A DNA stretch of 64,000 bases from an uncultured Eubacterium sp. (GCA_905234995.1 CAJOJV010000001.1:39458-103457); one strand, 5' to 3'. Shown: positions 1 through 64,000, numbered from the stretch's first letter. Notes: generated by a model from the sequence alone, not told the origin. A program made the numbers and translations.

Positions 1-691
1 AGGGCCAGCTCTGAAGCCCTCTAATTTTATTGTGAATTTCAAACGCGGATTTATTCCAGTCAATCGGGCAAAGCGATTTGTCTATCATAGAAGCATAAGT
101 GCTCTCGCCGAGCTGCTTAACCGGAGTAAGCTCACCATTTTCAAGCATATCAAGCGCATTAACCAATGAAGCAGCTCCTATTGCGGAAAGCCGTTCAAAC
201 AGCTCCTCAGAGGTTTCGTTAATACCAATTTCGGTTTTTTCGCAAAGAAGAATATCGCCCGTGTCAAGCCCCTCGTCCATTTGCATAATGCAAACACCTG
301 TCTCGCTGTCGCCGTTAAGAACAGCCCACTGAATCGGAGCGGCACCCCTGTATTTCGGAAGCAGCGACGCGTGAACATTAATGCATCCGAAGCGCGGAAT
401 TTTCAGAATTTCCTTTGGCAGGATTTTTCCGTAAGCAACGACGATTATTACGTCAGGATTAAGGCTTTCAATTATATCAGCAGCATCGCTGTTTTTAAGC
501 GATTGAGGCTGATAAACAGGAATACCTTCAGCCTCTGCAGTATCCTTTACGGGCGGAGGGGTTATTATCTGCTTTCTGCCGACCTTTTTATCAGGTTGGG
601 TGAAAACAGCCAAAACCTCATTATTCGAGTTAATTAATGCTTCAAGTGAAGGCACGGCAAAATCAGGCGTGCCCATAAAAACTATCTTCAT
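1..691 (-). CDS. fmt: methionyl-tRNA formyltransferase (N-terminal ~230 aa; 3' end lies beyond window start)
   Basis: Absent from the ORF track because it runs off the window edge. The reverse complement from 691 reads ATG AAG ATA GTT TTT ATG GGC ACG CCT GAT TTT = MKIVFMGTPDFAVPSLEALI..., the canonical Fmt N-terminus. It lies directly downstream of def, the usual def-fmt order. Confidence 0.85.
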   Translation of the reverse strand, partial: MKIVFMGTPDFAVPSLEALINSNNEVLAVFTQPDKKVGRKQIITPPPVKDTAEAEGIPVYQPQSLKNSDAADIIESLNPDVIIVVAYGKILPKEILKIPRFGCINVHASLLPKYRGAAPIQWAVLNGDSETGVCIMQMDEGLDTGDILLCEKTEIGINETSEELFERLSAIGAASLVNALDMLENGELTPVKQLGESTYASMIDKSLCPIDWNKSAFEIHNKIRGLQSWP

Positions 692-711
692 AAAATCACC
701 TGATTATGTGG

Positions 712-1176
712 TTAGTTTTCAGTATCTTTGTTCGACTCGGGCGCAATATGAGAAGTAAACAGAACGCCGTCAAGATGGTCAAGCTCGTGGCAAAAGGCCC
801 TTGCCTTTAAATCCTCGCCCGTGAACACCTGCCACTTGCCGTTTCTGTCCTGAGCCTTAACCTGCACCTTCATCGGGCGGACGGTTACCTCATATCTTCC
901 GGGTAATGAAAGGCAGCCCTCCTGCTCTCTCTGCTCGCCCTCAGAAAGCGTTATTACAGGGTTAACAAGCTCCATCGGTCCTTCACCGATATCTATAACA
1001 ACAACGCGTCGAAGCACGCCGACCTGAACTGCTGCCAAGCCAACGCCGTTTGCGTTATACATAGTTTCGAGCATATCGTCAATAAGAACCGAAAGCTTTT
1101 CATCAAACTTTTCAACCGGGCGGCTTTTCTTGTTAAGAACAGGGTCGCCGATTTTAACAATATTTCTTAATGCCAT
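712..1176 (-). CDS. def: peptide deformylase
   Basis: Carries the three PDF motifs GVGLAAVQVG, EGCLS and HELDH. A GGGAGA Shine-Dalgarno sits 6 nt before the ATG at 1176 (MALRNIV...), so the track start at 1194 looks over-extended. Confidence 0.95.
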   Translation of the reverse strand: MALRNIVKIGDPVLNKKSRPVEKFDEKLSVLIDDMLETMYNANGVGLAAVQVGVLRRVVVIDIGEGPMELVNPVITLSEGEQREQEGCLSLPGRYEVTVRPMKVQVKAQDRNGKWQVFTGEDLKARAFCHELDHLDGVLFTSHIAPESNKDTEN

Positions 1177-1196
1177 TACTATTCTCCCAATCAATA

Positions 1197-3422
1197 TCAG
1201 CTGACATCAAAAGGATTAATATCTATTGATATTGAAACGTCTTTATATTCCTTGAGTTTACTAACTTTTTTGTACGCATCATTAAGCAGACTTCTGACAG
1301 AATGCGAATTATTCTTAGTTTTTATCAGAAGTTTATATCGGTAATTATTGCTGATTTTACCGATTTTCGCTTGCGAAGGACCAAGCACGATCAGCTTTTC
1401 ATCCGGATAATTATTCTTATTCAGCTCAACAAGTGCTTCAAAAAAGGCCTTTGCCGAAAGAGCAACGGTGTTCTCGTTATCACAGGTAAAGGATACTGCA
1501 AAAATATAGCAATACGGCGGATAAGTCAGAAGCCTTCTGTGCTCAATTTCATTTGCAAAAAAGCCTTTATAATCCTGCTTTGCTGCGAAACCGATAATTT
1601 CATTATAAGGATTAACAGTCTGAATAACAGCCCTTCCGCTATTGTCTCGCCTGCCGCTTCTGCCGACGACCTGTGTTATCAAATCAAATGAGCGCTCGGC
1701 AGCAAGATAGTTTTCATCATAAAGCGAATTATCTGCATTAACAACGCCAACGAGAGTTACATTCGGAAAATCAAGCCCCTTTGCAACCATCTGCGTACCG
1801 ATAAGAATATCGTAATCACCGCTCGCAAAAGCGTCAAAAAGCCTCTGATGGCTGAATTTTGCAGTAGTTGTATCCGCATCCATACGAAGCACTCTCGCCT
1901 GCGGAAGCAGTCTTGAAAGCTCATCCTCAACGCGCTGTGTGCCGTAACCGCTGTATCTGATACTGTTTTTACCGCACTCGGGGCAGATATTGTCAAGCGG
2001 CTTTGAAAACCCGCAATAGTGACACATCAGTCGGTTGTTATATGAATGATACGTCAGGCTAATGCTGCAATTCGGGCAGGTTATAACGTGCCCGCATTCA
2101 TTGCAGGCGATAAATGTGTTATAACCTCTGCGATTAATAAGCAAAATAGTTTGCTTCTTATCAGCAAGATTAGCGCTGATTAGCTCTTTAAGAAGCGCGG
2201 AAATCTGTGATTTATTTCCGTCTCGCTGCTCTTGTTTCATATCAACGGTAATTACTGACGGAAGCTGTGCATTACCGAATCTCTCATTAAGCTCGCAATA
2301 CTTATACTTGCCGCTTACAGCGGCAGAATAAGTTTCAACGCTCGGCGTTGCCGAAGCCATTAAGAACAGTGCATTATTATACTTACATCTGAAATTTGCA
2401 ACGTCTCTTGCGTGATAACGCGGAGTGCGCTCGCTCTTATAAGTGTGCTCCTGTTCCTCATCCATAACGATTAAGCCAAGGTTGTTAACAGGAGCAAAAA
2501 CAGCGCTTCTTGTGCCGATACAGATTCTGGCTTCACCGCGAGAAATGCGCTTATATTCATCGTTTCGCTCTCCAAGTGAAAGCCCGCTGTGAATTACTGC
2601 AACAAGATTGCCGTATCTCTCGTGAAAGAGATTTAAAAGCTGCGGCGTTAATGCAATTTCGGGAACGAGAACGATTACGCCCCTGTCCATATCAGTCGCT
2701 TTATCAATCAGGCTCATATAAACCTGCGTTTTGCCGGAGCCCGTTACTCCGTAAAGAAGCCCCGTTCCGCCGGCGTTATCGAGCATTTCTGCATAAGTAT
2801 TAAAAGCAGACTGCTGCTCGGAAGAAAGCTTGATTGCTCGCTTTTCAGAAACCTCAATAACGTTTTTAAACGGATTGCGGTAAACCTCTTTCTCATAGTA
2901 TTCGCAAACCTTGTAACGAACGAGATTATCAAGCACGCCCTTACCAACGGAACAGAATTCGCAAACTTCATTAACCTCAGCCGCACCGACATCAAAAAGC
3001 AGATTCAGCACCGTTTGCTGCTTTGGCGTAAGCTTAGGAATGACGGCGTCATCAATAAGCCTTATCATTTTGCTGCTTTTATCGCCGACCTTGTCAATTC
3101 CCCTCGGCAGCATCTGACGAAGGCAATCGTAGGTTGTACAAAAGCAGCGCTCCTTTAGCCATAAAGCAAGCTTTATCATTTCATCGGATAGCGGTGCGGC
3201 TTTAGAGTCGATTCTGCTGATTTCCTTTAAATCATTGTTGATTGCACTGAAAACATTAATAACGATTCCGTTGCGCAGAATATTGCCCCTGCCGAACGGC
3301 ACCTTAACTCGAACGCCGATTTTGATTTCACTTTCAAGCTCTGCCGGAACGTAATAATCATAATCGGAATCAGTATTAAAGAAGGTGTTTTCAACCGCAA
3401 CCGTTGCGATTTTTTTAGTCAT
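1197..3422 (-). CDS. priA: primosomal protein N' (replication restart helicase PriA)
   Basis: 741 aa with Walker A GVTGSGKTQVY and a DExx box MDEEQEH. Paired Cys zinc-binding clusters are present (CNECGH..CPNC and CHYCG..CPECG). The priA-def-fmt order is conserved. Confidence 0.95.
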   Translation of the reverse strand: MTKKIATVAVENTFFNTDSDYDYYVPAELESEIKIGVRVKVPFGRGNILRNGIVINVFSAINNDLKEISRIDSKAAPLSDEMIKLALWLKERCFCTTYDCLRQMLPRGIDKVGDKSSKMIRLIDDAVIPKLTPKQQTVLNLLFDVGAAEVNEVCEFCSVGKGVLDNLVRYKVCEYYEKEVYRNPFKNVIEVSEKRAIKLSSEQQSAFNTYAEMLDNAGGTGLLYGVTGSGKTQVYMSLIDKATDMDRGVIVLVPEIALTPQLLNLFHERYGNLVAVIHSGLSLGERNDEYKRISRGEARICIGTRSAVFAPVNNLGLIVMDEEQEHTYKSERTPRYHARDVANFRCKYNNALFLMASATPSVETYSAAVSGKYKYCELNERFGNAQLPSVITVDMKQEQRDGNKSQISALLKELISANLADKKQTILLINRRGYNTFIACNECGHVITCPNCSISLTYHSYNNRLMCHYCGFSKPLDNICPECGKNSIRYSGYGTQRVEDELSRLLPQARVLRMDADTTTAKFSHQRLFDAFASGDYDILIGTQMVAKGLDFPNVTLVGVVNADNSLYDENYLAAERSFDLITQVVGRSGRRDNSGRAVIQTVNPYNEIIGFAAKQDYKGFFANEIEHRRLLTYPPYCYIFAVSFTCDNENTVALSAKAFFEALVELNKNNYPDEKLIVLGPSQAKIGKISNNYRYKLLIKTKNNSHSVRSLLNDAYKKVSKLKEYKDVSISIDINPFDVS

Positions 3423-3633
3423 TATCTTTTGACTTGATTTCGTCAGGCTCAGTTACTACATATTTGCCGTCAATAATTTCATCCATTGCGGTTGAAACGC
3501 TTTTGACGTCAAGCAAAACGTCGTTCTTAACAGCCTCTTCCCTGATATCCCTTGCTCTTTTCGCGGTTGCAACAACGAGGCTGTATCTGCTGTTGCACTT
3601 ATCCAATACATTCTTTAAATCCGGATTAAACAT
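3415..3633 (-). CDS. rpoZ: DNA-directed RNA polymerase subunit omega
   Basis: 72 aa with the SRYSLVVATAKRARDI core typical of omega. gmk-rpoZ adjacency is conserved. An AAGGAG SD lies upstream, and the gene overlaps the priA start by 8 nt. Confidence 0.9.
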   Translation of the reverse strand: MFNPDLKNVLDKCNSRYSLVVATAKRARDIREEAVKNDVLLDVKSVSTAMDEIIDGKYVVTEPDEIKSKDND

Positions 3634-3662
3634 ATCATAATCTCCTTAAATTAATTTAAAAT

Positions 3663-4232
3663 TCAGTTTCTTTTCTGAAGCTCGGCTTCAAGAATTGAGT
3701 TTATATCATCAACGGCTTTTTCAAGCTCGTTGTTGAAAACAACGTAATCAAAATTTGAGGTATCCGCCATCTCCTCTTTAGCAATCTCAAGGCGGTTCTT
3801 AATCTGCTCGTCAGTATCGGTATTCCTCTTTTTCAGTCGCAGCTCAAGAATTTCAATGCTCGGCGGCATAAGGGAGATTGAAACAGCGTCGGGATAATTC
3901 TTCATAACCTTCTGAGCGCCCTTTCGCTCAATAATTAAAAAGCAGATTTTGCCGCTTTCAATTGCCTTTAGGGCGGGTCCTGCGGGAGTGCCGTAATAGC
4001 AGTCGTTATAGCAGGCGTATTCAAGAAATTCATTATTATCAATCATTTCCTGAAACTCCTCACGGGTTTTAAAATAGTAATTAACCCCGTGAATTTCACC
4101 CTTACGCGGATTTCGCGTTGTTGCGGATATTGATTCAACCAAATCATTCCTGAGCTTGCAAAGCTCCTGAAACACGGTATCCTTTCCAGTTCCGCTTGGT
4201 GCGGAAAGAATAACAAGCATTCCCTTATTCAT
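3663..4232 (-). CDS. gmk: guanylate kinase
   Basis: P-loop SAPSGTGKDT and guanylate-kinase body (GVNYYF, YYGTP). GGAGGTGG sits 6 nt upstream of the ATG at 4232 (MNKGMLVIL), so the track start at 4265 is probably too long. Overlaps the remA stop by 8 nt. Confidence 0.95.
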   Translation of the reverse strand: MNKGMLVILSAPSGTGKDTVFQELCKLRNDLVESISATTRNPRKGEIHGVNYYFKTREEFQEMIDNNEFLEYACYNDCYYGTPAGPALKAIESGKICFLIIERKGAQKVMKNYPDAVSISLMPPSIEILELRLKKRNTDTDEQIKNRLEIAKEEMADTSNFDYVVFNNELEKAVDDINSILEAELQKRN

Positions 4233-4476
4233 CAATATCCACCTCCGTGCCGAATTTATTAGCAATGCGCTTTAAATCAAGATATGAAAGCACAACGTTA
4301 TCGGAATCCATAATAATAATGCTCATCGTTTTTCTGCCGTGCGTGGCGTCAATAAGCGTGCCTGCAGACTTTGCTTCCTGCACGATTCTTTTGGCAGGCG
4401 CCGATTCAGGGCTTATAACAGAAATAACTCTGTCTGCATTAACCAAATTTCCAAAACCGATATTAACAAGTTCCAT
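4225..4476 (-). CDS. remA: RemA/DUF370 family small DNA-binding regulator
   Basis: 83 aa. MELVNIGFGNLVNADRVISVISPESAPAKRIV matches the RemA (YlzA) family, and its position between yicC and gmk matches Bacillus. Confidence 0.85.
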   Translation of the reverse strand: MELVNIGFGNLVNADRVISVISPESAPAKRIVQEAKSAGTLIDATHGRKTMSIIIMDSDNVVLSYLDLKRIANKFGTEVDIDE

Positions 4477-4487
4477 AGCTTTGCACC

Positions 4488-5366
4488 TTACTCGATATTC
4501 TGAATCTGCTCTCTGATTTTTTCAACCTCCGCCTTGATGTCAACAACGCGGCGTGCAATCTCAACGTCGGAGGCCTTAGAGCCGATTGTGTTAGCTTCAC
4601 GGTTAATTTCCTGAACGAGAAAATCCATTTTTCTGCCTATAGGCTCCTCGCTATCAAGGAAGCTGCGAAGCTGCTCTATGTGAGAGCGCAGACGGACGGT
4701 TTCCTCAGCAACGGCAACCTTATCGGCATATATTGCAACCTCCTGAATAATGCGGCTTTCATCAAGAGAAACGTCACCGATGAGCTCATGCACTCTTTCA
4801 ACGAGCTTGTCGTTATACTCCTTAACGGTTTCAGGTGAACGGGTTTCAATAAACAAAACGTTATCAAGAATCAAATCAGCTCTTGAAAGCACGTCAGCCT
4901 TAAGCTTATCACCCTCGCGTGAGCGCATTTCAATAAATTTATCAACTGCCTCGCAGGCAACCTCTTTAATATAGCCCCACAACTGCTCCTCGTCTTCATC
5001 AGCTTTTTTAACTACAAGCACGTCTGGATAACGGCTGATGGTTCCTGCGCCGTAATCAGATTTTAAACCGTAAGTTTCCTCAAGCTCGGCAAGGGCTTTG
5101 ACGTAAGCGCTTGCAAGCGTATTATTAACTACAACCTCGGCTGCCTCAGTGTTGAGTGCATCAATATTCAGATAGCAATCAACCTTTCCCCTTGAAACGC
5201 GGGAATTAATATAGGATTTAAGCTTTTCCTCTGCAAAACCGTATTGCCTCGGCAGACGGCAGTTAAACTCAAAATAGCGGTGATTTACGGATTTGATTTC
5301 AACGGAAATAACATAGCCGTTAACTTCCGCTGTGGCTCTGCCGAAGCCCGTCATCGATTTAATCAT
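4488..5366 (-). CDS. yicC: YicC family stress-induced protein (endoribonuclease YicC-like)
   Basis: 292 aa with N-terminal MTGFGRA and C-terminal DUF1732-like EINREANTIGSKA, a YicC family signature. Confidence 0.9.
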   Translation of the reverse strand: MIKSMTGFGRATAEVNGYVISVEIKSVNHRYFEFNCRLPRQYGFAEEKLKSYINSRVSRGKVDCYLNIDALNTEAAEVVVNNTLASAYVKALAELEETYGLKSDYGAGTISRYPDVLVVKKADEDEEQLWGYIKEVACEAVDKFIEMRSREGDKLKADVLSRADLILDNVLFIETRSPETVKEYNDKLVERVHELIGDVSLDESRIIQEVAIYADKVAVAEETVRLRSHIEQLRSFLDSEEPIGRKMDFLVQEINREANTIGSKASDVEIARRVVDIKAEVEKIREQIQNIE

Positions 5367-5430
5367 AATTCTTTCTCCAAAATATTATATTGGAAGAACT
5401 CTTAAACTCATTCAGTTCTTTCAAGCAAAT

Positions 5431-5459
5431 ATTATAATTTTATTAATAGCTCTGGTCAA
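5431..5459 (-). promoter_or_regulatory. sigma-A type promoter for the yicC-remA-gmk-rpoZ-priA-def-fmt run
   Basis: The minus strand reads TTGACC (5459..5454), a 17-nt spacer, then TATAAT (5436..5431). This lies about 65 nt upstream of the yicC ATG. Confidence 0.6.
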
Positions 5460-5539
5460 TGTTTTCTTAACAGTTTGTTTACAAATTTAATTTTTATTTT
5501 ACAATTTAAGGGCAATTCCTGCGAACTGCCCTTTATAAT

Positions 5540-6535
5540 TCAATATAAATCTGCAATAGCCTGCGCTTTTTCCTTAATATTCTCTGCAAGATACTGTGGT
5601 TCAAGCACTTTAATTTTATTTCCGAACTGCATAACCCAGGAAATAAAGCCGTCGCTGACTGCAGCGGCAATTTCCGTTTCAAAGTGATTTGAATCCACTG
5701 CGGTCAGAGGAGCCTTCTTACCGAAACGGTCAACAATCTGCTCCCTTAAATCAAGCTCGCACAGAAGCGTTACAGACTCAACCTTGCCGCTGAACATATT
5801 AAACATTTTAGATGAATAATCGGCGGCATTAAATATGTCAAAATATTCGCTGACCTCGCTTATATCACGAACAGGCTCATTAAGAATTTCAATCTTTCTT
5901 ATGCGGTCAAGCCTTAAATTCATCAGATTATCGTGCGAGCTCTTGTTGCAGACGAGATAATAATGGTCGTTTTTCCACAGCATAGCATACGGAGAAACAA
6001 CAAAGGTTTTGCTCGTGTATGATTTCTTGTTTTCCTTATCAATATTTCTTGTGCGGTAATTAAAGCATACCTGCCTACCTGAAGTAATGGCTTCATCAAG
6101 CTGGTCAATGATAATATATATCTGCTCGTTATCGCATTTATTAACGTCGTCACTGTAAACCTGCGATGTTATATCCTTAGCCTGTCCTTCCGAAAGCAGC
6201 GCCTTAAGCTTATTAATCAGCTCCTCGGATTTTTTAGGCGTGATAAAACCTGCGGACTCAACCGCGTCAATCAGCAGCCTTACCTCGGGAACCTGAAAGG
6301 TTCTTGAAGCAATAAAAAATCCGCGTTTTGGCGATGTTACCGACATTACGTCAACGCCGATTTGCTTAAGGGCAGATACGTCGCTGTATATACTTTTGCG
6401 CTCGCACGATATACCGTCCTCGGCAAGCATTGATATTAAATCCGTTGTTGAGAGCGGATTTTCCTCATCGGAATACTGATTAAGATATTTAAAGACCATC
6501 AGTGTTTTTAGCTTTGAAGCATTCATATTTTTCAC
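5540..6535 (-). CDS. HTH + WYL domain transcriptional regulator
   Basis: 331 aa. N-terminal winged-HTH-like segment (STTDLISMLAEDGISCERKSIYSDVSALKQIG), a central WYL-type segment (VSPYAMLWKNDHYYLVC) and a C-terminal extension. A GAGGTG SD is present. The start lies 15 nt downstream of the PBP stop. Confidence 0.75.
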   Translation of the reverse strand: MKNMNASKLKTLMVFKYLNQYSDEENPLSTTDLISMLAEDGISCERKSIYSDVSALKQIGVDVMSVTSPKRGFFIASRTFQVPEVRLLIDAVESAGFITPKKSEELINKLKALLSEGQAKDITSQVYSDDVNKCDNEQIYIIIDQLDEAITSGRQVCFNYRTRNIDKENKKSYTSKTFVVSPYAMLWKNDHYYLVCNKSSHDNLMNLRLDRIRKIEILNEPVRDISEVSEYFDIFNAADYSSKMFNMFSGKVESVTLLCELDLREQIVDRFGKKAPLTAVDSNHFETEIAAAVSDGFISWVMQFGNKIKVLEPQYLAENIKEKAQAIADLY

Positions 6536-6550
6536 CTCAGAGCAATTATA

Positions 6551-8023
6551 TCACATTTTGTCTATCTTTTCAACCAAAGACCTAAAAATCGGACAGCAGT
6601 CCCCCGCACCGCTTTTTCCGCCTTCAACAGTGACCACTATTGCATATTTTGGGTTATCATAAGGATATATTCCCGCAAACCATGTGTTTAGAATTTCCGT
6701 GCCGTCAACATATATTCCCGTTTGAGCAGTTGAGGTTTTACCGGCAGACTGCCCTGAATAATCAGCACTCTTACCCGTTCCGTTTTCAACAACTCCACGC
6801 ATATATTTCAGCATCGTTGCTGAAGTTGTTTCACTGATAATTCTTTCATGTTTGGACAGCTTACATTCGGCAACCCTTCCTTCACTGTCAACGTCTCCGA
6901 TTAAAATTACGGGAGCTATATATAAGCCACCGTTTGCTATCGCACACATTGCATTGCAAAACGCAAGCGGAGATGCGTTTAGCTTTCCCTGACCGAAGCC
7001 AAGAAGCGCAAGCTGCCCCTTTGATTTCAAATCCTGCTCATCAGGCAGATTTCCAGCACTGACCGAATAATTATCAAGCAAATTTAATTCGCTTCCGAAA
7101 CCGAAATCACGGGCAGTTTTTATAAGCTTTTCAGAACCGAGCTTAAGAGCAAGCTCAATAAAATAACAGTTACAGGAATTTTCAAGAGCTGTTTGCATAT
7201 TCTCATTTTTATGCCCCGTTTTGTTTTGACAGGAAAAGACGGTGTCACCGACAGTTACTTCACCGTTACAATAATATATCTGGTTAATTCCGTTTTCAAG
7301 TGCGCAGGCGGCAACAATCAGCTTGAATACGGAGCCCACTGCGCAGGGGGAAACGCAGCGGTTAATTCCGTCATTACCTGCAGAGGACATAGCAAGAATT
7401 CTGTTTGTATCAACGTCGCAAATTACAATAGAGCCCTTGTCTATTTTAGATATTTCACAATCTGCAATAGACTGTATTTTGCCGTCTATACTTAGCTGAA
7501 CTCCTGATTTACTGTTATAGTTTTCAGTATTGATAACGTCGTTGTCTCCACTCAGATATCTTCCCTTTGCATCCACTGCAAAGCTTATGCTTTTTTCGGC
7601 GATAATTTCGTCAGTATTAATAAACGGATTTAACGCGTTATTTGCGATTTCGCTGTCATACACTTCCAAAAGCTTTATATTTTTGCAGCTTGCGTAATGG
7701 CTGACCTCTTTGATAACCGGATAGCCCTTGGAAAGCTCATCAACGATGATTTTTCTTTCATTTGTATTGAACAGCAAATTCAGCTCGGAAAGGCATTTTT
7801 CATCCGGCTTTATAACTGCAACGAGCTTCGTTTTATTGTTGTTAAGCTTTTTCATATTGCAGTCGTATACGTTTTTATTGAGCTTATCAATCACAAGCTT
7901 ATAGCTATTATAGCCTGACGAAACCATATAATAGCCGCTGAAAATTATATATGATACCCTGCCGAGGCAGGAAGCAAGCATAAACGTGACGGAAAGAAGT
8001 ATTGACAAAACGCGTTTTTGCAT
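6551..8023 (-). CDS. class B penicillin-binding protein (transpeptidase), short form
   Basis: 490 aa with an N-terminal TM anchor. Motifs are SxxK (GSVFK) and SxN (ENSCN). The third motif reads KTS (AAA ACC TCA at 6739..6731) instead of KTG. Confidence 0.85.
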   Translation of the reverse strand: MQKRVLSILLSVTFMLASCLGRVSYIIFSGYYMVSSGYNSYKLVIDKLNKNVYDCNMKKLNNNKTKLVAVIKPDEKCLSELNLLFNTNERKIIVDELSKGYPVIKEVSHYASCKNIKLLEVYDSEIANNALNPFINTDEIIAEKSISFAVDAKGRYLSGDNDVINTENYNSKSGVQLSIDGKIQSIADCEISKIDKGSIVICDVDTNRILAMSSAGNDGINRCVSPCAVGSVFKLIVAACALENGINQIYYCNGEVTVGDTVFSCQNKTGHKNENMQTALENSCNCYFIELALKLGSEKLIKTARDFGFGSELNLLDNYSVSAGNLPDEQDLKSKGQLALLGFGQGKLNASPLAFCNAMCAIANGGLYIAPVILIGDVDSEGRVAECKLSKHERIISETTSATMLKYMRGVVENGTGKSADYSGQSAGKTSTAQTGIYVDGTEILNTWFAGIYPYDNPKYAIVVTVEGGKSGAGDCCPIFRSLVEKIDKM

Positions 8024-8057
8024 AAAAAAGCACCCCTGTGTATTATTAACAGGGGTG
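8024..8057 (-). terminator. rho-independent terminator after the U32 peptidase gene
   Basis: The minus strand reads CACCCCTGT-taataatac-ACAGGGGTG followed by CTTTTTT. The T-tract runs directly into the PBP ATG at 8023. Confidence 0.7.
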
Positions 8058-8063
8058 TTGCTT

Positions 8064-9287
8064 TTAATCCTTTTTTCTTCTTAATAGTGCGTCGGGTGAA
8101 ACGTTTAATTCACATTTGAAGGAATAAGTGTTAGTAGCTTTATTTGCAGCAGGAGCTTTTTCTCCGTCATCCTCGTTGAACAAATCCTCAACGATTATTT
8201 TATAGGGTTTTCTGAAAGGCTCAACTATTTCAAGCTCGTCGCCCTCAAAAAATCTGTTTCGCTGAGAAACGATTAGCCTGCCGTCCCTGCAGTCCTTATA
8301 TGCTGCGCAAACGTCCCAATTGCGCTTGTAGCCGCCGTAATCCTGCACCTGTCCCTTCTGAATAGGACCGAAATTGAAGCCGGTCGTGTATTCTCGGTGG
8401 CTGAGTTTATCTATTTCCTCTTTAATCCATTCAGGAAGCACGAAATCGTCGCTCGGATTTTTAAGATATTCGTCAATTGCGGCGCGGTATGCATAGGTAA
8501 CAATCGCGGTGTAATACTCGCTCTTTGCCCTGCCCTCAATTTTAAACGAGTCTATACCTGCACTAACAAGCTCGGGAATATGCTCAATCATACATAAATC
8601 ACGGGAATTAAAGATATAAGTGCCGTCAGCCTCCTCATTAATCGGGAAGAATTCACCGGGTCGTTTTTCCTCAACAAGATGATATTTCCATCTGCAGGGC
8701 TGAGCGCAATCGCCCCTGTTAGCATCCCTGCCAATCATATAATCCGAAAGGATACAACGTCCGCTGAAGCTCATACACATTGCACCGTGAACGAAAACCT
8801 CAATTTCAAGCTCCGGGTTTGTTTTATCACGGATTGTTTTAATTTCCTCAAGCGAAAGCTCTCTTGCAGTAACCACTCGGCTTGCGCCCATATCATAGTA
8901 AGCATTTGCAGCCTGGTAATTCACAACGCCTGCCTGAGTTGAAATATGAATATCAGTTTTTGGCGCATATTTCTTAGCAAGTGTGAGAACACCCATATCG
9001 GCAATAATTAAAGCGTCAACTCCTGCAGCCTCAGCCTTTTTCAGGAAATCAGGCAGCTGTGCTATTTCATTATTTCTCGGTAGCGTGTTGCAGGTTAAAT
9101 AAAGCTTTTTGCCGTTTTCATGAACGAAATCAACCGCCCTGACAAGCTCCTCGTCATTAAAATTAGAGGGATTGCTTCTCATACCGAAGCTGCTGCCGCC
9201 CACGTAAACGGCGTCCGCTCCGAATTTAACCGCATATTTTAATCTTTCATAATCACCTGCAGGTGAAAGCAATTCAATATTTCTCAT
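8064..9287 (-). CDS. peptidase U32 family protein
   Basis: 407 aa. The N-terminus MRNIELLSPAGDYERLKYAVKFGADAVYVGG and the overall layout are typical of U32 (collagenase-like) family proteins. Confidence 0.85.
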   Translation of the reverse strand: MRNIELLSPAGDYERLKYAVKFGADAVYVGGSSFGMRSNPSNFNDEELVRAVDFVHENGKKLYLTCNTLPRNNEIAQLPDFLKKAEAAGVDALIIADMGVLTLAKKYAPKTDIHISTQAGVVNYQAANAYYDMGASRVVTARELSLEEIKTIRDKTNPELEIEVFVHGAMCMSFSGRCILSDYMIGRDANRGDCAQPCRWKYHLVEEKRPGEFFPINEEADGTYIFNSRDLCMIEHIPELVSAGIDSFKIEGRAKSEYYTAIVTYAYRAAIDEYLKNPSDDFVLPEWIKEEIDKLSHREYTTGFNFGPIQKGQVQDYGGYKRNWDVCAAYKDCRDGRLIVSQRNRFFEGDELEIVEPFRKPYKIIVEDLFNEDDGEKAPAANKATNTYSFKCELNVSPDALLRRKKD

Positions 9288-9290
9288 AAA

Positions 9291-10550
9291 TCAATATTCA
9301 AGATATGGCGCATATTTCTGAATTAAGGCTTTGAATTCGGTATAGGTTTCCGCGGTATAAAGATTTCTCTTTGTATCGTGGAAGAAATAATAATCGTTTG
9401 TGTCTTCAGGATAAAGTGCCGCCTGAATAGCGTCATATCCGGGATTACAAATCGGGCCCTCGGGAAGACCGATAACGGTTGAGGTTGAATTTGTATTATA
9501 ATAATTCAGATAGTAATCCGAGGTGTGCGCTGAGGTTGAAGCAATTGCAGGCGCAACCTTATTCTTGATATAGTCAGAGGTTGACTGACAGCCGAGGGAG
9601 GGATAATTCGTTTTATCGGCAAGGCGGTTTTCAATTACGGAAGCAATTGCCTTCATCTGATCGGTGTTGCCGGCTTCCGCCTGCACGATTGAAGCAATAG
9701 TCATTATCTCATACATTGAAAAGCCAAGCTCCTCTGCTCTTTGCCTGTCTTCCTCTGAAATCTTATTCTCTGTGTTTTTAAGGAAGGTTTCAATTGTGCT
9801 TGAAGCACTTTGACCTACATAGAATTCATAAGTGTCCGGGAACAAATAGCCCTCCAATCTATAAGGCACGGTTTCCTTTGCCTGAAGATTGGAAACAAGA
9901 GAGTACGTGAAATTGGTGGATTCAATAACTGAAAGCAAAGCCGCCTTATCGCAGACCTCGTTATCAACAAGCTTATCAATAATATCTGCAACAGTGTAGC
10001 CCTCTGGTATTGTTATTCTGACGGTTTCGCTTGATTCGGGGTCACCCATCATATTTATAAGCATTCCCTCAAGCCCCATCTTGCCGTTAAGATAATATAC
10101 TCCGGCATCATATGGAGGATTAACGCTGTATTTACCTATAAACTTATCCATAAAATTAATATAGAATTTACAGAACATTCTGCACTTAATAAGACCGTTA
10201 TCTGCAAGCAAATCAATTGCTTCTGAGGAAGTAGGAATTTCCTCTGTATAGCTGATTGTAACCGTAGATTTAGTTTTTGTAATGCCGAAAATATCGTTAA
10301 GGCAGAATATTGCATAAACGGAAAGCAGCATTGAAACCGCTATAACGATTATAAAAAACAGATAAGCAGACGCAACGCCGTTATTATTCTTTTTTTTCGG
10401 CTTTTTTACAAGCGTAGCAGAATTCTGAATAGTGGCTTTATCAGACTTATATTTTTTTGAATAATCCTGATTAGTGAAATAAATATCACTGCTGCCCGTG
10501 TCTGTATTTACGGGGTTAATTCCTGTTTCTTCAAGGTTAAAATCAGCCAT
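9291..10550 (-). CDS. mltG: endolytic murein transglycosylase MltG (YceG-like)
   Basis: 419 aa with a single TM after a basic N-terminus. YceG motifs are FPDTYEF, SIVQAEAG and GLPEGPICNPG. Confidence 0.9.
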   Translation of the reverse strand: MADFNLEETGINPVNTDTGSSDIYFTNQDYSKKYKSDKATIQNSATLVKKPKKKNNNGVASAYLFFIIVIAVSMLLSVYAIFCLNDIFGITKTKSTVTISYTEEIPTSSEAIDLLADNGLIKCRMFCKFYINFMDKFIGKYSVNPPYDAGVYYLNGKMGLEGMLINMMGDPESSETVRITIPEGYTVADIIDKLVDNEVCDKAALLSVIESTNFTYSLVSNLQAKETVPYRLEGYLFPDTYEFYVGQSASSTIETFLKNTENKISEEDRQRAEELGFSMYEIMTIASIVQAEAGNTDQMKAIASVIENRLADKTNYPSLGCQSTSDYIKNKVAPAIASTSAHTSDYYLNYYNTNSTSTVIGLPEGPICNPGYDAIQAALYPEDTNDYYFFHDTKRNLYTAETYTEFKALIQKYAPYLEY

Positions 10551-10552
10551 AT

Positions 10553-11116
10553 TTAATCCTCCTCGGTAGTTTTTATTACTCGCATATCGGTAATGATATA
10601 ATCAACCTTAATGTCAAATTTATCTTTTGGTAATACGTCTGCAACAAGCTCATCATAGCATAAGCCTATCGTCGTGAATTTAAAGTCGGCAAGGAAGCGG
10701 TCGTAGTAGCCTCCGCCGTAGCCAAGTCTGAATCCACGCAAATCATAAGCATAAGCGGGCACAATGCAAACGGCGTTGGTAAAGCAATCCAATGCTTTGC
10801 ATTTTTCTGTGTCAGGTTCCTGAATACCGTATTTCCCTGACTTCAGCTCGGTGAAATCCTTTATTCGGTAAAACTGCATAACTCCCTTATTTTCATGGCA
10901 TACGGGTAGCAACAGCTTTTTTCCGTCCTCAATTGCTTTTGATATAATTTCTAACGTGCCGATTTCACTTTTAATCGGGTAATAGCAAAGTATTTCATCT
11001 GCGCCTTTATAAAAATCAGAGTTGAGAAAAGAAGCGGCAATTACGCTGTCTTTTTTTAATTTATCGGAAATGCCGTTTCTTAATTCGGCATATTGCTGTC
11101 TTAATTTACCCTTCAT
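10553..11116 (-). CDS. 5-formyltetrahydrofolate cyclo-ligase
   Basis: Carries the MTHFS family motif LGYGGGYYDRF. The internal ATG at 11116 (MKGKLRQQY) avoids a 100-nt overlap with the upstream DJ-1 gene, so the track start at 11209 was trimmed. Confidence 0.8.
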   Translation of the reverse strand: MKGKLRQQYAELRNGISDKLKKDSVIAASFLNSDFYKGADEILCYYPIKSEIGTLEIISKAIEDGKKLLLPVCHENKGVMQFYRIKDFTELKSGKYGIQEPDTEKCKALDCFTNAVCIVPAYAYDLRGFRLGYGGGYYDRFLADFKFTTIGLCYDELVADVLPKDKFDIKVDYIITDMRVIKTTEED

Positions 11117-11651
11117 TGCACTGAATCTGGCTTTTGATGCGCTGTGCTTCCGCCTCTCCACTGAGCTGTTTAACAATCTCAAGACCGAAATCAACGGAAA
11201 CGCCCGCACCCCTTGCTGTTACAAATTTACCGTCAACGGCAACATAGTTATCGGAAAGAGAAGCGCCGCAAAGCGCATCCTCAAATCCGGGATAGCAGGT
11301 TGCCTCCAGTCCGTTTAACAAACCTTTATGACCTAAAATGGACGGAGCAGCGCATATTGCGCAAACGAGCTTGTCCTCAGCAACTGCAGTATCTATTGCA
11401 GAGTGCACCTTTTCGTTAGCTTCAAGGTTGGTTGTGCCCGGCATACCGCCCGGAAGCACAATTGCATCAACGTTACTGAAATTGAATTCATCTATTGTGA
11501 TATCAGCCTCAACCGTAACTCCGCAGGATGCAGTAACCCGCTTGCCCGTTACGCCAACGGTTGCAGTTTCAAGCTTTGCGCGTCGCAGCATATCAAGCGG
11601 AGACATTGCTTCAATTATTTCAAATCCGTCTGCAAGAAAAATATATACCAT
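11106..11651 (-). CDS. DJ-1/PfpI (ThiJ) family protein
   Basis: 181 aa with the nucleophile-elbow AICAAP and VLPGGMPG motifs of the DJ-1 family. Confidence 0.85.
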   Translation of the reverse strand: MVYIFLADGFEIIEAMSPLDMLRRAKLETATVGVTGKRVTASCGVTVEADITIDEFNFSNVDAIVLPGGMPGTTNLEANEKVHSAIDTAVAEDKLVCAICAAPSILGHKGLLNGLEATCYPGFEDALCGASLSDNYVAVDGKFVTARGAGVSVDFGLEIVKQLSGEAEAQRIKSQIQCNEG

Positions 11652-11655
11652 AGCT

Positions 11656-12102
11656 CTAACCTTCCAATTCTTTAATTAAAATAACGGGATGCTGAAGAGA
11701 AAAGCCCTCAAGCAAATATTCTTTTATCTCATCACTTTGAAAAAACTGCAGCTCGCTGATATCTGCTTTTTCGGTAAATCCGCGTTTTATGTAAAAATCC
11801 GCGAGTGATTCAGTTGCAGGAATAAGGCAAATATAATTGCTGCAATGCTTTTCCGCATTATGCAAAAGCGCGGTCATTAAGCCCTCGTTTCTGTGTCTTT
11901 CAGCCGTGCAGGCGGCATAAATATACCTGCCCTCACGCCCGTTTATATAGCATTCAACAAAATACAGCATTGCAAGAAGCTCGTCGCCGTCACTGATATT
12001 AAGGCATTCTGCATTATTGACATTATCAATAAAGAACTCTATTTCCTCTTTTGTATCGCCGAACGCTTCCTGCCATAAGCTGATAATTGCTTCTTTATTC
12101 AT
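11656..12102 (-). CDS. GNAT family N-acetyltransferase
   Basis: Small acetyltransferase fold with the acetyl-CoA loop region RHRNEGLMTALL. The start is uncertain: the ATG at 12102 gives an 8-nt overlap, and the track uses TTG at 12114. Confidence 0.7.
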   Translation of the reverse strand: MNKEAIISLWQEAFGDTKEEIEFFIDNVNNAECLNISDGDELLAMLYFVECYINGREGRYIYAACTAERHRNEGLMTALLHNAEKHCSNYICLIPATESLADFYIKRGFTEKADISELQFFQSDEIKEYLLEGFSLQHPVILIKELEG

Positions 12103-12988
12103 TATATATCGCAACCTCTTTTTTCAGCCAGATTGCAGGATGATAGGATTGCTTAGCTTTTCTTAAGCCCTCTAAGCCTAAATCCTCTTCCCTGTTGATA
12201 TATTTATATCCGTCCTCTAAAAGACGTTTTGCAAACTCCTGATTAATAATGGTGTAAGCGCCGTTGATATCGGAAGGAGCCTTTTCAAAATGAGTTACAA
12301 AGCATTCATTATTTCGAGCTTCCCCAAAGGTGTACGCAACCGGCTTGCCGCCAACCCTTATAAGTCCGCCCTTTAATCCGAGAGCAGCGTAGTTTTCAAA
12401 ACCGGTCAGCACAGCCTCAAACTCAAGAGAAAAATCAGGGTCGTCATCCTCTCTGTTATTAATCCAGTTTGTATGAAGCTCAATACATTCCGGGATATTT
12501 TCCTCGGTTATTTCCTCATAGCTCCAATCGGGATAGGTGCGTTTAAAATTTGAAATATGATTTCTTTTGCCGTGATATTTTTTTCCGGAAAGCTCAGCAA
12601 GCGCCACTGATTCATAAATATAGTCGTTAAACCCGTCGTCATATTTAAAGCTGAATTTACCAGGAAAGCAATCGCTCAGCATATCCCTGTATTCGTCAGT
12701 AACACCATATATTCGAGGTTTAATGCTTTTTGCCTTAGCATCGTCAATAATTTCCTGAACAGCTTCTTTAAAATCTCCGCAACCTATGGGCAGAGAATAT
12801 GATATATCCTCACCCTTGCCCCATCTGCAGATAAAGAAATCCTTAAATCTTGCAATCTGCGTGCGGTAAGGCGTTTTCCAAACAAAAACGCTGCCGAAGG
12901 TGTATTCGCTACTTAAGCTTTTTGCACAGGCAAAGCATTTATCAACCCAAGTCTTATCCTCAATTTGAGGTATTTTAAAATCTAACAT
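12095..12988 (-). CDS. DUF2156-like protein (related to the C-terminal domain of lysyl-phosphatidylglycerol synthases)
   Basis: 297 aa. The family assignment comes from my recollection of the DUF2156 pattern (N-terminal ...YTFGSVFVWK...). I could not identify catalytic motifs. Confidence 0.55.
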   Translation of the reverse strand: MLDFKIPQIEDKTWVDKCFACAKSLSSEYTFGSVFVWKTPYRTQIARFKDFFICRWGKGEDISYSLPIGCGDFKEAVQEIIDDAKAKSIKPRIYGVTDEYRDMLSDCFPGKFSFKYDDGFNDYIYESVALAELSGKKYHGKRNHISNFKRTYPDWSYEEITEENIPECIELHTNWINNREDDDPDFSLEFEAVLTGFENYAALGLKGGLIRVGGKPVAYTFGEARNNECFVTHFEKAPSDINGAYTIINQEFAKRLLEDGYKYINREEDLGLEGLRKAKQSYHPAIWLKKEVAIYNE

Positions 12989-13647
12989 AGCTCCTTATCA
13001 ATTATCTCTGTAATCTGTTTATGTATTGTTTCTATTGTTTTAGGCTTATCGCCTTCAGCACAGCTGATAATATGCCAGCCCTGCTTAGCAGCGGTATATA
13101 ACGCTGATTCCCTGCATTTCTTCAGGAATTCAACGTTAACCTCATGCACGTCCTTTTTATTTTCATCGCCGCTGTAACGCTGGGACATAAGCCTTTGAGA
13201 AATTTCAATCGGCATATCAAGATAAATCACAGCATCAGGCATTGGTATGCCGAGCTTTACATATTCAAAGTCAGCGCTCCATTCAAGGTAAGCATCCCAG
13301 TTATCTCTAGGAATTTTTTCCATCTGATATATTGAATTTGAAGTTGCATAGCGGTCTGCAATTATTAGCTTTCCGCTCTCATAATCAGTCTTCCATCCGA
13401 GGTTGAAGGAGGCATAGCGGTCAACGGCGTAAAAAGCGCCCGCGGCGAAAGCGTTAACGTCAGTTGCGGACTTGCCGAATTCTCCGCCGAGATACATTTT
13501 AACAAGCGTGCTTGAAGGATTATCGTAATCGGGAAGCTTAATTTTTTTATAATCAACGCCCTTGCCTGAAAGATATTTCTCCAGTAAAGCAATCTGAGTT
13601 GATTTTCCGCTGCCGTCAAGCCCTTCAATTATAATTAGTTTTCGCAT
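12982..13647 (-). CDS. thymidylate (dTMP) kinase family P-loop kinase
   Basis: 221 aa. P-loop IIIEGLDGSGKSTQ and a DRY-like ADRYATS motif typical of the Tmk/dNK fold. Confidence 0.75.
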   Translation of the reverse strand: MRKLIIIEGLDGSGKSTQIALLEKYLSGKGVDYKKIKLPDYDNPSSTLVKMYLGGEFGKSATDVNAFAAGAFYAVDRYASFNLGWKTDYESGKLIIADRYATSNSIYQMEKIPRDNWDAYLEWSADFEYVKLGIPMPDAVIYLDMPIEISQRLMSQRYSGDENKKDVHEVNVEFLKKCRESALYTAAKQGWHIISCAEGDKPKTIETIHKQITEIIDKELC

Positions 13648-13853
13648 TTATCTTTCCTTTGAACCTTCTTTTTGTTGCCGTTTTCGTCAACTATATATGT
13701 GTTTTCAAGCTGACCGACAAGGCTTTCCTTAAAGCTGTCAATATATATTCTGCGAAGCCTTGCCTGCTCCTCCTTTTCCGCTTCGGTTAAGCCATCTGCC
13801 TTTGATTTATGAGCAAGCTCGTTAATTCTCGCAATTTGTTCCTTTGTAATCAT
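13635..13853 (-). CDS. DUF896 (UPF0291) family small protein
   Basis: 72 aa. [39 protein letters not shown] matches the YnzC/DUF896 helical hairpin family. Its ATG shares one base with the sigA stop (TAATG). Confidence 0.8.
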   Translation of the reverse strand: MITKEQIARINELAHKSKADGLTEAEKEEQARLRRIYIDSFKESLVGQLENTYIVDENGNKKKVQRKDKCEN

Positions 13854-14983
13854 TAGTCCAAAAAATCCTTCAATTTCTTGCTTCTGCTCGGGTGACGGAG
13901 CTTTCTGAGCGCCTTTGCCTCAATCTGGCGAATACGCTCACGGGTTACGTTAAACTCCTTGCCGACCTCTTCAAGGGTTTTGGGGTTGCCGTCCTCAAGT
14001 CCGAAACGGAGGGAAAGCACCTTCTCCTCACGCGGAGTCAAGGTTTTAAGCACCTCTGCGAGCTGCTCCTTAAGCAGGCTCATTGAGGCTGCGTCTGCCG
14101 GAGCAAGCGCGTCATCATCGGGAATGAAATCGCCGAGATGGGAATCCTCCTCCTCGCCGATAGGCGTTTCAAGCGAAACGGGCTCCTGTGCAACGCGCAG
14201 AATTTCTCTTACCTTATCAGCAGGCATATCAAGGAATTCCGCGATTTCCTCGGGAGTGGGCTCCTTGCCGTTCTGGTGAAGCAACTGGCTGTTTGCCTTT
14301 TTAACCTTATTGATGGTTTCAACCATATGAACGGGAATTCTGATTGTGCGCGCCTGGTCTGCAATTGCACGGGTAATAGCCTGTCTAATCCACCAGGTTG
14401 CATAGGTTGAAAACTTAAAGCCCTTGGTGTAATCAAACTTATCAACGGCTTTGATAAGACCCATATTGCCTTCCTGAATTAAATCAAGGAACTGCATACC
14501 TCTGCCGACGTATCTTTTTGCAATGCTTACAACAAGGCGCAGGTTTGCCTCCGCAAGCCTTTGCTTTGCAACGGGGTCGTTTTCCGATATGCGCATTGCG
14601 TATTCAATTTCCTCCTCAGCAGTAAGAAGCGGCACGCGACCGATTTCCTTAAGATAAACCTTAACGGGATCGTCCATAGCTGCATTATCGTTGGTTGCAA
14701 CAGTATCGGCGGCATCCGTTTCCTTGGGTAAATCAACCTCAAGGGTGATACCGTCAAGCGCTTCTGCAGAGAAATCATCAACTATGCTTACGTTTGCGCT
14801 TTCAAGCATATCATTAAGCTTTTCAAGCTCATCAACGTCCATATCAAGCTCAACGATGAGATTATCAATCTCCTGAGCAGTTAAGTGACCGACTGCCTTG
14901 CCTTTTTCAACAAGCTTTTTAAAGGCGTTGTTTTTCTTTTCCTCGGAAACCTGCTGGGTTGGGGTTAAATTAATCTTATCCAT
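13853..14983 (-). CDS. sigA: primary RNA polymerase sigma factor (sigma-70/SigA)
   Basis: 376 aa with an acidic region 1, region 2 ([13 protein letters not shown]) and region 4.2 ([30 protein letters not shown]). Sits downstream of dnaG, as in the classic dnaG-sigA operon. Confidence 0.95.
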
Positions 14984-15013
14984 ATTGTTTTCTCCTCTTG
15001 AGTTGAAATTCCT

Positions 15014-16747
15014 TTATTTATTATCAAACATTTTTCTGAAATCATCATCGCTTATATTATTAACGGAAGTTTTTATCTTATCATTCTCATTAATAATAAC
15101 ATTTAAGCAATCTCTGAATTCTGCCTTAGGCTCCGTGCTCGGCTCACCTCTTGCAATAATCCCGGAAAGCCTGCCCATTTCATCACCGGTTAAATCGGCT
15201 GAAAAGCTCATTAAATCGTTATCGGCAGCATTTTCAATGTTTCTGATTATAAGCAAATAAACCTTCTGCATAAAGCCTTCCGTTAAGAGTGAGCTGTCAA
15301 AATCAGCGGCAAGCTTGCTGCAATCGGGATATTTGATTAACAGATAAATAAGCCTGTCCTCTGCCTTAATTTTACGAGAGGAGCTTTCACTGATAAATCC
15401 TAATCTCGCGCTTTGCCGTATGCTTTCGTTAACTATTGAATTATATTCAGAGCGCCTTTTAGCCCTTGAATGCTTTCTGACGTAATCATCAAGCTGTGTT
15501 TTGATATTTCTCTTTTCAACACCGAGCTCCTCGGAAATCCTTGAAATATACAAATCCTGTTCAACGGGCGTAGTATCTGCAAGAGCTTTAATAATTTCAT
15601 TAATAAAATCAATCTTGCCCTGCGTTGTGTTTAGATTAAAATTGTTTCTCTGCTTAATTATTTCATATTCAATTTCGTTAGTTGCGCCCTCAAGCATTCC
15701 TCTGAATGCGTCAACGCCGACGTTTTTGATGATTTCATCCGGGTCTTTGCCATATTTCAGCAGCGGAACCCTGACTTTAACATCGGCATTTTTAAACAAA
15801 ACAAGCGCTTTCTGAACAGCTTTCTGCCCTGCCTCATCTGCGTCGTAAGCAAGAACAACCTCGTTAGCATAACGGCTGATAAGCTTAACCTGCTCGCCAG
15901 TCAGCGCAGTTCCGCAGCCGCCGACGGCATTGGTAAACCCCGCCTGATACATAGATATAACGTCCATATATCCCTCACAAAGGATTAGAACGCCGCCCGA
16001 ATTATCCTTTGCGTTGTTCAGAGAAAACAGTTCATTGGTTTTCTTATAAACGATTGTGTCGTTCGTATTCAAGTATTTATTTGGCTTATTAGGCTCCATA
16101 ACTCTGCCGCCGAAGGCGATAACGTTTCCGCGCACGTCTATAATCGGGAACATTACACGGTTACGGAAGAAATCGTAATAACCCTTTTCGCCTTTTCTGA
16201 TTAAACCTGCCTGAACCAAATCAAAGCGAGAAAACCCCTGCTTAACGAGCTCGTTTTCAAGATTATGCCATCCGTCTGGCGCAAAGCCCAAGCCGAATTT
16301 ATTTATGGTTTTTTTAGACAAGCCTCTGCCCGTGAGGTACTCAAGCGCAGCCTTCCCCTCTTCGCTCATAAGCACTGAATGAAAGTATTTAGCGGCAGCT
16401 CTGTTTGCCTCAAGCACCTTGCGGCGCTGCTTTGAAACACTGTCATCAAATCCGTCCTGAGGCATTTCAAGCCCGGCGCGATCTGCAAGGAGCTTAACAG
16501 CGTCAACGTAATCAAGATTTTCAATTTTACGGATAAACCCGACCGTATCGCCGCCTGCGCCGCAGCCGAAGCAATAAAACGACTGCGTTTCGGGATAAAC
16601 GGTAAAGGACGGGGTCTTCTCATTATGAAACGGGCATAAGCCAACGTAGGTTGAGCCGCGCTTTTTCAAAGATACGTAGGAGGAAATTATGTCTTCAATA
16701 TCAATTTTATATTTAAGCTCCTGCAAAAACGAGCTGTTAATCGGCAT
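15014..16747 (-). CDS. dnaG: DNA primase
   Basis: 577 aa with an N-terminal zinc ribbon (CPFHNEKTPSF...CFGCG) and TOPRIM motifs (CEGYMDV, YDADEAG). Confidence 0.95.
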   Translation of the reverse strand: MPINSSFLQELKYKIDIEDIISSYVSLKKRGSTYVGLCPFHNEKTPSFTVYPETQSFYCFGCGAGGDTVGFIRKIENLDYVDAVKLLADRAGLEMPQDGFDDSVSKQRRKVLEANRAAAKYFHSVLMSEEGKAALEYLTGRGLSKKTINKFGLGFAPDGWHNLENELVKQGFSRFDLVQAGLIRKGEKGYYDFFRNRVMFPIIDVRGNVIAFGGRVMEPNKPNKYLNTNDTIVYKKTNELFSLNNAKDNSGGVLILCEGYMDVISMYQAGFTNAVGGCGTALTGEQVKLISRYANEVVLAYDADEAGQKAVQKALVLFKNADVKVRVPLLKYGKDPDEIIKNVGVDAFRGMLEGATNEIEYEIIKQRNNFNLNTTQGKIDFINEIIKALADTTPVEQDLYISRISEELGVEKRNIKTQLDDYVRKHSRAKRRSEYNSIVNESIRQSARLGFISESSSRKIKAEDRLIYLLIKYPDCSKLAADFDSSLLTEGFMQKVYLLIIRNIENAADNDLMSFSADLTGDEMGRLSGIIARGEPSTEPKAEFRDCLNVIINENDKIKTSVNNISDDDFRKMFDNK

Positions 16748-16852
16748 AATCTCAACTCCTCTCTAAAAACATTTTATACATAAAATAAACATTTTTCTAT
16801 AAGATTATACGCATTAGTAGCTATAATGCCTTTATATTATATATTTTTATTC

Positions 16853-16881
16853 TTGACGATTATATTTCAAAAGTATATGAT
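16853..16881 (+). promoter_or_regulatory. sigma-A type promoter for the metallophosphoesterase gene
   Basis: TTGACG (16853..16858), a 17-nt spacer, then TATGAT (16876..16881). A GAGG SD and the ATG at 16899 follow. Confidence 0.55.
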
Positions 16882-16898
16882 ATTACTGAGGTTTTTCT

Positions 16899-17741
16899 AT
16901 GATTTACTTATTAATTACATTACTCATTGCTCTGTTGCTTTTCTTCTGCTATTACGAAAACAACAAGCTTGATATAACCGAATATGAATTATTTTCCGAA
17001 AACATAAAATCCGAAATCAAAATTGCACAGCTTTCGGATTTACATTCAAAGCCTGCAAATAACGTTCTTGAAAGGCTTAAAGTAATTAATCCGGACGTGA
17101 TTATGATTACGGGCGATTTCATTAATGACCATGCAAGGCGCAGGAATAAAATGCTTGATTACGCCAAAGCGCTTTGCGATATCTGCCCCGTTTATTATAT
17201 TACGGGCAATCATGAAAGGCGCCTTGAGCAATTTGATGAGCTTATGCAGCAGCTTTCAAATGCAGGGTTTAACGTTCTTCTCAACGAGGTTAAGATTGCA
17301 GATATAAACGGAAACAGAATCGTTATTCTCGGGCTTGATGAAAACCAAGCGGATTTTGAGGATTACAAAGCACGCAAAAACGGCACCTTTGTTTACAAGG
17401 ATATGCGCCCGTATTTTGAAACACTTAGCGAGGCTGACGGCTATAAAATCGTTCTAAGCCATTTTCCCGAGAATTTTGAAAAGGTTGAGGAAAACAATTA
17501 CAGCCAATATGATTTTGACCTGCAGCTATCGGGTCACGCTCATGGCGGGCAGTTTATTCTGCCGTTTATCGGTCCCGTGTTCAGCCCCGGCCAGGGATTA
17601 TTTCCGAAATATGCAAGGGGTTCCTTCGGCGACAGACCAAGGCTGATTGTAAGCCGCGGAATCGGTAATTCCGAATTTCCTTTAAGGTTATTCAATCATC
17701 CCGAAATCAACGTAATAACGCTAAACAAACCGCAGAAATAA
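16899..17741 (+). CDS. membrane-anchored metallophosphoesterase (YkuE/YaeI-like)
   Basis: 280 aa with an N-terminal TM helix. Calcineurin-like motifs are present in order: SDLHS, GDFIN, GNHE and GHAHGG. Confidence 0.85.
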   Translation: MIYLLITLLIALLLFFCYYENNKLDITEYELFSENIKSEIKIAQLSDLHSKPANNVLERLKVINPDVIMITGDFINDHARRRNKMLDYAKALCDICPVYYITGNHERRLEQFDELMQQLSNAGFNVLLNEVKIADINGNRIVILGLDENQADFEDYKARKNGTFVYKDMRPYFETLSEADGYKIVLSHFPENFEKVEENNYSQYDFDLQLSGHAHGGQFILPFIGPVFSPGQGLFPKYARGSFGDRPRLIVSRGIGNSEFPLRLFNHPEINVITLNKPQK

Positions 17742-17750
17742 ATCTGCGGT

Positions 17751-18371
17751 TTATATTTTTGCAAATCTTTCACCAATACAATTTAATGAATATTTACCAT
17801 TACTTAAATCGGTAAGTTTATCTGATAAAGAATTAGCTTTAGACTGACTTACAGAAAATACCACTTTAACGTTTTCAGCATAATCAGTGCTTTCTATGCT
17901 TGCGCCGAAATCCTCAAGAAGAGAGCAAAGGCGCTCATAAAATGAATAATCAACCTCCGCCGTCAAAACGCTGCAAAGCCCCATCGTTATAGTATTTCCG
18001 GCATCAAGAGCAATTTTTGAGCCGTGCGCATAAGCGCGCACGAGGCCACCCGCGCCGAGAAGCGTGCCTCCGAAATAACGTGTAACAACCACGCAGACGT
18101 CAACGACCTCTGATTTGAGAATAACGTCAAGCACAGGAACGCCCGCCGTGCCGGAGGGCTCTCCATCGTCACTGTAGCGCTGAATGTTGTTATCTTTCAG
18201 CACATATGCGTAGACGTTATGAGTTGCATCCCAATGCTTTGACTTAATTGAATTAATGAAATCAACTGCTTCCTCCTGGGTTTTTACAGGCTTGACATAA
18301 CCGATAAAGCGCGATTTCTTTTCAATAAATTCTGCATTACTTTCTTTTTCAACAGTTTTGTATTCCTGCAT
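17751..18371 (-). CDS. YigZ / IMPACT family protein
   Basis: 206 aa. The motifs HNVYAY and DDGEPSGTAGVP are characteristic of the UPF0029/IMPACT N-terminal domain. Confidence 0.85.
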   Translation of the reverse strand: MQEYKTVEKESNAEFIEKKSRFIGYVKPVKTQEEAVDFINSIKSKHWDATHNVYAYVLKDNNIQRYSDDGEPSGTAGVPVLDVILKSEVVDVCVVVTRYFGGTLLGAGGLVRAYAHGSKIALDAGNTITMGLCSVLTAEVDYSFYERLCSLLEDFGASIESTDYAENVKVVFSVSQSKANSLSDKLTDLSNGKYSLNCIGERFAKI

Positions 18372-18372
18372 A

Positions 18373-19149
18373 TCAATTAACGATTTCCTTTGAAAAGCGT
18401 TTGTTTAAATCGTTTTTGCCCTTGTGATGATAAGGAACGATTTTAAGAATTATCCAGCCAATTACACCGCCGACGGTATTGCAAATCATATCCTCCATCG
18501 TATCAATAAGCGCATAACGCATATCATCTCGCGGGTCGATGAAATTAGGAAGCCCGATACCGTCCTTTAAATCAGCCTCTATTGCAAGCGCAAGCGACCA
18601 ATGCTGCGCGTCACCAATATCGGGATTTAACTGGTCTGCCGTGAACTCAAAAAGCTCCCAGATATTACCTGCAACAAAAGAAAAGCAAAGCGCTCCGAAA
18701 ACGATTATGGCGACTGAATTAACGATTTTGTCTCTCACCTGCATTGCACATAAAATCTCATAACCGAGAATTGTGCAAAGCACGCCGCCGACCGTGTGCA
18801 TAACAATATCAAGCACGGGCATACTGTAATATAAATTCAGGTATGCGCCGCCGAAGCTTGCCGTTAATAAGCCTACCGAGCTCACGTCCTGTATGTAAGC
18901 GGGTAAATTGCGCACGAGGTTTTTATCGGGAAACATCATCAAAATCTCCCAAGCAAACATTCCGATAAGATTGCCCGTAACCTGAAGTGCCATCAGCTTT
19001 CTGTCATCAGCCTTGCTGATAAAAAGCGCGTGAATCAGCGCGCCGATTAAAACGAGCCTGCACGCCCACCAGATACATAATTCCCATTTTTTAGGGCTGT
19101 TTGCCCCATTAAAAATCCTGTTAAGATAAGTTTTCATATTTTGACCCAC
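18373..19149 (-). CDS. polytopic integral membrane protein, function unknown
   Basis: 258 aa with about 6 hydrophobic segments. I recognise no family motif. It is tightly coupled to yigZ: its stop lies 1 nt from the yigZ start. Confidence 0.6.
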   Translation of the reverse strand: MGQNMKTYLNRIFNGANSPKKWELCIWWACRLVLIGALIHALFISKADDRKLMALQVTGNLIGMFAWEILMMFPDKNLVRNLPAYIQDVSSVGLLTASFGGAYLNLYYSMPVLDIVMHTVGGVLCTILGYEILCAMQVRDKIVNSVAIIVFGALCFSFVAGNIWELFEFTADQLNPDIGDAQHWSLALAIEADLKDGIGLPNFIDPRDDMRYALIDTMEDMICNTVGGVIGWIILKIVPYHHKGKNDLNKRFSKEIVN

Positions 19150-19174
19150 AAATAATCTCAGCTAATTACTGAGC

Positions 19175-19207
19175 ATAAAAAGAAACAAGGGAGCAAAATG
19201 CTCCCTT
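19175..19207 (-). terminator. rho-independent terminator after rpmE
   Basis: The minus strand reads AAGGGAGC-atttt-GCTCCCTT followed by GTTTCTTTTT. Confidence 0.8.
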
Positions 19208-19221
19208 CTTTTAATTTAAGA

Positions 19222-19425
19222 TTAGCCTTTACGAGCATATCTCTTGTTGAATCTGTCAACACGTCCGCCTGTATCAACAAGCTTCTGCTTACCTGTGTAG
19301 AAAGGATGGCACTTTGAGCAGATATCAACCTTTAATTCACTCTTAGTACTCTTTGTTTCGTAAGTTGCACCGCATGCGCACTTAACGATACAAGTGTCGT
19401 AATTAGGATGAAGTCCTTCTTTCAT
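19222..19425 (-). CDS. rpmE: 50S ribosomal protein L31 (Cys-containing, zinc-ribbon type)
   Basis: [19 protein letters not shown]...[13 protein letters not shown]...RFNKRY is near-identical in pattern to Bacillus RpmE. The track's 30-aa N-terminal extension begins on the TTG of the -35 box and was trimmed. Confidence 0.95.
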
Positions 19426-19486
19426 ATTTTTCACCTCACATAGTCTTGCGGACTGGTAGCGGCCAGCCCTACTTAGTAACGAAGCG

Positions 19487-19515
19487 ATTATAACATAAGA
19501 AAATACAAATTGCAA
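19487..19515 (-). promoter_or_regulatory. sigma-A type promoter for rpmE
   Basis: The minus strand reads TTGCAA (19515..19510), a 17-nt spacer, then TATAAT (19492..19487). A ~55-nt leader follows, containing a GGCTGG...CCAGTC hairpin. Confidence 0.65.
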
Positions 19516-19528
19516 GCATTTTTTTAAA

Positions 19529-22500
19529 TTAGTTATAAGCGCAGGGCTTTGACAGATAAAAGGAATAAAGCAGCGCCTCTTTTACCGGCTTTTGCAAAAC
19601 CTTTGCAACCGCCTCCTTATAAAAGGCTATCTGATTTCTGTACATATTCAGAAGCTCATCCTCATTTGCAACCCTGTCCGTCTTATAATCAACAAGCACA
19701 AGCTCGCCGTCTTCCTCAAAAACGCAGTCTGCAATGCCCTGAATAAGCACTCTGTCATCCTCATCGGCTGGAGCAGAGCCCGAGCTGACAAAGGTTGTAA
19801 CCTTGATTTCTTTATAAATTGCGTCTGAGCAGAACATTCTTTTTGCAAGCTCGCTTTTGAAAAATGCCGAAAGCGCTTCCCTGTTAAGTGAAGCCGCCTG
19901 TTCTTTCGTTATGAAGCCTTCGTCCGTAAGCCTTTCAATCTCTGCCTCCAAATCCGAATTTGCAGAATTATAATTGCAAAACTGCATAAAGGCGTGCATT
20001 GCAGTGCCTCTTTCGCTTGGAGACAATCCCTTGCTGCTCAGAAAGGCAGGCTTTGAGGTTGCAAAAAATTCAGCGCTTTTAATGCTCTCGTCAAGATCGG
20101 AGGCATTACGTTTTGCGGGAATTGCCGCAAGCTCGTACCTGTCACAGTTAAATGAAAGCCTATTTTTTATTTCGTCAATAACAGCCTGCGAAGGCGCGGC
20201 GGCAACAATAACTTCCGTTTTTTCAATATCCTCAACCGAATCAATAATTTCAATCGGCATATCAAAATCAGAATTACTAACGTTAACATTGATTTCACAA
20301 AGCTTTCGCAGCTCTGCTCCGTCCTTATGAATAAGAGCTGCAAGCAAAAGCAAATCGCCGTCGCACGAAATATTTCTGCAAAGGAAGGGATTTATCGTAC
20401 CGTCGGCAATTCTCGGCGCAAGCGTATTAATGCGCTTTTCGAGATTGTCAAGCGAAATAAACGAGATAAACTGCTCCTTAGCCCTTGTTACGGCGACGTA
20501 AAGCACGCGCAAATTCTCGCTCATTGATGCAGTTTTATTCAAATGCTTCAACGCTGTATACGGGATTGTTTCCGTCTGATACAAAAGCTCCTCATTATGT
20601 AGCTTAACGCCAAGCCCGAATTTATGATTGAGCAGCAGGCGGCTTTTCAAATCATCATAGTTATATTTCCGCTGCGTGCCCGCAAGAATAACAATGGGAA
20701 ATTCAAGCCCTTTTGAATGGTGAACGCTCATAATCGTTACGGCGTTTTCACCTGCAGAATTAACTGCTGCGCTTTCAACGGTTTTATCGCCGTTTTCAAG
20801 CTTATCAATAAGGCGCATAAACGCTGTTAAGCCAACGCTTTGTGTTGAATCAAAATATGCGGCAAGCTCAATAAGCTTATTGATATTTCTGCATCTCTGT
20901 TCACCGTTGCCGAGTGCGTTTGCGAATGCATAAAGGCTTTTATACTCGCAGATATAACGGATAAACGAGGCAACGGACATCGTAACGACAACCTTGCGAA
21001 GAAGCTCAAGCTCCTTTAAAAAGCTCTTAACCTTCTCAGACTGAGAAAGAATAATGCAGGAATAAAAGCTGTTTGCATTTTCATTCTCAAGCCTGATTTC
21101 AGCAAGCTCATCGGGAGTGAAGCCGTAAAGCGGAGACATCATAACCGCAAGAAGCGGCACCTCCTGACGAGGATTATCAATTACCTTAAGAAATGAAATC
21201 AGCATTTTGATTTCATTATTATCAAAAAGATTTGAGGAATTATCGCAAACGACGGGTATCCCACGCTCTGTAAGCGCCTCACTGTAAGCTCCTATATGGT
21301 TTTTCACGGAACGCAGAAGGATTACAAAATCGCTATAACGAACGTCTCTCAACGCTCCGTTTACAGATATCTGTTCTTTATTCATGATTTTATTCTGAAT
21401 AACAGAGGCAATATAAGCCGCTTCATTTTTATCGGTATCCGCGCCTTTTACGTTAGTCAATATCTTGATTTCGGCACTCGGCTGAGAGCTTTCGGGGTAA
21501 TCCGCCTGATAATTAAGATATTCCTCCTCCGTATAATCAAGCTCGCCTGTCTTGGCAGACATAAAGGCTGAAAACAGAAAATTTGTTAAATCGCAAATAC
21601 CCTGCCTTGAACGGAAGTTTTTATCAAGAATTATTTTAGATGAATCGGAATTATCGTTTTTGTTATAAAGCGGATAAGCCTCCTTCTTTTGATTGAATAA
21701 AAACGGCATTGCCAGTCGGAAGCGGTAAATGCTCTGCTTAACGTCGCCTACCATAAAGCGGTTTTTACCGTTTGAAAGCAGCTCAAAAAGCAAATCCTGC
21801 GCTTCGTTGGTATCCTGATATTCATCCACAAGGATTTCGTAATAACTGCTTTCAAGGTCCTTGGCAAGCGCGGATTTAACAAGCTTTCCGTTGCAGTCAA
21901 AATCAACTAAAAGATTGAGCGCAAAATGCTCAATATCGGAAAAGGTAAATGCGCTTTCCTCCTCCTTAAGTGCAAAGTACTCACTGTCAAATTCGGAAAC
22001 CACTTTGCAAAGCGTTTTAAGTATGGAGTATAAAATCTCGTTATCAGCCTTGAATTCCTGCTGAGTAGCGCAAAATACGTCGGCAAGGCTCACAATAATA
22101 TCTTTATAAAGGCTGCGCCTTGCGGCAACCTCCTCTTTATATGAAGGAGTATAACCTCTTACGTATTTTTGTGTAATAAATTTTGCTTTCTTAAATGCGG
22201 ATAAAGCATCATCCCATCCCTGATTCAATGCATTTTCAAGAGAAGCAAGCAGTGCTTTATCCTCATCAAGGGTTTCCGTGTACTTATCATAAGCATCATC
22301 TTCAACCAAAAAGGCATAGCAAGCCTCAAGTAAATCCTTAGCACAGGCAATGCCGTCCGAAACATATTCTTTAAGATAGTTATACCATTCGGAGTCTGTA
22401 AGCTCGTTTGCGGGATTATAGAACTCAGTCATATCCTCAAGCCATTTTAGCGGAAACGGCTGAGCGTAGATATAGTTATGCAGATTTTTAATAGTTGAAA

Positions 22501-23011
22501 TCAGCGATTTATCGTCCTTCGGAGGAGAAAGCATTTCGACAAGAGAAATGAAGCTGCTGTCCCTTTCCTCAAATAATCTGTCAAGAACATTGTTAATAGC
22601 CGTGTCAGCAATTATTTGCGCGCGTGCTTCGTCAAGAATGCTGAATTCCTGACTAATGCCGAGTTTAAATGCATTTTCCTTTGCAAGGTTAAGGCAGAAG
22701 GAATCAATCGTTGAAATGCTCGCATTCTGCAAAAGAGACATTTGCCGAAGAATATTGGCATTATTCGGTTGTTTCACGAGCATATCTGCCAAAGCTGAAG
22801 ATATTCTTGATTTCATTTCCGCAGCAGCAGGATTGGTGAAGGTTACAATAAGAAGTCTGTCAACGTCAACCGGCGTATCGGGAGCAGTTATCATTTTGAT
22901 TACGCGCTGAACGAGCACCGCCGTTTTGCCGGAACCTGCAGCGGCTGAAACTATCAGGTTTCTGTTTCTTGCATAAACAGCGTTTTCCTGAGCAGGAGTT
23001 AAACTAATCAT
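19529..23011 (-). CDS. addA: ATP-dependent helicase/nuclease subunit A
   Basis: 1160 aa. N-terminal UvrD-like helicase (AAGSGKT) and a C-terminal RecB-family nuclease (GIADCV...VDYKTD). Overlaps addB by 4 nt. Confidence 0.95.
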
Positions 23012-26000
23012 TCCGTTTCCTCCTTTAAAATCTCAACAACCTCTTCATCGGAATATGTATCCATTTCCCTGTTATTAATAATTCTCCTTGCGGCGCAAAC
23101 CTCCGAATAATCGCAGAATTCGCAGGTCTTATCATGATTAGAGCCATTTATCGGGTTCTGATTAATAAGTCCGTGATGAAGATTATTTCCCATTTCGGCA
23201 AGCAAGGAATCCACCTTGCGGCTGATTTTGCCAAGCTGCTCATATGAAGCAAAGCAGCCCTTTAAGCCCTTTGAATTAACATAAACGGGAATATACTTGC
23301 CCTTTAAATCCTTTTCCATAGCTTCAAGGATATCGTGCTGCTCGTCGTAAAGAACGACGCCCTTCATCTTGTATTCCTTATTGTCGCTCTTTGCAATTTC
23401 TGCTTCGGCGGAATTACGCGGAATGCTGTAAATACCCCTTGCTGCATGCATATAGAGCACGCCTGCGGGGATGCCGCTGTACTCGCTGTCCTTATCCTTG
23501 CAGAGGTTGAACAGGTAAATAAACATCTGCAGATTGAGTCCGTAAAGCACGTCGGCAAGTCTAAAGGTTTTTGTTCCTGACTTATAATCAACAACCCTTA
23601 TATATTTTTCACTGCCCTTTTCATAAACGTCAACTCTGTCAACAGAGCCTCTGATTTGCAGCGTGCCGCTTTCAAGATTAACAATCTGCGGTTTAACCTC
23701 TCCGTCCTTGTCAATTTTAAGCTCAAATGCTTTAGCCTCAAAAAGGCTTTGCGAAAACTCGTCCTTAAGTCTTAATACAACACTGTTAAGCATTTTGGAA
23801 AGCCGCATAAACTGAAATCTGAAGCGGGTTGAAAAATCCTCCGTGCTTCCCATATTGCTGCTGAAGTATTCCTCTAGATACTTATCAACGAGCACCTTGA
23901 TTTCAAGATCTGACTTTACGGATAATTCCCGTGAGCCGACCTCGGAAATTATTTTTTCAAGCACGAAATGAATAACCGTTCCCGTTTCCATTGCATTCAT
24001 CTGCGCCTTTTCACGCGGCTTTGCGCCAAGCCCGAATTTGCAGAAATATCTGAACGCGCAGTTAAAATAATCCTCAACCTTTGAGGCGGAAATATACATA
24101 TCCTCAGAAAACAGCGCAGTTGCATTTTCTTCATTATGAATTTTCAAATCAGCATTTTCCGAAAGCAGAGCAACTGCATTATAGCGTCCGTCACCTGAAA
24201 AATACTGTTTGAGCGATTCGGAAAATTCAGTGTTATCGGCAAAGCATTCAGCCATAAGCTCAAATGCGGATGAACGGCTTTCAATCAAATCAAGCTTATC
24301 AATATCGGAAAAGCTGATTTCCTCAAGACTCGGAAAAATACTTTTTAGAGATGAAACTATCGAAGAAGCTCCTTCGTTTTTATTACCCGCAGCGTACGTT
24401 ATGCAGAGCTTTTCGGAAGCAACGCTCGCCGCCATATATGCAAAATATCTTTCCTGAAAGTTAAGCGTTTCACCGAAGGAATACAGATTAAAATCATTGC
24501 TGCTGAGAATAACTCTGTCTGCTTCAGAAAGAAGTCCGCCGCTCGTTATGCTTCTCGGAAATTCGCCTTCGTTTGCACCGAGAATGAAAACGACGCGCGG
24601 ATTATCAGCTCTGATTCTGTCAGCCTGACCGAGCTGAACATTATCAAGTCCGCTCGGAAGAACGCCCAAATCCTCATTAAGAATAATAAGATTGAACAGC
24701 TCATAAAACTCCTTAATGCTGATTTGCTCATCACCCAAAACAACGGCAAGGTCATTAAGTATACGCATAAGTAAATCCCAGATACGCTCCTGCTCATCGG
24801 AAAGCATATCCTTACCGAAATCCTTAAGATAAAAAGCGAGCTGCTTAAGATTAGAATTTGCCTTAAAGGAAAGCAGAGTATTATATATCGCTTCACTGAT
24901 ATCCCTTGCGGATGCGTTTTTAGTTTTGAATTTAAAGCTGTTGATTTTAGAATATAGATAGCTCCTTGCAGACTCAACCCTATTTATCTCAGCCGAATCG
25001 GCTTTGCTGATATGGGAGGTGAAACCCTTTGTTGAAGCAGTGAATTCCTTTTCCCACTTGCGAACGCCGCTGATATTCCAGACATATACGTAGTTTTCAA
25101 GCGCGTTAATATCCTCGTCCGAAAGCTCAGTAAGACCCGTTTTGGCAAGACTTAATACATCTTCGGAACGGAAGGAATATATAACGCTGCGCAGCAGATA
25201 ATTAACGAACACCATAAGCGGCTGCATTTTGATTGCCTGACGCTCATCGTCAAAATAAGGAATCTCATATTTTCTGAAAGAGCTCATCAGCTCGCCCGAA
25301 TATTTATCAATATCTCTGCATATTACAGCAATTTCCTTAGCCTTAACGCCTTTCCTGATGTATTTTTTTATCATTAAGCTTATGTAATCACATTCCTCGG
25401 CAACGTCCTTGCCCTTGAAAATCTTAATATTATCAACAGGCTTTTCAAATTTATGAGGATTAGAGTTAAAGAAATTCCTTTCACAAAATATAAGCTCTTC
25501 ATTTTCTGTTCTGTGATTCTTATCAAGATTTATATACTGAACATCAATTCCGTTTTCATTTGCTGTATTATCAAGCGTTTTGGCAGTTTTATTTACGTAA
25601 GAAAACAGATTGTACTTATCATTATCAAAGAAAGAATCCGTGCAGAGAGTCACAGTTACGGTATCAGCCTGCTTAATAAGCAGCTCAAGCAGTTTTATTT
25701 CATTGGCAACGAAGCCGTTGAAGCCGTCAATAAACACGTGTTTACCGTTAAGATATTCTGATTTAACAAGCTTCTCGTAAAGCCTTGAAAGCTCGTCAGA
25801 GGAGTCATAATACTTACCGTCAATGAGTTTCTGATAGCTGTCAAAAATCAAGCCGAAATCGTGCAGCTTGCCCGCAAGCACTTCCCTATCAATGCTGTTG
25901 CAAGCGGAAAGCATATCCTCAGCGGAGATATTGCAGGATTTCATTTCGTCATATATTTTAATGATTGAATTGATGAAGGAGGAATATTCCGTTTTCTGAG

Positions 26001-26322
26001 TAAATACTGTTAACTCATCTGCAACCGATGATATAGCCTTTTTCATCAAAACAGCTTTTGCGCCCTTTGAAAGCACGGGCAGCATTTCTCCGCCGAATTT
26101 ATTCTTAATCAAATTTGATAGCCTTGAAAAGCTGAGATTTTCAACACTGTTAATTCTGCTTTCTCCAAGCAGTGTGAGTAGCTTTTTTTCTGCAGTAAAA
26201 TTATACTGCTCAGGTGTGAGCAGTATAATTTCTTCTTTACCTGAATCAACAAGCCTTTTGATTTCGTTAAAGCAATATTCTGTTTTTCCGTAGCCTGAAC
26301 GGCCAAAAACAAATTTCAGCAT
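23008..26322 (-). CDS. addB: ATP-dependent helicase/nuclease subunit B
   Basis: 1104 aa with N-terminal GRSGYGKT. The C-terminal nuclease (VVDYKSG) has Fe-S cluster cysteines (CEFCDYSEVC). Confidence 0.95.
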   Translation of the reverse strand: MLKFVFGRSGYGKTEYCFNEIKRLVDSGKEEIILLTPEQYNFTAEKKLLTLLGESRINSVENLSFSRLSNLIKNKFGGEMLPVLSKGAKAVLMKKAISSVADELTVFTQKTEYSSFINSIIKIYDEMKSCNISAEDMLSACNSIDREVLAGKLHDFGLIFDSYQKLIDGKYYDSSDELSRLYEKLVKSEYLNGKHVFIDGFNGFVANEIKLLELLIKQADTVTVTLCTDSFFDNDKYNLFSYVNKTAKTLDNTANENGIDVQYINLDKNHRTENEELIFCERNFFNSNPHKFEKPVDNIKIFKGKDVAEECDYISLMIKKYIRKGVKAKEIAVICRDIDKYSGELMSSFRKYEIPYFDDERQAIKMQPLMVFVNYLLRSVIYSFRSEDVLSLAKTGLTELSDEDINALENYVYVWNISGVRKWEKEFTASTKGFTSHISKADSAEINRVESARSYLYSKINSFKFKTKNASARDISEAIYNTLLSFKANSNLKQLAFYLKDFGKDMLSDEQERIWDLLMRILNDLAVVLGDEQISIKEFYELFNLIILNEDLGVLPSGLDNVQLGQADRIRADNPRVVFILGANEGEFPRSITSGGLLSEADRVILSSNDFNLYSFGETLNFQERYFAYMAASVASEKLCITYAAGNKNEGASSIVSSLKSIFPSLEEISFSDIDKLDLIESRSSAFELMAECFADNTEFSESLKQYFSGDGRYNAVALLSENADLKIHNEENATALFSEDMYISASKVEDYFNCAFRYFCKFGLGAKPREKAQMNAMETGTVIHFVLEKIISEVGSRELSVKSDLEIKVLVDKYLEEYFSSNMGSTEDFSTRFRFQFMRLSKMLNSVVLRLKDEFSQSLFEAKAFELKIDKDGEVKPQIVNLESGTLQIRGSVDRVDVYEKGSEKYIRVVDYKSGTKTFRLADVLYGLNLQMFIYLFNLCKDKDSEYSGIPAGVLYMHAARGIYSIPRNSAEAEIAKSDNKEYKMKGVVLYDEQHDILEAMEKDLKGKYIPVYVNSKGLKGCFASYEQLGKISRKVDSLLAEMGNNLHHGLINQNPINGSNHDKTCEFCDYSEVCAARRIINNREMDTYSDEEVVEILKEETE

Positions 26323-27839
26323 TATAACACCTTATCAAATCCGGATAAATCAAGCTTATCAAATTTTGCAAAAAAAGCCTTCAACTCTCGCAGAATCTCT
26401 TTGCAGACGCCCTCGTTATCATTTTCAATGTTGAGCGGCAAAATCGGGTCGTGAACGGAGAGGCGAAGCAAGAACCAACCGCCCTCAATATTAATTCTTA
26501 CGCCCTCATAATTCTCCTTTTCAAGCTCAAAGCCGTCGCGCGCTGCAGCATATGCGGTAAGCTCTGAAATAACGTTTTCGCCGTAAGCTTTGAAATCGTC
26601 AAGAAGAATAGGCAGCCTTACTTCAGTGCTTTCGGCAGGCTCCTTTAAATCTGAAATAAGCTCGTTAACATCCCTGCCCTGCTTTTTCAGCTTTGCAAGA
26701 AGGCAAACGATTTTAGTTGCAAGATATGCGCCGTCGTCAAGAAAATAATTTTCCTTAAGGGCTGCGTGTCCGCTCGTTTCAATTGCAAGCGGAGAATTAA
26801 CGCCGCCGCTGTTAAGCTCAACCGCTTTATCAATAACGTTTTTATAGCCGCGCTTAAAACGAAGCTGCCTGCCTCCAAGCTTATTTTCAATAAAGTCACG
26901 CAAGCCGTCCGAGGTTAAGCTGTCGGTAACTACAACGCCGCCCTCATTTTTTTCAAGCGCAATTAACGAAGCAAGCGCAACAAGTCGGTTTCTGTTAATC
27001 TCTTTACCGTTCGAAGAAACGCAGGCGGCGCGGTCAACGTCCGTGTCAAATATCAATCCCAAATCCGATTTCGAATTAATTACCATATAGGATGCCGCTT
27101 TGATTGCTGCCTTATTTTCGGGATTAGGAATATGATTCGGAAACATTCCGTCAGGCTCTAAAAACTGACTGCCTCTGACGTCGGCACCAAGGGGCGCGAG
27201 CACCTTTTCTGCATAAAAGCCGCCGGCGCCGTTACCCGCATCAACGGAAATCTTTAGGCCGGTGAGGGGCTTATCGCCATTGTCAACCTCTTTGATTATG
27301 ATATTCCTGAGGTGTGCTGAGTAATCATCCATAAAGGGATAATCAAAAACATCACCTTTTTCTGTAGAATCGCTGCTTATATTAGCGGCAAGCTTAAGAA
27401 TATCCTTAACGTCGCTTCCCTCAAGTCCTCCGTCAGAAGTAAAAAATTTAAGTCCGTTTCTCTGATACGGGTGATGGGAAGCAGTAATTTCAAGCGCTGC
27501 ATCAGCTTTAACGCCGTCGAATTCAAGCACCGTGCTCATAAACATAGCAGGTGTTGAGGCAAGCCCGAAGTTATAAATTGTGCAGCCGCAATCAGAAAAT
27601 GCCGAAATTGCAGCGGATGAAATCCTCTCAGCGGATATTCTTGAATCATGACCGATTGCAATTATGCCAAGCTTCCTTCCGAATTTTTCTTTATACCATT
27701 TTGCAAATGCAAGGCAGATATTGTAAACCGTCTCGTCAGTAAGCTCAACCGCTTCCGTTTCCGTTTCAACGGCAACGCCGCGAATATCAGTGCCGCTCTT
27801 AAGCTTTAAATACTTATCTTCTGTAGTTTTCTGCATCAA
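26322..27839 (-). CDS. phosphomannomutase/phosphoglucomutase family protein
   Basis: 505 aa with the phosphoserine loop TASHHP and the Mg site FDTDVDR. It has the four-domain length of an alpha-D-phosphohexomutase. Confidence 0.9.
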   Translation of the reverse strand: MMQKTTEDKYLKLKSGTDIRGVAVETETEAVELTDETVYNICLAFAKWYKEKFGRKLGIIAIGHDSRISAERISSAAISAFSDCGCTIYNFGLASTPAMFMSTVLEFDGVKADAALEITASHHPYQRNGLKFFTSDGGLEGSDVKDILKLAANISSDSTEKGDVFDYPFMDDYSAHLRNIIIKEVDNGDKPLTGLKISVDAGNGAGGFYAEKVLAPLGADVRGSQFLEPDGMFPNHIPNPENKAAIKAASYMVINSKSDLGLIFDTDVDRAACVSSNGKEINRNRLVALASLIALEKNEGGVVVTDSLTSDGLRDFIENKLGGRQLRFKRGYKNVIDKAVELNSGGVNSPLAIETSGHAALKENYFLDDGAYLATKIVCLLAKLKKQGRDVNELISDLKEPAESTEVRLPILLDDFKAYGENVISELTAYAAARDGFELEKENYEGVRINIEGGWFLLRLSVHDPILPLNIENDNEGVCKEILRELKAFFAKFDKLDLSGFDKVL

Positions 27840-28530
27840 TTATCCCCTCGTTAAACGCGTTATCGTAAGCCTCAATCAAAAATTCATACATTGGTGACGA
27901 AACGGAAATCATATATCTCATCTCATCAACGATATCCGTTGTTTCAATTTTCTTTAAATCGGGGCTGTAATGAACAAATTCCATATTCTTTACGTTAAGA
28001 TATTTTTTCAGCTCCTCGGGCGCGTCAGGAACTCTGTCCTTTTTATAAGCATCCCAAAAGCCGAATTTTAACCCTGCCTGTTCAGCTGCAGCAACGGCGT
28101 CAAGCCATCTTTCGGGTTCCTTTAAAATCAACTGCCTGATAAAATCAAACTGTGCAGGCTTAGCCATAAAAACAGCCAAGCCGTAAGTATAGCCCTCAGG
28201 CGTGAATTCAAACCAATAGAACGGAGCAAACGGATAGGCAACCTTATTTCTTCTGAGCATAAGCCAAAGATTTTCACGGTAAAGCAATTTATTATTAGTG
28301 CGTCTCGTATCTCTTCTGACTCTTGAAACAAGATAAGTCGGATTAGTATCAATAAGCGGGTCCAAATCAGTGCACAGATCAGATAAATCCAGAATCATCT
28401 GCCTCATCGGAACGGTTGCACCCTGCTTTATTTCCTCCTTGTGCTCCTCATAAAACGCTTTTGAATTATTAAAACGATTTAAAGCAAGAAGCTCAATGGC
28501 TTCACTTTTTATACCGGAATAATTATACAT
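27814..28530 (-). CDS. DUF2461 (TIGR02453-like) family protein
   Basis: 238 aa. The N-terminal pattern ...LALNRFNNSKAFYEEHKEEI resembles the DUF2461 family. Function is unknown. Confidence 0.65.
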   Translation of the reverse strand: MYNYSGIKSEAIELLALNRFNNSKAFYEEHKEEIKQGATVPMRQMILDLSDLCTDLDPLIDTNPTYLVSRVRRDTRRTNNKLLYRENLWLMLRRNKVAYPFAPFYWFEFTPEGYTYGLAVFMAKPAQFDFIRQLILKEPERWLDAVAAAEQAGLKFGFWDAYKKDRVPDAPEELKKYLNVKNMEFVHYSPDLKKIETTDIVDEMRYMISVSSPMYEFLIEAYDNAFNEGIIDAENYRR

Positions 28531-29788
28531 CTAACAGTCCTCTTTCCAGCATTTTCTGCGCGGCTAACATCGCGCAGAGCTTAGCACTGTGGAAGGTTAA
28601 TCCACCCTGAATCCAGGCGTAATACGGTTCTCTGATAGGAGCGTCTGCCGAAAGCTCAATTGAAGAGCCCATAGTAAACGCGCCTGCTGCCATAACAACC
28701 TGACTTTCATAGCCCGGCATATCCCAGGGCTCAGGAGAAACGAAGCTGTCAATAGGGCTTCCGCTTTGAATACCCTGACAAAAGGCAACAAGGCTTTCGG
28801 GATTTTCAAGCCCGAGGGACTGTACGATATCTCCTCGCTCAGCATCAAAGGCTGGAGTGGTTTTATACCCGAAGCCGCCGAACAGAGCAGCAATATAAAT
28901 TGCGCTTTTAAGCGCCTCGCCGACGGTATGCGGAGCATAGAATAAGCCCATATAAAGCTCACGATTCATTCCAAGGGTTGCGCCAACCTCCTTGCCGAGC
29001 CCCGGAGTTGTTAATCTGTAAGCGCATTTTTCAACCAAATCGTGCCTGCCCGCAATATAACCGCCCGTCGTGGCAATACCGCCGCCCGCGTTTTTAATCA
29101 GTGAGCCTGCAATCAAGTCCGCACCAACATTTGTCGGCTCAAGCTTTTCAACGAATTCACCGTAGCAGTTATCAACCATAACGATAACGTTCGGATTCTT
29201 TGCTTTAGCTATTTTAACAAGCTTTTCAATCTCGCTTATTACAAGGCTCGGTCTGAGTTCATAGCCACGGCTGCGCTGAATATATACCATCGTTACGCTT
29301 TCATCAACTGCTGCTTCAATTGCGTCATAATAAAGCCTGCCATCTTTAAGCGGAATCTCATCATACGCAACACCGAAATCCTTAAGAGATCCCATTTCAG
29401 ATCCTTTAATGCCGATTACGTTGTGAATGGTGTCATAAGGAGTGCCGGTTACGCAGAGCATTTTGTCACCCGGGCGAAGAACTCCGAAAAGCGCCGTTGC
29501 GAGCGTATGAGTGCCGCAAGTGAAATTGTGACGAACGAGCGCATCCTCAGCCCCGAAAACGTCAGCCCAGATTTTATCAAGCGTTTCCCTGCCCCTGTCG
29601 CCGTAACCGTATCCCGTTGTCGGAACAAAATGACTTTCCGAAACGCCGTGCTTAATAAAAGCGGATATAACCTTTTGCTGATTATATTCGGCAATATCTT
29701 CAATTTTTTCAAACTGAGTTTTAGCCGTTTCAAGCGCTTTTGCCGAAGCGGCTTCAATTCTTTCATCAAATTTGAAAAAGCTGTTCAT
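28523..29788 (-). CDS. PLP-dependent aluminium-resistance/YnbB (methionine gamma-lyase-like) family protein
   Basis: 421 aa. The TTGYGYGDRGRETLD motif near the N-terminus is characteristic of the Met_gamma_lyase/YnbB family. Confidence 0.8.
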   Translation of the reverse strand: MNSFFKFDERIEAASAKALETAKTQFEKIEDIAEYNQQKVISAFIKHGVSESHFVPTTGYGYGDRGRETLDKIWADVFGAEDALVRHNFTCGTHTLATALFGVLRPGDKMLCVTGTPYDTIHNVIGIKGSEMGSLKDFGVAYDEIPLKDGRLYYDAIEAAVDESVTMVYIQRSRGYELRPSLVISEIEKLVKIAKAKNPNVIVMVDNCYGEFVEKLEPTNVGADLIAGSLIKNAGGGIATTGGYIAGRHDLVEKCAYRLTTPGLGKEVGATLGMNRELYMGLFYAPHTVGEALKSAIYIAALFGGFGYKTTPAFDAERGDIVQSLGLENPESLVAFCQGIQSGSPIDSFVSPEPWDMPGYESQVVMAAGAFTMGSSIELSADAPIREPYYAWIQGGLTFHSAKLCAMLAAQKMLERGLLDV

Positions 29789-30507
29789 TTATACATTCTC
29801 CATTTTCCGCAGTTTTCAAAGCCGAGCGCTTTATAAAAATGCTCGTTTCTGCCCTCTTCGCGCATCAGATAAACCGTGCCCTTAACGTCACAGCACATAG
29901 CAGAAACAAGCGAAGAAGCATAGCCCCTGCCTCTGTATTCAGGCTTAGTCTGAACGGCTGATAAAACAGCGTCGTCATTATAAATTGATGAAAAAATCGC
30001 CGAAGATACTATTTCATCATCTATATTAACTGTATAAGCCTTTGATGCTCCGTGCCTTATTCTGTGGCTGATGTCAACATACCAAGACTCAAAGTCAACG
30101 TCAGGATAATCAATAAAATTGAATAAATCATAAAGATGCGGATATTCATCAATAACGCGGTAATCGCAGGGCAATTCGATTTTTTTTGAGCTTTTCATTA
30201 TTTCGCCGTAAGAATAGCTTTTATCAAGCACAAATTCATCAGCGCAAAACAAGCTTGAATAACCGACAAAGCTCAGAAAATCAGTTAATTCATCATAATC
30301 AGCCTTACTCTTAACGGCAAGTGTGATTACCTTATCAAGCGAGGACATTATTGCCGTAACATTGCCGTCGTCATCAAGCTGCCTGTAAAAGCTGACAAAC
30401 GGATACTTAAAACCATATGCATTTGCAAGCGAAAACACTCTGACAGAAAATATATCCGTTTGCTTGAACTCCGTTAATTCGGACATTTCACTGATTTGTT
30501 CAATCAT
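29785..30507 (-). CDS. GNAT family N-acetyltransferase
   Basis: The C-terminal GNAT core has the RGRGYASSLV acetyl-CoA loop. The ATG at 30507 forms an ATGA overlap with the upstream stop, whereas the track start at 30516 is a TTG. Confidence 0.75.
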   Translation of the reverse strand: MIEQISEMSELTEFKQTDIFSVRVFSLANAYGFKYPFVSFYRQLDDDGNVTAIMSSLDKVITLAVKSKADYDELTDFLSFVGYSSLFCADEFVLDKSYSYGEIMKSSKKIELPCDYRVIDEYPHLYDLFNFIDYPDVDFESWYVDISHRIRHGASKAYTVNIDDEIVSSAIFSSIYNDDAVLSAVQTKPEYRGRGYASSLVSAMCCDVKGTVYLMREEGRNEHFYKALGFENCGKWRMYK

Positions 30508-31502
30508 AAAATACAATCCATAAATGCTTTTAAAAACTTCTTTGTTTCTTCAATATCGTTCTTTTTAACAACGCTTGCGCCCGAATGAATATATCTGCAG
30601 GGCAAGGAAATTGCAAGCACGCGGCTTCCCTTGCCGCTTGTCTGAATTGCGCCGGCGTCGTTACCGCCTGCAATTCGGGTTTTAGTCTGCGCCTTAATAC
30701 CGTTAGCTTTCGCACATTCCATCGCCGCATTATAAAGAGATTTATCGTAAATAGTGCGCCTGTCCATAAAGGAAATAACAGGACCCTCGCCGAGCACGCA
30801 GCAGCGGTCAGCGCCCGAAACGCCGTCCAAATCAGCGGCAGTTGTTGCCTCAAGAACAATTGAAATATCGGGCTTAACCGAATACGCAGTGCACGCAGCG
30901 CCGCGAAGCCCAACCTCCTCCTGAACGTTGAAGCAGAAATACGCGCTGTATTTTAAATCGCTCTTAATTAATTCAAACAGCAAATAGCAGCCGAGCCTGT
31001 CATCAAGAGCCTTTGATTTTATATAACCGTTGCCGAATTCAAGATATTCAGACTCAAAATATACGGTATCGCCGAGAGCGGCGTATTTTTCAGCCTCTTC
31101 CCTGCTTTCAGCACCGATATCAACATAAAGCTTATCAAAGCTTGGAGCCTTTTTCTTTTCATCTGACGAAAGAAGATGAACTGCCTTTGAGCCGATTACT
31201 CCCAATCTGCCGTTAACGCTTACACGTCTTCCGATAACAACACGTGGGTCAATACCGCCTACGGGGCATATTTTAAGATAGCCATCATCGGTAATATAAT
31301 TGATTATAAAGCCTACCTCATCAATGTGAGCGCAAAGCATTATTTTCTTTTCAGGCTCAAATTCACCTTTTTTATATGCAATAACAGAGCCGAGTGAATC
31401 AACGCTGAATTCACAGTAATCCTTAATCTGGTTAATTACATAATCTCTTACGGCGGCTTCTCTGCCAGAGGTTCCGTTTAAAAGGCATAATTCCTTAAGC
31501 AT
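30504..31502 (-). CDS. M42 family glutamyl aminopeptidase/endoglucanase-like peptidase
   Basis: MLKELCLLNGTSGRE...HIDEVGF...DDR.G...QEEVGLRGA pattern of the M42 family. An AGGTGA SD precedes the ATG at 31502, so the track start at 31538 was trimmed. Confidence 0.9.
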   Translation of the reverse strand: MLKELCLLNGTSGREAAVRDYVINQIKDYCEFSVDSLGSVIAYKKGEFEPEKKIMLCAHIDEVGFIINYITDDGYLKICPVGGIDPRVVIGRRVSVNGRLGVIGSKAVHLLSSDEKKKAPSFDKLYVDIGAESREEAEKYAALGDTVYFESEYLEFGNGYIKSKALDDRLGCYLLFELIKSDLKYSAYFCFNVQEEVGLRGAACTAYSVKPDISIVLEATTAADLDGVSGADRCCVLGEGPVISFMDRRTIYDKSLYNAAMECAKANGIKAQTKTRIAGGNDAGAIQTSGKGSRVLAISLPCRYIHSGASVVKKNDIEETKKFLKAFMDCIL

Positions 31503-32511
31503 TGATTTCACCTGCCTTTTCCCTGATATATGCGGCAATTACGTTTGCAGTGCTTTCAACATCCTTTATATCAATAACTTCAACGGGCGTGTGCATATAT
31601 TTAAGCGGAATTGAAACGAGCCCGCATTTAACACCGCTCTCGCTGATTGAAATCACATCCGCGTTTGTTCCCGTTCTGCCGTTCATAATCTCTTTTTGAT
31701 AAGGGATGGAAGCTTTCTCTGCAGCACTGACAAGCCCACCGGAAATACCGCTGTCAAGAATCGGCGAAATGCCAATCATTGCACCCTTAGAAAGCTCGCC
31801 GCATTCCTCTTTCTTACAATCCGGAGTATAACCAAAGGAAACGTCAACTGCAATAGCCTCGTCGGCATTTTTGCCGTATGGTCCGACTTTTGCACCTCTG
31901 GTGCCGACCTCCTCCTGAGAGGAGAACATTGCTGTAACCTTTACAGGCAAATTCTTAACCGCGTCAAGTGCAAGAATTATTGCGGCACAGCCTGCTCTGT
32001 CATCAAGGCAATTTGATGAAATCCTTGTGCCGAGAAGCTCTGTAAAGTAATGAGCAAAGGTTACTCTGTCACCAAGAGAAATAACCTCTTCAGCCTCTGC
32101 TTTTGACATTCCGATATCAATTGCAATTTCGGAAATTTCGGGAACCTTATCCTCATCATCATCCTTCTGAAGATGCGGAGGCAGCGTTGAAATAACGCCC
32201 CTAACCTCTCTTTTACCCCAAACCGAAACCTCTGAGGCAAGCAGCAAGCGCCTGTCTATTCCGCCGCAATTTGAGATTTTTAGAAATCCGCCGTCAGTAA
32301 TCTCAGTTACAATAAAACCGATTTCATCCGTATGTGCGTCAAGCAGAAAATGATAACCCTCGCCGACAGTGCAGAATAAGTTATTCATATCATCCGTGTA
32401 TACCTCGCCGATTGGCTCAAGTATTTCACGAAGCACGCTTTGCAAATTTTCCTCAGCTCCCGAAACCGCAGGAACTGCAACAAGCCTTTTAATTAATTCA
32501 AGTGTATCCAT
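31495..32511 (-). CDS. M42 family peptidase (paralog)
   Basis: 338 aa with the same M42 motif series (AVSGAE, HTDEIGF, LDDRAGC, SQEEVGTRGA). Sits in tandem with the previous gene. Confidence 0.9.
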   Translation of the reverse strand: MDTLELIKRLVAVPAVSGAEENLQSVLREILEPIGEVYTDDMNNLFCTVGEGYHFLLDAHTDEIGFIVTEITDGGFLKISNCGGIDRRLLLASEVSVWGKREVRGVISTLPPHLQKDDDEDKVPEISEIAIDIGMSKAEAEEVISLGDRVTFAHYFTELLGTRISSNCLDDRAGCAAIILALDAVKNLPVKVTAMFSSQEEVGTRGAKVGPYGKNADEAIAVDVSFGYTPDCKKEECGELSKGAMIGISPILDSGISGGLVSAAEKASIPYQKEIMNGRTGTNADVISISESGVKCGLVSIPLKYMHTPVEVIDIKDVESTANVIAAYIREKAGEINA

Positions 32512-33942
32512 TTAATCATCAAATCCATTCACTAATTCTTTAAATTTTCTGCCCCTGTATTCAAAGGTTTTAAACTGGTCAAACGCAGGGCATGCGGGGC
32601 AAAGAGAAACGATATCTCCGCTGACTGCCTTATCCTTGGCAATCATTAAAGCATTTTCCATTGTGTCCGTTTTAATAACCTCAATGCCGCTGTCCGCAAA
32701 ACCGTCCGCATTAACGACAGCATCGTGGATTTTATCTGCTGTAGCGCCGTTAACAATCAGCAGCTTAACCTTTTCAAGAATAAGCGGCGCCATCTGGCTC
32801 ATATCGTTGCCCTTATCAGAGCCGCCGCAGAGCATTATAATCTTTTGGTCGAAGGCTTTAAGTCCGCTAATAACTCTTGACGGCGAGGTTGCAATTGAAT
32901 CGTTATAATACTTAACTCCGTTGAACTCGCGAACGAATTCAATTCTGTGCTCGACTCCGCCGAAGGTTCTTGCAACCGAAACAATATCCTCAACCGAAAC
33001 CAAGCCCCAAACCGCGGTTATTGCAGTGCAGTAGTTTTCAACGTTATGCATTCCGGGAATAATAATATCCGATTTATTCATAACGTAGGTTTCGTTGCCG
33101 TTATCGGCAAAGACTATATCTCCGTTTTCATTCATATAAGCGCCGTTTTCAACTGGATGCTTAATAGAAAACTGATAAAGCCTGCCCCTGACGTCAAAAC
33201 GCATATCGTGATAAACCCTGCCGCAGATTGAATAATCGCAATCCGCATTTAAAACCGTTTTAGCGCTTGCAGACTGATAAATAAGAATATTTCTCTTTGA
33301 ATCAACGTATTCATCGAGGCTGATATGATGGTCAAGATGTGTGCTCTCAATATTCGTAACAACGGCGATGTCAGGTTTATTAACCATATTGCCCATTGTG
33401 AGAAGCTGGAATGAAGAAAGCTCAACAACAGCAAAGTCGTCTGACGTGATATTTTCAAGCTCAGGCATCAGCGCTTTGCCGATATTACCTCCAAGGAACA
33501 CTCTCTTTCCGCTTTTTTCAAGCATCTTGGAAATAAGCGTTGTCGTAGTAGTTTTGCCGTTAGAACCTGTTACAGCGATGATTTTTGACGGGCAGTATTT
33601 GAAAAAGATTTCCATTTCCGTGGTAACTTTCTGCCCTCTTTCAATGCACTCTCCAATCCATTCGTTCTGAAACGGAAGAATTCCGTGCGAACGAAATACC
33701 AAATCCATATCGGGAAGTACTGAAAGATAATCATCACCGAGGCTGAAATGCACGCCGAGTGCTTCAAGCTCAGCGCAGATGTCGGCGCCGATATAATCCT
33801 TATCCCTCTTATCACAGGCATAAACCTCAACGCCGTGTGAAGCGAACCATTTTGCACAGGGCACGTTTGCAACGCCCATACCGACAAAGGCAACTTTTTT
33901 GCCGTTCAGTTCGTCCAAAAAATTCATAACTTCATTAACCAT
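32512..33942 (-). CDS. murD: UDP-N-acetylmuramoylalanine--D-glutamate ligase
   Basis: 476 aa. N-terminal Rossmann motif GMGVANV and Mur ligase P-loop TGSNGKTTTT. Length and C-terminal domain are typical of MurD. Confidence 0.9.
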   Translation of the reverse strand: MVNEVMNFLDELNGKKVAFVGMGVANVPCAKWFASHGVEVYACDKRDKDYIGADICAELEALGVHFSLGDDYLSVLPDMDLVFRSHGILPFQNEWIGECIERGQKVTTEMEIFFKYCPSKIIAVTGSNGKTTTTTLISKMLEKSGKRVFLGGNIGKALMPELENITSDDFAVVELSSFQLLTMGNMVNKPDIAVVTNIESTHLDHHISLDEYVDSKRNILIYQSASAKTVLNADCDYSICGRVYHDMRFDVRGRLYQFSIKHPVENGAYMNENGDIVFADNGNETYVMNKSDIIIPGMHNVENYCTAITAVWGLVSVEDIVSVARTFGGVEHRIEFVREFNGVKYYNDSIATSPSRVISGLKAFDQKIIMLCGGSDKGNDMSQMAPLILEKVKLLIVNGATADKIHDAVVNADGFADSGIEVIKTDTMENALMIAKDKAVSGDIVSLCPACPAFDQFKTFEYRGRKFKELVNGFDD

Positions 33943-33953
33943 ATTAACAACTC

Positions 33954-34783
33954 CTAATGAATGTTGATTATATCCGCAGTTAATTCATTAACCGTGGCGG
34001 TTTTTAACTTCTCTTCAAGCTTTTTTTGATAATCAAGCTTATCAATTACCTTAAGATCGTCCGAAAGAGGCAATTCAGCAAGCTGAGCATAATTTACAAT
34101 CATTTGCTGGCATTTTGTTTGCTGATTACCGAGATAATATATCTTTCCGTCAGACGGCTCGACTATTGCAATTGCGACTCTAATCTGCGCTTTTCTTCCA
34201 AGCGAAGCAATCAGCTTTGATAACGATATTGCGCTTTCATCTGCTTTATCGGTAACAAACAGCATCACGCCGCTGCCTTTTCTTTTAAGCGTGTGATACG
34301 TAATATCGTTTACGACTGAATCAAGATAAGCAATAACGTCATTACGGTCAAGCTGTTCAACCGCCGCACAGTAAATAAATTCCGTGCGCTTATCTGCATA
34401 AAAGCTGAAATCAAGCTCGCAGAGCTCAATATCATTTTTGATTGAATACATTGAATTGCCAAGCCTTTCAGCAACAGCAGAAACATATTCATCTGTTTCC
34501 ATCGGATCGGAATCAATAAGATAATATCCGCAGTCTGCAATCTCATCGGATATATTGTTCAGCACAACGTCACACTTTCCGTATTTAGTGTAATAAAGAA
34601 ACACAAGAATAAGGTTTGCAATAATCAAAGCATCACAGGTATAACTGCAGATAACCGAAGAAGTGGCATTCCATTCATCAATAGTAGGCTTAGCGCCAAT
34701 ATAGAATACTATGAAAAGCACGCCGAATATTATAAAAAATTTCATAAGCGCATAAAGACGCTTTTTCTTAGTTATTAAATCCA

Positions 34784-34784
<1 letters not shown>
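33954..34784 (-). CDS. hypothetical two-TM membrane protein
   Basis: 276 aa with two N-terminal hydrophobic helices and a ~190-aa soluble domain. I recognise no family. Its ATG shares one base with the ligA stop. Confidence 0.55.
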
Positions 34785-36772
<1,988 letters not shown>

Positions 36773-36777
36773 TCATT

Positions 36778-36786
36778 ATTATAACA
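36778..36786 (-). promoter_or_regulatory. extended -10 promoter element (TGtTATAAT) upstream of ligA
   Basis: The minus strand reads TGT TATAAT (36786..36778) just after the tyrS terminator. No good -35 is present, and the implied leader is very short. Confidence 0.35.
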
Positions 36787-36831
36787 AAATTTTAGTTACA
36801 TAACTGTTACAATATATTAAAATATATAAAT

Positions 36832-36854
36832 AAAAAGGAGGTATAAAACCTCCT
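36832..36854 (-). terminator. rho-independent terminator after tyrS
   Basis: The minus strand reads AGGAGGT-tttat-ACCTCCT followed by TTTTTATTTATAT. Stem arms are at 36848..36854 and 36836..36842. Confidence 0.8.
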
Positions 36855-36860
36855 CAACTA

Positions 36861-38084
36861 TTATATTAAAATGAATTTATGGAAAATCTTTTTACCCTTC
36901 TTAACAACAACATCACCGCCGAAATCATCTACCGTCAGTGAGGCAAAGGGCTCTGTGATTTTTGCATCGTTGAGCGTAACACCGCCCTGCTGTATAAGCC
37001 TTCTGCCCTCGCCTCTTGATTTGATAAGTTCTGCTTTAATCATCATATCAAGGATGAGTATGCTGCCCTCTGTGAAATCATCGGCAGATAGCTCCGTCGT
37101 TGGCATATTTTCGCTGTTTGCACCGCCGCCGAATAGCGCTCTTGCAGCCTGCTGAGCCTTTTCTGCCTCCTCGTCACCGTGGACGAGCTTAGTAAGCTCA
37201 AAGGCAAGAATTTCCTTTGCAGTGTTGAGCTGACTGCCCTCCCAGCTTTCCATATTTCTGATTTCATCAAGCGGAAGGAACGTGAGCATTTTGATGCACT
37301 TAATAACGTCCGCATCGTCAACGTTTCGCCAATACTGGTAGAACTCATACGGGCTCGTTTTTTCAGCATCAAGCCATACGGCATTGCCTGCGGTTTTGCC
37401 CATTTTTCTTCCCTGTGAATCAGTTAAGAGCGTTATGGTCATTGCGTGAGCATCCTTGCCGAGCTTCTTGCGGATAAGCTCTGTGCCGCCGAGCATATTG
37501 CTCCACTGGTCATCGCCGCCGAACTGCATATTGCAGTCATAGTTTTTGAAGAGATAATAGAAATCATAGCTCTGCATAATCATATAGTTGAATTCAAAGA
37601 AGGAAAGGCCCTTTTCCATTCTCTGCTTATAGCACTCGGCGCGCAACATATTGTTAACGGAAAAGCAAGTGCCGACCTCGCGAAGAAGCTCAACGTAGTT
37701 AAGGTCAAGCAACCAGTCTGCATTATTAACCATCTGTGCCTTGCCCTCGCCGAATTCAATGAAGCGCTCCATCTGCTTTCTGAAGCACTCTGCATTATGG
37801 TCAATATCCTCACGGGTGAGCATTTTTCTCATATCGGTTCTGCCGGAAGGGTCGCCAATCATAGTCGTACCGCCGCCGATAAGTGCAATCGGCTGATTGC
37901 CTGCCATCTGCAGACGCTTCATAAGCGTTAACGCCATAAAATGACCTGCTGTAAGGCTATCTGCAGTGCAGTCAAAGCCGATATAAAACTTTGCTTTGCC
38001 GGCATTGACCATCTCTCTGATTTCTTCCTCATTCGTTACCTGAGCGATTAAGCCACGCTCAACCAATTCTTCATAAACTCCCAT
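36861..38084 (-). CDS. tyrS: tyrosine--tRNA ligase
   Basis: Class I motifs TAGH (HIGH) and KMGKT (KMSKS), GGTTMIGDPSGRT, and a C-terminal S4-like domain. GGAGG sits 5 nt before the ATG at 38084 (MGVYEEL); the track start at 38096 is a TTG. Confidence 0.93.
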   Translation of the reverse strand: MGVYEELVERGLIAQVTNEEEIREMVNAGKAKFYIGFDCTADSLTAGHFMALTLMKRLQMAGNQPIALIGGGTTMIGDPSGRTDMRKMLTREDIDHNAECFRKQMERFIEFGEGKAQMVNNADWLLDLNYVELLREVGTCFSVNNMLRAECYKQRMEKGLSFFEFNYMIMQSYDFYYLFKNYDCNMQFGGDDQWSNMLGGTELIRKKLGKDAHAMTITLLTDSQGRKMGKTAGNAVWLDAEKTSPYEFYQYWRNVDDADVIKCIKMLTFLPLDEIRNMESWEGSQLNTAKEILAFELTKLVHGDEEAEKAQQAARALFGGGANSENMPTTELSADDFTEGSILILDMMIKAELIKSRGEGRRLIQQGGVTLNDAKITEPFASLTVDDFGGDVVVKKGKKIFHKFILI

Positions 38085-38101
38085 ATTGTCCTCCAATAAT
38101 A

Positions 38102-39763
38102 TTATTTATCAGTATTTAAAAGCTCGTCTGCACTTGCAAGCATTGCATCGGTTATATTCAGACCGCCCATAATTCTTGCAAGCTCTTGCCGCCTGCCATC
38201 GTAATCAAGAGGCTTAATGTGCGTATACGTTCTGCTTTCGTCAAAATCCTTCTGAATAAGAAAATGTTCATCTGCAACAGAAGCGATTTGAGCAGAATGC
38301 GTTACGGTAATCACCTGCGTGCTCTTTGAAACGGACTTTAATTTCAAGCCGATTTTTCTGCTTGCCCTGCCTGATACTCCGGTATCTATCTCGTCAAAAA
38401 TAAGAGTGCCTATGGTGTCGTTAGCGGCAATAACATTTTTGATCGCAAGCATAATTCTTGAAAGCTCGCCGCCCGACGCAATTTTTGCAAGCGGCTTGGA
38501 CGGCTCGCCGACGTTAGTCGAAATCAGAAATTCAACCTTATCATAGCCCGTTGACGATAAATTGCCCTGAGCAAAATTCACGATAAACTGAATTTTGGGC
38601 ATATCGAGAAATTCAAGCTGTTCCTTAACCGCAGCCTCAAATTTGCTTGCGGTTTTCTTTCTTTCTGCTGAAAGCTTCGCGGCAAGAGCAACTGTTTTTT
38701 CATAAGCGCTGTCATATAATGCGTTGAGCTCCTCGAGCTTCTTATCATCATACATAATCAGATCAAGCTTTTCCTTAGCGCTATCCAAAAATGCAAGGAT
38801 TTCCTCTTCGCTTTCGCCGTATTTCTTTTTAAGTTTAAAAAGCAAATCAAGCCTTTCCTCAATCTGCTCACGCTCATTCTCGTCAAAATCAAGGCTGAGA
38901 ATTGCACTTGAAAGCATCAGCTTTGCCGCTTCAAGGCTGTCAACCGCTTTATCTATGCTGCTGATAATTTCAGCGGCATCGGAATTATCATTAAACTCGC
39001 CGATTTCCGAATTAGCAGTGTTCAGACTGAGAATAACTCCGTTAATTTCATCGTCGCCGTTAAGCATAGCAAGCGCGTTATTATAAGCTTTAAGCATCGC
39101 TTCGCTGCTGTCAATAAGCTTTTTACGCTTGGTAAGCGCTTCGGTTTCGCCGGGCTTAATGTCGGCGTTTTCAATCTCTTTAATCTGATATTCAAGCAGC
39201 TCTATATCCTTGTCCTTGCTATCCTCGGATTCAGTTAGAATTCTAAGCTGGCGTCTTATTTTAATCAGCTCCGAAAACTCGGCTTTATATTCATTATAAA
39301 CCGCCTTGTTTTCGCTGAGCATATCAATATAGCGAAAGTGATAATCAGGATTCAGCAGCGCTTGGCTGTCATGCTGGCCGTGAATACTAACAAGCAAATG
39401 TCCGATTTCTTTAAGCACGGAAACCGTGGCAGCCCTGCCGTTAATCTTACAGCTTGATTTGCCTTCGGCAGAAATCCTGCGGTAAAGCAGCAAATCGCCC
39501 TCGTCACAGGAATAGCCAAGCTCCTCAAGGCGCTTTTCAATCTCCGGGTTTACATCGGTAAAAAGCGCAGAAACGAAAGCGTATTCAGCTCCGTGACGCA
39601 CGAGCTCCTTTGAGGTACGCTCGCCTAAAATTGCGTTAATCGAATCAACTACGATGGATTTACCCGCGCCGGTTTCACCCGTTAAAACATTAAGACCGTT
39701 ATTAAATTCAATTTCGGCTTTTTCAATAACCGCAATGTTTTCAATATTAAGAGTTCTTAACAT
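38102..39763 (-). CDS. recN: DNA repair protein RecN
   Basis: 553 aa with an SMC-like layout: Walker A GETGAGKS, a long coiled-coil, signature ASGGELSR and Walker B LIFDEID. Confidence 0.95.
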   Translation of the reverse strand: MLRTLNIENIAVIEKAEIEFNNGLNVLTGETGAGKSIVVDSINAILGERTSKELVRHGAEYAFVSALFTDVNPEIEKRLEELGYSCDEGDLLLYRRISAEGKSSCKINGRAATVSVLKEIGHLLVSIHGQHDSQALLNPDYHFRYIDMLSENKAVYNEYKAEFSELIKIRRQLRILTESEDSKDKDIELLEYQIKEIENADIKPGETEALTKRKKLIDSSEAMLKAYNNALAMLNGDDEINGVILSLNTANSEIGEFNDNSDAAEIISSIDKAVDSLEAAKLMLSSAILSLDFDENEREQIEERLDLLFKLKKKYGESEEEILAFLDSAKEKLDLIMYDDKKLEELNALYDSAYEKTVALAAKLSAERKKTASKFEAAVKEQLEFLDMPKIQFIVNFAQGNLSSTGYDKVEFLISTNVGEPSKPLAKIASGGELSRIMLAIKNVIAANDTIGTLIFDEIDTGVSGRASRKIGLKLKSVSKSTQVITVTHSAQIASVADEHFLIQKDFDESRTYTHIKPLDYDGRRQELARIMGGLNITDAMLASADELLNTDK

Positions 39764-40211
39764 TTAAAGTTTTCTCCAAATTTGCCGTAAAAATTTCGGC
39801 AGCGTATTCATCTCTGCAGAGAACGAATATTGTGTCATCCCCAGCAATCGTGCCGACTACGCCGGACCATTTCATTGAATCAATAGCCGCACAGGCTGCG
39901 TTTGCCATACCCGAAAAGCATTTAATGCAAACGGTATTAAGCGCAAAATCAACGCTGATTATTGACTCAATAAATATGCCGCCCGCTCTGACGGATACGT
40001 CCTCAGCAGACTGCTTTGAGCCAACGGAATATATATATCTCCCCTGCTCGGAAAGCTCCTTAACAAGGCGAAGCTCCTTTATATCGCGTGAAATTGTTGC
40101 CTGAGTAACCTCATAGCCCTCTGCTCTGAGCTTTTCCTGAAGCTCCTCCTGAGTTTCAACAGAGTTTGAGTTGATTATTTCGAGTATTTTCGCCTGTCTT
40201 CTCTTTTTCAT
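39747..40211 (-). CDS. argR: arginine repressor
   Basis: 154 aa. N-terminal wHTH (QEELQEKLRAEGYEVTQATISRDIKEL) and a C-terminal oligomerisation domain (GTIAGDDTIFV). argR-recN adjacency matches Bacillus. Confidence 0.92.
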   Translation of the reverse strand: MKKRRQAKILEIINSNSVETQEELQEKLRAEGYEVTQATISRDIKELRLVKELSEQGRYIYSVGSKQSAEDVSVRAGGIFIESIISVDFALNTVCIKCFSGMANAACAAIDSMKWSGVVGTIAGDDTIFVLCRDEYAAEIFTANLEKTLNVKNS

Positions 40212-41069
40212 TTATACTCTCCCCTCAATTATTTTCTTCTTAACTATTTCATAAAAGTTTTCAGGTTTGATTTTAATCAGCCTTGCCTTGTAATCCGAAA
40301 GTGAAAAGCGTATTACCGCATCATTCGGAATTGCGATAGGCTTATCTCCGTCGCAAGTAAGAATAGCATGATTTGAAACGTCGCTGCTGACTCTCATTTC
40401 AAGCACGCTGCTTGCATTAACCACAATACTGCGCGTCATAAGGGAATGCGGGCAAATAGCAGTAATTACAAATGAGTTTAAATCCGGGCTTAGAATAGGA
40501 CCGCCAGCAGCAAGCGAATAAGCCGTTGAGCCCGTAGGAGTGGAAAGAATAACTCCGTCCGCTCTAACGCTTAACAGCTCTCTTTCCTCGGAATTAATCC
40601 TGAAATCAATTAGCCTTGCAAAATCGCCGCGAGAAGCAACCGCGTCATTAAGACAGTGAGCAGAAGCAATAACCTGATTTCCGTCAATGACCTCCGCTTC
40701 AATCATAATGCGCTCTTCGGTTTTATAATTACCGTCTATTACGTCATTCAGGAGCTCAAGCTCATTTCTCTCTATGGCGCTCAGAAAACCGAGCCTGCCT
40801 CCGTTAATTCCAAGAGCAAGCTTACCGTATATCGCAGCGTTTTTTGCAACCTTAACCGTTGTGCCGTCGCCGCCGATTGCAACTGCAATATCGCAAAGCT
40901 CGTAAAGCTCGGGCTCACGGCAGAAATCATTAGCTATATCGCCTATTATGCATTTATTATTATTTGAAAAATAAACCTTGCAGCCCTTATTGCTCAAAAG
41001 ATTATAAACGTCTCTCGCAATAAGCTCAGTTTCTTTATTTGTTAAATCAGCAATTACTGAGAATATCAT
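40212..41069 (-). CDS. nadK: NAD kinase
   Basis: 285 aa with the GGDGT motif and NAD kinase C-terminal pattern (TPTGSTAYSLAAGGPI). Confidence 0.92.
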   Translation of the reverse strand: MIFSVIADLTNKETELIARDVYNLLSNKGCKVYFSNNNKCIIGDIANDFCREPELYELCDIAVAIGGDGTTVKVAKNAAIYGKLALGINGGRLGFLSAIERNELELLNDVIDGNYKTEERIMIEAEVIDGNQVIASAHCLNDAVASRGDFARLIDFRINSEERELLSVRADGVILSTPTGSTAYSLAAGGPILSPDLNSFVITAICPHSLMTRSIVVNASSVLEMRVSSDVSNHAILTCDGDKPIAIPNDAVIRFSLSDYKARLIKIKPENFYEIVKKKIIEGRV

Positions 41070-41872
41070 AATAATTCCTCGTGAGATTTATTAACTAACT
41101 CATTTGCATTAACAGCCTCGTCAATACAAGGCTCGTTTGACTTCTGAATAAAAAGAAGGTATTCAATATTGCCCTCGGGACCTTTAATGGGTGAAAACTC
41201 CAGCCCAAGAACGGAAAAGCCGTTTTCAAGCGCAAGCCCGATTACTCTTTCAACAACCTCCAGATGAACGCCTAAATCCCTGACAACGCCCTTTTTGCCA
41301 ACCTTTTCCTTGCCTGCCTCAAACTGAGGCTTAATCAGACAAACGGCGTATGCACCGTCTGCAAGAAAAGCATTAAGATTTGGAAAAATATGCCTTAAGG
41401 AAATGAAGGACACGTCTACAGAAGCAAAATCAATCTTATCCTTAATCTCGTTTTCGGTAACGTGCCTGAAATTCGTTCGCTCAAGGTTAACGACGCGTTC
41501 ATCGCAACGAAGCTTCCAGGCAAGCTGGCCGTAGCCGACATCAATTGAATAAACCTTTACGGCGCCGTTCATCAGCATACAGTCGGTAAAGCCCCCGGTT
41601 GACGCGCCGACATCCATACAGATTTTGCCGGTTAAATCAATCGGAAAGCACTGCATTGCTTTTTCGAGCTTAAGCCCGCCGCGGCTCACGTATTTAAGGC
41701 TGCTTCCCCGCACCTCAAGCACGTCGTCCTCTTTAAGCTCAAAGCCTGCCTTATCAACCTTTTGATTATTGACATACACCAAGCCTGCCATAATAATGGC
41801 TTTTGCCTTTTCACGACTCGGCGCATATCCTCCCTCAAAAACGGCAACGTCAAGCCTCGTTTTCTTTGCCAT
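41066..41872 (-). CDS. tlyA: TlyA family 16S/23S rRNA (cytidine-2'-O)-methyltransferase
   Basis: 268 aa. N-terminal S4 domain and an FtsJ-type SAM site DVGASTGGFTD. Confidence 0.9.
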   Translation of the reverse strand: MAKKTRLDVAVFEGGYAPSREKAKAIIMAGLVYVNNQKVDKAGFELKEDDVLEVRGSSLKYVSRGGLKLEKAMQCFPIDLTGKICMDVGASTGGFTDCMLMNGAVKVYSIDVGYGQLAWKLRCDERVVNLERTNFRHVTENEIKDKIDFASVDVSFISLRHIFPNLNAFLADGAYAVCLIKPQFEAGKEKVGKKGVVRDLGVHLEVVERVIGLALENGFSVLGLEFSPIKGPEGNIEYLLFIQKSNEPCIDEAVNANELVNKSHEELL

Positions 41873-43721
41873 TTAATACCTCGTTAATCACGGACTGCCT
41901 GTCCAGCCCATATTTTTCAAGCTGGCGCTTAACGGACGCCTGCTTAACAAATTCATCATTAATTGCAATATGTTTAAAGGAAGCATTAATGCCTTTTTCT
42001 TCAAGCATTTCAGCAAGAACAGAGCCGATGCTGCCTGTTTTTATGCTTTCCTCAAAGAAATAAACGTGTTTTGTGTTCTTTAATTCATCAATAATCTGAG
42101 GATTAAGCGGCTTAACCTTACTAATCTTTATCAGGAAGGTATCGTCAAGCTCTGCATAAGCCTCGTAACAGCTTTTGAACTCCCTGCCGTAACAGATAAT
42201 ACAGCTTGAGCTGCTGTTATTACCGATAACCGCATAGTCAGATTTGTCGTAATTATAAAGCTCGGTAACTGCTTCTGTGCCGCCTCTCGGATACCTGATA
42301 GCCGCAGCTCCCTTATCATGATATATAGATCTGCCGAGCATTAGTGAAAGCTCGTTATAATCAGCAGGTGCGTAAATACTCATATCGGGAACCGTATTAA
42401 GATACGATACATCAAAAATACCCTGATGGGATTCGCCGTCCTCGCCTACAAAGCCCGCACGGTCAATACCGAATATAACCTTTAAGCCCTGCATTGCAAC
42501 GTCGTGAATAAGCTGGTCGTAAGCGCGCTGCAGGAAGGTTGAATATACGGCAAACACCGGAACCATTCCGTTTTTTGCAAGACCGCTTGCGAAGGTAACG
42601 GCATGTTGCTCTGCTATACCAACGTCAAAAAAGCGTTTGGGATATTTTGCAGCAAACTCAGAAAGCCCCGTGCCCTCTGCCATTGCGGCGGTTATACAGC
42701 AAATCCTTGAGTCCTTAGCAGCAAGCTCGCAAAGTGTTTTGCCAAATGCCGCAGAGAAATTTTCGCCGCCGGACAGCGATTCTCCCGTTTCAATATCAAA
42801 TTTGCCGATACCGTGGAACTGAGTCGGATTCTTTTCAGCGGGAATATATCCCTTGCCTTTTTTAGTATTGATATGAATAAGCACGGGATGAGTGTGCGCT
42901 TTTGCAGTTTCAAGCGCAGCAATCAAGCCCTCAATATCGTGCCCGTCAATCGGACCGTAATACCTGAAGCCAAGGTCCTCAAAAAAGGTTGCGTTGTTAT
43001 AAACCTTGCGCCTGATTTTGGCGTTTACAAAGGTGATAAATCTGTTTATCTGACCTCCGAGCATAGGCATACGGCTAAGCGCACGTCTGACTCTTGACTT
43101 GAAGGTGAAATACTTTTTTGAGGTTCTTACCGTGGTCAGATGCTTTGACATTGAGCCCACGTTTTGACTGATGGACATATTATTATCGTTAAGCACGACG
43201 ATAAGATTTCCGCAAAAGCCGTCGCAGCAATTAAGCGCTTCATAAGCAAGACCGCCTGTCAGCGCTCCGTCGCCTATAACGGCAATAACCTTGCCCTTTT
43301 CACCCTTAATTTCCTTTGCCTTGGCAAGACCTATAGCCTGCGAAACGGAAACGCTTGAATGACCGCTTGAAAAAATATCGTGCTCGCTTTCAATCGGTCG
43401 TGTAAAGCCGCTGATTCCGTTCTCAGTGCGCAGAGTTTTGAAGGCTTCCTTCCTGCCTGTAAGGATTTTATGAGTATAGCACTGATGACCGACGTCAAAA
43501 ACGATCTGGTCGTTAGGGCTGTTAAAAACCTTATGGAGAGCAACGCTGAGCTCGACCACGCCGAGATTTGAGGCAAGATGCCCGCCCGTCTGCGATACGG
43601 TTGAAATAAGATATTCCCTGATTTCCGAGCAGAGCTGTTCAAGCTCGGCGTTATTCAGTTTTTTCAAATCCTTGGGATTATTTATATTATCAAGAATAGC
43701 CGTAATATCATCTCTTTTCAT
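41850..43721 (-). CDS. dxs: 1-deoxy-D-xylulose-5-phosphate synthase
   Basis: Motifs GGHLASNLGVVEL, DVGHQCYTHKILTGR and the TPP site IGDGALTGG. The start is ambiguous: the ATG at 43721 (MKRDDITAILDNI) aligns best with known Dxs N-termini, and the track uses TTG at 43775 inside ispA. Confidence 0.92.
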   Translation of the reverse strand: MKRDDITAILDNINNPKDLKKLNNAELEQLCSEIREYLISTVSQTGGHLASNLGVVELSVALHKVFNSPNDQIVFDVGHQCYTHKILTGRKEAFKTLRTENGISGFTRPIESEHDIFSSGHSSVSVSQAIGLAKAKEIKGEKGKVIAVIGDGALTGGLAYEALNCCDGFCGNLIVVLNDNNMSISQNVGSMSKHLTTVRTSKKYFTFKSRVRRALSRMPMLGGQINRFITFVNAKIRRKVYNNATFFEDLGFRYYGPIDGHDIEGLIAALETAKAHTHPVLIHINTKKGKGYIPAEKNPTQFHGIGKFDIETGESLSGGENFSAAFGKTLCELAAKDSRICCITAAMAEGTGLSEFAAKYPKRFFDVGIAEQHAVTFASGLAKNGMVPVFAVYSTFLQRAYDQLIHDVAMQGLKVIFGIDRAGFVGEDGESHQGIFDVSYLNTVPDMSIYAPADYNELSLMLGRSIYHDKGAAAIRYPRGGTEAVTELYNYDKSDYAVIGNNSSSSCIICYGREFKSCYEAYAELDDTFLIKISKVKPLNPQIIDELKNTKHVYFFEESIKTGSIGSVLAEMLEEKGINASFKHIAINDEFVKQASVKRQLEKYGLDRQSVINEVLNGKENEA

Positions 43722-43734
43722 CAGGAGATTAGCT

Positions 43735-44619
43735 TTATTTGTTTCTGTTAACAAGCTCATAAGCAAGAGCTTCAATAAAGTCTGTGTTACTAAACTTGGA
43801 GAGCGAAGCTATTGCAAGCTTCGTATATTTCTCAACATCATTTTGTGCACGCTCAAGACCGACGAGCGTAACATAAGTCGTTTTGTTATTGTTAGCGTCA
43901 GAGCCTACAGGCTTTCCGAGAGTTGCGGAATTGCCGACAACGTCAAGAATATCATCCTTAATCTGAAATGCAATTCCGAGATTGTAAGCAAAATTGGAGG
44001 CAGCCATCATCTGCTCATCGTTCGCATTACCTGCAATGCAGCCCATAAGACAGGCGGCTGAAATAAGAGCTCCCGTCTTAAGCTTATGAACGGATAATAT
44101 CTGCTCCAGGCTCGGTTTTTTGCTTTCATATTTAAGGTCAATAACCTGTCCGCCAAGCATTCCGATAACGCCGCTGTTCTGAGAAAGAAGCCCGCTTGCA
44201 AGCACTTTCTGAGCGTCGGAAAAATTAGACTCACTAACAATTCCGAAAGCCTCAGTCAGCAAAGCATCTCCTGCAAGAAGTGCAATTGCCTCGCCGAATT
44301 GCTTATGGCAGCTTGGCTTTCCGCGGCGCATATCGTCATCATCCATACAGGGCAAATCATCGTGAATAAGGCTGTACGTGTGAATATATTCAATTGCACA
44401 GGCTAAATCAAGCGATTCATATCTGTCAACTCCGAGAGCTTTTGCAAACTCCATACAGAATACGGGTCTTAACCTTTTTCCTCCGTTTGAAAGGCTGTAT
44501 TCCATTGCCTTAACAACAGCTCCCTGTCCGTCATAGCAGGCAGGTAAAAGCTCAAGCAAACGCTTGTCTACGAGCGCAATGTCATTATTAAGAATGTTTT
44601 CAAATTCAATATCCGTCAT
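43735..44619 (-). CDS. ispA: polyprenyl (farnesyl/geranylgeranyl) diphosphate synthase
   Basis: 294 aa. First and second Asp-rich motifs are IHDDLPCMDDDDMRRG and FQIKDDILD. Confidence 0.92.
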   Translation of the reverse strand: MTDIEFENILNNDIALVDKRLLELLPACYDGQGAVVKAMEYSLSNGGKRLRPVFCMEFAKALGVDRYESLDLACAIEYIHTYSLIHDDLPCMDDDDMRRGKPSCHKQFGEAIALLAGDALLTEAFGIVSESNFSDAQKVLASGLLSQNSGVIGMLGGQVIDLKYESKKPSLEQILSVHKLKTGALISAACLMGCIAGNANDEQMMAASNFAYNLGIAFQIKDDILDVVGNSATLGKPVGSDANNNKTTYVTLVGLERAQNDVEKYTKLAIASLSKFSNTDFIEALAYELVNRNK

Positions 44620-44621
44620 AA

Positions 44622-44810
44622 TTAATCCTTTGAAATCTCAGTGATTTTCTGTTTTGCGTTTTCAAGCTTATCCCTGCAAAATGCAGTTAATTTAGTTCCC
44701 TCCTCAAAAAGCTTTATGCTTTCATCAAGAGAGGTTTTATTCTTTTCAAGCAGCGCAAGTATTTCCTCAAGCCTTGCAACTGCCTTTTCATAAGTCATTT
44801 CATCACTCAT
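44622..44810 (-). CDS. xseB: exodeoxyribonuclease VII small subunit
   Basis: 62 aa helical protein (YEKAVARLEEILALLE...SLDESIKLFEEG) immediately after xseA. Confidence 0.9.
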   Translation of the reverse strand: MSDEMTYEKAVARLEEILALLEKNKTSLDESIKLFEEGTKLTAFCRDKLENAKQKITEISKD

Positions 44811-46005
44811 TAATAATTACCTCGTTTACCGTGCAATTCAGAACACCGTCCGAAATCAGCACGGAAATTCTGTCTTCTTCATCAATTTCGTTAACGCTTT
44901 CAATCACACTGCCGTCAATTAATGCAACGGAATATCCTCTTGCAAGCACGGCAAGCGGACTTAACGCGTCAAGCTTACCTGCAATAACCGCCAAAACGTT
45001 CATTTTAGTATTAAGCAAATTGAGATATGCATCTGAAATATCATTTTGATAAGCGTCAATCTTATCCGAGTATTCGGTTATAAAGCATTCAAAATCCGAA
45101 AGCGCGCTATTCTCTGAAATGTTATCAATTAACTGAAGCTCACTCTCAATCCTTGAATTAATATAAAGCTTCAATTGGTTCTCGGCAAAGCAGTTAAACT
45201 CAATGAGATTGTTAATATCAGGGCAGCAAAGCTCTGCTGCAGCGCTTGGAGTGGGAGCTCTCAAATCCGCAACGAAATCGCAAATCGTGTAATCGGACTC
45301 GTGACCTACTGCAGAAACAACGGGAGTTTTGCAGGCAACAACCGCGCGGGCAACCTCTTCTGTGTTAAACGCCCATAAATCCTCAATTGAGCCGCCGCCC
45401 CTGCCGACGATTATAACATCAACGTCATCAATTGCATCAAGCGCTTTTATTGATTTTACAATATCGGGAGCAGCAGCCTCGCCCTGCACGACTGTCGGCG
45501 CAATAACGAGCTCCGCAAGAGGATAGCGCCTTGACGTGATATTTTTTATATCCTCAACCGCTGCACCGATATTTGAAGTTGCAACTCCGATTTTCCTCGG
45601 AAATACGGGAAGCGGCTTTTTTAGAGCTTCATCACATACGCCCTCATTAAACAGCTTTTGCTTAAGCTGCTCATAAGCAAGGTTGAGAGCTCCTACGCCG
45701 TCAGGCTGCATATCATCTGCGTAAAGCTGATATTCGCCGTTTTTTTCATAAACGGATATTCTGCCGCGGCAAATAATTTTCATACCGTTTTCCGGCTTAA
45801 AACGCAGCTTTGAAGCCGCGGTTGAAAACATAACGCATTTAAGCTGACTATCCGCATCCTTTAGCGTGAAATACATATGACCCGAGCGATAATAATGTGT
45901 AAAATTAGAAATCTCGCCGCTGACATAAATGTTATTTAAAGGTGCGCTTTCATCAAGCAAGGCTTTTATATAAGTATTAACTTGTGAAACAGTTATAACA
46001 TTCAT
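44803..46005 (-). CDS. xseA: exodeoxyribonuclease VII large subunit
   Basis: 400 aa with an N-terminal OB fold (VSGEISNF...SGHMYFTLKD) and catalytic core (RGGGSIEDLWAFN). Confidence 0.93.
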   Translation of the reverse strand: MNVITVSQVNTYIKALLDESAPLNNIYVSGEISNFTHYYRSGHMYFTLKDADSQLKCVMFSTAASKLRFKPENGMKIICRGRISVYEKNGEYQLYADDMQPDGVGALNLAYEQLKQKLFNEGVCDEALKKPLPVFPRKIGVATSNIGAAVEDIKNITSRRYPLAELVIAPTVVQGEAAAPDIVKSIKALDAIDDVDVIIVGRGGGSIEDLWAFNTEEVARAVVACKTPVVSAVGHESDYTICDFVADLRAPTPSAAAELCCPDINNLIEFNCFAENQLKLYINSRIESELQLIDNISENSALSDFECFITEYSDKIDAYQNDISDAYLNLLNTKMNVLAVIAGKLDALSPLAVLARGYSVALIDGSVIESVNEIDEEDRISVLISDGVLNCTVNEVIINE

Positions 46006-46937
46006 ATCTGTTTTCCGTTATATTTCAAATAAGCATAAATCGCAGTGCCCGCAGCGTTATCACAGCTGAATTCAGGCGCAGCAAAACAAGCGTCATATTT
46101 ATTTTTAATTGAATTTCTGAGCATTGAGTTTGAGGAAACGCCACCGGAGAAAACAATCGGCATATTGCCGTATACGCCAATTATTCTTTCAAGCATTTCA
46201 TCTACAGCAACACATATACTTTGAATAACGAAGGCGGCAATATCAGCATCACATTCGCCGCTTTCAAGCATTTTGTGCGCTTTATTCTCAATGCCGCTGA
46301 GAGAGCAATCAAGCCCATTAAAGGAAGGCTTAATATTGAACCTTTTATTGGAAAGCTTCGAAAGCCTGTCAAGCTCTGCGCCGCAGGGAAACTTTAAGCC
46401 AAGCATAACGCCCGCTCTGTCAATCGCCTGCCCCGCCTTTAAATCAAGGCTTTGAGCAATTATTTCAGCTTTAATCAATTCATCGCAGTCGGGAGTGACA
46501 AGAAGCGCCTCGGTCGTGCCGCCGCTTAAATGAAAAGCGATAAAGGGCTTTTCCGTAAGATTAAGCTTTTTGCAAGAAAACAGCGCAGAAAGAATATGAC
46601 CTACCTGATGTGAGGTTTTGTATACGCCGCACCTTCCGAATGCACAGGCTTCCGCCGTATTCTCACCAACGAGAAAGCAAGGCATATAGCTGCCGTCAAC
46701 ATTTCTCGGCTTATTACTTACACCGATTGCATCAAGCTTAAAATCCGAGCCTAATTCATCTGCAAGGGAATTAATAAGCTTCGCCAGATTTACGGTATGC
46801 TGAAACACAGCTTCACTCTGACGCAAACCGCGCTCTCCCTGCCTAACCTCAAGCAGCTTTTTTCTCTGAATAACGGTGCTTCCGTCAAAGGCTGCAACAG
46901 AGGTTGTATAATTACTTGTATCAAATCCGATAAACAT
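46002..46937 (-). CDS. Kae1/TsaD-like (glycoprotease/ASKHA fold) protein, short paralog
   Basis: 311 aa. N-terminal FIGFDTSNYTTSVA (ASKHA phosphate-1 motif), an HxxxH metal motif (SHQVGH) and C-terminal GGVSSN. Confidence 0.7.
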   Translation of the reverse strand: MFIGFDTSNYTTSVAAFDGSTVIQRKKLLEVRQGERGLRQSEAVFQHTVNLAKLINSLADELGSDFKLDAIGVSNKPRNVDGSYMPCFLVGENTAEACAFGRCGVYKTSHQVGHILSALFSCKKLNLTEKPFIAFHLSGGTTEALLVTPDCDELIKAEIIAQSLDLKAGQAIDRAGVMLGLKFPCGAELDRLSKLSNKRFNIKPSFNGLDCSLSGIENKAHKMLESGECDADIAAFVIQSICVAVDEMLERIIGVYGNMPIVFSGGVSSNSMLRNSIKNKYDACFAAPEFSCDNAAGTAIYAYLKYNGKQI

Positions 46938-47332
46938 TACTCTTTATCCCTTGAATAGCTGCCGAGGATTCCGTTGATAAAACTGTAATCCCCGTCGCCC
47001 GAAAACTTTTTTGCAAGCTCTACGGCTTCATTAATTGCAACGCTTTCGGGAACCTCGTCAAAATAAAGCATTTCGCAAAGCGCAAGCCTCAGAATTGCAA
47101 GATTCACCTTAGGAATTCTGTTAATGCGCCAGCCCTTAAGATACTTTGAAATAATTTCATCAAGCTTGTCCCGATTATCAAAAGCGGTTTCAAAGCACAG
47201 CCTGCCGTAATCGGAAAGCTCTGCAAAGTTTTCTATAAAAACCTCTTCAATTTCAGCGCAGCTTTTCTCCTCGAAAAACTCCTTTTCATACAGAAGATAA
47301 AAAGCCTGCTCTCTCATTTCACTGCGGTTCAT
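46937..47332 (-). CDS. nusB: transcription antitermination factor NusB
   Basis: 131 aa. REQAFYLLYEKEF ... AILRLALCEMLYFDEVPESVAINEAVELAK is the NusB fold signature. Confidence 0.93.
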   Translation of the reverse strand: MNRSEMREQAFYLLYEKEFFEEKSCAEIEEVFIENFAELSDYGRLCFETAFDNRDKLDEIISKYLKGWRINRIPKVNLAILRLALCEMLYFDEVPESVAINEAVELAKKFSGDGDYSFINGILGSYSRDKE

Positions 47333-47625
47333 ATATGCCCTCCAAAGGCAGAGTAAGACGAATCCAAAACCGGTTTTAAATGGCAGATTTGTTTTATCTC
47401 TGCGTTATTAATACCCGGAATACGAAAGTATTCCTGCGTTTTTTGCCTTGACCTAAACCAAATCTGTTCATTTTAAACTGCCTTGCACCTAAATCGCTTA
47501 TAGTTAAGATGAAATCCGGCTTTTGAGGTCGCAGCTTTGCTGGCGTAAAGCAAGAACGAAAATGCCGAAGTTCGCTTAAATACTGCGATTTAGGCGATTT
47601 AGATTCGACTTGCTCTGTATAATCA
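47333..47625. other. unassigned structured intergenic region (candidate nusB leader or small RNA)
   Basis: About 290 nt with no credible CDS. Four elements stand out:
- A tandem 9-mer GCGATTTAG x2 at 47585..47602.
- Its perfect reverse complement CCTAAATCGC at 47488..47497.
- A second complementary pair, CAGATTTG at 47384..47391 and CAAATCTG at 47459..47466.
- That pair encloses the hairpin GGAATAC-gaaa-GTATTCC at 47417..47434. Confidence 0.35.
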
Positions 47626-47670
47626 AACAAAAATAAGGCTGAAAATAAAAATACTTTCAGCCGAATTTTT
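47626..47670. terminator. bidirectional rho-independent terminator after asp23
   Basis: Stem GGCTGAAA (47637..47644) pairs with TTTCAGCC (47655..47662). The minus strand is followed by TTATTTTTGTTTG, and the plus strand by GAATTTTT. Confidence 0.75.
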
Positions 47671-48061
47671 AGTCCTCATTAATTTCTGTAGGTGCATTTG
47701 ACGGCTGCTCACCGTTATCAACAGAGGCAATAATAACATTGACCTTTGAAACGAGCTTGCCGGTCATATTCTGAACGGATTCCTTAACAGCCCTCTGAAC
47801 CTCTTCGGCAATAGGCTGAATTTTCTTTCCGCTTTCAATAACGATATATACGCTGATATTGAGGTCATCACCCTCCTGCAAAACGCGAACGGGGCTCATA
47901 ACCTTTAAGCTGCCTTTTCTTATGGTTGTAACAACATCGGCAGGTCTGTTTGAAAATCCTGTTACTCCGGCAACATCCTTTGCCGCGTTAACTACAATTG
48001 AGGATACAGCCTCATCTGAAATTACAAGGCTTCCCTTTGAAGTGGACTGAGAAATTTCCAT
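47669..48061 (-). CDS. Asp23/Gls24 family envelope stress protein
   Basis: 130 aa. GSLVISDEAVSSIVVNAAKDVAGV matches Asp23 (DUF322). The position between spoIIIAH and nusB equals that of Bacillus yqhY. An AAGGAGG SD sits 8 nt upstream. Confidence 0.88.
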   Translation of the reverse strand: MEISQSTSKGSLVISDEAVSSIVVNAAKDVAGVTGFSNRPADVVTTIRKGSLKVMSPVRVLQEGDDLNISVYIVIESGKKIQPIAEEVQRAVKESVQNMTGKLVSKVNVIIASVDNGEQPSNAPTEINED

Positions 48062-48085
48062 AATTAACGCCTCCTTGATTAAAGT

Positions 48086-48114
48086 ATTTTATCATAATTA
48101 AAATACTAATACAA
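48086..48114 (-). promoter_or_regulatory. possible sigma-A promoter for asp23
   Basis: The minus strand reads TTGTAT (48114..48109), a 17-nt spacer, then TAAAAT (48091..48086). Confidence 0.4.
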
Positions 48115-48149
48115 GAGGAATTTTAAATATTTATACATTTTTTGTATTT

Positions 48150-48776
48150 TTATTCCGACTGAATTATAGTGACGTTTTCAAAACCGCAATTTAGCTGAGA
48201 AATGGCAATTTCCTTAATCTGCAGAATCAGCTCATCAGTAAGCTCGTTGCTGTCAACGATAACGTCAACGCGGCTGCCGTCCTCGCTTACAACGGCAATT
48301 GAATTATTTACTCCCTTTGCCTCAACAAGCGTTTCGATTTTATTCTCAATCTCAATGTATGAGGAATATGCCGCAATCTGCTCTGCGGCAATTTTGCGCG
48401 CTTCATCATCCTCATCCGTCGAGGAAACTATGCTTTGCAGCTTTTCAAGCGCCTCATCACGCGCCTGTTGGCGTTCAAGTCTTGCAGAGGAAAAATATTC
48501 ATTTTCGCCCTTGTCACTAACCTCGGCGGTTGCGTCAACAAAGGTTGCCTCGCCGAGAGTTCTAACGGGAGAGGTTATTGAATCCACCTTAGTTGAAATA
48601 TCGCTGTTTTCCCAGTACCAGTTACCTCCGATTCCGACAGCAAGCAGGAAAACGAATACGGAAATTACCGTCTTTCTTTTACGGATTTTTCTTTTTCTGA
48701 TTTCATCCTCGGTCATTAAGCCCTTAAGCTGCTTCTTGCTCATTTCTTTTTCGTTAATTTCATCCATAATCGTCAC
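48150..48776 (-). CDS. spoIIIAH: stage III sporulation protein AH
   Basis: 208 aa. Single N-terminal TM plus a YscJ/FliF-like C-terminal domain. It is the last gene of the spoIIIA operon by position. Confidence 0.85.
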   Translation of the reverse strand: MTIMDEINEKEMSKKQLKGLMTEDEIRKRKIRKRKTVISVFVFLLAVGIGGNWYWENSDISTKVDSITSPVRTLGEATFVDATAEVSDKGENEYFSSARLERQQARDEALEKLQSIVSSTDEDDEARKIAAEQIAAYSSYIEIENKIETLVEAKGVNNSIAVVSEDGSRVDVIVDSNELTDELILQIKEIAISQLNCGFENVTIIQSE

Positions 48777-49321
48777 CCTTTATCTGTTAGTTTGGAGACC
48801 GAAACCCTGTTTGCGGGAAGGTTAAACAGCGCACAAACGCAATTAATGATATTCTCGCGCACTGCGTTATTATCACCGCCGCTGCATACAACGGCAACGC
48901 CCTCTATTGCAGGAAAGTTCTCTTTTAATAAAATCGGAGAATCTCCGTTTTCGCTTTCATAAATAACATATTCATTGTTTTTTGAATTAGAACTATCCGA
49001 ATAGCTGTTCTCGATGTTTTGCGCATAAAATTTTTCATTGGTGTTTTTCAGCGTAATCATAACCTTACATGTCCCGACTCCGTTAATACTTGAAATTATC
49101 TCAGAAAGCTCATTCTCAAGTCCTTTTACATATTCGGAATAATTACCGCTGAATGAAACCGTAGCAGAGTCTTTGACTTTATTTACCGGCAGCTTTATTT
49201 CGGACAGCAGAATGAGGAGCACGCCTATTGCGCCGAGCACAACTAAAAGCCTGCGCCTTTTATCATTATTTTCAAGCAACGGCTTGAGGCTTTTTATTAG
49301 CTTATCTCTGTTAAAATTCAA
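48773..49321 (-). CDS. spoIIIAG: stage III sporulation protein AG
   Basis: 182 aa with an N-terminal TM (RLLVVLGAIGVLLILL) and a C-terminal ring-building motif domain. Assigned by operon position. Confidence 0.85.
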   Translation of the reverse strand: MNFNRDKLIKSLKPLLENNDKRRRLLVVLGAIGVLLILLSEIKLPVNKVKDSATVSFSGNYSEYVKGLENELSEIISSINGVGTCKVMITLKNTNEKFYAQNIENSYSDSSNSKNNEYVIYESENGDSPILLKENFPAIEGVAVVCSGGDNNAVRENIINCVCALFNLPANRVSVSKLTDKG

Positions 49322-49751
49322 CTGATTTCACCTCGCACACCAAGCCAAGATTATCGTATATTAAATTCTTTACGTCATCAGGATTATGATCAATATCTAT
49401 ACAAACAGTAATATTGTTGATTTCAATAACGTTGTCGTTAACATCGGCATTTACGTTTATTTGAGCGTTATCAATCCCGTTCTTTACAAGCTCCGAGGAA
49501 ATCAGCGTTTTAATTTCATTTTCATACGTTATTACTAAATCAGCCTGAGCGTAAGATTCGAAATTATAATCAATTTTAAAATCATTAAAGCTGAACTCCG
49601 TTAAAGGAAATATAAACGAGGCAAAAATAAATATCGAAATAATTATTTTATAAAATTTTCCCATCGAGCCTTTGGGACTAAGAAATGAAAATACAACGCT
49701 GATTAAAAGAGTAGTGCATATACTGAAAACCCACTGTTTTATAAAGCTCAT
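49311..49751 (-). CDS. spoIIIAF: stage III sporulation protein AF
   Basis: 146 aa with two N-terminal TM helices. Assigned by operon position. Confidence 0.8.
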   Translation of the reverse strand: MSFIKQWVFSICTTLLISVVFSFLSPKGSMGKFYKIIISIFIFASFIFPLTEFSFNDFKIDYNFESYAQADLVITYENEIKTLISSELVKNGIDNAQINVNADVNDNVIEINNITVCIDIDHNPDDVKNLIYDNLGLVCEVKSVEF

Positions 49752-50905
49752 TACGCACTTCCTTTAGCCGCAATCAGAATGCCGATTGAAATTATCGTCG
49801 TGGTCATAGTCAGCAGCAGTAAGACATTCATTATAAGTAAGGCGTTAATAAAGGCGTCTAAAATACATTTAACGGAGCCGTCATTGAAAACGTCTGAAAC
49901 CGCTGAGCAAAGCGAAAGAAACAATCTCCAGATACTAACGCTTATAATTGACGGAAGAAATATTGCGGCAACAGCTATTATTCCGACTATCCCGACACTG
50001 CTTTTTACAAGCGATGAATATGCCTGAATTGAAAGCAGTCCCTCGCTGATTGCTCCGCCTATAACGGGAACAACAGAATTTATTGCAAACCTGATTGAAC
50101 GTATTCCGATGACGTCAGCTTTTGCGGCTACAACGGTTTTGATTGAAAGCACTGAGACGAAACCCGTTGCGCATAATGAAATTGCGGTGGTTATATATTT
50201 TTTAAGCGTTTGAATTAATGCATACAGATTGGAATCGCTTCTGATACCCGAAGCTATGCTTAAAGCCAGAATGCAATTTGAAACAGGCAGAAACAAATTC
50301 TTTGAAATATAATTTACAGCCTGTCCGAGAGCAAGTAGCATACCGTTAGACGTAACCGCCGCAAGCGTATTGCCCGAGGCGGCAACAATAATCAAAAATG
50401 CAGGTACGAAGGCAAATATAAAATCGGCGCAAACGGAGATTGAAGCGGCTGACACAGCAATCGTTTCTTTGATTTCCGCAAGCAGAATCAGCGCAATAAC
50501 TATCGCACTGACGCTTGAAAACAGCGAAGCCATCTCACCTTCCTGCGAAGCCTCCTTAATACCCTGAAAGAATGATGAAAGGCAAAGAATTATAAAAACG
50601 AGCGCAACGGATTTTAGCGGGTTTTGAAGCTTTTGAATGAACAAATCTTTAAATATATTTATTAAGTCGGACATTGAAAGATTAATTATCTTTGAATAAT
50701 CAAAATCAAGCAAGCCGAGCGCGTCCAAAACCTCTCTGCTTTCATCGTCAAGCTCTTCTACGAATGAGGTATCATAGCCCGAAAGCATTGAGCCGTATTC
50801 GTCGTTATCATAATCAAATGCATAAGCATTAAAACTCGAAAGCGTTGAAAATATTGCCATCATAATTATACAAACTGTAATACTTTTAACTGTCTTTTCT
50901 TTCAT
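49751..50905 (-). CDS. spoIIIAE: stage III sporulation protein AE
   Basis: 384 aa with a signal/TM segment and about 7 TM helices, the typical SpoIIIAE size and topology. Confidence 0.88.
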   Translation of the reverse strand: MKEKTVKSITVCIIMMAIFSTLSSFNAYAFDYDNDEYGSMLSGYDTSFVEELDDESREVLDALGLLDFDYSKIINLSMSDLINIFKDLFIQKLQNPLKSVALVFIILCLSSFFQGIKEASQEGEMASLFSSVSAIVIALILLAEIKETIAVSAASISVCADFIFAFVPAFLIIVAASGNTLAAVTSNGMLLALGQAVNYISKNLFLPVSNCILALSIASGIRSDSNLYALIQTLKKYITTAISLCATGFVSVLSIKTVVAAKADVIGIRSIRFAINSVVPVIGGAISEGLLSIQAYSSLVKSSVGIVGIIAVAAIFLPSIISVSIWRLFLSLCSAVSDVFNDGSVKCILDAFINALLIMNVLLLLTMTTTIISIGILIAAKGSA

Positions 50906-51282
50906 ACAAGCAATCCCGAAACTGCTTTGATTACTGCATCAAGAAGCGGCATAATCATTGCAATTATAATTATTTTTGCGGCAAGCTCAGTTTGTCCGGC
51001 GAGCGCGCTTTCGCCCGAATCCCTGCACACATCCGCTATCAGTTGAGTGATTAGCGCAATTCCGAGCGTTTTCAACATAAGCTTTATGTATGCAGAAGCC
51101 TCAGCCGATTCAGACGAAATGCTGAGAAGATTATCAAAAATGTCTGACAGGCTTCCGATAACCCTTGCAAATAAAATGCAGGCTGCGCACAAAACAAGTA
51201 TTGCCGAAAAGGAAGGGTTAGTGCTTTTCAGAATTAACGCAAGCATAAGGCTTATTATTGCTATTCCTATAATCTGCGTCAT
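50902..51282 (-). CDS. spoIIIAD: stage III sporulation protein AD
   Basis: 126 aa, 4-TM protein that aligns by eye with Bacillus SpoIIIAD. Confidence 0.88.
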   Translation of the reverse strand: MTQIIGIAIISLMLALILKSTNPSFSAILVLCAACILFARVIGSLSDIFDNLLSISSESAEASAYIKLMLKTLGIALITQLIADVCRDSGESALAGQTELAAKIIIIAMIMPLLDAVIKAVSGLLV

Positions 51283-51473
51283 AAGCTGAACAAGGACTTA
51301 ACCGTTGAAAATAAATCGCTAATTTTCGGTATAATCATCATAAGAACGACAATTATACCTGCAAGCGCTGTCATCATTGCCTGGTCTTCCCTGCCGCTTT
51401 TTGCAAGCACCGTGTTGAGCACCGCAACGATTACACCTACTGCTGCTATTTTGAATATAAAATTGATTTCCAT
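51279..51473 (-). CDS. spoIIIAC: stage III sporulation protein AC
   Basis: 64 aa, 2-TM protein (FKIAAVGVIVAVLNTVL...) resembling Bacillus SpoIIIAC. Confidence 0.88.
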   Translation of the reverse strand: MEINFIFKIAAVGVIVAVLNTVLAKSGREDQAMMTALAGIIVVLMMIIPKISDLFSTVKSLFSL

Positions 51474-51488
51474 TTATACCTCCGCAGA

Positions 51489-51950
51489 TTATAAAAGCAT
51501 AACCGTAACCGCCGCTCCTGAGAGCATTCCCGAAGCAATGTACAGCTTTGAGCGGCTTTTTACTTGCTCGGAATGAAGCTCTCTGCGCTCATTGAAATAT
51601 CCCTCAAATGCCGTCAGTTCATCAAGCATTGACGCCGTATCAACACTCCCGAGCTGCCTGAATATATAGTTAATTCTTTCGTTTTCCTCTGCTGATAAGG
51701 GGGTTATGATATCAGGCGCTTCGTAATTTAAAGTGCAGATAAAGCTTAGATGAGAAAGAATTTTTTCATTTTTCATTCTTTTGATTATTTCCGAATAAGA
51801 AGCTGATGAAAAGGATAGCTCCGTTTTAATCGTTCTCGCCATCAGGGAAAGCTCTCTGCAGATTATTTCCTTTTCCTTTAACGAATATGCCGCGATCAGT
51901 CCAGAGACAGTAAATACGAGATTTATTATTATGATTCCGATGAATTTCAT
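51489..51950 (-). CDS. spoIIIAB: stage III sporulation protein AB
   Basis: Starting at the ATG at 51950 (MKFIGIIIINLV) gives an N-terminal TM directly at the start, as in Bacillus SpoIIIAB. The track start at 51980 lies inside spoIIIAA. Confidence 0.85.
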   Translation of the reverse strand: MKFIGIIIINLVFTVSGLIAAYSLKEKEIICRELSLMARTIKTELSFSSASYSEIIKRMKNEKILSHLSFICTLNYEAPDIITPLSAEENERINYIFRQLGSVDTASMLDELTAFEGYFNERRELHSEQVKSRSKLYIASGMLSGAAVTVMLL

Positions 51951-51951
51951 A

Positions 51952-52869
51952 TTACCTGACTTCCAGAATTTCAAATTCATAGGTGTAGTCTTTCAGCAAA
52001 ACAACGTATTTAAACTCGCCTGTTTCAAGCAAAGACTTAACTATCGGCTTATTGTTCAGTTCTTCCTTTGATGACGCATGAACGGATACGGCGAAGGAAA
52101 CGCCAGACTGAAAGCCGTCCTTAATTCTTTCAACCTCTGATAAGCTGCTGATTTCGTCACATACAATTATCTCCGGCGAAAGCGTGCGCACGGCAAGCTC
52201 AATACCCTTTTGCTTTGAAAAGCCCGTGATAACATCAGTGTTTACGCCAACGTCAGCAAGGATTTCCGAACCGTTTTTATACGCAATTTCATTTCTTTCA
52301 TCTATTATCGAAACGCGTCTGTATTTATTGCTATATCCGCCTGAAAGAAGCCTTGCAAAATCACGCAGAAAGGTTGTCTTACCACCTGATGGCGGAGCTG
52401 CAACGATAATGCTCGGCAGCTCGTTAACGTAAAGCATATTCAGGACAGGCTTTGCGCAATCCTTAATTTCGCGCGATATTCTGATATTTAACGATGATAT
52501 ATCTTTAACCGACGAAATCACTCCGTCGCTAATAACAGCGGTTGAACAAACGCCCACTCTGTTTCCGCCAGAGGCTGTGATAAAGCCGTTTTTGAGATTA
52601 TCAATCTCACAATGCACGGAATAATTGCAAAGCTTTTTAAAAATCAAATCAAATTCATCGTTTTTAACAACATATGCGGTATTTATATAATGATTAACAA
52701 GCTTCCCCGTTGCGGTTATAAATAAGGATTTGCTGCCTAAAACTAATATTAGCGGCTTGTTTCTGCGGATTCGAAGCTCATTGATTTGCTTTAACGCCTC
52801 CGTAGTTAATTGTGAAAGCGCAAAGTTAATGCCGTCCGAAAGGCTTGGCAATATTTGAGATATGCCCAT
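51952..52869 (-). CDS. spoIIIAA: stage III sporulation protein AA (AAA+/secretion-type ATPase)
   Basis: Walker A APPSGGKTTFLRD and Walker B IIVCDEI. GAGGTGG precedes the ATG at 52869 (MGISQILPSL); the track start at 52932 lies in the promoter region. Confidence 0.9.
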   Translation of the reverse strand: MGISQILPSLSDGINFALSQLTTEALKQINELRIRRNKPLILVLGSKSLFITATGKLVNHYINTAYVVKNDEFDLIFKKLCNYSVHCEIDNLKNGFITASGGNRVGVCSTAVISDGVISSVKDISSLNIRISREIKDCAKPVLNMLYVNELPSIIVAAPPSGGKTTFLRDFARLLSGGYSNKYRRVSIIDERNEIAYKNGSEILADVGVNTDVITGFSKQKGIELAVRTLSPEIIVCDEISSLSEVERIKDGFQSGVSFAVSVHASSKEELNNKPIVKSLLETGEFKYVVLLKDYTYEFEILEVR

Positions 52870-52885
52870 AAACCCACCTCGGTAA

Positions 52886-52914
52886 GATATATGAACATCA
52901 ATATATAAATATTC
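52886..52914 (-). promoter_or_regulatory. sigma-E (mother-cell) type promoter for the spoIIIA operon
   Basis: The minus strand reads GAATATT (52914..52908), a 14-nt spacer, then CATATATC (52893..52886). The Bacillus sigma-E consensus as I recall it is ZHATAXX-14-CATACAHT, so the -35 matches fully and the -10 matches 6 of 8. Confidence 0.55.
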
Positions 52915-52924
52915 CACTTTGCAA

Positions 52925-52953
52925 TTGAACATTTGAATTGAATGTGTTAATAT
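52925..52953 (+). promoter_or_regulatory. sigma-A promoter with extended -10 for the GtrA-YfhO gene
   Basis: TTGAAC (52925..52930), a 17-nt spacer ending in TGt, then TAATAT (52948..52953). AGGAG and the ATG at 52984 follow. Confidence 0.55.
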
Positions 52954-52983
52954 ATGTTTTAGATTTTAATTTTAGGAGTTTAT

Positions 52984-55900
52984 ATGGATATAACGGTTTC
53001 AACAAAGAAGCGCTTCACAAATGCTTTTTTTAACGGTGAGGTTATAAACTATATTATTTCTGTTTTGGCTTCTTTTCTTACAATAATTTGCTTTAAACAG
53101 CTTTTTAAAACCTTTTTCGGGATTAAAACAAATATCGCTTGTCTGCTTGCATTTATAATCGGTGAGCTTGTTCTGTTCCTTTTGGAAAAATTCTTTGTAT
53201 ACAGAAGCAACGCGCTCAACGGCGGCTTTCTGCAGATTATATATGCAATACTTAACGCAGGCGTTCATCTCGGTTTTTTTGCCGCATTTTCTTTTCTCGG
53301 CAATTTAATCGGCATAGCGTCATCAGCGATTTGGCTGTTTGCCTTTGTCTTTATTTCAATATTGAATTATGCCGCGTCAAGAATACTGATTTTTGACTGC
53401 TTAAAAAACGCAAGCGAGTTTAAAAAAGGCAGAGTTTACAGATGCTTTTTCAGAAACAGATTTGTTGTGCTTTCAGCCGTCGTTTCATTTTTGCTGCTTG
53501 CATTTATTTATTCCGTTTATAAAACCTTTCCGTTTGGAGACATAACTATTCTCAGAATGGATTTATATCATCAGTACGGGCCGCTTTTCACGGAGCTATA
53601 CGACAGAGTCGTTCAGCGAAAAAGCTTCCTTTACAGCTGGACCTCGGGCGGAGGCTCAAGCTTCCTCGGAAATTATTTCAACTATCTTGCAAGCCCGTTT
53701 TCCGCATTAATTTTCCTTTTTGACAGGAAGGATATTCCCTACGCAATTTCTATGATTGCAGGGCTTAAAAGCGTTTTCAGCGCTGCGTTTTTCACCTTCT
53801 ATATCAAAAAAAGCCTCAGCAGACATTCTGCAGCTTCTGCGGCTTTTGGCGTTATGTATTCCTTAAGCGCATATTTTCTTGCTTATTACTGGAATGTTAT
53901 GTGGCTTGACGGAATGATGATTCTTCCGTTAATAACACTCGGAATTGAGAATATTGTTAACAAAAGAAAAAACGGACTTTTTCTGATTTCCTTAGTATAT
54001 ATTTTTTATTCAAGCTACTATATCGGATATATGACGGCGATATATTCCGTAGTTTATTTTCTTGCATACTTTCTGCTCACATCTCCCGATAATCCTATTA
54101 AATTTACTTCAGAAAAAGGCGGCTTTGCAGGGTTTATCGACAGATTAAAGAACAACAGATTTGTTGACAGAGGGCTTGCCTTTGCCTCAACCTCCGTTAT
54201 TGCAGGATTAATCTGCGCGGCATTTTTGATTCCCGTATTCTTTATTTTAAGAAGCTGCAGCGCAACCTCCGATGATTTTCCGTCAGGATTAAGCATATAT
54301 TTTAATCTTTTTGATTTTTTACAGACGCATTTTGCAGGTCTGAAAACAACGATACGTTCAAGCGGAGAGGACGTGTTACCTAATATATACTCCTCTGTTT
54401 TAGCGCTGATACTCGTTCCCCTGTTTATGATTAACAAGGAAATCAGAATCAGAGAAAAAACGATTTATGCTTTGCTGATAGGCTTTTTCCTTATATCGTT
54501 TAACCTTAATTATGCAAACTTTTTCTGGCACGCACTTCATTTCCCGAATGATTTGCCGTACAGATTCTCTTATATGTACTCTTTCCTGTTGCTTGTGATT
54601 GCATTTAAGAGTCTTATGAAATTAAAGGGTATCGACATAAAGGAAATCGGAATTTGCTCATTTATATGGATTGCAATTATTGCCGTTTCGTCTGAGCTTC
54701 CCACGGAAAAATTCAGAGAAGCTACGCCGTATATTTGCCTCGGCTTCATTCTTACATGGACGCTCGTGCTGTTTCTCATTAAGAACAAAACCTACACAAA
54801 GAGCATTATTTCTTTGATATTCTTTGCTGCCGTTATCTGCGAGGCTATTCTCGGCGACATTAATTCCGATTCTTTAAGCTTTTATAACAGCCTCAAGGAT
54901 TACAACGTTAATTATTCAGATTACACAGCCGCCTCTGATTACATTAGGGAAAACGATGACGGCGATTTCAGATATGAGCTTTGCAGGCTTAACACGCGAA
55001 TGGACGATTGCCTTTACGATTTAGAGGGAATGAGTATATTCTCATCAATGGCTTATGAAAAATATTCGGGTCTTCAATACTCTCTCGGCAACTACGGCAA
55101 CAGAATTAACAGCTTCACTTATAACACGCAAACCCCGGTTTATAACTTAATGTACAACATTAAGTATCTTATTTATAAAAACGAGGGCACGCGTCCGTCA
55201 ACTCAACTTTTCACAAAATACTACAACGTCAACGAGGAATGCTCAGTTTATGAAAATGATTATTTCCTGCCGAAGGCATTTTGTGTAAACAGAGACATTG
55301 ATATCTGGAGCACCGCGGAGGGCAATCCGTTTACTGTTCAGGCTGATTTCTTTACGCTTGCAACGGGCTTTTCAGGGGTGTTCACACCCGTTCAATTCAC
55401 AAGCACAAGCTTCACGGGCTTAAGCGGCAACGATATTACCGAAATGGGCACGCAATGGATTACAAAGCAGGCAGGCACAAGCTATTCAACTCTTGATTTT
55501 TCCTTTGACGTACAAAGCAGCGGAAACACATATATTTATGTTTCATGCAAGGAATTATCAAACATAGATGTGTCAACCGAAGATTCTGTAAACAGCTATA
55601 ATATCAGCACGCCATATATCATTGATTTAGGCTACTACGATGAGGGCAGCCACATTAACGTTTCTGTTGACTGTAGCGGGCTGAAGGATGGCGAAAGCGG
55701 AGTCGAAATTTTTGCATACAGCCTTAATCAGGAGGTGCTTGACGCAGGCTATAACGCGCTGAAAGATGGCGCAATGGAGGTTACAAAGTCAACTGACACA
55801 AAGCTTATCGGCACGGTTGTATCAAGCGACAACAACATTCTTTATTCCTCAATCCCCTATGACGAGGGCTGGAGCGTTTATATTGACGGCGAAAAGCAAA

Positions 55901-56118
55901 AAACCTTTGAAATCGGCGATTGCCAGCTTGGCGTTATGATTAAGCCCGGCGAACACACAATTGAATATTCTTACTCTCCTAAAGGTCTTAAAGCAGGCGT
56001 TGCCGTCAGCGCCGCAACGATTATCTGCCTTATCGCCTATGCTGTTTACGAGGCAACTAAAAAGCCAAAAGAAACAGCAAATAAATCAAATGGTGACAAT
56101 TTAGTTAAAACTATGTAA
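52984..56118 (+). CDS. GtrA-like domain fused to YfhO family membrane glycosyltransferase
   Basis: 1044 aa. Residues ~1-140 form four TM helices ending in NYAASRILIFD (GtrA-like). The remainder carries MDLYHQYGPLF...SWTSGGGSSFLGNYFNYLASPF and many TM helices (YfhO family), plus a large extracytoplasmic C-terminal domain and a final TM. Confidence 0.8.
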   Translation: MDITVSTKKRFTNAFFNGEVINYIISVLASFLTIICFKQLFKTFFGIKTNIACLLAFIIGELVLFLLEKFFVYRSNALNGGFLQIIYAILNAGVHLGFFAAFSFLGNLIGIASSAIWLFAFVFISILNYAASRILIFDCLKNASEFKKGRVYRCFFRNRFVVLSAVVSFLLLAFIYSVYKTFPFGDITILRMDLYHQYGPLFTELYDRVVQRKSFLYSWTSGGGSSFLGNYFNYLASPFSALIFLFDRKDIPYAISMIAGLKSVFSAAFFTFYIKKSLSRHSAASAAFGVMYSLSAYFLAYYWNVMWLDGMMILPLITLGIENIVNKRKNGLFLISLVYIFYSSYYIGYMTAIYSVVYFLAYFLLTSPDNPIKFTSEKGGFAGFIDRLKNNRFVDRGLAFASTSVIAGLICAAFLIPVFFILRSCSATSDDFPSGLSIYFNLFDFLQTHFAGLKTTIRSSGEDVLPNIYSSVLALILVPLFMINKEIRIREKTIYALLIGFFLISFNLNYANFFWHALHFPNDLPYRFSYMYSFLLLVIAFKSLMKLKGIDIKEIGICSFIWIAIIAVSSELPTEKFREATPYICLGFILTWTLVLFLIKNKTYTKSIISLIFFAAVICEAILGDINSDSLSFYNSLKDYNVNYSDYTAASDYIRENDDGDFRYELCRLNTRMDDCLYDLEGMSIFSSMAYEKYSGLQYSLGNYGNRINSFTYNTQTPVYNLMYNIKYLIYKNEGTRPSTQLFTKYYNVNEECSVYENDYFLPKAFCVNRDIDIWSTAEGNPFTVQADFFTLATGFSGVFTPVQFTSTSFTGLSGNDITEMGTQWITKQAGTSYSTLDFSFDVQSSGNTYIYVSCKELSNIDVSTEDSVNSYNISTPYIIDLGYYDEGSHINVSVDCSGLKDGESGVEIFAYSLNQEVLDAGYNALKDGAMEVTKSTDTKLIGTVVSSDNNILYSSIPYDEGWSVYIDGEKQKTFEIGDCQLGVMIKPGEHTIEYSYSPKGLKAGVAVSAATIICLIAYAVYEATKKPKETANKSNGDNLVKTM

Positions 56119-56124
56119 CTAAGG

Positions 56125-56153
56125 TTTACATTAAATAAATAATAATGTAAAAT
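56125..56153 (+). promoter_or_regulatory. sigma-A type promoter for prs
   Basis: TTTACA (56125..56130), a 17-nt spacer, then TAAAAT (56148..56153). AAGGAG and the ATG at 56212 follow. Confidence 0.55.
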
Positions 56154-56211
56154 ACAGGCGAAATTAATAATGCCACGGTGATTTTCACCATTAAAGCAAA
56201 GGAGATTCGTT

Positions 56212-57390
56212 ATGGCAAGATTAACTGCACTTCCGTTAGACAACATTCCTTACGGACCGCTCGGTATTATTGCAATGCCCGGATGTGAGGCTCTCGCTGA
56301 AAAGATTGATAAGTATCTCGTTCAATGGAGAAAAACTCAGGCACAGGAGCACAAGGATAACATCTGCTTCTACGGCTATGCACGGGACACTTATCTTATC
56401 AACGTTAGTGTTCCGCGTTTCGGAAGCGGCGAAGGCAAAGCCGTTATTAACGAGAGCATCAGAGGTTATGACCTTTATATCGTTACCGATTGCTTTAACT
56501 ACAGCGTAACCTACAAAATGTACGGAATGACAGTTCCTAAGTCGCCGGACGACCATTACTCTGACGTTAAAAGAATTATCTCCGCAGTTTCATCAAAGGC
56601 AAAGCGCATTTCCGTAATTATGCCGATGCTTTATGAAGGCCGCCAGCATAAAAGAGCAAGCCGCGAATCGCTTGACTGCGCAATGGCTCTACAGGAGCTT
56701 GTTGAGCTTGGTGTTGAAAACATAATCACCTTTGACGCGCATGACCAGAGAGTGCAGAACTCCATTCCTCACAAATCCTTTGAGAACGTTATGCCGACCT
56801 ATCAGATGATTAAAACGCTTGTTAACACGGTTGACGATTTAACCGTTGATAAGGACCACCTTATGATTATCTCACCCGACGAGGGTGCGCTTTTCAGATG
56901 TATTTACTTTGCAACCCAGCTTGGCGTAAATCTTGGTATGTTCTATAAAAGGCGCGATTATACACGAGTTGTTAACGGCAGAAATCCGATCGTTGAGCAT
57001 CAGTATCTCGGCGATTCCGTTTGCGGCAAGGATATCATTATCGTTGACGATATGATTTCCTCAGGCGAATCAATGCTTGACGTTGCAAGAAAGCTCAAGG
57101 ATCTCGGCGCAGGCAGAATATTCGTCTGCACAACCTTCGGCCTTTTTGCTAACGGACTTGAGGTATTCGATAAAGCTTATGAGGAAGGCACCTTTGCAAG
57201 AGTATTCACAACAAACGGCGTTTATCAGACCCCCGAGCTTCTTTCAAGAGAATGGTACACCTCCGTTGACCTCTCCAAATACATCGCGTATTTCCTTGAT
57301 ACGCTTAACCACGATTTATCTGTTGCAACTCTGCTTGATACCTCGCAGAAGATTGACAATATTTTAAGAGAAAAAGGACTGAAAGCATAA
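56212..57390 (+). CDS. prs: ribose-phosphate pyrophosphokinase (long form)
   Basis: 392 aa. Has the PRPP synthetase N-terminal domain, the DAHD motif and the PRPP-binding loop IIVDDMISSGES. It is longer than the classical ~315-aa Prs. Confidence 0.85.
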   Translation: MARLTALPLDNIPYGPLGIIAMPGCEALAEKIDKYLVQWRKTQAQEHKDNICFYGYARDTYLINVSVPRFGSGEGKAVINESIRGYDLYIVTDCFNYSVTYKMYGMTVPKSPDDHYSDVKRIISAVSSKAKRISVIMPMLYEGRQHKRASRESLDCAMALQELVELGVENIITFDAHDQRVQNSIPHKSFENVMPTYQMIKTLVNTVDDLTVDKDHLMIISPDEGALFRCIYFATQLGVNLGMFYKRRDYTRVVNGRNPIVEHQYLGDSVCGKDIIIVDDMISSGESMLDVARKLKDLGAGRIFVCTTFGLFANGLEVFDKAYEEGTFARVFTTNGVYQTPELLSREWYTSVDLSKYIAYFLDTLNHDLSVATLLDTSQKIDNILREKGLKA

Positions 57391-58077
57391 ATGAGCGAAG
57401 ATAATAAAGACTATTTTGGCTTGAATAACAAAGAGGAAGAACTTAAGCCTGCTGAAGGCGGCAAGCTAAATGAAGATGCTTCTGCGGAAAAGGCTGGTGA
57501 AAAACCCGCCAAGGCAAAGCTTACCTTTTCAATCGGTCAGGTTATCCTGATTGTTGTAATAGCACTCATTGCCGCATTCGCAATCGGCGTTACCACAGTC
57601 AGCCTAATTAAAGACGTTAACCCCGTTTCTTATATTTCCGGCGAGCTTCACAAGGCTAAGCTTGTTAATAAGTGGCAAAGCCAGGACGCTCCAGGGCTTT
57701 CGGCATACGAATTCTTTGAAGACGGAACCTATAGCTCATATATTTCAACCTTCTCCTTCAAAGGTAATTACTCTGTTCAGGGCGATAAGCTGACGCTGAC
57801 TAATCCTGAATCCGGTCAAACTATAGTTTATCAATACAGCATTGTCGGTAATACGCTCACAATTACGCTAATAGAGGAAAACGGAGTTCAGTTTAACGAC
57901 AGAAATCCGCTTAAGTTTGACAGGGTTGATATGTTCAATCAAAAATCCTTGTCCGATATGCTTGAGGATTTACAGGAACAGGCAGAAGCTTCAACCGAAG
58001 AGGATACTTCTGAGGAAGTAACAAGCGAAGAAGCAACTTCTGAGGAAGCCGCAACCGAGGTAACTACAGCTGAATAA
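57391..58077 (+). CDS. hypothetical membrane-anchored protein with lipocalin-like (DUF5640-like) domain and acidic TSEE-repeat tail
   Basis: 228 aa with one TM (VILIVVIALIAAFAIGV) and a beta-rich segment (FEDGTYSSY...GNYSVQGDKLTL...YSIVGNTLTI). The C-terminus reads EEDTSEEVTSEEATSEEAATE. The ATG immediately follows the prs TAA. Confidence 0.6.
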   Translation: MSEDNKDYFGLNNKEEELKPAEGGKLNEDASAEKAGEKPAKAKLTFSIGQVILIVVIALIAAFAIGVTTVSLIKDVNPVSYISGELHKAKLVNKWQSQDAPGLSAYEFFEDGTYSSYISTFSFKGNYSVQGDKLTLTNPESGQTIVYQYSIVGNTLTITLIEENGVQFNDRNPLKFDRVDMFNQKSLSDMLEDLQEQAEASTEEDTSEEVTSEEATSEEAATEVTTAE

Positions 58078-58095
58078 CAGATTTAAAAAAAACTA

Positions 58096-58125
58096 AAAGC
58101 ACTCTTGAAAAAGAGTGCTTTTTAC
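58096..58125 (+). terminator. rho-independent terminator after the 57391..58077 gene
   Basis: AAAGCACTCTT-gaaa-AAGAGTGCTTT followed by TTAC TTT. Confidence 0.8.
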
Positions 58126-58205
58126 TTTATAAAAGTCCCCTGCTCTGCCAATAATAATAGTGTGCTTATTTCTTACCATTACATAAACATAAAGGGAATG
58201 ATTAT

Positions 58206-58976
58206 GTGCAGTATAACAAGGTTGAAATATGTGGGATAAACACAAGCAGCATTAAGGTGCTCAGCGAAAAGGAAAAGATGGAGCTTTTAAGAAAAAGCCG
58301 TGCAGGCGATAAAGCTGCACGTGATAAGCTGATTGAGGGTAATCTGCGCCTCGTACTATCCGTCGTGCAGCGTTTTCAGAACAGGGGTGAAAATCCCGAC
58401 GACCTTTTTCAGGTGGGCGTTATCGGCCTCATTAAGGCTATTGACAACTTCAATTTAGACCTCGACGTAAAATTCTCAACGTATGCAGTCCCTCTTTGCA
58501 TAGGCGAGGTGAGGAGATATTTGCGAGATAACAGCTCATTGCGCGTGAGCCGTAGCTTGAAGGACACCGCATACAAGGCAATGAAGGTTAAAGAGGAGCT
58601 CACAAACAAGAATAATACGGAGCCTACGGTTGAGGAAATTGCCGAGGCAATAGGCGTTAAAAAATCCGACGTTGTGCTTGCACTTGAAGCGGTCGTTGAA
58701 CCCGTTTCGCTGTACGAGCCCGTGTATAATGACGGAGGCGATACCATATACGTTATGGACCAGGTAGGCGACCGAAACACAGACAGCGACTGGATTGACG
58801 AGATTTTGATACGTGATGAAATTAAGAATTTAGAGCCGCGAGAAAAGAATATTTTATATCTTCGCTTTATGCAGGGCAAAACGCAAATGGAGGTTGCGCA
58901 GGAAATCGGAATCAGCCAGGCTCAAGTCAGCCGCCTTGAAAAAAACGCCCTTCGCAGAATCAAAGAGCACAAGTAA
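58206..58976 (+). CDS. sigG: sporulation (forespore) sigma factor SigG
   Basis: 256 aa, GTG start. NKVEICG..., GNLRLVLSVVQRF, DDLFQVGVIGLIKAIDNF, KFSTYAVP, IYVMDQ and GISQAQVSRLEK align closely by eye with Bacillus subtilis SigG. Confidence 0.88.
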   Translation: MQYNKVEICGINTSSIKVLSEKEKMELLRKSRAGDKAARDKLIEGNLRLVLSVVQRFQNRGENPDDLFQVGVIGLIKAIDNFNLDLDVKFSTYAVPLCIGEVRRYLRDNSSLRVSRSLKDTAYKAMKVKEELTNKNNTEPTVEEIAEAIGVKKSDVVLALEAVVEPVSLYEPVYNDGGDTIYVMDQVGDRNTDSDWIDEILIRDEIKNLEPREKNILYLRFMQGKTQMEVAQEIGISQAQVSRLEKNALRRIKEHK

Positions 58977-58978
58977 AA

Positions 58979-59008
58979 AAGCAAGGCATCATTTGATGTC
59001 TTGCTTTT
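58979..59008. terminator. bidirectional terminator shared by sigG (+) and the PqqD/kinase operon (-)
   Basis: AAGCAAGGCATCA-tt-TGATGTCTTGCTT forms a 13-bp stem including one G-U pair. It is flanked by AAAAAA on the left and TTTTCGTTT on the right, and overlaps the last codons of the 58989..60164 gene. Confidence 0.7.
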
Positions 59009-60164
59009 CGTTTAGCTCAAAGGCTTTATATATTTCAAATCTGTCATTCGCACTGCTTAAGTCCTTAACTGCGCCTCCGTGCAAGGCAGCTTTAATGCCC
59101 CTGAACAAATAACGAAACGCCTGATAAATAAAAGCAAAGTGCCTGAGAAAAGGATGTTTTTGGCAGGCCTTCCAATTTTCCTGCCCGCTTGTCTGGAGCA
59201 TTTTAAACAGCTCTCTGTTTTTAATTGCTTTTTTTATTCTTAATGAAACACGCTCAGCGTCCGTTTCCTCTCTGCCGGTTTTGCTGCCGAAGTTACCCGC
59301 TTCAAAAATGCATTCCATAATAAACTCAAGGCGAGGAGCATCAACCTCATTGCACCACAGGATTTCGTCAGGCAGGGCAAGATATTTCCGGCAAAGCCTT
59401 GTAATTATAATGGCAAAATCGGTTAAGCCGCAGGCATCTGCCTTTGGCATAAAATCATTACGCCAGAAATCCAAATCAGAATGAGAATGAACAAACATTT
59501 CCCAATCTGTAATTTGGCGCAGACCCAAGCCCTGCCCTAAAATATGGTGGCGTATATGAGCCAAAATCAAAAGCCCGTTTATTGCCTCAGGAAGTACGGG
59601 AACGCAAAAGCCGTTAATACTGAGCTGCTGAATGTCGGAAAAAGACTCTGCAAGATATTCCTCAAGCCTCGGGCAATCCGTGCTGAAGCAATAATGAAGC
59701 TCAATACAAACGCCGTTCTTAGCATATGCCGCGTGTCGGTTTATATCCTCATGGTCAAGCAGATAAGCGTTATTAATTAAAACATCCTTTGCGCGCTCGT
59801 AATCCTCAACAGGAACGAGAATATCAATATCCCCCATTATGCGATTATGAGGGATGGGATAATACTTTGCTGCGCTGATTCCTTTAATAATAACAGAAGA
59901 AATCCGGTTATCCGAAAGAAGCTTTACAAGCATATTCTGCTCATAGAGCACTTTCATATAATGAGCACGGCAGCTCATCTGAGTTTCCTTAAAGCGAGCG
60001 CCATTCTCAGCAGGAACGGAGTCTGCGATAAGCGAGGTTACGGTTTGCTCAACGGATTCATCATATACTACATTCCAGTCAATACTGTCCGGAAGCTCAA
60101 TCGGGCACTGAAACAGAGCATTTTTAATTAATTCAAGCAAAACGCTTTGTTCTTTTTCAATCAT
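58989..60164 (-). CDS. uncharacterised nucleotidyltransferase (NTP_transf_5 / PF14907-like)
   Basis: 391 aa. The segment IIKGISAAKYYPIPHNRIMGDIDILVPVEDYERAKDVL matches my recollection of the family hallmark (KG..a...Y....R...DiDlLV). Overlaps the upstream gene by 8 nt. Confidence 0.7.
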   Translation of the reverse strand: MIEKEQSVLLELIKNALFQCPIELPDSIDWNVVYDESVEQTVTSLIADSVPAENGARFKETQMSCRAHYMKVLYEQNMLVKLLSDNRISSVIIKGISAAKYYPIPHNRIMGDIDILVPVEDYERAKDVLINNAYLLDHEDINRHAAYAKNGVCIELHYCFSTDCPRLEEYLAESFSDIQQLSINGFCVPVLPEAINGLLILAHIRHHILGQGLGLRQITDWEMFVHSHSDLDFWRNDFMPKADACGLTDFAIIITRLCRKYLALPDEILWCNEVDAPRLEFIMECIFEAGNFGSKTGREETDAERVSLRIKKAIKNRELFKMLQTSGQENWKACQKHPFLRHFAFIYQAFRYLFRGIKAALHGGAVKDLSSANDRFEIYKAFELNEKQDIK

Positions 60165-60888
60165 TCCTCATACCCTCATAAGCGGTAATTGCTGCATCAG
60201 GCAGCATATTGCAGCCAAGCCTGTAAAACCTCGTTGCAGCGCCGAATTTTTTAATAAGATTCATCGTTTTTAACATAGCCTCGGGATTTTCCGGTCTGTA
60301 AACCTGCTGAAACAATGCAGGAATAACCTCTGAAAACTTAACCTCGAAAATTTTGTTTTCCGCAGAGCGTTCAAGAAAGCAGACTGCTTTTAACAAAGCC
60401 GAGGTATTTTTATTAATATTCTCCTTGCCGGACCAAGGAGTGCCGTAAATAATGCAGCCGTCATCCGCAATTCTTATCAGCGGCTTATCTCCGTTAATAA
60501 TAAACGAGCCTTCAATATTTTCAAGCCACAATCGTGAATGAGTTGTTTTCCCAACGCCTGACGGAGCAGTAAATAAATAAGCCTTACCATCAGCACAAAC
60601 GGCAGAGCCGTGCATAAGAAGCACGTTATAGTCAAGAAGCCCTACGGCAATTTTTCTGTATACTGCAAGCGTTTCGAGATATGCATCGGAAAAAGCAACA
60701 ATCGGCCTGCCCTCAAAAGCTGCCTCTTTATTTGATTTATCTCGTTCAAAATCAATATCGCTTTGAGTAATTGAAACCGAAAATGCCTCAGGTTCATCGC
60801 AGATATAATCTCTGCACATATTAAATACTTCTTCAAAAATCGAATTTATGCCGATCGTTACATCGGCAAGCTTAATTTTAAAAAGCAT
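60157..60888 (-). CDS. HprK-related P-loop kinase-like protein
   Basis: 243 aa. LLMHGSAVCADGKAYLFTAPSGVGKTTHSRLW...INGDKPLIRI...GTPWSGK resembles the HPr kinase C-terminal/PEPCK-like P-loop fold of the peptide Ser kinases in Firmicute lasso clusters. Its ATG shares one base with the upstream TGA. Confidence 0.7.
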   Translation of the reverse strand: MLFKIKLADVTIGINSIFEEVFNMCRDYICDEPEAFSVSITQSDIDFERDKSNKEAAFEGRPIVAFSDAYLETLAVYRKIAVGLLDYNVLLMHGSAVCADGKAYLFTAPSGVGKTTHSRLWLENIEGSFIINGDKPLIRIADDGCIIYGTPWSGKENINKNTSALLKAVCFLERSAENKIFEVKFSEVIPALFQQVYRPENPEAMLKTMNLIKKFGAATRFYRLGCNMLPDAAITAYEGMRND

Positions 60889-61382
60889 CAGTTTTCTCCC
60901 GAAAAAACAGAGCGAAGCTTATTAAAAGCACGTTTTGCAAAACGCAGCAATTTCAAAGTAAAAAAACGAAAATGATACGGCGCACACCAGAATATAACAT
61001 AAAGCCTGTAAGAAAAATCAGTTGACTTAACGGTTTTACCGTTTCTGACTACAGCGTCCAAAACGCCGATAATGTTTTCACGGCTTACGGTTTCACCCTC
61101 AAGGCAGTTATCGCCGACAATCCAGAAGCTGCCGTCCTTATTCATTTTGATTATTCTGTGAAGCACGTAGTGCCCCCTGCCGATAACATTCGGGCGCACA
61201 AACAGAACAACGTCATATTTCTTCAATTCACCGCCGGCGCGCTTAATGTGCATAACGTCCTTACCCTCGCGAATAAGCGGGCGCATACTGACGCCAACGT
61301 TCGTGAAAATAATTGAGCCGTGCCTTTCAAGCTCCTCTTCAAAGGTTATAAATTGATTATCCAAAGGACCACGCTTTCTCAA
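60888..61382 (-). CDS. S24/S26 superfamily serine peptidase-like protein
   Basis: 164 aa. Motifs are GVSMRP (Ser nucleophile box), VLHRII and WIVGDN, followed by a hydrophobic/amphipathic C-terminal tail. The only in-frame start after the upstream stop is TTG at 61382, with no clear SD. Confidence 0.65.
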   Translation of the reverse strand: MRKRGPLDNQFITFEEELERHGSIIFTNVGVSMRPLIREGKDVMHIKRAGGELKKYDVVLFVRPNVIGRGHYVLHRIIKMNKDGSFWIVGDNCLEGETVSRENIIGVLDAVVRNGKTVKSTDFSYRLYVIFWCAPYHFRFFTLKLLRFAKRAFNKLRSVFSGEN

Positions 61383-61398
61383 AATTCATTTTTTCTGA

Positions 61399-63324
61399 CT
61401 ACATTCCCCACATATTATCCGTCGGGTCTGAGGTTAAAAGCTCAACCTTTTCGTTTGACTCGGTTTTCGGCATAAACGCCCTTGCGTCAATAACGGGGCG
61501 CTTTGTATCTGCAGGCGACATATCATAATACTGCAGGCTTGCTTTAACCGCTTCCTCATAGGTTACGTTTTCAACGCCGTTTTCAGTTAAGCGATATAGC
61601 TTCTGGCAAAGCTTAAGCGCACCCGGGCGGTGGGTTGAAACGATAATAGCCTTTGCGGGATGACGGCGAATAATGTTTTTAAGCACTCTTTCCTCCGTGT
61701 CAATATCAAGAGCGCTTGTCGCCTCGTCAAGCAGCAGAATGGGGCAATCTCTGACGAGTGCACGTGCAATAGCAAGGCGCTGCGCCTGACCCTCCGAAAT
61801 TCCCCTGCCCTTTTCACCGAGCGTGCCGTTAATATTATTTGGAATAAGAGAAACGAACTCCCATGCACAGGCAGTTTTAAGCGCGTCAATAATCTCCTCA
61901 TCGGTTGCATCGGGGCGCACCATTCGCATATTATCGGCAATCGTGCCGGAAAGCACGGTGTTGCCCTGCGGAACGTAAGCAAATAAGCGCCTTAAATCAG
62001 CGTTTACCGGAATAGGCTTGCCGTCCTTACCCGTCAGTGTAACCTCGCCCTGCTTTGGCTCAAGCATACCGAGCATAATTCTCATCATAGTCGTTTTGCC
62101 GCCGCCCGAGGAAGCAAGCACGGCAATTATTTCACCGGGGTTCGCCTCAAAGTTAAGGTTATTATATACGTTTTTATCATCATTATAACCGAAGCTGATA
62201 TTGCTCATTTTAACGGAAACGCCTTCTGAAGCAATCTTCAGCATCTTTTCATACGCCTCGGGGTTATGCTCCTCACGCGGAAGATCAACAAGCTCTCTGA
62301 CTCTTCGCACGGAAATGGCAGAATTAAGCATACCGGGGATTGTGCTTACAAGACTGTTAAACCTGCCGCTCAGGCTTGAGCGCTGCTGCAGGAAAAAGGT
62401 CATATCACCGTAAAGAATTTTGCCGTTCCACAGCAGGAACAGGCAGTAGCCGAAAGCAACCATTGAAACTATGGTTGAAACAATCGTGAGCATAATGCGG
62501 GTTTTGATTTCAAATTTATTATAATCAAGACTGAATTCCTTAAAGGTTTTTTGCCATTCGCGCAGCTTTTTGGAATAATAACCAAAAATGCCGAAGGACT
62601 TTATCATATCGAAATTATAAAAGGTTTCAACCTCAAAGCTCATCATACCCGATTGCAGCTCAAGCACGCGCTTTCTGTATTCCTGCATTTTGCGCATAAT
62701 ATAATGGCTCATAACAAGCAGGAACGGCGCAGAAAGAATTGCAATCCAAGCCATAGTAACGTCAAGCCTGAGAAGAACAACGAAGGTTAAAACGAAGGTA
62801 TAAACGTTAACGATAAGATTCGGTATCCAGCCGATTGCATTTCCCGATATCGTGCCGACGTCGCCGTTAAATCTGTTAAGCAAATCGCCGCTTGGATATT
62901 TGCTTAAGTCACTCCATTTGGCGTCAATAATTCTGTCAAAAATCTGCGCCTGAATATCGTTGTTGACATATATTGAAATCTTTGTGAAAATTCTGCTGCT
63001 GATGCTGGAGGTTACCAAGGAAAAGGCAGTCGTGCCGAGCATAATCGCAACGAGCAGCCAGAGCTTTTCCGTTTGCTTATCAACGATAATATTAATCAGC
63101 ATTCTGCCCACATACGCTGAGCCGAGCCCAAGGCTTGAGCCGATAATTCCAACGATAGTATAAAGCACGATTATCCATTTATACTTTTTTGAAAATGAAA
63201 AAATCCATTTCCAGTCCTTTATAAAATCGGTGAAGGTGCCGTCGTGAATAATATTCAAAAGCATTTGCAGGGCATTACTTTTCACGATGCGGTTAATGCC
63301 CGTGTATTTCTGTTTGTTTTCCAT
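61399..63324 (-). CDS. ABC exporter, fused permease/ATPase (no N-terminal C39 peptidase domain)
   Basis: 641 aa with a six-TM ABC_membrane region. Motifs are Walker A ASSGGGKTT, signature ISEGQAQRLAIARAL and Walker B ILLLDEATSALD. A ~60-aa C-terminal tail follows. An AAGGA SD is present. Confidence 0.88.
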   Translation of the reverse strand: MENKQKYTGINRIVKSNALQMLLNIIHDGTFTDFIKDWKWIFSFSKKYKWIIVLYTIVGIIGSSLGLGSAYVGRMLINIIVDKQTEKLWLLVAIMLGTTAFSLVTSSISSRIFTKISIYVNNDIQAQIFDRIIDAKWSDLSKYPSGDLLNRFNGDVGTISGNAIGWIPNLIVNVYTFVLTFVVLLRLDVTMAWIAILSAPFLLVMSHYIMRKMQEYRKRVLELQSGMMSFEVETFYNFDMIKSFGIFGYYSKKLREWQKTFKEFSLDYNKFEIKTRIMLTIVSTIVSMVAFGYCLFLLWNGKILYGDMTFFLQQRSSLSGRFNSLVSTIPGMLNSAISVRRVRELVDLPREEHNPEAYEKMLKIASEGVSVKMSNISFGYNDDKNVYNNLNFEANPGEIIAVLASSGGGKTTMMRIMLGMLEPKQGEVTLTGKDGKPIPVNADLRRLFAYVPQGNTVLSGTIADNMRMVRPDATDEEIIDALKTACAWEFVSLIPNNINGTLGEKGRGISEGQAQRLAIARALVRDCPILLLDEATSALDIDTEERVLKNIIRRHPAKAIIVSTHRPGALKLCQKLYRLTENGVENVTYEEAVKASLQYYDMSPADTKRPVIDARAFMPKTESNEKVELLTSDPTDNMWGM

Positions 63325-63448
63325 ATTGATTCCTTACAAATTTATTCTATGCTGCGCTCTAATTTAACACCTCATACGTCACTGCGTGACACCTTCCTCT
63401 CAAGGGGAAGGCTTATTCTCTACAAAGGACGTTACCCTGAACATCAAA

Positions 63449-63721
63449 TTATTGTATTAATAAGCCGAGGCGTGAAAGCGTGGTTAAAAACCCTGCAAGA
63501 GCCTGCCCGATTTCATCATCTGTTGATTCCGGATATTTTTCTTTAAGATGAGCGTGCACCTTATAAGGGTCCGTATCCTCCTTAAGCTGCTCCATAATAA
63601 CTGCGGAAACCTCATTGAGCTTAAGCATACCGTGGAATTTCTGCGCGTCCTCACCAACAACAACTGCAGAATATTCGCCCTGCTCCATTTCCATAATCAT
63701 AAATTCATATCTGAGTCTCAT
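63449..63721 (-). CDS. PqqD-family peptide-binding protein (RiPP recognition element-like)
   Basis: 90 aa. The layout is beta strands (YSAVVVGEDAQKFHGMLKL) then LNEVSAVIMEQL...KVHAHLKEKYPESTDDEIGQALAGFLTTLSRLGLL. This is the PqqD wHTH pattern (LN.t...i...l....eiv..l...y......dv..fl..L...gl). Confidence 0.7.
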   Translation of the reverse strand: MRLRYEFMIMEMEQGEYSAVVVGEDAQKFHGMLKLNEVSAVIMEQLKEDTDPYKVHAHLKEKYPESTDDEIGQALAGFLTTLSRLGLLIQ

Positions 63722-63751
63722 ATTTAAAACCTCTATATAATTAATAAATAT

Positions 63752-63780
63752 ACTTTATCATAATCAGCATTTTTTTGCAA
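63752..63780 (-). promoter_or_regulatory. possible sigma-A promoter for the PqqD-led operon
   Basis: The minus strand reads TTGCAA (63780..63775), a 17-nt spacer, then TAAAGT (63757..63752). An AGAGG SD and the ATG at 63721 follow. Confidence 0.4.
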
Positions 63781-63781
63781 C

Positions 63782-63808
63782 AAAAAAACTCCTCTGAAGT
63801 CAGAGGAG
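63782..63808 (-). terminator. rho-independent terminator after the partial upstream ORF
   Basis: The minus strand reads CTCCTCTG-actt-CAGAGGAG, a perfect 8-bp stem, followed by TTTTTTT. Confidence 0.85.
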
Positions 63809-63825
63809 CTTAGAATTTAAAACTA

Positions 63826-64000
63826 TTACTGCCAATAATTCTCGTAATATGTACGTCCATTTGTATAGTAAACTCCGTTATCATAAGAAGTTACTACATA
63901 TGTAGTCTTTGCAATATTTTCAATAACGGCAGCAGGAATAGGAGTACCATTAATGAAAACCAAACCAGATTGGGGTGAAGTAAGCAGCGACATATCATAA
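63826..64000 (-). CDS. 3' end of an unknown ORF with a Tyr/aromatic-rich C-terminus (5' end beyond window)
   Basis: Hand translation of the minus strand gives YDMSLLTSPQSGLVFINGTPIPAAVIENIAKTTYVVTSYDNGVYYTNGRTYYENYWQ*. The frame is open to the window edge. An in-frame ATG at 63993 would give a 55-aa product. Confidence 0.45.
   Translation of the reverse strand, partial: YDMSLLTSPQSGLVFINGTPIPAAVIENIAKTTYVVTSYDNGVYYTNGRTYYENYWQ

Follow-up and report, generated by a model that had tools for sequence, protein, structure and literature searches.

The closest described relatives of the locus reported here are the 'linear polyphosphorylated peptide' (LPP) clusters of Bacilli, a family described in May 2026 and represented by lppA-K-B-S-D-N of Paenibacillus alginolyticus DSM5050 (Popov et al., Nat Commun 2026;17:6633; PMC13381572). 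These clusters sit inside capsule loci, and their defining core is the co-occurrence of TIGR02228, PqqD, HprK-like/TIGR04249, NTP_transf_5 and TIGR02203/02204 (PMC13381572). RRE-dependent leader cleavage, Ser polyphosphorylation and a linear product were shown experimentally for the P. alginolyticus system, where the kinase phosphorylates the precursor itself and the unphosphorylated precursor is poorly cleaved (PMC13381572). The precursor, LppA, is 35-200 aa long; its N-terminus is conserved and its C-terminus variable, and its leader follows the consensus YxxPxVLxHQxIxFETxxS, with a [Y/W]xxP RRE-binding motif (PMC13381572). An Asn of LppB fixes the Pro kink of the leader and an Asp hydrogen-bonds the leader Tyr, the catalytic triad of LppS is S29/H68/D93, and NTP_transf_5 was inactive in the sole experimental test (PMC13381572). 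The studied peptidases make up cluster 1 of a similarity network with edge E values below 1e-23; clostridial peptidase/RRE pairs are confined to the supplement, where they form unstudied network clusters and their precursors are marked 'ND' (PMC13381572).

Here we analyse a five-gene operon at the end of a 64-kb stretch of DNA from an uncultured Eubacterium sp. (hereafter the window, meaning the whole stretch of 64,000 nt). We estimate a probability of about 80% that this operon and a precursor gene upstream of it are a divergent version, found in rumen Clostridia, of the LPP RiPP pathway. A preliminary description of the locus had taken the pathway to be uncharacterised, which the published account of the LPP family contradicts (PMC13381572).

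Organisation of the locus

The features discussed below are, in order of position:
58977-59008, no strand assigned: bidirectional terminator hairpin (14-bp stem, -19 kcal/mol, z -7.7)
58989-60164, minus strand: NTP_transf_5 gene, 391 aa, lppN-like (ORF call)
60157-60888, minus strand: HprK/PEPCK-fold kinase gene, 243 aa, lppK-like (ORF call)
60888-61382, minus strand: signal-peptidase-like gene, 164 aa, lppS-like (ORF call)
61399-63324, minus strand: ABC exporter gene, 641 aa, lppD-like (ORF call)
63325-63448, minus strand: 124-nt spacer separating the PqqD gene from the ABC gene; contains small hairpins (fold z-score -1.3)
63449-63721, minus strand: PqqD-type gene, 90 aa, lppB-like (ORF call)
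63752-63780, minus strand: promoter-like TTGCAA (63780-63775), 17 nt, TAAAGT (63757-63752), read from the sequence 5' of the PqqD gene
63786-63811, minus strand: intrinsic terminator hairpin 3' of the precursor gene (11-bp stem, U7 tail; scan and folding)
63826-64000, minus strand: 3' end of the lppA-like precursor gene, 133 aa (last 57 codons and stop; the full ORF extends to ~64227, past the window)

The ORF coordinates bear out the five packed minus-strand genes of the preliminary description, which, read from the PqqD gene onwards, are separated by 124 and 16 nt and then overlap by 1 and 8 nt. The motifs it had read were also recovered: the 164-aa protein carries GVSMRP and GDN, the 243-aa one HGSAV..DGKAYLFTAPSGVGKTT and the 391-aa one R..GDIDILV. 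The promoter-like site upstream and the bidirectional terminator downstream are both present where it had put them. The downstream hairpin lies between the NTP_transf_5 gene and a convergent sigma gene identified as sigG (NF006071, 402 bits against a cutoff of 372), is flanked by an A-run on one side and a U-run on the other, and overlaps the NTP_transf_5 gene at its stop and final codons. It is credible that it serves both genes as a bidirectional terminator. At the other end of the operon, TTGCAA-17-TAAAGT matches 8/12 consensus positions, which is under the promoter-scan threshold, and taken alone the site is therefore no better than chance. It should be noted that its location is a sensible one, straight after the strong terminator hairpin at 63786-63811, for which folding gave -16.4 kcal/mol (z -3.9). 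The folding of the PqqD-ABC spacer is not significant and a conserved ORF is absent from it; in the closest relative (L003) this spacer is only ~56 nt long.

The preliminary extent of five genes proved too small, as the conserved unit also includes the precursor gene and a gene for an acyltransferase-3-like (AT3-like) membrane protein. The latter, which here lies just outside the window, is tightly linked to the cassette in related loci and is nearly obligatory in this clade.

The precursor and its leader family

No precursor gene had been evident initially, but a gene for a 133-aa precursor lies directly upstream of the operon, ending at 63826. It is not recognisable from the window because just its last 57 codons are inside and its leader is outside; the full ORF was obtained from contigs L001 and L002, which overlap the window by 758 nt with 0 mismatches. 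The leader, MRITNPEINVILFSNEDVIATS, is encoded beyond the window end, and the core is a 110-aa, Cys-free protein with a C-terminal Gln.

Using a leader HMM, we found the consensus ΦxxPE[LM]xV[IV]RFxxxDVIx[TA]S in ~40 of 80 genomes, carried by small, hypervariable ORFs next to related cassettes. The family comprises 43 neighbouring ORFs of 28-140 aa with hypervariable cores, those of the clade being protein-sized (86-119 aa) and mostly ending in Gln. All 43 ORFs keep the leader Asp and Ser, and 33 of the 41 aligned by motif keep the Pro. Three residues before this Pro, Met is the commonest residue (24 of 41), followed by Phe (7), Ile (5), Leu (3) and Tyr (2), while Trp does not occur (0). At the conserved Ser these leaders have the block DVIx[TA]S where LPP leaders have FETxxS, and comparison of the clade leader with the LPP leader by reciprocal HMMs and hhalign gave nothing significant.

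Proteins encoded by the operon

The 90-aa protein matches PF05402 at 34.2 bits, over the gathering score, which upholds the PqqD assignment made earlier; by its sequence it is a discrete PqqD-type RRE, predicted to recognise the leader. Its family profile matches the lasso B1 proteins TbiB1 (5.6e-8), TfuB1 and PbaB1 (3.6e-5) as well as LppB (9x8z, 1.3e-3), placing it closer to the B1 proteins of lasso clusters than to LppB, with which pairwise comparison found no similarity. The residue corresponding to LppB N33 is Asn in every family member (22/22), and the equivalent of the Tyr-bonding Asp of LppB is not conserved, which fits the Tyr-less leader.

The 164-aa protein is an S26B (SipW/SEC11-type, archaeal/ER) Ser-His-Asp signal-peptidase homologue. 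Its best NCBIfam model, TIGR02228, matches weakly (E 2.9e-7, below cutoff), but the GxSMxP, LHR and GD columns of the family are invariant, including Ser32, His75 and Asp91. The family profile matches SEC11C/SEC11A with Ser, His and GDN aligned, and Foldseek matches of the AF2 model (pLDDT 89) are SpsB, UmuD', SEC11A, LexA and SipA. The protein is 28% identical to LppS (E 2e-12, pairwise), whose S29/H68/D93 corresponds to the invariant S32/H75/D91; this single LppS edge, the one compared, falls short of the 1e-23 that would join it to LPP cluster 1. Of the S24/S26 peptidase first proposed for the protease slot, the signal-peptidase fold in the position of a leader protease stands, and the family is S26B, not S24/LexA-like. 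Family S24 (LexA/UmuD, Ser-Lys dyad) was rejected on two counts: there is no PF00717 match, and the general base is the invariant His in LHR. The protein has no N-terminal transmembrane segment and carries C-terminal helices at residues 123-161; its substrate is probably a hydrophilic leader that the RRE presents in the cytoplasm, and not a hydrophobic Sec signal peptide.

For the 243-aa protein, an identity as an HprK/PEPCK-fold P-loop kinase is supported. It does not match PF07475, but its precomputed Pfam label (PF27840 ScmC) and the best PDB folds of its AF2 model (pLDDT 94), PEPCK and HprK/P at E ~4e-6, agree with it. HG...SGxGKTTH...NGDKP...GxPWxGKE is invariant in the family, and the protein shares 26% identity with LppK over 130 aa (E 7e-11). 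The 391-aa protein belongs to NTP_transf_5, as proposed (PF14907, 144.7 bits), the family of the 'putative NTP transferase' in LPP and paeninodin-type clusters (PMC13381572). Its pairwise similarity to LppN, a sequence taken from an OCR'd figure, is not significant (E 0.43), and an NTP_transf_5 gene was found at 22/80 related loci, being missing from many. The ABC exporter call was borne out by ABC_membrane and ABC_tran matches in the 641-aa protein, which has no C39 peptidase domain. Its best NCBIfam models, TIGR02204 and TIGR02203, also define the 'MsbA transporter' of LPP clusters (PMC13381572), and from its sequence the protein is classed as an MsbA-like ABC exporter.

Related loci and absent enzymes

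The absence of an Asn-synthetase-like cyclase, a transglutaminase-like B2 protease and a radical-SAM enzyme, first reported for the window, holds across all 64 kb and the 10 kb past position 64000. These 10 kb, where a cyclase and B2 protease had been thought worth looking for, contain the 133-aa precursor gene, a 389-aa membrane-protein gene, uvrA, uvrB and housekeeping genes. The PP-loop SGGxDS ORFs in the window and in 80 related loci are all NadE-/GuaA-like proteins, and a lasso cyclase or transglutaminase-like gene lies within 10 kb of the kinase gene in 0 of the 80.

The cassette recurs in dozens of related genomes, and the comparison of gene neighbourhoods that had been proposed found a conserved co-occurrence far above chance. 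Gene order is shuffled among the 80 loci, many of which are on truncated contigs, with S26-like genes at 53, PqqD genes at 53 and ABC genes at 39. Peptidase and PqqD genes are adjacent in most of them; in the window operon the PqqD gene is 2 kb upstream. Six loci have kinase-peptidase pairs without PqqD that adjoin TagG/TagH-type polysaccharide exporters, and in six distant relatives (L052, L053, L067, L071, L076, L080) the leader family, PqqD and an HprK-like protein occur with a radical-SAM/SPASM maturase and Cys-rich cores.

Proposed pathway and alternatives

The gene families, folds, catalytic residues, lack of a cyclase, co-occurrence and leader family are direct observations at the window locus, and we infer its chemical steps, its cleavage and phosphorylation sites and the roles of the NTP_transf_5 and membrane proteins as follows. 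The operon would be the biosynthesis and export part of an LPP-type cluster, with the minus-strand order lppB, lppD, lppS, lppK, lppN, and its substrate would be the 133-aa product of the gene immediately upstream, which has a terminator of its own. The PqqD protein would bind the leader strand I3-x-x-P6-E-I-x-V-I-L-F13 as an added beta-strand, in the manner of lasso B1 and LppB. The kinase would then phosphorylate the bound precursor at a Ser, perhaps repeatedly. The likeliest site would be Ser22, an invariant residue that closes the conserved D17-V-I-A-T-S22 block; this residue is the one local feature that would point to polyphosphorylation here. Presentation of the leader by the RRE to the Ser32/His75/Asp91 peptidase would lead to its removal, perhaps after Ile19 or Val18 (by analogy with FET/xxS of LppA, cut between T and x) or alternatively, if the -3/-1 rule of signal peptidases applies, after Ser22. 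NTP_transf_5 may add a nucleotide- or sugar-derived group to the phosphate, the ABC pump would export the linear product, and the AT3-like membrane protein may act on the exported product or protect against it. Binding, phosphorylation, cleavage and export of a linear peptide, as envisaged in the preliminary description, are demonstrated for the homologous P. alginolyticus gene set (PMC13381572) and predicted for the window locus.

A rather unlikely alternative is that the cassette performs leader-dependent secretion and processing of small proteins, either bacteriocin-like or of the cell surface, with the kinase, NTP_transf_5 and AT3-like protein acting mainly on an envelope glycopolymer or lipid. 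Protein-sized cores of 86-119 aa, the tight linkage of the AT3-like protein and the six PqqD-less pairs beside TagG/TagH-type exporters would all suit such a function, as would the capsule setting of the Bacilli clusters (PMC13381572). However, the homologous kinase acts on the precursor itself, whose unphosphorylated form is poorly cleaved (PMC13381572), and the leader-block Ser is invariant in 43/43 precursors, where the -1 position of a signal peptidase would also take Ala or Gly. The leader family also occurs on Cys-rich peptides beside radical-SAM peptide maturases, which likewise argues against this alternative.

It is very improbable that the locus is a member of the 'HPr-rel-A system' or a SynChlorMet (Scm) cassette, both of which are putative peptide-modification cassettes with HprK-related and PqqD proteins. 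The ScmC label of the kinase (PF27840), weak matches to TIGR04249 ScmC and TIGR04353 PqqD_rel_X, and the radical-SAM/SPASM enzymes that adjoin distant kinase relatives, as they do ScmC, recall these cassettes, but the scores are far under the curated cutoffs and the window locus has no radical-SAM gene. For HPr-rel-A (TIGR04352/04353/04355), PqqD_rel_X scored 14.1 bits against 35 and HprK_rel_A and HprK_rel_B gave no match at E up to 1, so the relation suggested earlier falls away under the NCBIfam cutoffs. ScmC (TIGR04249) scored 12.2 bits against a cutoff of 125, and the radical-SAM partners ScmE/ScmF are missing from the locus. To our knowledge, neither definition includes a signal-peptidase-like gene.

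It is scarcely tenable that the operon is instead the tailoring and export half of a paeninodin/pseudomycoidin-type lasso cluster whose cyclase and B2 protease are encoded at another site in the genome. Firmicute lasso clusters do have PqqD, HprK-like kinase, NTP_transf_5 and ABC exporter as their accessory set, the PqqD profile scores lasso B1 proteins above LppB, and ~1/3 of such peptidase genes in Bacilli adjoin lasso genes (PMC13381572). Against this, neither an Asn-synthetase-like nor a transglutaminase-like gene occurs in the window, over the next 10 kb or, at 80 related loci, within 10 kb of the kinase gene; the adjacent substrate has 133 aa, the cores lack the Gly1...Asp/Glu7-9 lasso pattern, and the cassette has a conserved, dedicated leader peptidase that is distinct from B2.

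Relation to known systems

With paeninodin/pseudomycoidin lasso clusters, whose HprK-like kinase polyphosphorylates a precursor Ser, the locus shares a B1-type PqqD RRE on an xxPxL leader strand, the kinase, a PsmN-type NTP_transf_5 and an ABC exporter, but it has a serine signal-peptidase homologue in place of cyclase and B2 protease, and far longer substrates. Radical-SAM/SPASM RiPP clusters (ranthipeptide/TIGR04463-like) resemble it through the distant relatives that pair leader family, PqqD and HprK-like protein with a maturase, whereas the window locus has a Cys-free core and no radical-SAM gene. The peptidase shares the GxSMxP, xHR and GDN motifs and the fold of SipW/SEC11 (S26B) and, unlike these, has no N-terminal membrane anchor.

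The likeness to LPP clusters extends over the whole gene set: a SipW-type Ser-His-Asp peptidase (TIGR02228 best model) beside a discrete PqqD RRE; an HprK-like kinase, NTP_transf_5 and an MsbA-like exporter, with models as in the published domain table; no macrolactam cyclase in the window, 10 kb upstream or the 80 related loci; a precursor N-terminus conserved with xxP-x-hydrophobic and ending in a conserved Ser, with hypervariable C-termini; and a link to polysaccharide-export genes at some loci. Unlike the described LPP clusters, this clade is hosted by rumen Clostridia, has only 26-28% identity to LppS/LppK and no pairwise similarity to LppB, and carries the leader [MFIL]xxPE[LM]xV[IV]RFxxxDVIx[TA]S in place of YxxPxVLxHQxIxFETxxS, together with an RRE in which the residue binding the leader Tyr is not conserved. 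Its cores have 86-119 aa and mostly end in Gln, whereas those of Bacilli are Gly/Asn/Pro/Lys-rich and ~45 aa long, and the AT3-like membrane protein is near-obligatory, compared with 21/126 neighbourhoods in Bacilli. We tentatively speculate that the clade of rumen Clostridia may form a subclass of its own, in which an RRE, a signal peptidase and an HprK-like kinase would mature ~90-120-aa Cys-free substrates with a conserved C-terminal Gln; the AT3-like protein might attach acyl groups to the exported phosphoprotein, tether it to the cell envelope or give immunity to it, the leader, having Met/Phe where Tyr/Trp would otherwise stand, might represent a third RRE specificity class, and the same leader might also be routed to radical-SAM maturases.

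Genomic context and products of the operon

The operon of five genes near the end of the window belongs to a divergent variant of the linear polyphosphorylated peptide (LPP) family of RiPPs, a variant with a wide distribution among uncultured Clostridia of the rumen and gut. A preliminary description had placed these genes on the minus strand, and an ORF check returned identical coordinates, the same junctions (+124, +16, -1 and -8 nt) and, in the ORF products, every sequence motif that had been quoted.

Features of the operon and its surroundings (window coordinates; L002 is a contig that matches and extends the window end)
58989-60164, minus strand: NTP_transf_5 gene (391 aa)
60157-60888, minus strand: HprK-like kinase gene (243 aa)
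60888-61382, minus strand: signal-peptidase-like gene (164 aa)
61399-63324, minus strand: ABC exporter gene (641 aa)
63449-63721, minus strand: PqqD-type protein gene (90 aa)
63786-63811: strong terminator, separating the 133-aa precursor gene from the operon's promoter-like site (terminator scan and fold)
63826 to ~64227 (L002:9495-9896): precursor ORF, ending in Gln
about 64319-65488 (L002:8234-9403), outside the window: 389-aa multi-pass membrane protein gene, with homologues in 32 related loci

The promoter-like TTGCAA-17-TAAAGT reported upstream is present (63780-63752), but it matches just 8/12 consensus positions and lies under the promoter-scan threshold. The downstream hairpin is strong (58977-59008; 14-bp stem, -19 kcal/mol, z -7.7); it has an A-run and a U-run on opposite sides, as expected of the bidirectional terminator proposed there, and lies between the operon and the convergent gene, which is indeed sigG (NF006071, 402 bits). 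Genes for a YfhO-family membrane protein (1044 aa), a ribose-phosphate pyrophosphokinase, a DUF5640-like protein and sigG occupy positions 52984-58976; related loci do not keep them beside the cassette, of which they form no part. The 124-nt spacer between the PqqD and ABC genes was considered as the site of a small ORF or a regulatory RNA, and this was rejected, as the fold is not significant and spacer length varies among relatives.

The 90-aa protein scores above the Pfam PqqD cutoff, and its family profile matches the lasso B1 proteins TbiB1 (5.6e-8), TfuB1 and PbaB1 (3.6e-5), as well as LppB (1.3e-3) of the LPP system of Paenibacillus alginolyticus (LppA, B, D, K, N and S); only this profile search succeeded, PDB searches with either the PqqD protein or the leader as a single sequence giving no match. 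The 641-aa protein, a half-ABC exporter, lacks a peptidase domain (top models TIGR02204 and TIGR02203, MsbA-like), and the 391-aa protein clearly belongs to NTP_transf_5 (145 bits). Compared pairwise with an LppN sequence taken from an OCR'd figure, the latter gave no significant similarity (E 0.43). The 164-aa protein gave no match in a Pfam search. Across its family the GxSMxP, LHR and GD columns do not vary, and in a profile they line up with the Ser, His and GDN that form the catalytic site of human SEC11C/SEC11A; the AF2 model of the protein (pLDDT 89) matches SpsB, UmuD', SEC11A, LexA and SipA. We therefore assign it to S26B, as a homologue of SipW/archaeal-type signal peptidases, and not to S24 as originally labelled; it lacks a membrane anchor at the N-terminus and carries long helices at its C-terminus.

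The 243-aa protein does not match Hpr_kinase_C, its family being labelled PF27840 ScmC in precomputed annotation. The motifs HG...SGxGKTTH...NGDKP...GxPWxGKE are invariant, and PEP carboxykinase and HprK/P are the top matches of its AF2 model (pLDDT 94). Membership of an HPr-rel-A or Scm cassette was rejected on scores under the curated NCBIfam cutoffs. An anti-phage defence system was also discarded, PADLOC returning generic ABC-ATPase matches only.

A precursor gene at the window edge and a membrane protein beyond it

Two metagenome contigs extend the window, with 0 mismatches across the 758 nt compared at its end. Past position 64000 they carry the remainder of a 133-aa ORF, whose final 57 codons lie inside the window (63826-64000), followed by the 389-aa membrane protein gene, uvrA, uvrB and housekeeping genes. 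The 10 kb read there encode no radical-SAM enzyme, and they also lack the cyclase and the B2 protease already noted as missing from the window. It is very unlikely that the operon forms one part of a lasso cluster that has been split: a cyclase just past the window is ruled out by this reading of 10 kb upstream and by a PP-loop motif scan, and among the best 80 loci around kinase relatives there is no Asn-synthetase-like family member and no SGGxDS PP-loop ORF except NadE- and GuaA-like proteins.

A precursor gene, of which none had been evident, exists at the window edge. Small ORFs adjoining the cassette in related loci have a common N-terminal block, M-K-[MFIL]-x-x-P-E-[MLV]-[EK]-V-[VI]-R-F-x-x-x-D-[VI]-I-[AV]-[TA]-S, whose positions we number backward with the invariant Ser as -1. 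The Asp and Ser are kept in 43/43 ORFs and the Pro in 33 of the 41 that are motif-aligned; the 133-aa precursor has I3, P6, F13, D17, S22 and the C-terminal Q133 as its key residues. Beyond the leader the sequences are hypervariable, and two classes can be told apart. Long cores (n = 30) span 65-119 aa, with the Cys-free ones at least 86 aa, and end in Gln (23/30) or Asn (3/30), while short cores (n = 11) are acidic or Cys-rich. The terminal Gln or Asn mostly closes a tail rich in aromatic residues, for example YYENYWQ or WTWQSQ. Owing to core hypervariability, a homologue search with the 133-aa precursor returned just 3 matches. The rest of the window holds no further leader-bearing ORF. Four related loci (L026, L031, L034 and L062) have two tandem precursor genes each, and in L026 the gene for the 389-aa protein is also present in two copies, each followed by a precursor gene.

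The 389-aa family is divergent and acyltransferase-3-like (AT3-like), with PF01757 found in 15 of 21 members (best E 8e-14) and not in the window-linked copy itself. AT3 enzymes carry a catalytic His in TM1; no His is invariant at that position in this family. The gene accompanies long Cys-free cores in 23/24 loci, the single exception being a 2.2-kb contig, and short cores in 0/10. The protein may serve in acylation, immunity or export.

Distribution and variation of the cassette

The kinase family comprises 4452 proteins at E up to 1e-3, and a species-representative genome scan placed relatives in at least 472 species-level genomes, nearly all of them rumen or gut Clostridia and including the cultured Ruminococcus albus KH2T6. 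In the best 80 loci the cassette reappears with its genes in shuffled order.

Components in the best 80 loci (many contigs are truncated)
Peptidase: 53/80
PqqD: 53/80
ABC exporter: 39/80
389-aa membrane protein: 32/80
NTP_transf_5: 22/80

In R. albus KH2T6 (locus L024) a PqqD-peptidase-kinase trio and a precursor candidate occur (6977-7120, minus strand; 9197-10735, plus strand). The candidate, of 36 residues, consists of the leader and an acidic core, GGGPFEEVGENEEE, and lies ~2 kb from the trio on the opposite strand; up to 7 kb from the kinase gene, no ABC, AT3 or NTP_transf_5 gene was detected. A 625-aa protein beside the candidate is a secreted repeat protein without a Pfam family and is therefore not a hidden cyclase. 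This cultured strain offers a possible experimental entry point.

In six loci (L052, L053, L067, L071, L076 and L080) the leader is found on Cys-rich short cores beside radical-SAM/SPASM maturase, PqqD and HprK-like genes, with a peptidase gene in all except L052. The maturases are related to TIGR04463 and PapB, with scores below cutoffs, and these loci are apparently natural hybrids of the LPP and ranthipeptide types. Maturase, PqqD and kinase genes are also present in L061, L063, L069 and L075, in which no leader ORF was detected.

Pairs of HprK-like and signal-peptidase-like genes adjoin TagG/TagH-type ABC-2 polysaccharide/teichoic-acid exporters in L038, L040 and L051, with neither a PqqD gene nor a leader ORF detected. 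In L043, L073 and L074 the kinase gene adjoins such exporters with no peptidase gene detected, and a PqqD gene is present in L074.

Comparison with published LPPs

Literature searches on PF14907, ScmC and the leader strings found nothing relevant, and the RRE-Finder and genome-mining literature examined makes no mention of the system; a full-text search for 'HprK-like' found the first description of LPPs, in Bacilli only (Popov et al., Nat Commun 2026; PMC13381572). The LPP core consists of the peptidase SpI (TIGR02228), a discrete RRE (PqqD), an HprK-like kinase matching TIGR04249 and TIGR04352, NTP_transf_5 and an MsbA-like exporter, without a cyclase (PMC13381572). LPP precursors have 35-200 aa and combine the conserved motif YxxPxVLxHQxIxFETxxS with a variable C-terminus; LppK adds as many as four phosphates to core Ser3, LppS (S29/H68/D93) cuts after T-1 solely when LppB presents the leader, and LppN was inactive in the expression host (PMC13381572).

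All five core families are present in the window's operon, and its peptidase and kinase are homologous to LppS (28% identity, E 2e-12) and LppK (26% identity over 130 aa, E 7e-11). Given these likenesses and the published experiments, the pathway that had been proposed, in which a linear peptide is bound, phosphorylated or nucleotidylated, cleaved and exported, appears to be largely correct, and its logic of binding, phosphorylation, cleavage and export is in effect confirmed by experiment in a distant relative (PMC13381572); a pathway of this kind can no longer be called uncharacterised. In an ungapped alignment from the Pro, F-E-T|x-x-S3 of LppA stands over x-D-V|I-x-[TA], and the invariant Ser comes one residue later. 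On this alignment the Ser would be the phospho-acceptor, with cleavage two to four residues ahead of it; alternatively, cleavage may follow the Ser, [AV]-x-S fitting the -3/-1 rule.

A serious alternative is that the kinase, the NTP-transferase and the AT3-like protein act on an envelope glycopolymer, the system being mainly a device for small-protein secretion. The kinase genes that adjoin TagG/TagH-type exporters in six loci, some paired with a peptidase, and the capsule-locus context of LPPs speak for it, whereas the invariance of the leader-block Ser and the published chemistry of the LPP kinase speak against it.

The Clostridial and published systems differ in several respects. Their leader families fail to cross-detect by HMM or hhalign, and the residue at Pro-3 is Met, Phe, Ile or Leu in Clostridial leaders instead of Tyr or Trp. 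In LppB, D70 hydrogen-bonds the leader Tyr and N33 fixes the Pro kink (PMC13381572); in Clostridial RREs the Asn aligned to N33 is invariant, whereas the residue aligned to D70 is variable and most often Ala, in keeping with the missing Tyr/Trp. The Clostridial leader code bears on the published idea that RRE specificity is set by the Tyr/Trp choice (PMC13381572). The window's peptidase would fall outside the studied network cluster at 1e-23, and Clostridial peptidase/RRE pairs (Dehalobacter, Anaerocolumna and uncultured Ruminococcus) figure in the published supplement only among the other clusters, their precursors being given as 'ND' (PMC13381572), the uncultured Ruminococcus peptidase sharing 30% identity with that of the window. 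The AT3-like partner is near-obligatory in the Clostridial clade, in contrast to 21/126 neighbourhoods in Bacilli, and the C-terminal Gln of the long cores is not seen in published Bacilli cores. Protein-sized Gln-terminated cores, the near-obligatory AT3-like partner and radical-SAM hybrids are all absent from the published work (PMC13381572). The clade supplies many new precursor/enzyme sets, with which reconstitution may be easier, and adds to the LPPs far larger substrates, conservation of Gln at the C-terminus, a dedicated partner in the membrane and natural radical-SAM hybrids.
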